From contig NZ_AP021879.1 of the NCBI RefSeq assembly GCF_009689005.1, positions 4,548,652-4,580,651 on the forward strand: a stretch of DNA of 32,000 nucleotides, in the 5' to 3' direction. Under the pieces are notes generated by a model. It had not been told where the DNA came from and ran no database searches. It saw nothing but the letters and a program-made list of their open reading frames with translations. The position numbers were made by a program, and so were the translations under genes. Position 1 is the stretch's first letter; every line of letters begins with the position of its first letter. Source of the stretch: Desulfosarcina ovata subsp. ovata (GTDB lineage: Bacteria; Desulfobacterota; Desulfobacteria; Desulfobacterales; Desulfosarcinaceae). Positions 1 to 32,000 of the stretch are shown piece after piece.

Positions 1-1100
1 TTGAAGCAGCCGCCCATGCCGCAGCACCGGTCCGGCTCGGCCATTTCTTTCAGCCGGTAACCGGGGGCCGCGTTGATTACGGCGCGGGGCTCCTTGAACA
101 CATTCAGGCCTTTTTTCAGGTGGCACGGGTCGTGGTAGGTAACCATGCGCGGTGCTGCCGATGATTCTGGCAGGGCAGGCAATCCGGATTCGCGCACCAG
201 GAACTGGCTGATGTCCATGGTCCGGTCGGCCAGCTGTGAGGCCTCTTGCCGATAGCGCCGGCCGGCCATTTGCGGCCACACTTTGTGAATGGTGCTGGTG
301 CAGGTGGCGCAGGCGGTCACCAGCACATCGAACGCGCCCGTTGAAAAGCGCTGCAGATTGTGGGCCAGCAGTTTTTCAAATGTTTGCATGTCCCCGCTGG
401 AGAGCGCCGGAATACCACAGCACCCTTGGTTTTCCGGCAGATAGATCCCCACTCCCAGATGCTCCAGAACGCGGACCACACTGCGGGCCACATGGGGAAA
501 GATTTTATCGATCAGGCAACCGGTAAAAAGGGCCACTTTCAGCCCTGATTTGCCCGCCGGTCGATCCAGGAAGGGAACCTGGCGATGGAAGGGCTCTGCT
601 GCGAGAAGTTGGAAATGGCGATCCTGAAACCATGGTGACATGGCCCGGACACAGGAGGTGTTCAGGACGTCATTGGCCGGACGGGTGAAAAGGGCCTGAA
701 AACGGGCCGCCCACTCGGCCAATCGGTCGAAAAGGGCCGGGTGGGACAGCATCCCCCGCAGAATCACCCGGTTGGCCGGTGAGAGGCCCATATACCCGCC
801 CAGAACGGCGCGGGCTTTGAGAAAAATTTCCTGGGCGTGGACTCCGCTGGGGCAACTGGCCGTGCACGACCCGCAAAGCAGGCATTTGTCGATCCGCCGA
901 GAGACCCCTTGAGGGTCGTCGAACATCCTTTCCATCAGGCCGCTTAGCAGCGCCAGTTTGCCCCGGGCCACATCAGTCTCCCGACCGGTCTGTTCAAAAA
1001 GCGGGCAGACCGAATGGCACATGCCGCAACGCATGCAGGCATCCAGTTGATCTTCCAGCTCCCGCATGAGGCGGGCAAGTACTTCCATGGAGGCCGTCAT
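1..1100 (-). CDS. (Fe-S)-binding CCG-domain oxidoreductase subunit (GlcF/HdrD/LutA-like); C-terminus lies outside the window
   Basis: Absent from the ORF track because no stop codon falls in the window. Manual minus-strand translation from ATG (1100-1098) gives MTASMEVLARLMRELEDQLDACMRCGMCHSVCP...KCLLCGSCTASCP, i.e. two CxxCxxCxxxCP 4Fe-4S motifs. These are followed by FTGCLID...QGCCGIPA and TYHDPCHL...RCCGMGGCF, which are two CCG cysteine-rich signatures. Confidence 0.8.
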   Translation of the reverse strand, partial: MTASMEVLARLMRELEDQLDACMRCGMCHSVCPLFEQTGRETDVARGKLALLSGLMERMFDDPQGVSRRIDKCLLCGSCTASCPSGVHAQEIFLKARAVLGGYMGLSPANRVILRGMLSHPALFDRLAEWAARFQALFTRPANDVLNTSCVRAMSPWFQDRHFQLLAAEPFHRQVPFLDRPAGKSGLKVALFTGCLIDKIFPHVARSVVRVLEHLGVGIYLPENQGCCGIPALSSGDMQTFEKLLAHNLQRFSTGAFDVLVTACATCTSTIHKVWPQMAGRRYRQEASQLADRTMDISQFLVRESGLPALPESSAAPRMVTYHDPCHLKKGLNVFKEPRAVINAAPGYRLKEMAEPDRCCGMGGCF

Positions 1101-1134
1101 TAAGCCATCGCTATGGGCAAACGCACCAATCAGA

Positions 1135-1539
1135 TCAGTCCCGCTGGCAAAGCTCCACCAGGACGCCATTGGTGGCTTTGGGGTGTAAAAAAGCAATTTT
1201 TGCGCCACCGGCACCGATTCTGGGTTGCTGGTCGATCAAGGCCACGCCCTTTTCCTTCAGTTCCGCCAGTGCGGCCTCGATGTCGGCAACCCGAAAGGCC
1301 ACATGTTGGATTCCCTGGCCGCGTTTTTCGATGTATTTGGCCACCGGTCCGTCCGGTGCGGTCGACTCCAGCAGTTCCACTTCGCTTTGCCCTACCGGAA
1401 AAAATGCCGTGGTGACCTTCTGCTCGGCAACGGTTTCCGTCCCTTCAAAATCGAGCCCCAGAATTCCAGACCAGAAGGATTTGCCGTCTTCGATGCTGTT
1501 CACCGCGATACCCAGATGATCGATTTTTAAGATTTTCAT
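1135..1539 (-). CDS. mce: methylmalonyl-CoA epimerase (VOC/glyoxalase-fold)
   Basis: 134 aa. Starts MKILKIDHLGIAV...GIQHVAFRV.DIEAAL..LKEKGV.LID..PRIGAGGAKIAFLHPKATNGVLVELCQ, typical of the length and signature of bacterial methylmalonyl-CoA epimerases. Confidence 0.85.
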   Translation of the reverse strand: MKILKIDHLGIAVNSIEDGKSFWSGILGLDFEGTETVAEQKVTTAFFPVGQSEVELLESTAPDGPVAKYIEKRGQGIQHVAFRVADIEAALAELKEKGVALIDQQPRIGAGGAKIAFLHPKATNGVLVELCQRD

Positions 1540-1603
1540 GTGTGCATCCTCCTTTTGCTTGAAGCAGTGGAATGAAAATAGGTCATCTGTTTCTGGATGG
1601 GAA

Positions 1604-2785
1604 CTATTTATATTGCTGCATCACTTTCTTGAAACCCGGCAGGGAATTGACAATGGTCTGATCGTCAACGCAGAAAGCGATGCGAAAATGGCCGGGGCCG
1701 GCAAAACCGCTACCGGGAACGACCAGGATCAGTTCTTTCTGCAGGGCGGTGACAAAGGCCACATCATCGGCGATGGGCGTTCGCGGAAACAGATAAAAGG
1801 CTCCGGTCGGTGTGATGAAATCGTAGCCGGCGTCGGCCAGGCCGTCACAGAAAAGGTCCCGTTTGCGCTGATATTCGGCGATGTCCACACTCATTCCCTG
1901 CATGCCGGCCACCACACGCTGCATCAGGGCGGGGGCATTTACAAAACCGAGAATACGGTTGGCCAGCGCCATTCCCGCCATGACCTCTTTTTTATGGGTG
2001 GTTGCCGGATTCAGCGCGGCAAAGCCGATTCGCTCGCCGGGAATGGATATGTCTTTTGAATACGAGGTGGCGATGATGCTCTGATCGTAACTTTGAAAAA
2101 TGGACGGCACGTCAGCGCCATCGAAAACGATTTTCCGATAGGGCTCGTCGGAAATCAGATAAATAATGTGTCCGAATGCCTCGCTCTTCTGGCTGAGCAG
2201 TTGGCCCAACGCATCCAGGCTGGCCTTGTCATAGATTTGGCCGGTGGGATTGTTGGGCGAATTGATCAGCACAATTTTTGTTTTGGCGGTGATGGCATCA
2301 CCCATGGCCTCCAGGTCGAGGGTAAAATCAGGACGGGTATTGACCATTTTAAGGACGCCGCCGTGGTTGTCCGCATAAAATCCATATTCCACAAAACAGG
2401 GCGCCGGGCTCAGCACTTCATCACCGGGATCCAAAAGCGCCTTGAAGATGACATTCAGCGCACCGGCCGCACCGCAGGTCATGATGATCTCATCGCAGGT
2501 AATGGCAAGACCCTGTTCACGGGTCAGATAGTCCGCAATGGAAACACAGACCTGGGGAAAACCGGCCTGGGGCATGTAACAATGGTCGCCAAGCCCGCAG
2601 CTGTCCACCGTATCCCGCAGGATTTCGTTGAATTTTTCCGGTGGCGGCAGGTTTGGGTTCCCCAGACTGAAATCGAACACCTTATCGGCGCCATGCTCGG
2701 CTTTCAGCCGGGCCCCTTCTTCAAACATTTTTCGAATCCAGGACGATTTGGTCATCATCTCGTTTATTTTTTTAGCGATTGTCAT
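1604..2785 (-). CDS. class I/II PLP-dependent aminotransferase (aspartate/alanine aminotransferase-like)
   Basis: 393 aa. Contains FSLGNPNLPPP near the N-terminus, NSPNNPTG, and the SYSKDISIPGERIGF block with the PLP-lysine context. Same strand as mce and tightly spaced with it. Confidence 0.85.
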   Translation of the reverse strand: MTIAKKINEMMTKSSWIRKMFEEGARLKAEHGADKVFDFSLGNPNLPPPEKFNEILRDTVDSCGLGDHCYMPQAGFPQVCVSIADYLTREQGLAITCDEIIMTCGAAGALNVIFKALLDPGDEVLSPAPCFVEYGFYADNHGGVLKMVNTRPDFTLDLEAMGDAITAKTKIVLINSPNNPTGQIYDKASLDALGQLLSQKSEAFGHIIYLISDEPYRKIVFDGADVPSIFQSYDQSIIATSYSKDISIPGERIGFAALNPATTHKKEVMAGMALANRILGFVNAPALMQRVVAGMQGMSVDIAEYQRKRDLFCDGLADAGYDFITPTGAFYLFPRTPIADDVAFVTALQKELILVVPGSGFAGPGHFRIAFCVDDQTIVNSLPGFKKVMQQYK

Positions 2786-3240
2786 CTATGGTTCTCCCGT
2801 CGGACGAATACGTTGTGTAAAAAGAGTGCCGTCAGCTTTGTCAAAAAAAGTAGCTTATGGATATCAAAGGTAAAATTCAAGTCATAAATTAAAGTGGAAA
2901 ACAAAGCGGCGGGGCCGGATGCGACGTCACCCCGAAATTATCGGCACGGGGCAAATACCGCGTATATTGGAAAAATACAATTTTGTAATCGTTCATTAGA
3001 ATAAACGTTTCAATCCAACCTATATCAGCCGCCACGGCCCTTGGCCGTACCCGAATTGGAAGTACCCCCGACGACTCGGCAACCTTTTGCGACCGCTTCA
3101 TAAAAGCACCTTGCCAAGGCCCGTCCACATTCCGCGATCCCTTTTTCGCACCCACAATTTCTAACGGGCACCCGCCCGTCTGTGGACACCCGGCAAAGCG
3201 CTATGGCTTTAAAATGACATATTTGTATTAAATCAAATAA

Positions 3241-3279
3241 AAAACACAAAAAAAGTAATTTTGTCAGTTATAAAATTAC
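3241..3279 (+). promoter_or_regulatory. candidate upstream activator site: AAAACACAAA followed by the palindrome GTAATTTT-N9-AAAATTAC
   Basis: Lies about 127 bp upstream of the -24 GG of the glnB sigma-54 promoter. The blocks AAAACACAAA, GTAATTT and ATAAAATT(T)ACA recur in the same order at 5437-5475, upstream of the glnD sigma-54 promoter. Confidence 0.35.
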
Positions 3280-3358
3280 ATTGTTGTGATTATTTCCAGA
3301 GAAGACTTACCTCCGATAATTTTATTATATAATAATTTCTTATTGTTAACAATGCTGA

Positions 3359-3790
<432 letters not shown>

Positions 3791-3861
3791 GCAGTTCCGA
3801 CATAAACAAGACCTTGAATAACCATACAATTTACACCCATCCCATTGACAAGGAGAAAAAA

Positions 3862-5268
3862 ATGAAATTCAAAGCCTTTATCCTGCTGCTGCTGGTAACC
3901 CTGATCAGTGTTCCCGTTGCCATGGCATCCGATCCCGAACCCACTGTACTGAGCAACAAGGAAGCCATCGATCTGGTCCAGACCCATGCCAACTACGTGT
4001 GGACGCTGGTCGCCGCGGCCCTGGTTTTCTTTATGCAGGCCGGCTTTGCCATGGTCGAATGCGGTTTTACGCGTGCGAAAAACTCTGTCAACATCATGAT
4101 GAAAAACCTGATGGACTTTTCCATCGGCTCCATCTCCTTCTGGGCCATTGGTTTCGGCATCATGTTCGGTGCCAGTGCTACCGGCTGGTTTGGCACCACA
4201 GGTTTTTTCCTTAGCGATTTCACCCCTGACGGTGATCCCTGGGTGCTGGCCTTCTGGATGTTTCAGGTCGTCTTCGCCGCCACTGCCGCCACCATCGTCT
4301 CCGGTGCCATGGCGGAAAGAACCAAGTTTACCGGTTACATCATCTACAGCATTTTTATCTCCGGCCTGATTTACCCGGTGTTCGGTTCCTGGGCCTGGGG
4401 CAGCCTGTTCAACGGCAGCGGCTGGCTGGAAGGCTTCGGCTTCATCGACTTTGCCGGCTCCACCGTGGTTCACTCGGTCGGTGGCTGGGCCGGTTTGGCC
4501 GGCGCCATCGTTCTGGGTCCCCGTCTGGGCAAGTACACCAAAGACGGTAAAATCAAACCGATCCTGGGTCACAACATTCCATTGGCCGCCGTTGGTGTGT
4601 TCGTCCTCTGGCTGGGTTGGTTCGGGTTCAACCCCGGCTCCACCACCACCGCCGACACCAGCATCGCCATGATCTTCGTCAATACCAACCTGGCTGCCGC
4701 CGCCGGTGCGATTCTGGCCATGGTCGTTTCCTGGATGAAATTCGGTAAGCCCGAAGTGGGCATGAGCCTTAACGGCGCCCTGGCCGGACTGGTAGCCATT
4801 ACCGCCGGCTGTGCCAATGTTTCCCCCAGCAGTTCCATTATTATCGGTGCAATTGCCGGAGTTATCGTGGTCTTCTCAGTTATGTTTTTTGACAAAATCA
4901 AAATCGACGACCCGGTCGGCGCCGTCTCTGTTCACGGTGTCAACGGTGCCTGGGGCACCCTGGCCGCCGGCATCTTCAACATCGGTGGAACCTCCGCCGG
5001 TATCATCGGGGTCCAGCTGCTGGGCATCGCCGCCTGTTTTCTGTGGACTTTTCCGATGGCCTTCATCATGTTCAAAATTATCGACAAAACCATTGGTCTG
5101 CGCGTCTCTCCGGAAGAAGAGATCGAAGGTTTGGATTACTCCGAGCATGGGGGTGTCGGCTACCCGGATTTCGGTGTCTCCACTGGCGGCACCTCCGCCA
5201 CCGCCGGAATGTCCTCTTCCGCCATGGCGGGCTATGCCGCTGCGGGCAAACCGGCTCCCCAGGCATAA
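3862..5268 (+). CDS. amt: ammonium transporter (Amt family) with cleavable signal peptide
   Basis: Start moved from the track start 3814 to the ATG at 3862, which follows AAGGAGA. The protein begins MKFKAFILLLLVTLISVPVAMA, then shows Amt blocks (FMQAGFAMVE, AATAATIVSGAMAER, DFAGSTVVH, LWLGWFGFNPGS, VHGVNGAWG). It has a Ser/Ala/Gly-rich C-terminal tail. Confidence 0.93.
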   Translation: MKFKAFILLLLVTLISVPVAMASDPEPTVLSNKEAIDLVQTHANYVWTLVAAALVFFMQAGFAMVECGFTRAKNSVNIMMKNLMDFSIGSISFWAIGFGIMFGASATGWFGTTGFFLSDFTPDGDPWVLAFWMFQVVFAATAATIVSGAMAERTKFTGYIIYSIFISGLIYPVFGSWAWGSLFNGSGWLEGFGFIDFAGSTVVHSVGGWAGLAGAIVLGPRLGKYTKDGKIKPILGHNIPLAAVGVFVLWLGWFGFNPGSTTTADTSIAMIFVNTNLAAAAGAILAMVVSWMKFGKPEVGMSLNGALAGLVAITAGCANVSPSSSIIIGAIAGVIVVFSVMFFDKIKIDDPVGAVSVHGVNGAWGTLAAGIFNIGGTSAGIIGVQLLGIAACFLWTFPMAFIMFKIIDKTIGLRVSPEEEIEGLDYSEHGGVGYPDFGVSTGGTSATAGMSSSAMAGYAAAGKPAPQA

Positions 5269-5330
5269 ATTGCTGGCCGGCAAATCGATTGTGTTGATCT
5301 GACTGGCCAATCGGTTGCCTTCCTCCTCCC

Positions 5331-5371
5331 CAATACACCCTGAAGTGGCAGCGCTGCTTCGGGGTGTATTG
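5331..5371 (+). terminator. hairpin downstream of amt (probable operon end)
   Basis: CAATACACCCTGAAG-loop-CTTCGGGGTGTATTG forms a roughly 14-bp stem with one G-U pair. The T-tract after it is weak. Confidence 0.45.
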
Positions 5372-5436
5372 TTAGGCGATTTCTGTCAAAAAATATCCCA
5401 TTTTTACCTTTTTATTACGTTTCAAATCGCCATTCC

Positions 5437-5475
5437 AAAACACAAATGCCAAATTTGTAATTTATAAAATTTACA
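5437..5475 (+). promoter_or_regulatory. candidate upstream activator site (second copy of the AAAACACAAA / GTAATTT / ATAAAATTTACA element)
   Basis: Lies about 134 bp upstream of the -24 GG of the glnD sigma-54 promoter. Block order is the same as at 3241-3279. Confidence 0.35.
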
Positions 5476-5569
5476 AGTTACGTTATTGTAGTTGACCGCC
5501 AAATAAAGAAACGCTTCAGGGAAATTGCAATATCTTGTATTCTTTGTATTTTATTTCATTTGTGGCAAG

Positions 5570-5585
5570 TGGCATGTGTGTTGCT
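5570..5585 (+). promoter_or_regulatory. sigma-54 (-24/-12) promoter for glnD-amt-glnK
   Basis: TGGCATgtgtgTTGCT has GG and GC at canonical spacing. It sits about 40 bp upstream of the GTG start of glnD. Confidence 0.65.
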
Positions 5586-5623
5586 AACTTTAATGGTGCC
5601 AAGCATTTAACAAGGACAATGAC

Positions 5624-8266
5624 GTGACAGACACGCACACTCAAAACCTCTACGCCGATGTTTCACAGGCCCTGAAAGCGGGCCGGGCAACGCTCATCGA
5701 CAACCTGCTGGCCGGCAAAGCACCCACCTTTCTCGATGACCACGCCCGGCTGATCGACGATTACTTTCGCCAAAGCTATGAAAAAAGCGTCGTCGGCCCG
5801 AAAATGGACATCGCCAAAAACCCATATGCCGTCGTGGCCCTGGGGGGGTACGGCAGAGGTGAGCAGTGTGTCTATTCGGATGTTGACCTTCTGTTTCTGT
5901 TCGAAAAGCGGGTCCCCCGGGTTGCCGAAGATCTGGTGCGCGAAATTATTTATCCGCTTTGGGACATGGGCCTGGATGTGGGGCACGCGACCCGGTCGAT
6001 CAAAGAATGCATGGCCATGGCGCGCAAGGATTTCGAGGTGCTCACATCGATCCTGGATGCCCGTTTTATCTGCGGGATGTCCCCCTTGTTCATGAAACTG
6101 ATGGATCAGATTCGCAGCAAGTTCATTAATCTGAAACCCGACTCGATCATTTCCTGGCTGGTGGACACCAACCGTGACCGTCACCGCCGATTTGGCGATT
6201 CTTCCTACCTGTTGGAGCCCAATTTCAAGGAAGGCCAGGGCGGTCTTCGCGACTACCACACCATGTTGTGGATCGCCAAGATCAAGTCCGGCATCAAGCA
6301 GCGCCGGGATCTTGAGTATTACGGCTATTTTTCCCATGACGATTATGCCCGCCTGAATGAGGCGCTCAATTTCATCTGGGACGTGCGCAACCGCTTTCAC
6401 CTGATGATGAATCGAAAATCGGACCAGATTCATTTGGAGCAGCAACGCAAGCTGGCCGAGGCGATGGGCATACCGCCGGTCAACGGGCATCTGCCCGTCG
6501 AATATCTGTTGGGCGAGCTGCACCGGCATATGGAATACGTGAAGCAGCAGCATGAAATGTTCCTCTATGAGATGGAACAGCAGAAGCGGCTGAAAAGAAA
6601 GAACAAAGGCCTGAAAACCACCGAAATCAAGGGTCTCAAATTCAACCGGGGCATGCTCAACTTCACCTCCCCGGAAAAAATTCTCAACAACCCGCGCCTG
6701 CTGATCGACATATTCGTCGAGAGCGCGGCCCAGAAAGCGCCGCTGAACAGTGAGGCCAAACGCCTGGTGGCAGATTTCAGCTACCTGGTCGATGATCGTT
6801 TCCGTTCCGATCCCGACGTCGTCAAGCAATTCGAAAGGATTTTGATCCGTTCCTCACGTGCCTTTGAAGTGCTCAACCAGATGCTCAACACGGGCTTTCT
6901 GGTCCGCTTTATTCCTGAATTCAAGGATGTGGTCAACCGGATTCAGTTTGACCAGTACCATCTTTACCCGGTTGCCCGGCACCTTTTGTATACGATCAGG
7001 ATTCTTCGTAATTTTGATGCCGATGCCTTGGCACCGGCCGATCCGTTGGTAACGGATTTATACAAGGAGTTGAAGAAGAAAAAGCTGTTGCTCTGGGCGG
7101 CACTGCTTCACGATATCGGCAAGGGTGAGCCGATTGCCGGGCATTCCGAACGGGGCGCGGCCATGGCCGAAAAAATCCTTTTGCAAAAGGGCTTCAATCC
7201 TGCCGATGCCAAAACGGTCGCCTTTCTTGTCGAGCACCATCTGCTTTTGGCCCAGAACGCCACACGGCGCGATATCAATGATGAAGAGACCGCCATCTCC
7301 CTGGCCCGCACGATCAAAAAGATCGAGACATTGAAAATGCTCTATTTGCTCACGGTGGCGGACTCCATGGCGACGGGACCCAAAGCTTGGAACGATTGGA
7401 CCTCATCGCTGCTGCGCAACCTCTTTCTAAAAGTGTTTAATATTCTCAAAAATGGCGAACTGGCATCCGGGCGGGCCGTGAGAATCGTCGAGAAAAAACG
7501 CCAGGCCGTAGCGCAGTCCATGACGGAAACGATAGCGGCCGAACAGCTTGATGCACTGCTCAATTTCATGTCGCCCCGATATATGCTATACACCCCTGTC
7601 GAGAACATTCCCCGGCACCTGGCGCTACACACTGAATTGGGTGAACGACCTTTTGTCTGGCACATCGACAAGTCGGCCGACGCCGATACCCGTACGGTTA
7701 CCATATGCGCCAAGGACCGGCCCGGTCTCATTTCGCGGATTGCCGGCGTCTTCACCCTGAACGGGATCGACATTCTCGACGTGCAGGTTTTCACCTGGCG
7801 CAACAATATCGCCCTCGACGTTTTCGAGGTGAACCCACCGCCGGACCCGATTTTTGAAGATGAGCGTTGGGAACGCGCCCGCTGCAATCTCGAGGATGCT
7901 CTGGCCGGTCAGCTGGAACTGAGCAAGGAACTGCTCCGCAAGAAAAACGATACCGCGCCGATCCAGCCTTATACGGCCGAGCGGCCCACGGAAATTGTTG
8001 TTGACAACGAGACCTCCAGCTTTTTTACCATTATTGAAGTTGTTACTTTTGATTTTCCGGGCCTCTTGTTCCGGGTCACCGACGCCCTGTTCAAAAGTGG
8101 CCTGGATATCTGGGTGGCCAAAATCGCCACCAAGGTAGATCAAGTGGTCGATGTGTTTTACGTGAGGGATTTCGACGGCCAGAAGGTGGACGCACCGCAG
8201 CAGGTTGAATCCGTCAAGGCAGCCATCAAGGAGATTCTCCCGGGTGAAGATCCGCAACATGGCTGA
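5624..8266 (+). CDS. glnD: [protein-PII] uridylyltransferase / uridylyl-removing enzyme
   Basis: 880 aa with a GTG start. Shows an N-terminal nucleotidyltransferase block (ALGGYGRGEQCVYSDVDLLFL), an HD domain (LLHDIGKG...HSERGA) and two C-terminal ACT-like repeats (ICAKDRPGLISRIAGVF; VVTFDFPGLLFRVTDALF). Confidence 0.9.
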   Translation: MTDTHTQNLYADVSQALKAGRATLIDNLLAGKAPTFLDDHARLIDDYFRQSYEKSVVGPKMDIAKNPYAVVALGGYGRGEQCVYSDVDLLFLFEKRVPRVAEDLVREIIYPLWDMGLDVGHATRSIKECMAMARKDFEVLTSILDARFICGMSPLFMKLMDQIRSKFINLKPDSIISWLVDTNRDRHRRFGDSSYLLEPNFKEGQGGLRDYHTMLWIAKIKSGIKQRRDLEYYGYFSHDDYARLNEALNFIWDVRNRFHLMMNRKSDQIHLEQQRKLAEAMGIPPVNGHLPVEYLLGELHRHMEYVKQQHEMFLYEMEQQKRLKRKNKGLKTTEIKGLKFNRGMLNFTSPEKILNNPRLLIDIFVESAAQKAPLNSEAKRLVADFSYLVDDRFRSDPDVVKQFERILIRSSRAFEVLNQMLNTGFLVRFIPEFKDVVNRIQFDQYHLYPVARHLLYTIRILRNFDADALAPADPLVTDLYKELKKKKLLLWAALLHDIGKGEPIAGHSERGAAMAEKILLQKGFNPADAKTVAFLVEHHLLLAQNATRRDINDEETAISLARTIKKIETLKMLYLLTVADSMATGPKAWNDWTSSLLRNLFLKVFNILKNGELASGRAVRIVEKKRQAVAQSMTETIAAEQLDALLNFMSPRYMLYTPVENIPRHLALHTELGERPFVWHIDKSADADTRTVTICAKDRPGLISRIAGVFTLNGIDILDVQVFTWRNNIALDVFEVNPPPDPIFEDERWERARCNLEDALAGQLELSKELLRKKNDTAPIQPYTAERPTEIVVDNETSSFFTIIEVVTFDFPGLLFRVTDALFKSGLDIWVAKIATKVDQVVDVFYVRDFDGQKVDAPQQVESVKAAIKEILPGEDPQHG

Positions 8267-8336
8267 GCAGACCCGCATCGAGGAAATTCAGAGGTACAAG
8301 GTTCAACGCCGAAAAAAACAAGAGGAAAACGACAAG

Positions 8337-10027
<1,691 letters not shown>

Positions 10028-10270
10028 GGATTGGGAATTTTATGAATTAAACGAAATTGCTTGTTCTTGAGTCCGTCTTCCGCGTTGCGTCAACGGCCAC
10101 ATACTCCCGGTATGCAACCCTTGATGCACCTTGAAGACGAACACAAGCCCGGCGCAATTACGTTCAATTAATTTCATCCCCGATCCTAACCCGAATCAGT
10201 GTCAATACTCTTGTTTCAAACGGAATAAACTACCAACTTTTTCAACACTTCTTTTTTTTGTGGAGGACAC

Positions 10271-11683
10271 ATGACACCAGCACAAGTTATGGCAATGGCA
10301 AAGGAAAAAGGCGTAAAAATCGTCGATATCCGCTTTATGGATTTTCCCGGAATGTGGCAGCACTTCAGTGTTCCGATCAGCGAACTCAGTGAAAGCAGCT
10401 TCGATGAAGGGTTCGGTTTTGACGGATCCAGTATCCGTGGCTGGCAGCCGATCAACGCTAGTGACATGCTGGTGGTGCCCGATGCCGCTACGGCGAAAAT
10501 CGACCCCTTCTTCAAGGCCCCGACCCTGGCCGTAATCGGCAACATCGTCGACCCCATTACCCTGGAGGCCTATTCCCGCGACCCGCGCAACATCGCCAAC
10601 AAGGCCGAAGCCTACCTGAAAAGCACCGGAATCGGTGACACCGCCTTCTTTGGCCCCGAAGCCGAATTTTTCATCTTTGACGACATCCGTTACGAAAGCA
10701 ACCGCAATGGCTGTTTCTACGCGGTGGATTCCGTGGAAGGCACCTGGAATACCGGACGCTGTGAAGAGCCCAACCTGGGATACAAACCGCGCCACAAGGA
10801 AGGCTACTTCCCCGTACCGCCGTCGGACAAGTTTCAGGACCTGCGCTCCGACATGCTGCTGACCCTGGAAGCCCTGGGCATCGACGTGGAGTGCCAGCAT
10901 CACGAAGTGGCCACTTCCGGTCAGGCCGAGATTGACATGCGCTTCAAACCCTTGGTGCAGATGGCCGACCAGCTCATGTGGTTCAAGTATGTCCTTAAAA
11001 ACGTCGCCTACCAAGCCGGCCATACCGTGACCTTCATGCCCAAACCGCTCTTCGAGGACAACGGTACCGGTATGCACACCCACATCAGCATCTGGAACGG
11101 CGACAAACCCCTGTTCGCCGGTGACAAGTATGCCGGCGTCTCCCAGGAAGCCCTGTGGGCCATCGGCGGCATCCTGAAACATTGCCGGGCCCTGTGCGCT
11201 TTCACCAACCCGACCACCAACTCCTACAAACGCCTGGTGCCGGGTTTCGAGGCACCGGTGAATCTGGCGTACTCCAGCCGGAACCGCAGCGCCGCCATCC
11301 GGATTCCCATGTATTCGGCATCACCCAAGGCCAAACGTATCGAGTTCCGTACGCCTGACCCGTCCTGCAACGGCTACCTGGCCTTCTCCGCCATGCTGAT
11401 GGCCGTCCTCGACGGCATCCAGAACAAACTCGATCCGGGCGATCCGCTGGATAAGAACCTTTACGATCTGCCACCCGAAGAACTGGCCGAAATTCCGTCC
11501 GCGCCGGGCGCTCTGGATGTCTCGCTGGCAGCGCTGGCCGAAGATAACGAATTCCTGCTCAAAGGCGACGTCTTCACCAAGGACGTGATTGATATGTGGA
11601 TTGACTACAAGACCGAAAACGAGGTCAACCCAGTGAAGCTGCGTCCGCATCCGCACGAGTTCCACCTGTACTACGACATCTAA
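10271..11683 (+). CDS. glnA: glutamine synthetase, type I
   Basis: 470 aa. Contains the GS-I blocks [27 protein letters not shown] and [14 protein letters not shown], plus the adenylylation loop [11 protein letters not shown]. Confidence 0.97.
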
Positions 11684-11731
11684 TGATCGAATGCGACCGA
11701 TTCCTCCCGACACGAACCGGTCCTCCCTGAA

Positions 11732-11772
11732 AACGGTAGCTCGCCACATGCGGCGGGCTACCGTTTTGATTT
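11732..11772 (+). terminator. rho-independent terminator of glnA
   Basis: AACGGTAGCTCGCC-acatgc-GGCGGGCTACCGTT forms a 14-bp stem with one mismatch, followed by TTGATTTCATTTC. Confidence 0.6.
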
Positions 11773-12150
11773 CATTTCAGAAGCATATCCGCGGCATCGC
11801 AGAAATCCAGCTCCTGCATTTTTAAAATCCGCGCTTCCGTATTGAGCACACCGCCGGGAATGACTTCCACCCCCAGTTTCTCGGCAGCATAATGAGCCGC
11901 CCAGAAGGCCACGAACATGTTGTAACCAAAGGGAAGCAGCATTCCGGTCGGTGATAGTTGTTTTTACCCGGCCCCTGAACCTCGCGCATCATGGACTTCT
12001 CGATCTTGGGAACCTTGCGAATATTTGCGAATGAATTTGGGAAGGCATTTCCCATATCCGAGAGAGGCATGGCCCGACATATGCTGCCGGATAAGGGACA
12101 TCTTGAGCGGCCAAATGTCGCTGTTTGAACTTCCCGCGGAAGTTGAAAAG
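11772..12150 (-). pseudogene. remnant of a PaaK / coenzyme F390 synthetase-like adenylate-forming ligase (fragmented)
   Basis: A short minus-strand ORF at 11772-11942 reads MLLPFGYNMFVAFWAAHYAAEKLGVEVIPGGVLNTEARILKMQELDF. This resembles the PaaK block GYGLFTGGLGxHYGAExLGxxVIPxSGGxTExQ. Upstream sequence gives only broken frames, so no intact gene is present. Confidence 0.35.
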
Positions 12151-12200
12151 ACTGCGCAGTGCTATGCCGGGAAGATTTTCGGAGAAGACAAGTCGCTGAT

Positions 12201-12304
12201 ATAGCATTCAAGATAATGTTTTTGGGCTGCGTTATCGGTCGTCGCAGTATGACAATACGGCTTCCTCCCTCTGGCCTTGCCAAAAACATTATCTTAAATG
12301 CTAT
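12201..12304. repeat. 25-bp inverted repeat (24/25 match) around a 54-bp spacer
   Basis: ATAGCATTCAAGATAATGTTTTTGG (12201-12225) pairs with the reverse complement of CCAAAAACATTATCTTAAATGCTAT (12280-12304). It is also visible as KNIILNAI in ORFs on both strands. Confidence 0.8.
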
Positions 12305-12305
12305 A

Positions 12306-12430
12306 GTAATGGATGTCGGAATCGCGACGAAAGAAAACGTGCAATGGCTGAGAGAAAAAAGGATTCAGATACCTCGTGGTCAGCAGAAAGTACCGCAGGG
12401 AATCTCCGGGCGAAATTAAAAACGTTCGAG
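12306..12430 (+). pseudogene. DDE transposase fragment (IS4/IS1634-like), frameshifted
   Basis: VMDVGIATKENVQWLREK in one frame continues as GFRYLVVSRKYRRE in the next frame. This resembles the first catalytic-Asp region of IS4-superfamily transposases. No full-length transposase ORF is present. Confidence 0.45.
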
Positions 12431-12517
12431 GCTATAGAATGATAGTCCAAAAAGCTATGTTATCATTGATCTTTCAATTTTGCAGTGACAAAGATGGGTT
12501 AAAAATAAAATCGAATT

Positions 12518-13159
12518 TTATTTCATGGCAATCAGTTTTTCTTCAGGTCTTTTTTCATCTTTACCGGTTACAGATTTGTTCATCAATTTATCCAGTTGTG
12601 AATTATCCCAGCGTTGAAACAGGTCATGTTCTATACCCATGTAATCCAGGACCTTTCCCACGGACTGATTAATAATATCATCAAGGCTTTTGGGATGATG
12701 ATAAAACGCCGGCACTGGCGGGATTATATGCGCCCCCATGTCTGCGGCTTGGATTAACAGCCGTAAATGTCCTTTATGCAAAGGGGTTTCCCTGAACAGC
12801 AGTGCCACATTACGTTTTTCTTTGAGTTGGACATCTGCGGCTCGGATCAGGAGATTCTCATTATAAGAATTGGCAATTCCAGACAGGGTTTTAACCGTAC
12901 AGGGCGCAACCACCATGCCCATGGTCAAAAATGAACCGCTGGCAACAGATGCGGTAATATCTTTATTGCTATAGGTGACATCCGCCATGGCAAGGACGTC
13001 ATCCACATCATAATCAGTCTCTATCCGGATATTGAGCTTTCCGGGCTCTGAAATAATCAGATGGGTTTCAATGCCTATATTTTTCAAAACTTCAAGCATT
13101 CTGACGCCATAAATGACGCCACTTGCCCCGGCTATCCCTACGATTAATCGCTTTGCCAT
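12518..13159 (-). CDS. ubiX: UbiX-family flavin prenyltransferase (prFMN synthase)
   Basis: 213 aa. MAKRLIVGIAGASGVIYGVRMLEVL...APCTVKTLSGIANSY.ENLLIRAADV.LKE.R is the characteristic UbiX/Pad1 flavoprotein signature. An AAAGGGG RBS precedes the start. Confidence 0.9.
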   Translation of the reverse strand: MAKRLIVGIAGASGVIYGVRMLEVLKNIGIETHLIISEPGKLNIRIETDYDVDDVLAMADVTYSNKDITASVASGSFLTMGMVVAPCTVKTLSGIANSYNENLLIRAADVQLKEKRNVALLFRETPLHKGHLRLLIQAADMGAHIIPPVPAFYHHPKSLDDIINQSVGKVLDYMGIEHDLFQRWDNSQLDKLMNKSVTGKDEKRPEEKLIAMK

Positions 13160-13244
13160 ATCCGACCCCTTTGGATTCCGCGGTTAACACTATTTTTTTA
13201 GGTGATATCTTTGGTTCCAACGATACACTTCAAGCCCAAAAGAA

Positions 13245-13276
13245 CCCTTCCCCCACGTTCAGTTGTGAAGGAAGGG
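13245..13276 (-). terminator. weak hairpin between the ubiD-like gene and ubiX (possible attenuator)
   Basis: CCCTTCC-N18-GGAAGGG. On the minus-strand transcript it is followed by TTCTTTT. The stem is only 7 bp. Confidence 0.25.
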
Positions 13277-13311
13277 GTAATCCATTTCAAAACAACTGAT
13301 ATGCCGTTTTT

Positions 13312-14820
13312 TTATGACATTTCGCTGTTTTCAAGAAAACGCGTGATATCAACTTCCATGAACTCCGCTCTTTTGAAGCGGTCCTTCAGATCATAGCGGA
13401 CGGTACAGTCAAATATGGTCTTGCACGATGTGCCCGGGGTGATAATGGATGGACTTATATCCGGTCTCTGTGACGGATCCAGAGGATGACACCGTACGCC
13501 GGGGATGGAAATGGTATCCACATCACTCTGATACCGTGTCATCATGGCCCATAGAACGTCTTTGCTGTCAAAAATATCCACATCTTCATCCACCAGAATC
13601 ACGGTCTTCAACTCCGGGAAAGCGGAAAAAGCACAAATTGCCGCCTGACGTTCACGTCCCTGGTCTACAGGGACTATTTTACGGAACTGAATTACGGCCA
13701 AAAGCTTGCCGCCGCCGGCCGGATGACAGTAAACATTCAAGACACGGCCAGGCATAGCTTTTTCAACCACGGTTAAAATACTCGCCTCGGTGGGAATACC
13801 TGCCAGGTTCACATGTTCTTCGCTGGGCCCGATAGTGGTTTGAGTAATGGGATGAATGCGATGGGTAACAGCCTTGATTTTGAATACTGGCAGGGATGGA
13901 TTGGCCGGCCCGTTGTAACCAGGGAATTCAGGCATGGCACGCCCTGTTTTGGTGTTCATATCCTCAACAACACGACGGTCCGGCAACAGCTCTCCTTCAA
14001 TAACAATCTCGGCATTGGCAATGGCTTTGGCATTAACCGTGAGGCACTCCACCATTTCCACCGGACGGTTACGCAGGGAACCTGCAATATCCAGCTCATT
14101 GTAGCCAATGGGTGTGGCCGGGGGCTCAAAGCAGGCGGCAATGTAAACGGCCGGGTCCAGGCCGATGCTTACTGAAATGGGAAGTGATTTTCCCTGTGCT
14201 TCGGCCTTTTCACGGAAAGCACCAATATGCCTTCCCGGCACGAAATACATGGAAATCTCATCTTTTGACTGCAGGCACTGGCGATGAATGGTTACATCTT
14301 CTTCACCGGTTTCCGGATCTGAACCATAAACCAGCCCCATAGTAATAAATGGGCCTGCATCCTCCGGGGTGTTGGTTGGCGCTGGAATCAGTTTGCGGAT
14401 ATCAAAACCGGGATCCGTGGCCCGGTGAACAACTTCCTGGCAAACCGCCTTTTCCTTGGAGATCATCACAGGAGGCAGGGGATTTTTCAACGCTTCATTC
14501 ATTTTATGACCCAGATAACGCGGATCCGTTCCCAACAAAAGTCCGACACGTTCACGACTGCCCACCACGCCAATGGCCACCCGCGCGTCGTCATACCCCT
14601 TAATGTTATTGAAAAGCATCATGGGACCCGTCTGGGTCGGGCGGCTGACAGTTCCTCCAGCTCCAATTTTTTTATAAACGCCTGCCAGTTCAGCATGGGG
14701 GTCCACTTCTTCATTTGTTTGCATCAGCTGGCCGGGCTGGGTTGAAAGAAAAGATAATGCAGAACGAAGGTCAATAATATCGGATCCCGATACACCGCTG
14801 TTGGATTCTTCTTTTTTCAT
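13312..14820 (-). CDS. UbiD-family prFMN-dependent (de)carboxylase
   Basis: Start set at the ATG at 14820 (MKKEESN...), preceded by AAGGA; the track start 14853 is TTG. UbiD-type blocks include PEDAGPFITMGLV, IHRQ, LPISVSIGLDPA, IVIEGEL, and LVDEDVDIFDSKDVLWAMMTR near the C-terminus. Confidence 0.9.
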   Translation of the reverse strand: MKKEESNSGVSGSDIIDLRSALSFLSTQPGQLMQTNEEVDPHAELAGVYKKIGAGGTVSRPTQTGPMMLFNNIKGYDDARVAIGVVGSRERVGLLLGTDPRYLGHKMNEALKNPLPPVMISKEKAVCQEVVHRATDPGFDIRKLIPAPTNTPEDAGPFITMGLVYGSDPETGEEDVTIHRQCLQSKDEISMYFVPGRHIGAFREKAEAQGKSLPISVSIGLDPAVYIAACFEPPATPIGYNELDIAGSLRNRPVEMVECLTVNAKAIANAEIVIEGELLPDRRVVEDMNTKTGRAMPEFPGYNGPANPSLPVFKIKAVTHRIHPITQTTIGPSEEHVNLAGIPTEASILTVVEKAMPGRVLNVYCHPAGGGKLLAVIQFRKIVPVDQGRERQAAICAFSAFPELKTVILVDEDVDIFDSKDVLWAMMTRYQSDVDTISIPGVRCHPLDPSQRPDISPSIITPGTSCKTIFDCTVRYDLKDRFKRAEFMEVDITRFLENSEMS

Positions 14821-14855
14821 GTTTTTTCCTTTATGATGATAATGAGTTGTCAAGA

Positions 14856-16523
14856 TTATGCCATCTGGGCTTCAGTCTTGAGTTTGTTCTCAATATCTTC
14901 ACGCAGAGTCCGCTTATCCAGTTTCTGTGCGCCGGTATACGGCATCTCATCAATGAATTCTATACGCTCGGGAAGTTGGAGTACAGACGCATCCTGGGCC
15001 TTTAAGAAAGCAATAACATTATCAAAGTCCAGTTGACTTCCTTCGGTCGGCTGAATATAGGCACACGCCTTTTCTCCCATATCCTCGTCCGGCATGGGAA
15101 TCACCGCCACCATGGCAACTTCCGGATGAAGCGTGATCAATTTTTCAATTTCTGTAGAACTGATGCTTTCTCCTCCCCGGTTGATCATCTCTTTGATACG
15201 GCCGGTCAAAGTGATGTAGCCGTTTTCATCGATCCTGGCCAGATCGCCGGTTTTGAAAAATCCATCTTCATTCAATGCTGTCTTGTTTTCTTCCGGATTT
15301 TCATAATACCCGGTAAAGACCCCGGGGCCTTTGAGAACCAGCTCGCCCTGTTTGCCGGTTTCCACTTCTTTTCCGAAAGGATCAATCACCTTGTAGGTAT
15401 CATAGGGACAGGTAGGTCGCCCCACGGTCCCGCAGATGGTTTCAAGGTCATTATTGATTCGAGTGATGGTGGTCGGTCCCTCTGTTCCGCCATATCCATT
15501 GAAAAATTTGCAGTTCAATTTGTCTATGACGTCTTTTACCATACCCGGATGGCTGGCACCGCCGGCACTGTGCATCTTCTGCAGGGAAGTCAAATCATAT
15601 TGATTGATATCTTCGTATTGCAGCAGTCTTTGGGCCAGGGTCGGTACCCATATAATTGAAGTGATTTTCTCCTGTTGAATGGTTTCACAAATGCTTTTAT
15701 TATCCGGAGAGTCCAGCAGAACTACCTTGCCCATGGTGATGATAGAGCCCATGAAGCCTTTGCTGAAGGACAAATCATGACCAATAGGACCGGCGATGAG
15801 GTTGATATCCAGATTGCTTTGTTCCCATGATCTTGAACAATAGGTAATGCCGGTCACCAGACTGTTATGACTGCGGGGAACAACTTTAGGTGCTCCTGTG
15901 GTTCCGCCGGTGGGGCCCATGTGTGCAATCTGCATGGGATCCGGACGTCGTTGTACAAGACGATCCAGGTTCTCTTGGGTCATGTCAGCCTTTGCCATTA
16001 AGCCTTCAAGACTTTCAAATTTTTCTCCGGCCCGTTCGCCCCGGACTGTAATCACTTTTTTAATTCCGGGATTTTCTTTCAGAACGTCATCCATAATAGG
16101 CGTGTAGTCAGTTTTTTTGTGCTTGACAGGAACAACCCAATAGGTGGCACCGGTTATGTTCGTCAAATGATTGATCTCATACTGGCGATACCGGTCGATC
16201 AACAGAACCGTGATGGCACCGATTTTTTGAAGGGCAAAATAAGCGAAAACAAACTCGTTCCAGTTGGGTAACTGCACCATAACTCTATCTTTGGGCTGAA
16301 TGCCCAAATCCATCATACCGATGGCCAACTGATTTACTTTTTCTCTAGCTTCACCATAGGTTAACCGGGTGACACGATCTACAAAAGCCTCTTTGTCCGG
16401 ATGAACATCCGCGGCACGATCAAGAAGATCGCCAAACGTCAATCCCTCCCACCATTTTAACTCGTTGTACTTTTTAACATCTTCTTCTTTGTAAGGCACG
16501 CACCCTGATAATAAATCAACCAT
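14856..16523 (-). CDS. aryl-carboxylate CoA/AMP ligase (EntE/DhbE-like adenylate-forming enzyme)
   Basis: Contains LTYGEAREKVNQLA, VMVQLPNWNEFVFAYFALQKIGA (compare EntE VQLPN..EF), GPTGGTTGAPKVVPRSH (the A3 motif), GYGGTEG, TGDLARIDENGYITLTGRIKEMINRGGE. The preferred start is the ATG at 16523 after GAGAGGAA; the ATG at 16550 is an alternative. Confidence 0.85.
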   Translation of the reverse strand: MVDLLSGCVPYKEEDVKKYNELKWWEGLTFGDLLDRAADVHPDKEAFVDRVTRLTYGEAREKVNQLAIGMMDLGIQPKDRVMVQLPNWNEFVFAYFALQKIGAITVLLIDRYRQYEINHLTNITGATYWVVPVKHKKTDYTPIMDDVLKENPGIKKVITVRGERAGEKFESLEGLMAKADMTQENLDRLVQRRPDPMQIAHMGPTGGTTGAPKVVPRSHNSLVTGITYCSRSWEQSNLDINLIAGPIGHDLSFSKGFMGSIITMGKVVLLDSPDNKSICETIQQEKITSIIWVPTLAQRLLQYEDINQYDLTSLQKMHSAGGASHPGMVKDVIDKLNCKFFNGYGGTEGPTTITRINNDLETICGTVGRPTCPYDTYKVIDPFGKEVETGKQGELVLKGPGVFTGYYENPEENKTALNEDGFFKTGDLARIDENGYITLTGRIKEMINRGGESISSTEIEKLITLHPEVAMVAVIPMPDEDMGEKACAYIQPTEGSQLDFDNVIAFLKAQDASVLQLPERIEFIDEMPYTGAQKLDKRTLREDIENKLKTEAQMA

Positions 16524-16633
16524 GTCTTGTTCCTCTCTTCTTCGACTCATTGAGTCAAGTTAGGGTAAGAGCAATCTGGTCCTGAGGACCGGATCTTCGG
16601 CTTGCCATCCCCAAGGCAGGGATGAAGCACTAT

Positions 16634-16686
16634 CCAAGGAATGAATTAGATAGTTTTTTTTAATTTATTCAAGGAATGAATCAGAT
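16634..16686. promoter_or_regulatory. two LysR-type boxes (ATyCA-AGGAA-TGAAT; T-N11-A) spaced 34 bp, in the ligase/lysR divergent promoter region
   Basis: TCCAAGGAATGAATTAGAT (16634-16652) and TTCAAGGAATGAATCAGAT (16668-16686). The second contains the perfect dyad ATTCA-N5-TGAAT. Confidence 0.4.
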
Positions 16687-16945
16687 TAATTCTTTTGAAG
16701 AATTATATGCAGGCAACAAACAAGTCAATTCATAGAATTTTATAATATAATAAGTAATTTTAAACTTGACTTTTTTATTTTATAAAAATAAATTTTCATA
16801 CAAGAAAAAATGAATAAAATTCAGATAGACCATAACTATTTAAAAAAATAGGTTTTTTTATTCAAAAAGGATGGCTGGCAGTACCATTGTGCCAAAATTT
16901 ACGGATAAATCTGAAATGCTTACCCTTTTTTAAAGGACAAGTATT

Positions 16946-17874
16946 ATGCATCCTCCTCAAATTAACCTCTACCAACTTATTAGCTTTTATACCGTGGCCA
17001 AAGAAGGTAGCTTCAGTGCAGCCTCAAAAAAACTTTGCGTGACCCAGCCTGCGGTGACCATGCAAATAAAATCGTTGGAAAAATTTTATGACCTGAAGTT
17101 GGTCAATGTAAAAAAAAAAAAGTTAGCTTGACAGAAACAGGACAGAAGCTGTTCCATTATGCTGAGCAATTCTACCTGTCGGCCATCAAGGCGGAAACCT
17201 TTCTTCAGGAGCAAAAAAACAATAATTTGAGTATTGGCATAGCAAGTCCCCTGACCCAACAGTTCATTGTTCTGATTAAAAAATTCAAGCAATACTACCC
17301 CCATGTAATGGTAACGCTCAGAGAAGGCACTGACCAAGAAATCATTGCAGATGTTCGTGATTTCAAACTGATGCTGGGGTTTATCGGCACGATTGAGCAG
17401 TCGGTTCGTGAACTCAATGTGATTCCTGTTGCACCTGAAAACAGATTGGTACTGGTTTCCTTCCCCCAGAATCCCTTGGCCTGCAAAGAAAAAGTAATCT
17501 GGAAGGACTTGGAAGGTTGTTCGCTGATTATTCATCGAGAAGGCATGACCGGGCGAAATATAATTCTTGATGCATTTAAAAAAAATAGAATTAAACCCGT
17601 TATAACCGCTGAAATTGAAAGCATCGAAGGCATGAAAAATCTGATCAAGCAGGACGCAGGAATTGGCCTGAAATTTTTCCCAAATGTCAAAGAAGAAATT
17701 TTGAATAAAACGCTTAAAATCATTCCATTAGAAAGCGATCAGCTGAAGATCGGGATAGATGCCGTTTTTCAGGCAAATATCAGTCTTTCCCTGCCTTCAA
17801 AAGCCTTTCTGGATATTGCCATCGAACATTTCAATAACATTTCCACCAAAGTGAGCGCTGGTTCAGTTAAATAG
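16946..17874 (+). pseudogene. LysR-family transcriptional regulator split by a frameshift in an A12 homopolymer (ORFs 16946-17131 and 17128-17874)
   Basis: The N-terminal ORF carries the LysR HTH (LYQLISFYTVAKEGSFSAASKKLCVTQPAVTMQIKSLE). The second ORF resumes with (L)TETGQKLFHYAE and carries the substrate-binding domain. A run of 10 or 13 A would give one continuous 309-310 aa LTTR. Confidence 0.8.
17110..17121 (+). repeat. A12 homopolymer at the LysR frameshift point
   Basis: Direct count of GT-AAAAAAAAAAAA-GTTAGC. Confidence 0.95.
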
Positions 17875-18014
17875 GTAATAATAGATAACCATTTTGGCTG
17901 GTGGGTAAGGTTTTCGACATGTTCCGCATTGAGAACCGCTGCTTTCGGCACTGGGAAAGCCACAAACTCAACCACGCCATTACCATGCTGCGGACGGAAG
18001 GGGCTTGATCAGGA

Positions 18015-19103
18015 ATGCCGATGCGCCATGACATGTTCGCCCCCCGAGCTGATCCGGTAGCAACAGGATCCACCGGCCAGCGAAAGTGGGAGCATCTCCG
18101 CATTTGTACGCAAAACGATGTCACGTTCGAAAAGAGCAGCGGTTTTGAGTGCTACGACCTCGAACACCAGGCCCTTCCCGAACGCTGCCTTGAGGAGATC
18201 GATACGTCAACCACATTTCTCGGTAAAAAATTCAACCTCCCGTTTTTCATCGAAGCGATGACCGGTGGCTGTCCGGGAACGGAAACGATCAATCAGAATC
18301 TCGCCCGGGCGGCGGAGGAGATGGGAATCGGAATGGGCGTCGGCTCACAGCGGGCCATGCTCGACGATCCATCACTTGCCTATACGTACCAGGTGAGAAG
18401 CGTGGCTCCGAACATCCTGCTGCTGGGCAATATCGGCGCTGCTCAGCTGGCCGGCCGGCATGGGAAGGCGATCGCCGGTCTGATTCGAGAAATCGATGCC
18501 GACGGGATTGCCGTTCACCTCAATGCCGCCCAGGAGTTATGCCAGCCCGAAGGGGACAAGGACTGGCGCAATATGATTGTTCACATCAAAGAGGTCTGCA
18601 CCGCCGTAAACGGTCCAATCATCGCCAAGGAGACGGGTTGCGGCATCGCCGGCGGAATCGCGGCGACACTGGAATCCCTCGGAATCGATGCATTGGATAT
18701 CGCCGGTGCCGGGGGGACTTCCTTTACCCGGGTTGAACATCACCGCGGCGCCAGCCTGGCCAAAGCCTTTTTCGAGTGGGGCATCCCGACGGCCGCGTCG
18801 TTAAAGCAGTGCCGGTGCGCGATACAAATTCCCATCATCGCCTCCGGGGGAATCCGGTCCGGCGTGGACGCTGCCAAAGCTCTCGCCATGGGCGCTTCGA
18901 TCGTAGGATTTGCTCTGCCCCTGCTGATACCGGCCATGCAATCCTATCAGGCCGTTATCGACAAACTGACGCAATTTGCAAGCGAGTTGAAAATGGCCAT
19001 GCTTCTGGCGGGGGCAGCGACGATTCAGGGGCTTTCCGCAACCCGGGTTGTCGAGCGGGCATGCTGTTATGGGCCGTTGATGCATCGGCCAACCGTTTCA
19101 TAA
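18015..19103 (+). CDS. fni: type 2 (FMN-dependent) isopentenyl-diphosphate delta-isomerase
   Basis: 362 aa. Contains QRKWEHLRI, FFIEAMTGG, MGVGSQRA, HLNAAQE, IAKETGCGI, DIAGAGGTSF and IASGGIRSG, the typical IDI-2 TIM-barrel signature. The exact start is uncertain, with ATG codons at 18015, 18021 and 18033. Confidence 0.9.
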   Translation: MPMRHDMFAPRADPVATGSTGQRKWEHLRICTQNDVTFEKSSGFECYDLEHQALPERCLEEIDTSTTFLGKKFNLPFFIEAMTGGCPGTETINQNLARAAEEMGIGMGVGSQRAMLDDPSLAYTYQVRSVAPNILLLGNIGAAQLAGRHGKAIAGLIREIDADGIAVHLNAAQELCQPEGDKDWRNMIVHIKEVCTAVNGPIIAKETGCGIAGGIAATLESLGIDALDIAGAGGTSFTRVEHHRGASLAKAFFEWGIPTAASLKQCRCAIQIPIIASGGIRSGVDAAKALAMGASIVGFALPLLIPAMQSYQAVIDKLTQFASELKMAMLLAGAATIQGLSATRVVERACCYGPLMHRPTVS

Positions 19104-19149
19104 CATCACCATACGGAATCCATAAAATTTGTTGTTTTGGCAATGATGG

Positions 19150-19176
19150 CAGGATGCAACACTTCGTTGCATCCTG
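19150..19176 (+). terminator. perfect 11-bp hairpin after fni (terminator or attenuator; no U-tract)
   Basis: CAGGATGCAAC-acttc-GTTGCATCCTG. Confidence 0.35.
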
Positions 19177-19234
19177 ATCGCTTTAAACGGCCCTCTTTTT
19201 GACAGCCACATCAACCCCAATACGGTACAGCGTT

Positions 19235-19972
19235 ATGCTGCTTGACCCAAAAACGATTGCCTGCATGATATTTGATCTGGACGGAACCCTGATCGACTCC
19301 ATCCCGCCTTATTTCCGCCTGCTGGAAGGCATTTTTGACACCCTGGGTTTGCCGCAACCCGCGCTTGCCTTGAAAAAGGAGTTTATTACTACCGGGCCGG
19401 CGGTGTTTGAAAAAATGATTCCTCCGGAAATGGTTGCTGACCGGGACGCGATGATCCGCCAGTGCCTGGACGTGGGGCGGCGGATATCCCGCGATATGTT
19501 CCGTGACACGGTCGATGGGTTTCCTGATGTCAAGCGTTTGTTTGATCTGCTGGTTCGTCATGACATCCGCATCGGAATTGTCACCACGACCGAAAGAGAG
19601 TTTATCGAAAGAAAACTCCTGCCCTTGAAAAGAATCGGTGTTGCCGCGGCCGTCGATGCCATTGTTGCCATTGAAGATGCGCCCCGGCGCAAGCCGGCCC
19701 CGGATCCCTTGCTCGTTTGTGCGCGGCAGCTTTCCGTCAACCCCGAGCATTGTGTCTATGTCGGCGATTCTTATGTGGACATCCGCGCCGGCTGCAGCGC
19801 GGGGATGAAAACCATCGCCGTTCTCAGTGGCCTGGATGATTTCGATACGCTTGACAGAGAAAGGCCGACAGTAATCGTTCAGAACATCGCCGCCATATGG
19901 CGCACTTTGGATGAGTATTTCTCTTGTCCGAATAACCATGAGAAAAGCGGGGAATACCTCTACCATGCATAA
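19235..19972 (+). CDS. HAD-superfamily phosphatase (phosphoglycolate phosphatase-like subfamily)
   Basis: Motif I is MIFDLDGTLIDS, motif II IVTTT, and motif III/IV K(P)APDP...YVGDSYVDIRAG. The ATG at 19235 is preferred over the TTG at 19199. Confidence 0.8.
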   Translation: MLLDPKTIACMIFDLDGTLIDSIPPYFRLLEGIFDTLGLPQPALALKKEFITTGPAVFEKMIPPEMVADRDAMIRQCLDVGRRISRDMFRDTVDGFPDVKRLFDLLVRHDIRIGIVTTTEREFIERKLLPLKRIGVAAAVDAIVAIEDAPRRKPAPDPLLVCARQLSVNPEHCVYVGDSYVDIRAGCSAGMKTIAVLSGLDDFDTLDRERPTVIVQNIAAIWRTLDEYFSCPNNHEKSGEYLYHA

Positions 19973-20396
19973 AAAAACGAAAATTAACGAGACCATGACC
20001 ATATCGGGACGTATCCAAAGCGGGGTCGGCAAAGGCTCCTTTTTCACATCGCTGGATTGGGTCGTTCAACAGTGTGAAGACAAACTGGGCTATGCACCGT
20101 TTCCAGGTACCCTCAACATACGGGTACGCGATGAAGACGTTCCCAAACTGCAGCACTTTTTGGCGAAAACGGACGCCGAACTCGTCCCTGAAGATCGTTC
20201 GTTTTGTGCCGCGCCGGTTAAGAAAGTGATGATCAAAGGCGTTCCGGCGGCGGTGGTCCTGCCGACCGAGGATGTCCGCATTCATGAAGATCGGATTCTC
20301 GAAATCATTTCACCGCACAGTTTCAAGCAATCTTTTGGCCTTCACGATGGCGACCAGATCAGTATCATCGGCAAAACCACAATTATAAAAAAGTGA
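19965..20396 (+). CDS. ribK: archaeal-type (CTP-dependent, DUF120) riboflavin kinase
   Basis: ISGRIQSGVGKGSFFTSLDWVVQQCEDKLGYAPFPGTLNIRV...ILEIISPHSFKQSFGLHDGDQISI follows the GxVxSGxGxGxxF...LGxxPFxGTLN...IEIIxP...LxDGD pattern of MJ0056-type kinases. The proposed ATG overlaps the HAD stop codon (ATGCATAA). Confidence 0.8.
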   Translation: MHKKTKINETMTISGRIQSGVGKGSFFTSLDWVVQQCEDKLGYAPFPGTLNIRVRDEDVPKLQHFLAKTDAELVPEDRSFCAAPVKKVMIKGVPAAVVLPTEDVRIHEDRILEIISPHSFKQSFGLHDGDQISIIGKTTIIKK

Positions 20397-20403
20397 CGAA
20401 ATC

Positions 20404-20748
20404 ATGACCGTAAAAATTTACAATGAGATTTACGAATTTGCCGCATCCGCGGGTGCCCTGGAAGGCTACGTCTTCTTAAAAAAGGATCTGCAGGCGGATC
20501 ATCTCGACAATTGGATTCGGAATCTTGAGAATCAATATCGACTGCTTCCAGAGGAAGTCAGGCAATGTGTCCAGACATCCGTGGACCGGACATTGGGAAG
20601 GGCATGGCAATCGATTGCTGCGGTTCTTGGAGAGACGCACAGGCACGTACGGTCCCTGAAATCAATGACAGCGGGCAATCCGCCTGACTCTCCACAGGAT
20701 TTTGAGAAAGAGAAAAAAGAGAAAGCAGAAAAGTATTGCACCGGTTGA
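20404..20748 (+). CDS. hypothetical protein (114 aa, Lys/Glu-rich C-terminus)
   Basis: ORF begins 8 nt after the ribK stop on the same strand. I recognise no family. Confidence 0.45.
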   Translation: MTVKIYNEIYEFAASAGALEGYVFLKKDLQADHLDNWIRNLENQYRLLPEEVRQCVQTSVDRTLGRAWQSIAAVLGETHRHVRSLKSMTAGNPPDSPQDFEKEKKEKAEKYCTG

Positions 20749-20752
20749 TCCT

Positions 20753-21277
20753 TTATTCTCTGTGTTCCGGCTGAGCCATACTATATAAATCGATTTCGCT
20801 GCGGAACCCGAACTGGACGCTGTTGTCCAGGTAGTAAACGCACTGTGGCGTGAAGCAGTACAGCTTTACTCGAAAGCGCTTGCTGAAACCAACCAGATCA
20901 ATCACCTGCCCGTCCTCGAAAAAATCACTGGTAAACGGGAACTTGCCGATATAGGCGCGTACGGCCTGAAGCGCCCGGAACCCCGGTCGTACCGGTGATA
21001 CCTGCCCGGACATTTGAATCCCGCGAATGCCCTGCCACGTCTCGGCATACGGATAGATGGCAGCGGCCACCGAATCATTCGCCAGTGCCTCCTGAACATG
21101 TTGCGATTCCGGTTTGGAAAAGAAATAAAAGGCCGCTTTCTGCCGCACATAATAGACCGGTGCCGCCCAGGCCCGGTTGTTTGCTGACGTTGCCAGGGTC
21201 ATCGTGGACTGCTGGTCAATCAATTCAAGCGCGGCGGTCTTGTGTCTCGACATGGGCGCGTCCAATGGTTTGCTCAT
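20753..21277 (-). CDS. pyridoxamine 5'-phosphate oxidase-like FMN-binding split-barrel protein
   Basis: STMTLATSANNRAWAAPVYYV...FYFFSKPESQHVQ...IRGIQMSG is the PNPOx-family pattern. Start set at the ATG at 21277 after GGAG; the track start 21304 is TTG. Confidence 0.65.
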   Translation of the reverse strand: MSKPLDAPMSRHKTAALELIDQQSTMTLATSANNRAWAAPVYYVRQKAAFYFFSKPESQHVQEALANDSVAAAIYPYAETWQGIRGIQMSGQVSPVRPGFRALQAVRAYIGKFPFTSDFFEDGQVIDLVGFSKRFRVKLYCFTPQCVYYLDNSVQFGFRSEIDLYSMAQPEHRE

Positions 21278-21300
21278 CTCTGGTCTCCATAGCTTCGGTG

Positions 21301-21705
21301 TCAATGATCAGCGTCATCTCCGCCTTTGGATTTGAGCAGGGCTTCCAGGGCGGCAAAGGGTTTATGGGAAAAATCCGAATCCGCCGATTTTTCTTTTGAT
21401 GGGGAATGATTGTCGTAGGACTCGGCCACTTCCAGGCGGCCATGCTCGTTATCATGGCAATAGATGCATAAAAGTTCCCAGTTGCTGCCATCGGGCGGAT
21501 TGTTGTCGTGGTTATGATCCCGGTGGTGGACGGTCAGCTCCCGCAGTTGCTTGCCACTGAATTCCCGACCACAGCGACCACAGACATGCGGATACATCTT
21601 GAGCGCTTTTTCGCGGTAGGTTTTTTCCCGATCCTGCATATGGCGACGGGCATCGGCCACGACCTGGGAAAGTCGATTCGAATCGTTGGTTTTGTTTTTC
21701 GGCAT
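21301..21705 (-). CDS. yajD: YajD-family HNH nuclease-fold protein
   Basis: YREKALKMYPHVCGRCGREFSGKQLRELTVHHRDHNHDNNPPDGSNWELLCIYCHDNEH is near-collinear with E. coli YajD as I recall it. Confidence 0.85.
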   Translation of the reverse strand: MPKNKTNDSNRLSQVVADARRHMQDREKTYREKALKMYPHVCGRCGREFSGKQLRELTVHHRDHNHDNNPPDGSNWELLCIYCHDNEHGRLEVAESYDNHSPSKEKSADSDFSHKPFAALEALLKSKGGDDADH

Positions 21706-21972
21706 CTTTCTGACTCCATGGAATTTGAACGTTGATGGATGGCACCATTTGAAAATTTCCCACCTCGGCGTTTACTGTTCATACCATCCCCACCGCCCCT
21801 GAACAAGCCGTCTCTCGATGCTGCGAGCATCGGTGTCAACGCCCCACAACATGCGCTGCTCAATGAATTTATAGTGGCTTCGGCATGGAGCAGTCTCGAC
21901 GGCTATGCCCGGCAGGCGCGTCAGGGCCTGTGTTCAGTTTCGTTGATGGGCGGGCCGGAAAAAACGGTGTAC

Positions 21973-22005
21973 AAAAAAAGCGGGACGCACCCAAGTGCAT
22001 CCCGC
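21973..22005 (-). terminator. rho-independent terminator of sat
   Basis: GCGGGACGCAC-ccaa-GTGCATCCCGC forms an 11-bp stem with one mismatch. The A7 run on the plus strand is a U7 tract on the minus-strand transcript. Confidence 0.6.
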
Positions 22006-22043
22006 TTTGTGGTTTTTCTTGTAAAGTCGGCAGTGACTGGCGA

Positions 22044-23315
22044 TTAGTCGCCGGTAGCGGCCTTGTGGGTCTTGATTTCAACCTTTTCGGTAAGACCTTC
22101 GTAGTACTCGCGCAGGATGGCGACAACTTCATCACGACCAAAGTGATCGGGCAGATCGCCGCCCTCGGACAGCATCTTGCGCAGCATGGTGCCGGAGAGC
22201 AGCACGCGGTCTTCCTTGGCGTGGGGGCAGGTTCTCAGGGAAGCCATGCCGTCACACTTGTAGCAGTAGAAGGTCCAGTCGATCTTCAGCGGCGTACAAA
22301 GCAGGCCTTTTCCACCCTCGGGGGTCGGAATCTTGTCGAAGATGGTCTGTGCTTCGAACATGCCATAGAAGTCACCCACGCCGGCATGGTCACGGCCGAT
22401 GATCATTTTGGAGCAGCCATAGTTCTGGCGGAAAGCGGCGTGCAGGAGGCCTTCACGGGGACCGGCATAGCGCATATCCAGAGGATAGCCGCCCTGAATA
22501 ACGTTCTGCTCGACAAAGTAGTTTTTCACCAGGGCGTCGATGCATTTTACGCGGACTTCGGCCGGAATGTCACCCGGTTTCAGGTTGCCGACCAGGGAGT
22601 GGATGTAAACGCCGTCGCACACTTCCACGGCGATCTTGCACAGGTACTCATGGGAGCGATGCATGGGGTTGCGCAACTGCAGGGCGGCCACTTCACTCCA
22701 ACCACGATCCTCGAACAGCTTGCGGGATTCGGACGGACGATGGTAGACACCGGCGTATTTGGTCGGGTATTCGCCTTCGCTGAGGACCTTGACCGGGCCG
22801 GCCAGGTTGATCGGTTTCTGGCTCATGACCATCTGGACGCCGGGATGATCTTCCTTGGCGATTTTCCAGAATTCCTCGGCCGTCGGGGTGCCTTCGCCCA
22901 TGAAGACTTTTTCGCATTCCCAGGTCTTGTCGGCATCGGTCATCTCGAATTTTTCGGTGACTGTCATGGTGGCCATGATCTCTTTGCTTTCGGGATCGAC
23001 CAGGGCGATTTCGTCACCATCGGCGATGCCGTCAGCATCTTCCTTGGTTACGTCGAGGCACACCGGCACGGGCCAGAAGGTACCGTCGGCCATCAGGAAG
23101 TTTTCGCAAACGCCTTTCCAGTCCGCTTTGGTCATGAAGCCGGTGATGGGGCTGAAACCGCCGATACCGATCATGATCAGGTCGCCTTTGACCCGCGGGG
23201 AGATCTCGACCTGCTTCAGGCCGGCAGCCTTCTTCAGTTCGGCTTCCCTTTCGGCGCCTTCGAGCAGACAGATGGTCAGACCTTTGCCTCCATGGGGGGG
23301 GATGAGTGTGGACAT
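22044..23315 (-). CDS. sat: sulfate adenylyltransferase (ATP sulfurylase), dissimilatory type
   Basis: 423 aa. [13 protein letters not shown]..., [14 protein letters not shown] and [14 protein letters not shown] are the HxxH / GRD signature blocks. Confidence 0.95.
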
Positions 23316-23513
23316 GTGTTCTCTCTCCTTTCAATTTTTAGATTTTCACAATCTGTAAGCACAGATGAATAGCCGGGAAGGAATGAAAATATCAAGTAGA
23401 TGTAACTATTCGGGAACGGTATATTTGTCAAGAACATTCATAACGGCGCCGATTGATGGCTGAAATAAATAATTCGATAACAAACAAAAAGCCGAATTCG
23501 GTGCCAAACCTGG

Positions 23514-24311
23514 CTAAAGAATGCCGATCAGCATACGGGTGCCCACCACCAGCAGCAGGATGGCAAAGACCCGTTTGAGCCGATCGACGGGCAGGCTGTG
23601 GGCCAGGCGAACGCCCAAGGGGGCCGTCACGACACTCGTCAACACGATACCCACCAGTGCCGGCAAATAGACGTACCCCACGGAGTAGGTCGGCAGCTCG
23701 GCGGCGTTGAACCCATTGTAAACATAGCCGATCGTTCCGGCGATAGCGATCGGAAAGCCAATGGCGGCTGACGTGCCGATGGCATGGTGAACCGGCATGT
23801 TGCACCAGAGCATGAAAGGGACGGAGAGCGTGCCGCCGCCGATGCCCACCAGGCTCGACACGATCCCGATGACGTTGCCGACACCGAACATGGCGGCATG
23901 GCCCGGAATCTGCCGGGATGGTTTCGGTTTTTTGTTGGTTAGCATCTGTGTTGCCACATAATATAGGAAAATGACGAAGAACACTTTCAGAAAACGCGTG
24001 GAAAGCTGGGCGGCAATGCAACTCCCGATAAAGGTGCCGCTAAAGATGCCGATAACGATTTTGCGCACCACATTCCAGTGAACCGCACCCCGCTTGTGAT
24101 GGGCGCGAAAGCTGGAAACCGCCGTGAACATGATACTGGCCAGGGAGGTGCCCAGGGCCAGATGCATGATCACCGCGTCGGGAATTCCCTGGCGGACAAA
24201 ACAGAAAACCAACAGGGGAACGATTACCAGCCCGCCGCCGATACCGAGAAGTCCGGCCAGAATGCCGGCGACAGCGCCAACCAGGATGTACATCAACAAA
24301 ATTGTCGTCAT
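23514..24311 (-). CDS. TauE/SafE-family anion (sulfite/sulfonate-type) permease
   Basis: 265 aa polytopic membrane protein with duplicated GxxAGxLGxGGG blocks (GILAGLLGIGGGLVIVP and SLVGIGGGTLSVP). Confidence 0.85.
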   Translation of the reverse strand: MTTILLMYILVGAVAGILAGLLGIGGGLVIVPLLVFCFVRQGIPDAVIMHLALGTSLASIMFTAVSSFRAHHKRGAVHWNVVRKIVIGIFSGTFIGSCIAAQLSTRFLKVFFVIFLYYVATQMLTNKKPKPSRQIPGHAAMFGVGNVIGIVSSLVGIGGGTLSVPFMLWCNMPVHHAIGTSAAIGFPIAIAGTIGYVYNGFNAAELPTYSVGYVYLPALVGIVLTSVVTAPLGVRLAHSLPVDRLKRVFAILLLVVGTRMLIGIL

Positions 24312-24532
24312 GGAGTTACTCCGTGGTCAATGACGGGGACAGAGAGATGCGACGGGTAAATCGCAGAGTGCCGTTAGCATGTTTACCGGCTGTCCACAAG
24401 GTGTGATCGGATCTTTTCGAAAACAAAAGGATACAATTTTATAGTGCTGGCGTATGATTCGCATTGATAAAAAATCAGCGACGTGTTCACTAATTTTAAT
24501 TCGACGAATATGGTAACAGGAGAACAGCATCC

Positions 24533-26125
24533 ATGAGCGTTCACCCCTCCCCCCAAGCTCCCAACGATATAAAAAAGCGGCGTATCGGCGAGCAACTGCT
24601 CGACGACGGCCTTATCAATTCGGAACAGCTCCAGCAGGTGCTCAATCGGCAGGCCCAGGTCGGCGGAAAGTTGGGTTCCATCATGATCGAAATGGGCTTC
24701 GTGGAACTGGATGACTTGTTGGACCTGCTCAGTCGAAAGTTTGGTGTTCCAGGAGTGAACCTTTACCAACGCAACATTGGAAAAAATGTGCTTCACCTGC
24801 TGCCCATCGAGAAAATGGTTGCCAAGCGGGTTCTGCCTGTATCGCTGGATGGCCAGAACCTGGTCCTGGCGATGGTTAATCCGCAGGATTTTGCCACCAT
24901 TAGCGAACTTGAGTTTTCCCTGGGAAAAAAAATCAGGCCGGTGGTGATGCCGGCTTTCATGCTGGATAGCGCCATTCGCAGTGTCAGCGCTAACCCGGAC
25001 GGCGATCTGCAAGGGGCTGTGCTGGCAGAGCTGGTAGAAATGGAGAAGAGCGAAAAGTCTCCCCGATTGATGCCCCTTTTGCGTTACCTGAAAAAGACCG
25101 GCGCCAACGATATGATCTTCACGGTCGGTTCTCCGCCATCCATCAAGGTTGCCAACTCACTGAAACGAATGGCGATTCCTCCACTTACTCCCGAGGATTG
25201 CATCGGTTATGTTCGGGAAATGCTTTCCGATGAGGGCTGGCATGAATTTCAAAAGAAGACCGACCACGAATTCACGATCACTTCAAAGGAACTGGGGCGA
25301 TTCAGGGCGGCGCTTTATCGTCAGCGGAATTCCGTGGCCATCGCCTTAAGGCCGATTTTGGACGATATGCCGCCATTGTCCGAGTTGAACCTGCCGGAAT
25401 GGATCGCCAAATTCGCCCTGCGCTCCCAAGGGCTGATTCTGGTTTCCAGCCCGGCAGGCCATGGCAAGACCACCACGCTCTCCGCCTTGGTGGATATCAT
25501 CAACAGCCGTCGGGGGTGCAATATCATTACCATGGAAGATCCGGTGGAGTTTTTGCACAAACATAAAAAAAGCAATATCAGCCAGCGTGAAGTGGGCCGG
25601 GATGTGCCTTCCTTCGGTCAGGGTATGCGTCATATGCTGCGCCATTCACCGGACGTGATCGTTGTTGGCGAGATGCGTGACAGAGAAACCTTCCGGATCG
25701 CCCTGCAGGCGGCCAATTCAGGTCATCTGGTCCTTTCCACCGTTCATTCGGACAACTCCACTTCCATCATCGAGCGGGTCGTCAACATGTTTGAGCCCTT
25801 TGAACAGAATTTGATCCGCATGACTCTGGCGGAGTCCCTTTTAATCTCGATCGCTCAGCGACTGGTGACCCGCAAGGATGGCAATGGCCGGATGCTGGCC
25901 CTGGAATATTTTGTCAACAGCCACCGCATGAAAGGATTTATCCGCGAGGGCAAGACCCATCAGGTGAGAACCCAGATGCAGACCGGCAGCGACGATTTTT
26001 CCAGCATCGACATTTCCCTGGCCAAACTGGTCAAGCAGGGGCTGATCCGTGTTGAAGACGGGCTGACCCATTGTGAAGACGATTCGTTTTTTCGCAGTCT
26101 GGTCCAGCCGGCGGATAAGAATTGA
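24533..26125 (+). CDS. PilT/PilU-like secretion ATPase with N-terminal MshEN (T2SSE_N) domain
   Basis: N-terminus has RRIGEQLLDDGLINSEQLQQVLNRQ plus KLGSIMIEMGFVELDDLLDLLSRKFG. The core has Walker A SPAGHGKTTT, Asp box ITMEDPVEF, Walker B DVIVVGEMRD, His box GHLVLSTVHS, and FIREGKTHQV. An AGGAGA RBS precedes the start. Confidence 0.85.
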   Translation: MSVHPSPQAPNDIKKRRIGEQLLDDGLINSEQLQQVLNRQAQVGGKLGSIMIEMGFVELDDLLDLLSRKFGVPGVNLYQRNIGKNVLHLLPIEKMVAKRVLPVSLDGQNLVLAMVNPQDFATISELEFSLGKKIRPVVMPAFMLDSAIRSVSANPDGDLQGAVLAELVEMEKSEKSPRLMPLLRYLKKTGANDMIFTVGSPPSIKVANSLKRMAIPPLTPEDCIGYVREMLSDEGWHEFQKKTDHEFTITSKELGRFRAALYRQRNSVAIALRPILDDMPPLSELNLPEWIAKFALRSQGLILVSSPAGHGKTTTLSALVDIINSRRGCNIITMEDPVEFLHKHKKSNISQREVGRDVPSFGQGMRHMLRHSPDVIVVGEMRDRETFRIALQAANSGHLVLSTVHSDNSTSIIERVVNMFEPFEQNLIRMTLAESLLISIAQRLVTRKDGNGRMLALEYFVNSHRMKGFIREGKTHQVRTQMQTGSDDFSSIDISLAKLVKQGLIRVEDGLTHCEDDSFFRSLVQPADKN

Positions 26126-26158
26126 TAATAGATAGTTATTCTTTGTTGGGAGTCTTTT

Positions 26159-26992
26159 TCAGGGATTGGTTTTCGGCAGTGATAGATCCATGGGCAAGGG
26201 GGTCGGGGTGCCGATTGGATAGCCGCGTTGACGGATCAGGTTTTCCAGATGGTCGATGCGACGCCGGTTTTCCGGGTGTGAGGCAAAGTAATGGCCGAAG
26301 CGGCCCGGGTCGGCAGCCTTCGGAATTTTACGGAAGAAATCGGTGGCACCGGCGGTGTTTCCATAATGGCAGACGAGCGTCTCCAGGGCAAACGTGTCGG
26401 CGCGGATCTCCTGACTGCGTGAAAAATTAAGCTCGGTGAGGGTGACGCCCTGGCCGATCATATTGCTGATGCTGTTGTTTGCGCCCATCAGGACGGTCGA
26501 TGCGCTCATCAGCACCAGGGCCCGTCCGATGCCACGCAGGTGGTCCCGGTGGGCGTAATGCCCCAGTTCGTGAGCCAGAACAAAGATCAGTTCGTTCTCC
26601 GACTGCATTTCTGCCAGAAGGCCGCTGAACACGATGATGTGGCCACCGGGAAGGGCCGCCGCGTTGATCGCATCCGAGGGCTGCACGTGGATGGTGATGG
26701 TGTAGGGCAGGTTGGTGCACTGCTGCTGGATGCGGTCCACCAGGCCTTGCAGGTAGCGGCTGGTGTCGGATTCGTTTCCCGCTGCGTTGAAGCGCTGCAT
26801 GAAGGCGCCGGCCAGTTTTTTTTCCAGCTCCATGGAGATGCGTGGAACCAACAGGTCCACGGCGAGTCCCAGCACCAGGTAGACGACCACCGTCAGGGCC
26901 AGCAATCCGCCGGCCAGCACGGCAAACTCTTTCAGCGGATGGGTCGGGGATACGTTGACGTTGGTTCCGGGATGCCGCGGGGTGAATTTCAA
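26159..26992 (-). CDS. M48-family zinc metallopeptidase, N-terminal membrane anchor
   Basis: Contains HELGHYAHRDH (HExxH) and the downstream FSRSQEIRAD motif, with one N-terminal TM helix (FAVLAGGLLALTVVVYLVLGLAV). The TTG start directly abuts the upstream stop codon. Confidence 0.85.
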   Translation of the reverse strand: MKFTPRHPGTNVNVSPTHPLKEFAVLAGGLLALTVVVYLVLGLAVDLLVPRISMELEKKLAGAFMQRFNAAGNESDTSRYLQGLVDRIQQQCTNLPYTITIHVQPSDAINAAALPGGHIIVFSGLLAEMQSENELIFVLAHELGHYAHRDHLRGIGRALVLMSASTVLMGANNSISNMIGQGVTLTELNFSRSQEIRADTFALETLVCHYGNTAGATDFFRKIPKAADPGRFGHYFASHPENRRRIDHLENLIRQRGYPIGTPTPLPMDLSLPKTNP

Positions 26993-27442
26993 CTACTCCT
27001 CCACGGTCAGAGCCGTGCCGTAGGCCATAGCTTCCAGGCAACTGATGTTTTTCCGTTTGGACTGCTTGCCGATGGCGGCGGTTTCAATCCGCACATTGAC
27101 AATGATCGTGGCATCGCCGGCCATGGCTTTCATGCGCAACAGGGCCTCGCGCCGGGCGCGGTCCATCAAGCTTTCGTAGGATTTCACCTTTCCGCCGAAG
27201 ATGTTGCGCAACCCGGCCAGAATCCGCTTGAAATAATCCACGGAGATCACTGCGCTGCCACGCACCATGCGCGCCGAACGAATTTTGTTTTCGGCGATAT
27301 GGGCGGATTTCATTGTCACCGCCGGCAGGTTGAGAGTCGCCTGTTCCCTTGCGACGATGGAGCGATAGTGCCGTTTTTCTGCCCAGGTGCCGGCACCATA
27401 ACCCAGGGCCAAGAGTGTCAGGAAGACGATCAGGTCGATCAT
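26993..27442 (-). CDS. membrane-anchored YbjQ/UPF0145-domain protein
   Basis: N-terminal TM helix MIDLIVFLTLLALGYGAG, then ...MVRGSAVISVDYFKRILAGLRNIFGGKVKSYESLMDRARREALLRMKAMAGDATIIVNVRIET...AYGTA (YbjQ_1 pattern). A GGAGG RBS sits 6 nt upstream. Confidence 0.75.
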   Translation of the reverse strand: MIDLIVFLTLLALGYGAGTWAEKRHYRSIVAREQATLNLPAVTMKSAHIAENKIRSARMVRGSAVISVDYFKRILAGLRNIFGGKVKSYESLMDRARREALLRMKAMAGDATIIVNVRIETAAIGKQSKRKNISCLEAMAYGTALTVEE

Positions 27443-27451
27443 GTCAGCCTC

Positions 27452-28144
27452 CTATTTTACCGTTACGGCCGTTCCATAGGCATACAGTTCGGCGGCTCCC
27501 TGGGCCACCGACGAGGTGGAAAAGCGCACGTTGACAATCGCGTTGGCCCCCATCAGGCGGGCCTCCTCGATCATCCGCTGCATGGCCTCCTGGCGGGATT
27601 CCTGAAGCAACTGAGTGTATCCCTTGAGCTCGCCGCCCACCAGGTTTTTCAGGCTGGCCATGAAGTCCCGGCCGACATGTTTGGCCCGGATGGTGCTGCC
27701 GGAAACCAGGCCGAAATGCTCGGTGACGGTTTTACCGGGAACCGTTTCAATGTTCGTGATAATCATTTTTCCTCCATTGGATGTCGTGATATAGTGAACC
27801 TTAACGGCCGAAACGGGCGGTTGGGGGGGCTCCTCCGGGGGGGCGTCGCGAGCGGTGGGCGGTGCGGCCGCAGCCTCGTCGGGCGGGGTGGTGGACTCGG
27901 CGGCCAGCGGCGCTGTTTCGTTCCGAATCTCACAGAATGCGCCGGCTGTGGCAAATGCCTGCTTGTATTTTTCGGCGGTTTTCAGGTCTGTGTTTTTTCG
28001 TATGGCAACGGGACTGCCGGAAAAGAGCCGTTCAATTCCCTGGTCATCGGTTTTCAGGGCGGATTGCAAACGCTCCTTGACCATGTCCGCGTTTTTTCCA
28101 GGCATGATTCTGCCTTCAAAGACAACACTGTACCGATCACTCAT
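27452..28144 (-). CDS. YbjQ/UPF0145-domain protein with extra N-terminal ~75-aa domain and Pro/Ala-rich linker
   Basis: The C-terminal half reads FGLVSGSTIRAKHVGRDFMASLKNLVGGELKGYTQLLQESRQEAMQRMIEEARLMGANAIVNVRFSTSSV...AYGTAV, canonical YbjQ. The linker is PLAAESTTPPDEAAAAPPTARDAPPEEPPQPP. An AGGAGG RBS precedes the start. Confidence 0.75.
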   Translation of the reverse strand: MSDRYSVVFEGRIMPGKNADMVKERLQSALKTDDQGIERLFSGSPVAIRKNTDLKTAEKYKQAFATAGAFCEIRNETAPLAAESTTPPDEAAAAPPTARDAPPEEPPQPPVSAVKVHYITTSNGGKMIITNIETVPGKTVTEHFGLVSGSTIRAKHVGRDFMASLKNLVGGELKGYTQLLQESRQEAMQRMIEEARLMGANAIVNVRFSTSSVAQGAAELYAYGTAVTVK

Positions 28145-28270
28145 GGCAATTTGACTCCTCCTATGGGAAACCAGGGTTGGCCAGCGATGTGGGTGACCAT
28201 GTTACCATGCAACAGGATCCCACACGATTCAATAGACTAACGATCGATATCGGACACCGCCGATTATAAC

Positions 28271-29029
28271 ATGAGACAAAAAATGAATGATTTTAACAAA
28301 TACACGTTGTTGCTGTGTGTCTTCATCCTGTGCTCGACCATCGGATGCAGCGCCCGGATGTTGGCGTCCCCGGTGGTCTCGCCGCCATCCGGGCCGCCAC
28401 AACTTCAGTCCGCCGAAGAGGGCTGGTGGGCCGTTCGTTTCAGGATGGACCGGCCTGACAACGAAACCCGATGGGAGAAGGATCTTTTACTGGCGCATCG
28501 GATTGTTGCGCCCATAATTGCAGAAGAAGAGGAGAATATCGGTTTGTGGCGGTTTCACCGCCGTTCCAACAACGATGCCGCCAGCCACCAGTTCAGTTTC
28601 ATCTTCTACAGTACGGCGGTGACGGCTGACCGGATCTATCGACGGGTGATGGATGACGCCCTGGTGACGCAACTGCTCCATCAAGGCGTTGTTCAGCGTG
28701 TGGTCACCGATGCCCTTGACCGCAACGAGCGACCGGCGGTGGGAGATACCAGTGACCCCAGCTGGTCTCCGGTGATGCGCAATGCCTGGCCCCATTACAT
28801 TATGGGGGTCAGCCGCATGTGGCTGGCGATGGTCGATCAGGTTTCCCGAGAAAACGGTGCCCCAGAATCCACCCTTGAGACCGATCTGTTGGCTCACTAT
28901 CAGCGGGTTAATGCAGAGGTCACGCGCATCTGGCAGCAGGAGGGATACCATGCCCTGCTTCACCACCTGAATGCGATCTATGGCTATGAACCGATGGTCT
29001 ACTGGGAGAAGCGCTGGAAGTCTTTTTAG
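28271..29029 (+). CDS. hypothetical lipoprotein
   Basis: Signal peptide plus lipobox: MRQKMNDFNKYTLLLCVFILCSTIGC|S. I recognise no family in the mature part. Confidence 0.55.
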   Translation: MRQKMNDFNKYTLLLCVFILCSTIGCSARMLASPVVSPPSGPPQLQSAEEGWWAVRFRMDRPDNETRWEKDLLLAHRIVAPIIAEEEENIGLWRFHRRSNNDAASHQFSFIFYSTAVTADRIYRRVMDDALVTQLLHQGVVQRVVTDALDRNERPAVGDTSDPSWSPVMRNAWPHYIMGVSRMWLAMVDQVSRENGAPESTLETDLLAHYQRVNAEVTRIWQQEGYHALLHHLNAIYGYEPMVYWEKRWKSF

Positions 29030-29070
29030 CGTCGGCCGGTGCGGTTATACAGATCCGCCACGGATACATG

Positions 29071-30048
29071 TCATTTGGGGGAGGCGGTGGCCAGCACCAT
29101 AGCCCGCACCGGTGCCGGGTACCCCTCGACGGTTTTTGCAGGGTCCCGGGGATCCAGAAAGTCGGTCAGGCTCTGGGTGTCGATCCAATCGGTCTTGCGC
29201 TGTTCGTCCGGGGTGGTCCGGGAGATGTCCACGCAGCGGATATCGGCAAAACCGCAGCGTGCCAGCCAATGGGAGAGGCAGGTGACGGAGGGGATGAAAA
29301 AGATGTTGTTCATCCGGGCGTAGCGTTTTTTAGGAAACAGGGCCATTTCCCCGTCTCCCTCGATGATCAGGGTTTCCAGCACCAATTGCCCGCCGGGCGC
29401 CATGAGCTGATGGATCTGCAGCAGGGTATCCAGGGGCGATCGACGGTGGTAAAGGATGCCCATGCACAAGATGGTGTCGAAACAGCGCCGGATGACCGGC
29501 AGTTCCTCCAGCCGCAAGGGAAGGCAATGCACCCGGGGAATGGAGAGGTAGCCGGAGAGGGCCAGAAACTGGAAATAGAAGGTCGCGTAAGGCTCGATCC
29601 CAAGGACGAGGGCCGGTTGGTGACTGGCCATGCGGAACATGTAGTAGCCGCAGCTGGCACCGATATCCAGGACCCGTTTGCCGGACTGGGACGGCAGATG
29701 GGCCGCCAGGCGGTTCCATTTGATGGCGCTGTTCCACTCGCTGTCCACCGGGATGCCAAAAACGTCAAACGGGCCCTTGCGCCAGGGTTTCAGGCCGGTC
29801 AGTGCCTCATGCAGGCGGGATGATTGAGAATCGTCAAGGTCATCTCGGGTGCCGATACGGATGCGATCCTGATCCACATCGTTGGACGATGGCCTGACGG
29901 TGGGAAGCTTTTCCAGGGCGCGGGCCAGGGCCATCCCCTTTTTATTGGTCTGAAAGAAGTTTTCCTCACGGGCGCTTACCGCCCGAATCAATTCAGGAAG
30001 GTGAGGGGCCATCGCCGGGTCGGCGGAAAGCTCGGCCAGCCGGTTCAT
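29071..30048 (-). CDS. cmoB: tRNA U34 carboxymethyltransferase
   Basis: PWRKGPFDVFGIPVDSEWNSAIKWNRL...KRVLDIGASCGYYMFRM matches the CmoB signature. Start set at the ATG at 30048, giving an ATGA overlap with the cmoA stop. Confidence 0.88.
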   Translation of the reverse strand: MNRLAELSADPAMAPHLPELIRAVSAREENFFQTNKKGMALARALEKLPTVRPSSNDVDQDRIRIGTRDDLDDSQSSRLHEALTGLKPWRKGPFDVFGIPVDSEWNSAIKWNRLAAHLPSQSGKRVLDIGASCGYYMFRMASHQPALVLGIEPYATFYFQFLALSGYLSIPRVHCLPLRLEELPVIRRCFDTILCMGILYHRRSPLDTLLQIHQLMAPGGQLVLETLIIEGDGEMALFPKKRYARMNNIFFIPSVTCLSHWLARCGFADIRCVDISRTTPDEQRKTDWIDTQSLTDFLDPRDPAKTVEGYPAPVRAMVLATASPK

Positions 30049-30797
30049 TTGATGCAGATCCACGAGCAGAAATTGAACCACTTCAGCCAGACATCGATGG
30101 CCGAAAAGCCGCAGCCGTTCAGCCGGTCATGATGCTGAGCCACGGTTTCCGGAACAAGGACATTTTCCAGGGCCTCCCGCTTCTGGCTGATTTCCAGTTC
30201 ACTGTAGCCATTTTCGCGCTTGAAGCGGTAATAGAATTCCACCTGCAGATCTGCCAGCCCCGCGTCCGGGTGAACGGTCTTTTCCGAGAAAAGCAGCATC
30301 CCGCCGGGCACCAGTGCATTGTAAATCCGTTGTACCAGCCGATCCCGATCCGTCGGCGGAATGAACTGCAGGGTGAAATTGACGACCACCACCGAGGCCT
30401 GGGCCAGCCGCACATCCCGGATGTCGTTACAGCTCAGGCGGATATCCGTTCGCTGCGGCCATTCGGCCATCCGTTTGTCAAAGGCGTCCAGCATGGGCTG
30501 GGAACTGTCCACGGCCACCATCCGGAAACTGCCCGGCGGCATGCCGGCGCACACGCTCAGGGCAAGATTGCCGGTGGAACACCCCAGGTCATAGATCCGT
30601 GTGCCGGGCTGGTAGCCCCGTTGGACCAACCGGGTCTGCTGGCGGATGATCTCTGCGTACATGGGCACGGAGCGGTGGATCATGTCGTCGAAGACATTTA
30701 CCACCGCGGCGTTGAATTCAAAGGGAGGAATCGGTTCCTGCGGGGTTCGGTAAATACGATCTTTCGTCATCTTCCCATCTTCCGGTCCGGATGGCAT
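30045..30797 (-). CDS. cmoA: carboxy-S-adenosyl-L-methionine synthase
   Basis: FEFNAAVVNVFDDMIHRSVPMYAEII...IYDLGCSTGN...VVVNFTLQFI matches the CmoA signature. Linked to cmoB. Confidence 0.9.
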   Translation of the reverse strand: MPSGPEDGKMTKDRIYRTPQEPIPPFEFNAAVVNVFDDMIHRSVPMYAEIIRQQTRLVQRGYQPGTRIYDLGCSTGNLALSVCAGMPPGSFRMVAVDSSQPMLDAFDKRMAEWPQRTDIRLSCNDIRDVRLAQASVVVVNFTLQFIPPTDRDRLVQRIYNALVPGGMLLFSEKTVHPDAGLADLQVEFYYRFKRENGYSELEISQKREALENVLVPETVAQHHDRLNGCGFSAIDVWLKWFNFCSWICIK

Positions 30798-30966
30798 GAC
30801 TGGTTCATGGCCGTTCGCCAGGCGCTTGCCGGCTAAGAGCCTGTTTGATAAATCCGCCTAAGGCCCGCTAACGGCGTTGGAAAGTGTCTCAAAATGCTCA
30901 CATATTACATATATGCGCCGCTTTTGAGCCACTTTCCGCCTTGTTATCGAGCCTGATCCAGACTTC

Positions 30967-32000
30967 TCAAACAGACTCTAAATGTTTTCCGGGCAGGATC
31001 AGGTTGAGCACCACGCCAATCACACCGGATAGGCCAATACCGCCCAGGGTGAAGGCACCGAAAGGCAGCACCATGCCGCCGATCCCGCAGACCAGGATCA
31101 ATGCCACGATGGTCAGATTGCGTGCCTCGGTCAGGTCTTCGCCGGCTGTGACCAAGGTGTTGAGCCCCACCACGGTGATGGCCCCGAACAGCAGCAGCAT
31201 GATGCCGCCCATGACCGGAACTGGAATGGTCTGCAACAGGGCGCCCATTTTTCCGATGAAGGCCAGGGCGATGGCAAACAGGGCCGCCCAGGTCATTATG
31301 CCGGGGTTGAACATGCGGGTCAGGGTCACCGCGCCGGTCACTTCACTGTAGGTGGTGTTGGGCGGGCCGCCCAGCAGGGAAGCGAAGGCGGTGGCGATGC
31401 CGTCACCCATCATGGTCCGGTGGATGCCCGGGGTCTTGACGAAGTCCTTGCCGGTGACGGTGCCGATGGCCAGGATGTCTCCGAAATGCTCGATGGCCGG
31501 AGCGATGGCCACCGGTACGATGAAGAAAATGGCCTGCAGGTTCCACTCGGGCAGAACGAAGTCAGGGACGGCAAACCAGGGCGCATCCAGCAGTGGCTGG
31601 AAGCTGACCAGCGCGGGGCCGGTAAGGTTTTTCAGGCTGCCTGGGTCGAATCCGGCCTGGATGGATGTGGAGATGCCAATCAGATCGAGGATCAGGGCGG
31701 CCAGGTAGCCGGCACCGATGCCGACCAGAATCGGAATCAGTCGCAGCCATCCTTTTCCCAGAAGGGAGGTGAGCACCGTAACCAGCAGGGCGACGCCAGC
31801 CACGATCATCGCCGTTGCCTGGGGAACCAGCCAGGCTGAGCCATCGCCGGTACGCCCCATGGCCATATGTACCGCCACCGGTGCCAGAACGAGACCGATG
31901 ACCATGATCACCGGGCCGACGACCACGGGCGGCAGCAGCTTGTTGAGAAATCCCGATCCAAAGGTTTTGATGCAAAGGCTCAGCACCACGTAAAACAGGC
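30967..32000 (-). CDS. uraA: uracil/xanthine permease (NCS2 family); N-terminus outside the window
   Basis: TYSEVTGAVTLTRMFNPGIMTWAALFAIALAFIGKMGALLQTIPVPVMGGIMLLLFG parallels the E. coli UraA block ENIGVMAITRVYS...IPLPVMGGVSLLLYG. The reading frame stays open upstream to the window edge. Confidence 0.85.
   Translation of the reverse strand, partial: LFYVVLSLCIKTFGSGFLNKLLPPVVVGPVIMVIGLVLAPVAVHMAMGRTGDGSAWLVPQATAMIVAGVALLVTVLTSLLGKGWLRLIPILVGIGAGYLAALILDLIGISTSIQAGFDPGSLKNLTGPALVSFQPLLDAPWFAVPDFVLPEWNLQAIFFIVPVAIAPAIEHFGDILAIGTVTGKDFVKTPGIHRTMMGDGIATAFASLLGGPPNTTYSEVTGAVTLTRMFNPGIMTWAALFAIALAFIGKMGALLQTIPVPVMGGIMLLLFGAITVVGLNTLVTAGEDLTEARNLTIVALILVCGIGGMVLPFGAFTLGGIGLSGVIGVVLNLILPGKHLESV

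Follow-up and report, generated by a model that had tools for sequence, protein, structure and literature searches.

A lysR and lig-aroY-ubiX cassette of Desulfosarcina ovata: horizontal acquisition and a possible role in catechol carboxylation and CoA activation

Gene content of the cassette

The analyzed window, 32,000 nucleotides of the Desulfosarcina ovata subsp. ovata genome (NZ_AP021879.1, positions 4,548,652 to 4,580,651), contains co-directional ligase, UbiD-family, and UbiX genes on the minus strand and, diverging from them on the plus strand, a LysR-type regulator gene. A first-pass annotation had described this arrangement, and all four genes are present. However, the regulator gene is split by a frameshift that the annotation missed. 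The features are:

12518..13159, minus strand: UbiX flavin prenyltransferase, which makes prFMNH2 (NF004685, 252 bits, cutoff 188; PF02441)
13245..13276, minus strand: terminator-like hairpin with a 12-bp stem between aroY and ubiX (consensus scan only)
13312..14853, minus strand: AroY-type prFMN-dependent protocatechuate decarboxylase/catechol carboxylase with three UbiD domains (aroY)
14856..16550, minus strand: EntE/DhbE-like aryl-acid adenylating enzyme (lig; PF00501 and PF13193)
16551..16945, no strand assigned: divergent promoter region separating lig from the LysR gene, 29.6% GC
16946..17874, plus strand: interrupted LysR-type regulator gene (HTH_1 in ORF 16946-17131, LysR_substrate in ORF 17128-17874)

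The lig gene adjoins aroY on its upstream side and on the same strand, with a spacing of 2-35 nt (database gene calls start lig at 16523, giving 555 aa, and aroY with an ATG at 14820, giving 502 aa). The aroY and ubiX genes are separated by 152 nt, and the hairpin between them could be an attenuator of ubiX expression. Several sigma-70-like sequences, consensus matches only, were found on both strands of the divergent promoter region.

The UbiD-family protein matched Enterobacter cloacae AroY (PDB 5o3n/5ny5) over its whole length with 61% identity and a score of 659 bits. The next family in the PDB scored 234 bits, phthaloyl-CoA decarboxylase 142 bits, and E. coli UbiD 117-121 bits; phenylphosphate carboxylase models gave 81-111 bits. 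AroY residues R171, R188, E233, E289, H327, K363, and H436 are all conserved. Of these, R171 and E289 are catalytic in AroY and R188, H327, K363, and H436 bind catechol, and the conserved set covers the residues that bind the catechol hydroxyls or abolish activity when mutated (PMC5656893). By sequence the enzyme is an AroY-type protocatechuate decarboxylase/catechol carboxylase, and the AroY score together with the conserved catechol-binding residues makes an o-diphenol or a compound of the protocatechuate type the expected substrate, rather than phthalate, benzene, or naphthalene. The usual LpdD/KpdD partner gene is absent.

The first-pass annotation had proposed one of two routes: a phthalate isomer would be activated with CoA and then decarboxylated by the UbiD-type enzyme, or benzene or naphthalene would be carboxylated by it and the product ligated to CoA. 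The ligase, UbiD, and UbiX content does superficially resemble such clusters, and the title of the 2020 paper of Watanabe et al. describes D. ovata as a hydrocarbon degrader. Nevertheless, the phthaloyl-CoA decarboxylase and phenylphosphate carboxylase scores and the intact catechol-binding residues make this pair of routes extremely improbable, the benzene/naphthalene type being excluded by the positive AroY assignment rather than by direct comparison with AbcA or naphthalene carboxylase. The general logic of that annotation is supported, namely that a prFMN-dependent (de)carboxylase and an aryl-CoA ligase cooperate in the anaerobic metabolism of aromatic compounds.

The best NCBIfam model for the ligase was a DHB-AMP ligase, with a score of 363 bits that lies under the cutoff of 724, and the best structural matches were salicylate-AMP ligase (313 bits) and DhbE (309 bits). 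Such matches to EntE, DhbE, and salicylate-AMP ligases, together with weak matches to BagM/BagN models, would fit a biosynthetic role, with an aryl-cap adenylating enzyme and UbiD/UbiX producing either a catecholate siderophore or a metabolite of the bagremycin type. However, D, L, and a gap take the places of the DhbE substrate residues N235, Y236, and S240, BagN reached 84 bits where its cutoff is 1000, and a Pfam survey covering the large ORFs of the window detected no genes for NRPS, aryl-carrier protein, isochorismate, or export functions. We therefore regard biosynthesis as very improbable. Ligase relatives in Desulfobacteria (60-74% identical) belong to clusters for anaerobic phenol and hydroxybenzoate metabolism and lie beside genes for phenylphosphate carboxylase, UbiX, 4-hydroxybenzoyl-CoA-reductase-like proteins, and O-demethylases, and further family members adjoin IclR, bis-MGD molybdoenzyme, and TRAP transporter genes; no NRPS or aryl-carrier genes occur among the recurrent neighbor families of these relatives. 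We infer that the enzyme is a (di)hydroxybenzoate-CoA ligase.

The break in the regulator gene is a -1 frameshift in a run of 12 adenines (A12, positions 17110-17121), and a run of 13 (A13) would give back ...NVKKKKVSLTETG... in the protein. The orthologue in L008, a Desulfocastanea-like metagenome-assembled genome (MAG), is intact (310 aa) and reads NVKKKKVCLTKTG, encoded AAG AAG AAA AAA. The A12 run is also found in D. ovata subsp. sediminis, so the regulator is frameshifted in both subspecies. A full-length LysR protein, which would sense the substrate, would need correction from A12 to A13, either through transcriptional slippage or, if the assemblies are in error, in the sequence itself.

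Composition and borders of the cassette

Base composition, whose deviation the first-pass annotation had suggested, and codon usage both set the cassette apart. The GC content is 44.8% in 12035-17897 and 55.3% in the remaining window. GC3 is 0.435-0.50 in the cassette ORFs compared with 0.50-0.79 in all other window genes, or 0.60-0.79 in the 14 window genes outside the cofactor operon described below (Mann-Whitney U = 0, p = 2e-5 for cassette versus others, a value somewhat inflated because the two regulator halves were entered as two genes). Relative synonymous codon usage (RSCU) of the cassette correlates with that of the other genes at 0.59, compared with 0.85 for neighboring genes. The following features were found at the borders:

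11805..12034, minus strand: relic of a PaaK-like (phenylacetate-CoA-ligase family) gene, the left scar
12200-12225 / 12280-12305, no strand assigned: inverted repeat of 26 nt, with arms 96% complementary and 54 nt apart
12261..12460 (approximate), plus strand: probable frameshifted IS1634-family transposase fragment (NF033559)
17898..17996, plus strand: relic of an ancestral UbiX C terminus just upstream of fni, the right scar

The left relic was located by tblastn with a 445-aa PaaK-like protein of D. variabilis (L068, 1888-3225) that matches PaaK models. Residues 137-186 of this protein match 11951-11805 at 88% identity (50 aa), and residues 57-80 match from 12034 in a different frame, with an internal deletion. 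The "ligase debris" previously noted at this border is thus a broken PaaK-like fragment. The transposase fragment noted there has weaker backing: the frame-repaired peptide matched the IS1634 transposase model at E = 1.6e-4 and 20.8 bits over profile positions 213-252 of 483, but a Pfam search gave no match. The inverted repeat lies within junk sequence at the cassette's left edge, and a 1-nt indel at 12355 distinguishes the two D. ovata subspecies. At the right border, the relic shares 67% identity across 33 aa with the C-terminal end (residues 165-197) of a D. variabilis UbiX whose gene lies directly upstream of fni.

The acquired segment spans about 12035-17897 (~5.9 kb), slightly beyond the limits given earlier, and the PaaK-like relic on its left and UbiX relic on its right indicate that it replaced a phenylphosphate-carboxylase-like operon. 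Horizontal acquisition of the cassette, as first proposed from its composition, is supported.

Resident cofactor genes and proposed function

To the right of the cassette lies a group of resident genes:

18015..19103, plus strand: type 2 isopentenyl-diphosphate isomerase, Fni (TIGR02151, 385 bits, cutoff 281)
19199..19972, plus strand: HAD-IA phosphatase (PF13419)
19911..20396, plus strand: archaeal-type CTP-dependent riboflavin kinase (PF01982, 98 bits; NF040694, 67 bits, below cutoff)
20404..20748, plus strand: h114, a small conserved protein linked to riboflavin kinase
20753..21304, minus strand: PNPOx/YhbP-like split-barrel flavoprotein (PF01243, 36.7 bits; YhbP family, E = 8e-11)

These genes recur beside UbiX in related genomes, and fni, previously taken as native flank, belongs instead to a conserved UbiX-linked cofactor operon. 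Orthologues of Fni (66-68% identity) directly follow UbiX or UbiX-RibBA in four of four bacterial contexts (L068, L069, L070, and L072), and Fni probably supplies DMAPP for UbiX. The HAD phosphatase, which also stands beside riboflavin kinase in L068, L070, and metagenome loci, is a candidate DMAPP-to-DMAP phosphatase. Homologues of the riboflavin kinase, the likely source of FMN, adjoin UbiX in seven phenylphosphate carboxylase clusters (L001-L004, L034, L051, and L057). The h114 protein had no match in Pfam, NCBIfam, or the PDB and accounts for only 58 representative clusters in a set of 1.84 billion proteins; in P0363, P0365, and P0377 the gene call joins it and the CTP-riboflavin-kinase domain in a single protein, and a riboflavin kinase match lies beside it in 10 of 14 h114-carrying metagenome loci. 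It was considered as an LpdD-like protein and rejected, being unrelated to LpdD. The PNPOx-like protein is 65% and 54% identical to copies at the equivalent position in L068 and L070, respectively, and is a candidate for prFMN handling; no sequence similarity to PDB entries was detectable. Together these genes form a putative prenylated-FMN supply operon, which would probably provide DMAP(P) and FMN to the cassette and handle its prFMN.

The L008 MAG carries the same arrangement, LysR divergent from lig-aroY-ubiX, with idi and a PNPOx-like gene (34% identical to that of D. ovata) coming next. Its UbiX is 70% identical to that of D. ovata. The ligases of L008 and Desulfocastanea catecholica are 95% identical to each other, and both are 79-80% identical to the D. 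ovata enzyme. The lig and aroY genes of D. catecholica carry consecutive accession numbers and share an 11.8-kb contig. This organism is the former Desulfobacterium catecholicum, which was isolated on catechol. The D. ovata AroY is 65% identical to the L008 AroY and 78% identical to AroYs of ordinary ubiX-lpdD-aroY operons, so that shared ancestry of the ligase-linked AroYs is not proven.

We give about an even chance to the proposal that the cassette converts catechol via protocatechuate to protocatechuyl-CoA. UbiX would make prenylated FMN, with which the AroY-type enzyme would add a carboxyl group to catechol or a close o-diphenol, para to one hydroxyl, yielding protocatechuate. This carboxylation would be reversible and unfavorable. 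The co-transcribed ATP-dependent aryl-CoA ligase would trap protocatechuate as its CoA ester, and so would pull the carboxylation forward. Protocatechuyl-CoA would then enter a reductive dehydroxylation/benzoyl-CoA route encoded elsewhere; no transporter or protocatechuyl-CoA dehydroxylase gene is present in the window. We know of no report of growth of D. ovata on catechol.

Para carboxylation of catechols by AroY has been demonstrated (PMC5656893). Still, the characterized AroY and LpdC enzymes are all physiological decarboxylases (PMC5656893, PMC10865409), and the closest AroY relatives (73-78% identical) are encoded in plain ubiX-lpdD-aroY operons without a ligase. AroY might accordingly turn protocatechuate or gallate into catechol or pyrogallol, as detoxification or a first catabolic step, with the ligase activating a different aromatic acid. 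We consider this unlikely, if far from negligible. The phenolic product is no substrate for a CoA ligase, three independent lineages have lig next to aroY, ligase relatives accompany phenol-pathway carboxylases, and catechol would be a dead end for a strict anaerobe unless re-carboxylated. Co-transcription of an AroY-type gene with an aryl-CoA ligase gene, under a LysR regulator in a strict anaerobe, suggests that carboxylation is the physiological direction.

The cassette could also be a decaying, non-functional acquisition, its regulator broken in both subspecies, the donor idi and PNPOx genes lost at the IS-truncated end marked by transposase and ligase debris, and the downstream pathway missing from the host, with neither dehydroxylase nor transporter in the window. 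This seems decidedly unlikely. The lig, aroY, and ubiX genes are intact, and their pN/pS of 0.11 between the two subspecies shows purifying selection. Even the LysR gene differs by two synonymous and no non-synonymous changes, where ~9.6 differences are expected neutrally (P = 0.004), and the resident fni and PNPOx-like genes can stand in for the lost donor genes.

Comparison with known systems

The proposed catechol-carboxylating cassette resembles the AroY/LpdC systems with UbiX (KpdB/LpdB; PDB 5ny5, 5o3n, and 5o3m) in AroY identity, the three UbiD domains, the key residues, and the accompanying UbiX. It differs in lacking LpdD/KpdD, in having a co-transcribed aryl-CoA ligase gene and a LysR regulator, and in belonging to a strict anaerobe. 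Phthaloyl-CoA decarboxylase systems of anaerobes likewise pair UbiD/UbiX with a CoA-activating enzyme, but the similarity is low (142 bits) and the order of reactions would be opposite. EntE, DhbE, and salicylate-AMP ligases are the closest solved structures to the ligase and share its ANL fold and length, whereas the cassette ligase has no carrier protein or NRPS nearby and its neighbors are catabolic. As for the prFMN accessory proteins LpdD (a chaperone) and PhdC/YclD (a maturase), the PNPOx-like protein belongs with PhdC to the split-barrel flavoprotein superfamily and is encoded beside UbiX-linked genes.

The PpcABCD clusters of Desulfobacteria also bring together a UbiD-family carboxylase, UbiX, riboflavin kinase, and a ligase 71-74% identical to that of the cassette, and an operon of this type is the apparent ancestral occupant of the site. 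In contrast to those clusters, the window contains no gamma or delta subunit or phenylphosphate synthase genes, and its UbiD is merely 23-29% identical to their UbiD-family proteins.

A parallel in chemistry is the anaerobic catechol pathway known from Desulfobacterium sp. Cat2 and Thauera aromatica, which has the sequence of carboxylation and then CoA ligation proposed for the cassette. Catechol reportedly proceeds via protocatechuate and protocatechuyl-CoA to 3-hydroxybenzoyl-CoA (Gorny and Schink in 1994 and Ding et al. in 2008), and carboxylation to protocatechuate and formation of its CoA ester were reportedly shown biochemically in strain Cat2 by Gorny and Schink. To our knowledge, the genes of the pathway in sulfate reducers have not been assigned. 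Thauera makes promiscuous use of its ATP-dependent phenylphosphate synthase/carboxylase system for catechol, whereas in D. ovata a single AroY-type enzyme would carboxylate catechol directly, with ATP spent by the ligase only.

Gene content, composition and selection in the segment

ORF and domain searches found the ligase, UbiD-family and ubiX genes and the divergent LysR-type regulator at the positions claimed in the first-pass annotation, and the gene set is real:

12518-13159, minus strand, ubiX
13312-14853, minus strand, UbiD-family gene (aroY)
14856-16550, minus strand, AMP-binding ligase gene (lig)
16946-17131, plus strand, ORF for the LysR HTH domain
17128-17874, plus strand, ORF for the LysR effector domain, in a different frame from the HTH ORF

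The regulator is divergent and on the plus strand as claimed, but it is not one ORF. The HTH_1 and LysR_substrate domains are both present in D. ovata, in different frames on either side of an A12 run (17110-17121), and the frameshift is found in the assemblies of both D. ovata subspecies. The orthologue on L008, a MAG contig with the same cassette, is intact and reads NVKKKKV, coded AAG AAG AAA AAA; an A13 run would restore the D. ovata reading frame. The split gene has two differences between the subspecies, both synonymous, compared with ∼9.6 expected under neutrality (Poisson P = 0.004, a weak result in that the adjacent intergenic regions also differ little). The regulator thus still seems to be under constraint. 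Either a run of 13 A is under-called in both assemblies or slippage during transcription yields an in-frame mRNA, with phase variation as a further possible explanation. Between the subspecies lig, aroY and ubiX together have 13 synonymous and 5 non-synonymous differences, a pN/pS of 0.11 compared with 0.13 for flanking housekeeping genes. The ligase protein is identical to one recorded for D. ovata subsp. sediminis, and the window matches AP021876.1 with 99.4% identity across 21.3 kb.

The GC content is 44.8% in 12035-17897 and 55.3% in the remaining window. All other window genes have GC3 values at or above those of the cassette ORFs (0.435-0.50); a Mann-Whitney test gives U = 0 and p = 2e-5, a slight overstatement in that the regulator halves were counted separately. 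Relative synonymous codon usage (RSCU) agrees less well with that of the remaining genes in the cassette (correlation 0.59) than in the neighboring fni-to-PNPOx genes (0.85). The compositional deviation, first noticed from hand counts, therefore holds up on proper statistics.

The UbiD-family enzyme and the ligase

The UbiD N-terminal, rift and C-terminal domains of the UbiD-family protein all score over cutoff (PF20695, PF01977 and PF20696). Its closest solved relative is the 3,4-dihydroxybenzoate decarboxylase AroY of Enterobacter and Klebsiella (633-659 bits), with 61% identity to EcAroY across 480 residues. The next family among solved structures is HmfF-like, at 234 bits. Indole-3-carboxylate decarboxylase scores 167 bits, vanillate decarboxylase 124 bits and E. 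coli UbiD just 117-121 bits. Alignment to PDB 5ny5 showed that R188, H327, K363, H436 and E289, which bind the catechol hydroxyls of the substrate or are essential for activity in AroY (Payer et al., PMC5656893), are all identical in the window enzyme. The same is true of R171 and E233, which are also conserved AroY positions; R171 and E289 make up the catalytic Arg/Glu network. These scores and conserved residues thus mark the protein as a predicted o-diphenol (de)carboxylase of the AroY/LpdC type.

The first-pass annotation had envisaged phthaloyl-CoA decarboxylation or arene carboxylation. Solved phthaloyl-CoA decarboxylases (8pmk and 8oz5) score 142 bits against 659 for AroY, and we have given up the former reading. 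An arene (benzene or naphthalene) carboxylase of the AbcA or naphthalene carboxylase kind is disfavored only indirectly, by the positive AroY assignment. The homologue is also distinct from the housekeeping UbiD of quinone biosynthesis, an identity that would speak against aromatic catabolism, with scores against the 4-hydroxy-3-polyprenylbenzoate decarboxylase and menaquinone decarboxylase equivalogs of 131 bits for NF008175 (cutoff 788) and 156 bits for TIGR03701 (cutoff 496). NCBIfam equivalogs for phenylphosphate carboxylase subunits are likewise far under cutoff. We correct the predicted chemistry of the cassette from phthalate or arene to catechol/protocatechuate.

The cognate ubiX sits 152 nt downstream of aroY, and no ORF of at least 20 amino acids in the intervening gap (13160-13311) resembles the LpdD/KpdD partner protein. 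This partner is frequent but not essential in the AroY/LpdC family and is present in the nearest relatives of the window AroY.

The ligase has the ANL adenylation fold (PF00501, 242 bits, plus PF13193), and the solved structures nearest to it are those of salicylate-AMP and 2,3-dihydroxybenzoate-AMP ligases (309-313 bits). An identity as a siderophore enzyme of the EntE/DhbE kind was considered and rejected. The score against the 2,3-dihydroxybenzoate-AMP ligase equivalog TIGR02275 is 363 bits, under the cutoff of 724. DhbE residues N235, Y236 and S240, which we take to be the substrate-binding positions for the ortho and meta hydroxyls (May et al. 2002), are replaced by D, L and a gap (HNYPLSS aligned with HDLSFS-). 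A Pfam scan found no aryl-carrier or NRPS genes among the large ORFs of the window, and no NRPS or carrier protein occurs among the recurrent neighbor families of 57 related ligase loci. The ligase is placed in a family of catabolic aryl-CoA ligases, predicted to act on hydroxylated benzoates.

In GTDB genomes, 59 ligase loci were retrieved, 58 of them with relatives 56-80% identical, nearly all from Desulfobacteria or Syntrophia MAGs. Some of these loci have a phenylphosphate carboxylase/UbiX/riboflavin-kinase cluster on one side of the ligase and 4-hydroxybenzoyl-CoA-reductase-like, O-demethylase-like and TRAP-transporter genes on the other. At about 20 Desulfobacteria/Syntrophia MAG loci (among L009-L060), an IclR regulator gene precedes the ligase relative (60-74% identical), and ∼60 nt downstream of the relative begins a bis-MGD molybdopterin oxidoreductase gene (∼700 amino acids), accompanied by genes for a 4Fe-4S ferredoxin subunit and a TRAP transporter. 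Examples are L030 (3254-5353) and L028 (1855-2619). This gene set could represent an uncharacterized aryl-acid or aryl-CoA dehydroxylase module.

Relatives of the cassette and the operon it apparently replaced

On the L008 contig, labeled 'Desulfobacterium sp.', the cassette genes are in the same order as in the window, with identities to the window copies of 58% for the divergent LysR, 80% for lig, 65% for aroY and 70% for ubiX. A type 1 IPP isomerase gene (NF002995, 149 bits, cutoff 127) and then a gene for a PNPOx/YhbP-like protein lie 3' of the L008 ubiX. Desulfobacterium catecholicum is a sulfate reducer that was isolated on catechol. Since renamed Desulfocastanea catecholica (PMC12007115), it has a ligase 95% identical to that of L008; the accession numbers of this ligase and an AroY homologue follow one another (GAB6194499 and GAB6194500), and both lie on a single 11.8-kb contig. 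D. catecholica is in the class Desulfobulbia and D. ovata in the Desulfobacteria, and 79-80% ligase identity across these classes argues for transfer. The L008 contig has an overall GC content of 46%, and the per-gene GC of its cassette is nearly equal to that of the D. ovata copies, values consistent with a Desulfocastanea-like donor background. L008 AroY is about equally far from all 120 family members compared (58-68% identity), and a single origin of the ligase-linked AroYs is thus neither supported nor refuted. At another comparison locus, L072, the regulator beside the ligase is just 23% identical to the window LysR and was rejected as its orthologue.

The gene immediately to the right of the cassette, fni, was compared with orthologues (66-68% identical) from Desulfosarcina variabilis, an uncultured Desulfosarcina and a metagenome contig, the last probably from the Desulfobacteraceae. 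In all three contexts, fni is directly 3' of a plus-strand ubiX or ubiX-ribBA, and this ubiX is the last gene of a phenylphosphate-carboxylase-like operon that codes for delta, UbiD and gamma subunits. Genes for a HAD hydrolase, a CTP-dependent riboflavin kinase, a ∼110-amino acid protein and, on the minus strand, a PNPOx-like protein go with fni there, either all of them, as in D. variabilis, or only some. A minus-strand ligase gene lies upstream of the carboxylase operon in D. variabilis, where it is PaaK-like, and probably also in L072.

Relics of such an arrangement flank the cassette. On the right, just upstream of fni, 17898-17996 encodes the C-terminal 33 residues of a UbiX of this kind (67% identity). 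On the left, 11805-12034 holds two out-of-frame pieces of a PaaK-like ligase (88% identity across 50 amino acids). Only the AT-rich cassette and ∼480 nt of junk sequence lie between the relics. The junk includes a 26-nt near-perfect inverted repeat (12200-12225 and 12280-12305, 54-nt spacer) between the PaaK relic and a transposase fragment, and this repeat may be an IS or MITE end. The fragment is probably, on weak evidence, from an IS1634-family transposase: it matched the family profile weakly (E = 1.6e-4, 20.8 bits) and solely after manual frame repair, tblastn of the peptide against plasmids gave only weak, unannotated and uninformative matches, and Pfam found no match in the ORFs of the junk region or in the UbiX relic.

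The most parsimonious account is that the cassette, associated with an IS, came from a Desulfocastanea-like donor and took the place of the resident carboxylase operon, with the donor's idi and PNPOx genes (3' of ubiX in L008) lost at the truncated left end. Acquisition of the cassette, as the first-pass annotation had proposed, is well supported.

The left flank (3814-11683) is a nitrogen-assimilation block of amt, glnD, amt, P-II and glnA genes, with a strong bidirectional hairpin terminator (11730-11767) at the end of glnA. The genes to the left of the PaaK-like ligase in D. variabilis differ from this flank, so the junction has been rearranged more than once.

Proposed cofactor supply and anaerobic catechol activation

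To the right of the cassette is a set of genes all 50-68% identical to their counterparts in two other Desulfosarcina genomes:

18015-19103, fni
19199-19972, HAD
19911-20396, CTP-dependent riboflavin kinase
20404-20748, plus strand, small conserved protein (h114)
20753-21304, convergent, PNPOx-like gene

Linkage of IPP isomerase, HAD phosphatase, riboflavin kinase and PNPOx-like genes to UbiX, as linkage only, recurs in L068 (the D. variabilis locus), L069, L070 and L072, and riboflavin kinase adjoins ubiX in seven phenylphosphate-carboxylase loci. In L008 the slot after ubiX is taken by the non-homologous type 1 IPP isomerase, not type 2, and in L070 and L072 ribBA is inserted between ubiX and fni.

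Location of the UbiX-linked gene set
Window: 18015-21304
L068: 9404-13747
L070: 1-1996 and 8244-11071
L072: 6132-11144
L008: 7412-9171

The next-closest Fni homologues (65% identical; L073 and L074) are on archaeal-looking contigs with EMC3/TMCO1, Pus10 and Yip1 neighbors; together with the archaeal-type riboflavin kinase, they hint at an archaeal origin of genes in the putative cofactor operon. The PNPOx-like gene is separated from the ATP sulfurylase gene sat (22044-23315, minus strand) by a small HNH-endonuclease-like ORF (21301-21705, minus strand), and a 495-amino acid ORF antisense to sat (21885-23372, plus strand) is spurious. Further right, at 25000-26451, subspecies divergence jumps from ∼0.1-0.6% to ∼3%, which may mark a recombination boundary. 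The type II/IV secretion ATPase gene there has 51 nucleotide and 9 amino acid differences between the subspecies, and subsp. sediminis has an insertion of ∼70 nt at 26144.

The h114 family is rare (58 representative clusters among 1.84 billion proteins) and has no known domain, and phmmer of h114 against the PDB gave nothing meaningful. Three representatives (P0363, P0365 and P0377) are called as one protein with a CTP-dependent riboflavin-kinase domain and one (P0366) with an HD phosphohydrolase domain; some of these fusions could be gene-calling read-throughs. Of the 14 metagenome loci with h114, 10 have a riboflavin-kinase match next to it. Distant homologues (47% identical; L086-L088) have an unrelated context, with succinyl-CoA synthetase and a phage-like metallopeptidase in L086, and the family thus also occurs outside the flavin operon. 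A relationship to LpdD was rejected (hhalign probability 0.2%). The PNPOx-like protein also gave nothing meaningful in phmmer against the PDB, and its single-sequence AlphaFold2 model was unusable (mean pLDDT 36.5).

UbiX requires reduced FMN and dimethylallyl monophosphate (DMAP). A dedicated supply line for UbiX would be expected to include isomerase, phosphatase and riboflavin kinase activities, and from gene linkage we infer such a line here. No RNA family reached the Rfam gathering threshold in the window, and so there is no FMN riboswitch. The physiological oxidant for prFMN maturation in strict anaerobes has been stated to be unclear, and PhdC is a split-barrel prFMN maturase (PMC13040415); by analogy with PhdC, without detectable homology, the PNPOx-like protein is a candidate for handling prFMN. 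Tentatively, and as a reading somewhat short of probable, fni/idi, HAD, the archaeal-type riboflavin kinase, h114 and the PNPOx-like gene (with RibBA in some loci) would form an operon devoted to prFMN supply and maturation in strictly anaerobic Desulfobacteria. HAD would be the missing DMAPP-to-DMAP phosphatase and the PNPOx-like protein, perhaps with h114, an oxygen-independent maturase or chaperone, in an operon valuable enough to survive the exchange of the carboxylase operon for the catechol cassette. The UbiX-linked operon thus offers candidates for two prFMN questions, the source of DMAP and cofactor maturation without oxygen. Literature searches for a connection between UbiX, riboflavin kinase and IPP isomerase brought up nothing of relevance, and no paper in the library searched describes this operon, which is potentially unreported.

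For the cassette itself, the analysis establishes the enzyme families, conserved residues, gene order, synteny and selection, and we infer in which direction AroY works, what the ligase activates and that the two reactions are coupled. AroY with prFMN would convert catechol and CO2 to protocatechuate, and the ligase would convert protocatechuate, ATP and CoA to protocatechuyl-CoA. The reversible prFMN carboxylase would be pulled forward by the ATP-dependent ligase with no phosphorylation step, and downstream dehydroxylation would be encoded elsewhere. As a weak hint of dehydroxylase-type enzymes in D. ovata, the reference listing of a preprint (10.1101/2025.01.17.632430) cites a D. ovata subsp. 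sediminis reference for species with distant homologues of the xanthine-oxidase-family phenol dehydroxylase. AroY has been shown to carboxylate catechols at the para position at high bicarbonate (PMC5656893). The main rival is that AroY works in the decarboxylating direction and that the ligase has an unrelated substrate. Recruitment of an AroY-type enzyme with a CoA ligase for anaerobic catechol activation is the most likely reading.

Anaerobic catechol degradation by sulfate reducers, via protocatechuate and protocatechuyl-CoA, was established biochemically some thirty years ago. To our knowledge, the carboxylase and ligase genes of this pathway have never been assigned, and a literature search found no paper assigning them. 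The principle of a carboxylase pulled by a ligase is also relevant to biocatalytic CO2 fixation onto phenols. A cassette common to D. ovata and the catechol degrader D. catecholica provides concrete candidate genes for the known sulfate-reducer pathway and a simple, testable mechanism.

Follow-up and report, generated by a model that had tools for sequence, protein, structure and literature searches.

A riboflavin kinase and isopentenyl-diphosphate isomerase block in Desulfosarcina ovata as the probable remnant of an operon supplying precursors to UbiX

Why does Desulfosarcina ovata subsp. ovata carry, directly beside a ubiX-ubiD cluster, a set of genes that might deliver both substrates of UbiX? 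The window analysed here is a stretch of 32,000 nt (NZ_AP021879.1:4548652-4580651), ~99% identical to D. ovata subsp. sediminis, and the block under study spans positions 18015-21277 (Table 1). All five genes that a preliminary description had placed in this block, namely fni, a HAD phosphatase gene, an archaeal-type ribK, a 114-aa open reading frame (orf114) and a PNPOx-like gene, were found at or near the positions given there, and the ubiX, ubiD and ligase genes next to them were confirmed on the minus strand. The reading that we favour, with moderate confidence, is that an older Desulfosarcina operon, which supplied the two substrates of UbiX, survives in this block as its distal half, with roles assigned from family membership and gene linkage. 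The idea of a precursor-supply module thus survives as a UbiX-linked arrangement in related anaerobes of which a remnant is left here, but neither the claim that it is dedicated to prFMN nor the proposed conversion of DMAPP to DMAP by the HAD protein found support. Our literature search found no paper on a UbiX-linked cofactor-supply operon of this kind.

Table 1. Features of the window discussed in the text, with positions counted from its first nucleotide.
Feature	Position	Strand	Remarks
Low-GC3 acquired island	12518-17874	both	GC3 0.44-0.50, against 0.62-0.75 in flanking genes
Island ubiX	12518-13159	-	product 83% identical to UbiX of Desulfobacula MAG L029
Island AroY-like UbiD gene	13312-14853	-	matches PDB 5o3n, 658.6 bits
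Island aryl-acid AMP/CoA ligase gene	14856-16550	-	
Island LysR regulator gene	16946-17874	+	frameshifted in A12 run 17110-17121
Remnant of older ubiX, 3′ end	17898-18008	+	36 codons plus stop, LVGKVFDMFRIENRCFRHWESHKLNHAITMLRTEGA
fni, type-2 (FMN-dependent) isopentenyl-diphosphate isomerase	18015-19103	+	TIGR02151, PF01070; alternative start ATG 18021
Hairpin in fni-HAD spacer	19150-19176	+	perfect 11-bp stem, 5-nt loop
HAD-IA phosphatase with cap domain	19235-19972	+	PF13419; ORF 19199-19972 opens at TTG 19199
ribK, DUF120 archaeal-type (CTP-dependent) riboflavin kinase homologue	19965 or 19995-20396	+	PF01982
orf114, small all-helical protein	20404-20748	+	conserved; family tiny, uncharacterised
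PNPOx-like (YhbP/UPF0306-like) FMN-binding split-barrel protein	20753-21277 (or 21304)	-	PF01243; convergent with orf114

The ligase, AroY-like UbiD, UbiX and LysR genes evidently form an acquired low-GC island, with a GC content of 41-50% and GC3 values below those of the flanking host genes (0.66-0.75). The block from fni to the PNPOx-like gene has a GC content of 48-59% and a GC3 of 0.50-0.67, and not the roughly 65% GC obtained earlier by a hand count. Between the island and fni lies the 3′ end of another ubiX, a remnant of 111 nt whose stop codon is located 6 nt upstream of the fni ATG. It is 67% identical to residues 165-197 of D. variabilis UbiX (tblastn, E=1.8e-9), the nucleotide identity being 73.7% over 95 nt, and its reading frame aligns with the C-terminus of D. 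cetonica UbiX. To judge from the sequence, the island has taken the place of the operon's upstream half, bringing its own UbiX, AroY-like UbiD, ligase and LysR, and a ubiX stub was left behind, so that the cassette now adjoins a new UbiX/UbiD client. The link of the block to UbiX evidently predates the island. The caveat that the adjacency might be an insertion accident is correct for the current ubiX and ubiD neighbours, but the link to UbiX would be left intact by the insertion because it is the older of the two.

Related genomes retain what D. ovata has lost. In D. variabilis (L095) the cluster is intact and co-directional, with UbiD-PhenylP_gamma-UbiD-UbiX-fni-p201-HAD-ribK-orf111 encoded on one strand, separated by gaps of at most 70 nt or overlapping, and with p201 and orf111 in the slots of p191 and orf114. 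D. cetonica and two further loci (L009, L015) carry UbiD-UbiX-RibBA-fni operons located 5-9 kb from HAD-ribK, and a metagenome contig (L088) carries UbiD-UbiD-UbiX-fni. The fni genes found behind ubiX in L095, L088 and L003 share 63-68% identity with that of D. ovata. Other arrangements are UbiX-UbiD-RibK~HAD-fni-p191 in a member of the Thermodesulfobacteriota (L030), RibK~HAD-p191-UbiX-Nudix in a member of the Bacillota (L066), and UbiX-TIGR04076-HAD-orf114-RibK~HAD followed by a type-1 IPP isomerase (NF002995, 201 bits, cutoff 127) in a Desulfobacula (L029), where a non-homologous isomerase of the same activity fills the slot of fni. In the window, the approximately 0.7 kb that hold p191 in L095 are missing and p191 has evidently been lost; the hairpin of the fni-HAD spacer, which occurs only once in the window, occupies the site where relatives have the p191 gene. 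This hairpin had been suggested to separate fni from HAD-ribK, and although it is real, terminator scoring does not call it as an intrinsic terminator.

What would the gene products do? The fni product reaches the equivalog level for TIGR02151 IPP_isom_2 (384.7 bits, cutoff 281.3, residues 22-346) and also matches the FMN-dependent TIM-barrel domain PF01070 (80.5 bits), from which we infer that it is an IDI-2, that is, an IPP-to-DMAPP isomerase needing reduced FMN. The ribK product matches PF01982 (98.1 bits, cutoff 25) and, with the whole domain aligned, the archaeal kinases of PDB entries 3cta and 2p3m (E=1e-15 to 1e-13), and it carries all the invariant motifs: the Gly-rich N-terminal G..G...G, PFPGTLN, H, E and DGD. 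Its scores against the equivalogs of characterised archaeal RibK are below cutoff (ribK_Meth 66.8, cutoff 168; PRK14165 79.7, cutoff 279), so that both kinase function and use of CTP are putative, and in the literature searched we found no bacterial DUF120 kinase that has been characterised. Translational coupling of HAD and ribK through an ATGCATAA overlap had also been proposed. ATG 19965 and the TAA at 19970-19972 do exist, and a ribK beginning at this ATG would share 8 nt with the end of HAD, stop codon included, but the start used by most homologues corresponds to ATG 19995.

On the reading that we favour, the ancestral operon would have been UbiD-gamma-UbiD-UbiX-fni-(p191)-HAD-ribK-orf114, facing a convergent (UbiD-)PNPOx unit, and its job would be to raise the local supply of both UbiX substrates. 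IDI-2 would shift the IPP/DMAPP pool toward DMAPP, the DUF120 kinase would convert riboflavin to FMN, to which sister genomes would add RibBA through a gene placed between ubiX and fni, and UbiX would join FMN and DMAPP into prFMNH2 for the neighbouring UbiD decarboxylase/carboxylase. HAD and orf114 are assigned to the flavin branch because each occurs fused to RibK. It speaks against this reading that in the window the block no longer has its native upstream operon and promoter, nor p191, and that it adjoins a frameshifted LysR gene.

The co-occurrence of these genes with ubiX/ubiD that the preliminary description had proposed to look for is indeed found. A DUF120 ribK has UbiX or UbiD no farther than 10 kb away at 10/33 bacterial loci and at 1/53 archaeal loci (Fisher p=2e-4; p=3e-5 for the bacterial loci against a generous background of 6.5%), and of the 8 bacterial ribK loci containing UbiX, 7 also have an IPP isomerase, which none of the 25 others has (p=1.9e-6), although these p-values overstate independence because the positive loci are phylogenetically clustered, with four from Desulfosarcina and two from Desulfobacula. 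At the other 23 bacterial loci, at least 5 of which have full 10-kb flanks, the available flanks contain no UbiX or UbiD, and so the ribK-HAD-orf114 core is not exclusive to prFMN; with the core, PNPOx-like gene included or not, lacking UbiX/UbiD in about two-thirds of loci and standing in unrelated contexts, "dedicated" was too strong a word.

These same loci raise an alternative that we regard as unlikely but worth weighing, namely that ribK-HAD-orf114(-PNPOx) is a mobile unit for flavin supply or flavin homeostasis, open to any flavin-hungry pathway. It would provide a second riboflavin kinase together with a flavin or ARPP phosphatase, by analogy with the plant fusion of FMN hydrolase and riboflavin kinase; UbiX would be just one of its many settings, and only fni would be UbiX-specific. 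Consistent with it, the core is also found as AhpC-ribK-orf114 and as HAD-ribK beside an Hdr/MetF-like flavoenzyme block, and gene fusions bind HAD (L021, L024, L026, L028, L029, L030, L066) and orf114 (P0007, P0014, P0017, L010, L013, L016, P0196, P0198, P0213) to RibK and not to UbiX. Nevertheless, UbiX/UbiD linkage lies far above both the archaeal control and the background, and in four loci (L095, L029, L030 and L066) ribK is located within the UbiX operon itself. A further point against a general unit is the FMN riboswitch (RFN element), for which Rfam gave nothing at gathering score across the window, nothing over 16400-21800 even at E≤1 and nothing in 15 related loci, and this places the module outside the usual bacterial riboflavin regulon.

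Distinctly improbable is the version in which the HAD enzyme hydrolyses DMAPP to DMAP and the cassette delivers DMAP and FMN to a DMAP-specific UbiX. The protein is a subfamily IA phosphatase, with the FDLDGTL motif visible in its translation, 104.6 bits against PF13419 and TIGR01509/TIGR01549 above cutoff; translation probably starts at ATG 19235 or 19265, either of which places the DxDGT motif (MIFDLDGTL) N-terminally, and the start annotated in the D. ovata record is the equivalent of 19265. All listed scores against named NCBIfam equivalogs are below cutoff, the best being PGP_bact (101.9 bits, cutoff 180) and PpaX (92.3 bits, cutoff 218), and the closest PDB relatives are phosphoglycolate-phosphatase-like proteins. 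Because the best family matches include the pyrophosphatase PpaX and an inorganic diphosphatase, phosphoanhydride hydrolysis may be within reach of the subfamily, and the RibK~HAD proteins of the UbiX operons in L029, L030 and L066 could provide both substrates of UbiX from a single polypeptide. As DMAP sources only promiscuous Nudix enzymes and ThiM are known (PMC12359138); in E. coli these are NudB/F/I/J, which are hydrolases, and ThiM, a kinase (Wang et al. 2018, as cited there). Against a DMAP-forming role, HAD accompanies RibK in 23/33 bacterial loci irrespective of UbiX or an isomerase and is fused with it in seven, and in L066 a separate Nudix hydrolase gene adjoins ubiX. Moreover, the 9 distinct linked UbiX sequences all have Gln or His, and not Phe, at the position of PaUbiX-F181, AnUbiX-Q203 and O157-H164, which contacts or accommodates the DMAPP beta-phosphate and admits DMAPP (PMC6541611); DMAPP is thus probably their direct substrate. 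Rather than acting on DMAPP, the HAD protein more likely serves riboflavin synthesis as its ARPP phosphatase or removes phosphate from a flavin phosphate.

We also considered and rejected HAD as the delta subunit of phenylphosphate carboxylase, defined here as a small cap-less phosphatase of ~185 aa whose gene adjoins those of UbiD-like alpha/beta subunits: the window protein is of the capped IA type and travels with ribK, and next to UbiD in L008, L009 and L030 that role falls to separate Hydrolase_3-type proteins of 182-188 aa.

Least likely of all is that the block is a non-functional leftover of the replaced operon whose nearness to the new UbiX/UbiD serves no purpose at present, a reading to which the truncation of the native operon seen in the ubiX stub, the p191 deletion, the LysR frameshift (the gene is split in AP021876 too) and an excess of non-synonymous changes would point, but all five open reading frames are intact and full-length compared with orthologues 58-70% identical, and the arrival of the island has brought a UbiX/UbiD client, and a lysR on the same strand, immediately upstream. 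The excess comes from two D. ovata strains, with 2 synonymous and 5 non-synonymous codon changes in the block against 28 and 5 in neighbouring genes (p=0.006), and it hints at relaxed constraint on a tiny count of 7 changes in total.

How does the putative cassette compare with known systems? The accessories known from UbiX/UbiD operons, the chaperone LpdD, the maturase PhdC and YclD, are likewise small genes co-transcribed with ubiX/ubiD that improve cofactor delivery (PMC10865409, PMC13040415). They act after UbiX, in prFMN binding or oxidation, whereas the D. ovata cassette would act before it, in precursor supply. The E. coli DMAP enzymes resemble the cassette in serving the prenyl-donor side of prFMN synthesis but they are unlinked, promiscuous housekeeping enzymes that supply DMAP, unlike the isomerase, which has its gene inside the UbiX operon (IDI-2, or IDI-1 in L029) with DMAPP as the probable direct substrate. 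The Nudix gene beside ubiX in L066 recalls a UbiD-UbiX-NUDIX transcript reported from a benzene-degrading culture (PMC5852087).

The archaeal CTP-dependent riboflavin kinases (MJ0056, RbkR/TA1064) share the PF01982 domain and the conserved motifs with D. ovata RibK, but the bacterial clade differs in its sub-cutoff scores against the archaeal equivalogs, in having no wHTH fusion and in its partners HAD, orf114, UbiX and IDI; in archaea linkage to riboflavin synthesis is typical, with ribK adjacent to ribB in about 24/53 loci. Plant AtFMN/FHy is a bifunctional FMN hydrolase/riboflavin kinase with a HAD phosphatase domain and a kinase on one polypeptide. It resembles the bacterial RibK~HAD fusions in this pairing of domains, although its kinase fold is unrelated and the bacterial domain order is reversed, RibK being N-terminal and HAD C-terminal.

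The orf114 product, a candidate RibK partner by its fusions, matches nothing in Pfam or NCBIfam; its 53 homologues are all labelled hypothetical, and the family has 89 representatives among 1.84 billion. Its AF2 model (pLDDT 90.2) has five helices, and a PDB fold search gave no match at E<0.5.

The PNPOx-like protein shares a flavin-binding beta-barrel with PhdC, and was considered as a PhdC/YclD-type prFMN maturase, taken here as a protein with detectable PhdC homology, the conserved Glu47/Glu136 (ExW) and a place in a ubiD/ubiX operon. The homology searches gave this no support: phmmer and a profile search of the PDB gave only generic PNPOx-like proteins, with no detectable match to PhdC, which is also absent from the best 50 Foldseek matches of the model. 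The protein scores 36.7 bits against PF01243 (cutoff 28.1) and 41.8 bits, below the cutoff of 176, against the YhbP (UPF0306) equivalog NF002900. Its AF2 model (pLDDT 90.6) supports the split-barrel fold and matches PNPOx-like flavin- and haem-binding proteins (2hq9, 2i02, 2arz, 2hti; E=2e-8, probability 1.0). The family is large, with at least 324 close homologues, unrelated contexts included. In the window the gene upstream of it is yajD; in D. cetonica and D. variabilis its orthologue directly follows a UbiD gene, and in L008 it lies two genes downstream of one.

A short remnant lying between lysR and fni is the decisive sequence feature for a link between UbiX and the block of fni, HAD, ribK and orf114. 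It translates to LVGKVFDMFRIENRCFRHWESHKLNHAITMLRTEGA followed by a stop codon and represents the C-terminal end of the type of UbiX that D. cetonica and D. variabilis encode (67% identity to UbiX residues 165-197 by tblastn, E=1.8e-9; 73.7% nucleotide identity over 95 nt). Only 6 nt separate this stop codon from the fni ATG, so fni once stood directly downstream of a ubiX gene, and this older gene was cut by the low-GC island now preceding the block; in consequence, the link between the block and UbiX predates the insertion.

The composition of the individual genes tells the same two parts of the window apart. GC3 is 0.44-0.50 in each of the island genes ubiX, ubiD, ligase and lysR, and 0.62-0.67 in fni, HAD and the PNPOx-like gene, near the host genes (0.66-0.75), with ribK and orf114 intermediate (0.50-0.56). 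The preliminary description was therefore right to suspect that the present UbiX/UbiD neighbours had been inserted. The island UbiD matches AroY-type protocatechuate decarboxylase (PDB 5o3n, 658.6 bits), the ligase beside it is similar to dihydroxybenzoate-AMP ligase, and the island UbiX shares 83% identity with its counterpart in a Desulfobacula MAG (L029). The segment, of low GC3, looks like an acquired catechol/protocatechuate module with its own UbiX. The lysR gene between the ligase operon and fni carries a frameshift within an A12 run that places an N-terminal HTH part (61 aa) and a substrate domain (248 aa) in separate frames; a pseudogene, a slippage-prone site or a sequencing error shared in the homopolymer could each account for this. 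D. ovata subsp. sediminis AP021876, a strain variant of the window (99.2% identity over ~16 kb), is annotated with the same split. A lookup for the exact sequence of the window fni gave no hit. An interval of about 0.8 kb separates glnA from the end of the island ubiX; it holds no credible gene and no detectable remnant of the older operon, and may be the island's left edge.

All five genes proposed for the block are real, by profile matches or, for orf114, by homologues (table). Among named families the HAD protein scores best as phosphoglycolate phosphatase and PpaX, every score being below its cutoff. The ribK product likewise scores below the archaeal equivalog cutoffs, and gives full-length alignments to the archaeal kinase structures 3cta and 2p3m. 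The described HAD/ribK overlap, ATGCATAA, is present; the majority of ribK homologues start at the equivalent of ATG 19995 and not at the overlap ATG.

Features of the block, its surroundings and the compared loci (positions in the window unless a locus, L, is named)
Feature	Position	Strand	Assignment or evidence
Interval after glnA	11684-12517		no credible gene
Putative acquired module	12518-16550		low GC3
lysR	16946-17874		frameshift in A12 run, 17110-17121
ubiX stub	17898-18008		
fni	18015-19103	+	type-2 IPP isomerase; 384.7 bits vs 281.3 equivalog cutoff
Hairpin	19150-19176		perfect 11-bp stem
HAD	ORF after fni	+	capped HAD-IA phosphatase; PF13419, 104.6 bits
ribK	third gene	+	archaeal CTP-dependent riboflavin kinase domain; PF01982, 98.1 bits
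orf114	114-aa ORF	+	no family match (Pfam/NCBIfam)
PNPOx-like gene	20753-21277/21304	-	PF01243, 36.7 bits vs 28.1
yajD	21301-21705	-	YajD-family HNH nuclease
p191	L003:8607-9182, L095:12046-12651, L009:8692-9282, L030:11973-12521, L066:1212-1727		
Delta-like pairs	L008:2476-3597, L009:13322-14456, L030:2658-3801		Hydrolase_3-type, ~185 aa
Type-1 IPP isomerase	L029:11088-11639		NF002995, 201 bits vs 127; TIGR02150, 143.5 vs 105.8
Small Cys-rich protein	L029:8630-8944		TIGR04076 family
Nudix hydrolase	L066:2393-2977		NudE/ADP-ribose-pyrophosphatase type
UPF0261 genes	L003:4599-7040, L029:5984-7201, L030:3798-5012, also L019 and L022		Tm-1-like

An arrangement of the kind implied by the stub is found intact in D. 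variabilis (L095), where UbiD, PhenylP_gamma, UbiD, UbiX, fni, p201 (the local p191 protein), HAD, ribK and orf111 (the counterpart of orf114) follow one another on one strand with gaps of at most 70 nt or overlaps, convergent with LysR-UbiD-PNPOx. UbiD-UbiX-RibBA-fni operons lie 5-9 kb from HAD-ribK in D. cetonica (L003), a Desulfosarcina MAG (L009) and a Desulfobacula MAG (L015), and the order UbiX-UbiD-RibK~HAD-fni-p191, with RibK and HAD fused, occurs in a Thermodesulfobacteriota MAG (L030). A Bacillota MAG (L066) carries RibK~HAD-p191-UbiX-Nudix. The metagenome scan with fni returned five loci, of which one contig alone was informative (L088, UbiD-UbiD-UbiX-fni), the others being too short. 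Compared with D. variabilis, the window lacks ~0.7 kb with the p191 gene from the fni-HAD interval, and no remnants of p191 or of the upstream UbiD or gamma genes were found elsewhere in the window. The native upstream operon is gone here, and the frameshifted lysR now precedes the block on the same strand. The short spacer replacing the p191 segment contains the hairpin that had been put forward as a possible separator of fni from HAD-ribK. This hairpin exists, without a second copy in the window, but the terminator scan does not score it and so lends no support to its reading as an intrinsic terminator. Control by an FMN riboswitch is rejected, as neither this nor any other Rfam family was matched in the window or in 15 related loci.

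Co-occurrence of ribK and fni with ubiX/ubiD, on which the precursor-supply idea of the preliminary description had been made to depend, was found. UbiX or UbiD lies within 10 kb of a DUF120 ribK in 10 of 33 distinct bacterial loci compared with 1 of 53 archaeal ones (Fisher p=2e-4; binomial p=3e-5 for the bacterial loci against a generous background of 6.5%), and an IPP isomerase is present in 7/8 loci with UbiX and 0/25 others (p=1.9e-6), p-values that overstate independence because the positives include four Desulfosarcina and two Desulfobacula. Gene order varies among the positive loci of these two genera. The strongest single argument for the link comes from the UbiX cluster of the Desulfobacula MAG L029, in which a type-1 IPP isomerase of the Nudix fold follows RibK~HAD. 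This enzyme, unrelated to fni but of the same activity, takes the place of the type-2 isomerase. In the same cluster, the gene immediately after UbiX encodes a small Cys-rich protein, and behind it comes a second HAD-IA paralogue, with homologues also in L015, L024 and L080.

What does the HAD phosphatase do? The preliminary description had it either trim DMAPP to DMAP or serve riboflavin synthesis. Its gene adjoins ribK in 23/33 loci, with or without UbiX or an isomerase, and it is fused to the RibK C-terminus in seven (L021, L024, L026, L028, L029, L030, L066). The residue that would contact the prenyl donor also bears on this choice. Marshall et al. (PMC6541611) showed that in the DMAP-specific UbiX of P. 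aeruginosa the beta-phosphate is blocked by Phe181, and that it is bonded by Gln203 in the DMAPP-specific A. niger enzyme and by His164 in the dual-specificity O157 enzyme. In all nine distinct supply-linked UbiX proteins this position is occupied by Gln (window, L029) or by His (all others). This is a lead on donor choice, not proof, because specificity is not set by this residue alone, as the same study cautions; it does take away the need for a DMAPP-to-DMAP step. Since HAD tracks ribK regardless of UbiX or isomerase, and the linked UbiX proteins carry Gln or His, DMAP formation is unlikely, and the pattern speaks rather for the flavin branch, with HAD putatively an ARPP or flavin-phosphate phosphatase. 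The HAD protein as delta subunit of phenylphosphate carboxylase is rejected: distinct Hydrolase_3-type proteins fill this role, occurring as delta-like pairs that adjoin one UbiD paralogue.

The idea of precursor supply to UbiX thus stands in part. That fni, and on statistical grounds ribK, would supply UbiX precursors holds; it does not extend to HAD as DMAP former or to a dedicated module, for the ribK-HAD-orf114 core is not restricted to prFMN and HAD pairs with ribK regardless of UbiX. Nowhere in the literature searched was a linkage of fni, ribK or RibBA to ubiX, or a cassette of this kind, found described; the preliminary description knew of no linked cofactor-supply cassette for a UbiD enzyme either. 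The nearest published items are Nudix/ThiM routes to DMAP, an uninterpreted UbiD-UbiX-NUDIX transcript, and the helpers LpdD, PhdC and YclD, which, unlike the supply proposed here, act after UbiX. UbiD enzymes are sought for C-H carboxylation and decarboxylation, and their active form is hard to get, the bottleneck being cofactor supply and maturation. A natural UbiX operon with IPP isomerase, riboflavin kinase (plus RibBA in relatives) and helper proteins points to genes with the potential to increase prFMN loading in heterologous hosts, and to candidates for the making and maturing of prFMN in strict anaerobes. Bacterial DUF120 kinases and the unannotated families orf114 and p191 also receive their first functional context from it.

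The orf114 protein is a genuine partner of RibK, to which it is fused at either end in P0007, P0014, P0017, L010, L013, L016, P0196, P0198 and P0213. Its family is tiny, with 53 word-indexed homologues, every one labelled hypothetical, and 89 representatives among 1.84 billion; it includes one case joined to an HD phosphohydrolase domain (P0202, 311 aa) and one with two orf114 repeats (P0194). It is modelled with confidence as a bundle of five helices (pLDDT 90.2), for which the PDB yields no fold relative at E<0.5. The p191 protein (170-200 aa; conserved Cys motifs CLPC, CWK and RGC; no Pfam or NCBIfam match) is found in UbiX-linked loci only, sits in the fni-HAD interval in D. variabilis, and is a candidate UbiX-specific accessory. 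The PNPOx-like model (pLDDT 90.6) matches flavin- and haem-binding PNPOx-like split barrels with a Foldseek probability of 1.0. This family has at least 324 close homologues and occurs in unrelated contexts too (L096). In D. cetonica and D. variabilis the gene right after a UbiD gene, on its downstream side, is the orthologue of the PNPOx-like gene, and in L008 two delta-like genes separate the two. In the window, yajD, immediately upstream of the PNPOx-like gene, occupies the slot of that UbiD gene. Two flavin-binding beta-barrel proteins, PhdC and YclD, act as prFMN maturases; the physiological oxidant of this maturation in anaerobes is stated to be unknown (PMC13040415). The likeness of the PNPOx-like protein to them, a flavin-binding barrel in common, stays an analogy, because no sequence match to PhdC was found and PhdC is not among the best 50 structural matches. 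It seems rather improbable that orf114, the RibK-fused HAD, the UbiD-downstream PNPOx-like protein and p191 are prFMN-biogenesis-specific enzymes or chaperones of strict anaerobes, for example RibK~HAD delivering both UbiX substrates, or the PNPOx-like protein or p191 acting as an oxygen-independent prFMN maturase or carrier.

The block ORFs are intact relative to orthologues of 58-70% identity. Between the two D. ovata strains seven codon changes fall in the block, 2 of them synonymous and 5 non-synonymous, compared with 28/5 in neighbouring genes (p=0.006); given so few changes, this is no more than a hint of relaxed constraint. Some further gene neighbourhoods may be mentioned. In L066, the Nudix hydrolase gene directly follows UbiX; a UbiD-UbiX-NUDIX polycistron was reported in a benzene-culture metatranscriptome, where the authors read it as a hydroxylase candidate (PMC5852087). 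In L012 and L093, orf114 lies ~8.5 kb away from HAD-ribK; in the latter (541-10336) the interval is occupied by an Hdr/MvhD/MetF-like block, and a cytidylate-kinase-like gene and a flavodoxin-like FMN reductase come after orf114. Finally, UPF0261 genes recur near ribK in five loci, with UbiD also present in L003, L029 and L030, and with neither UbiD nor UbiX nearby in L019 and L022.
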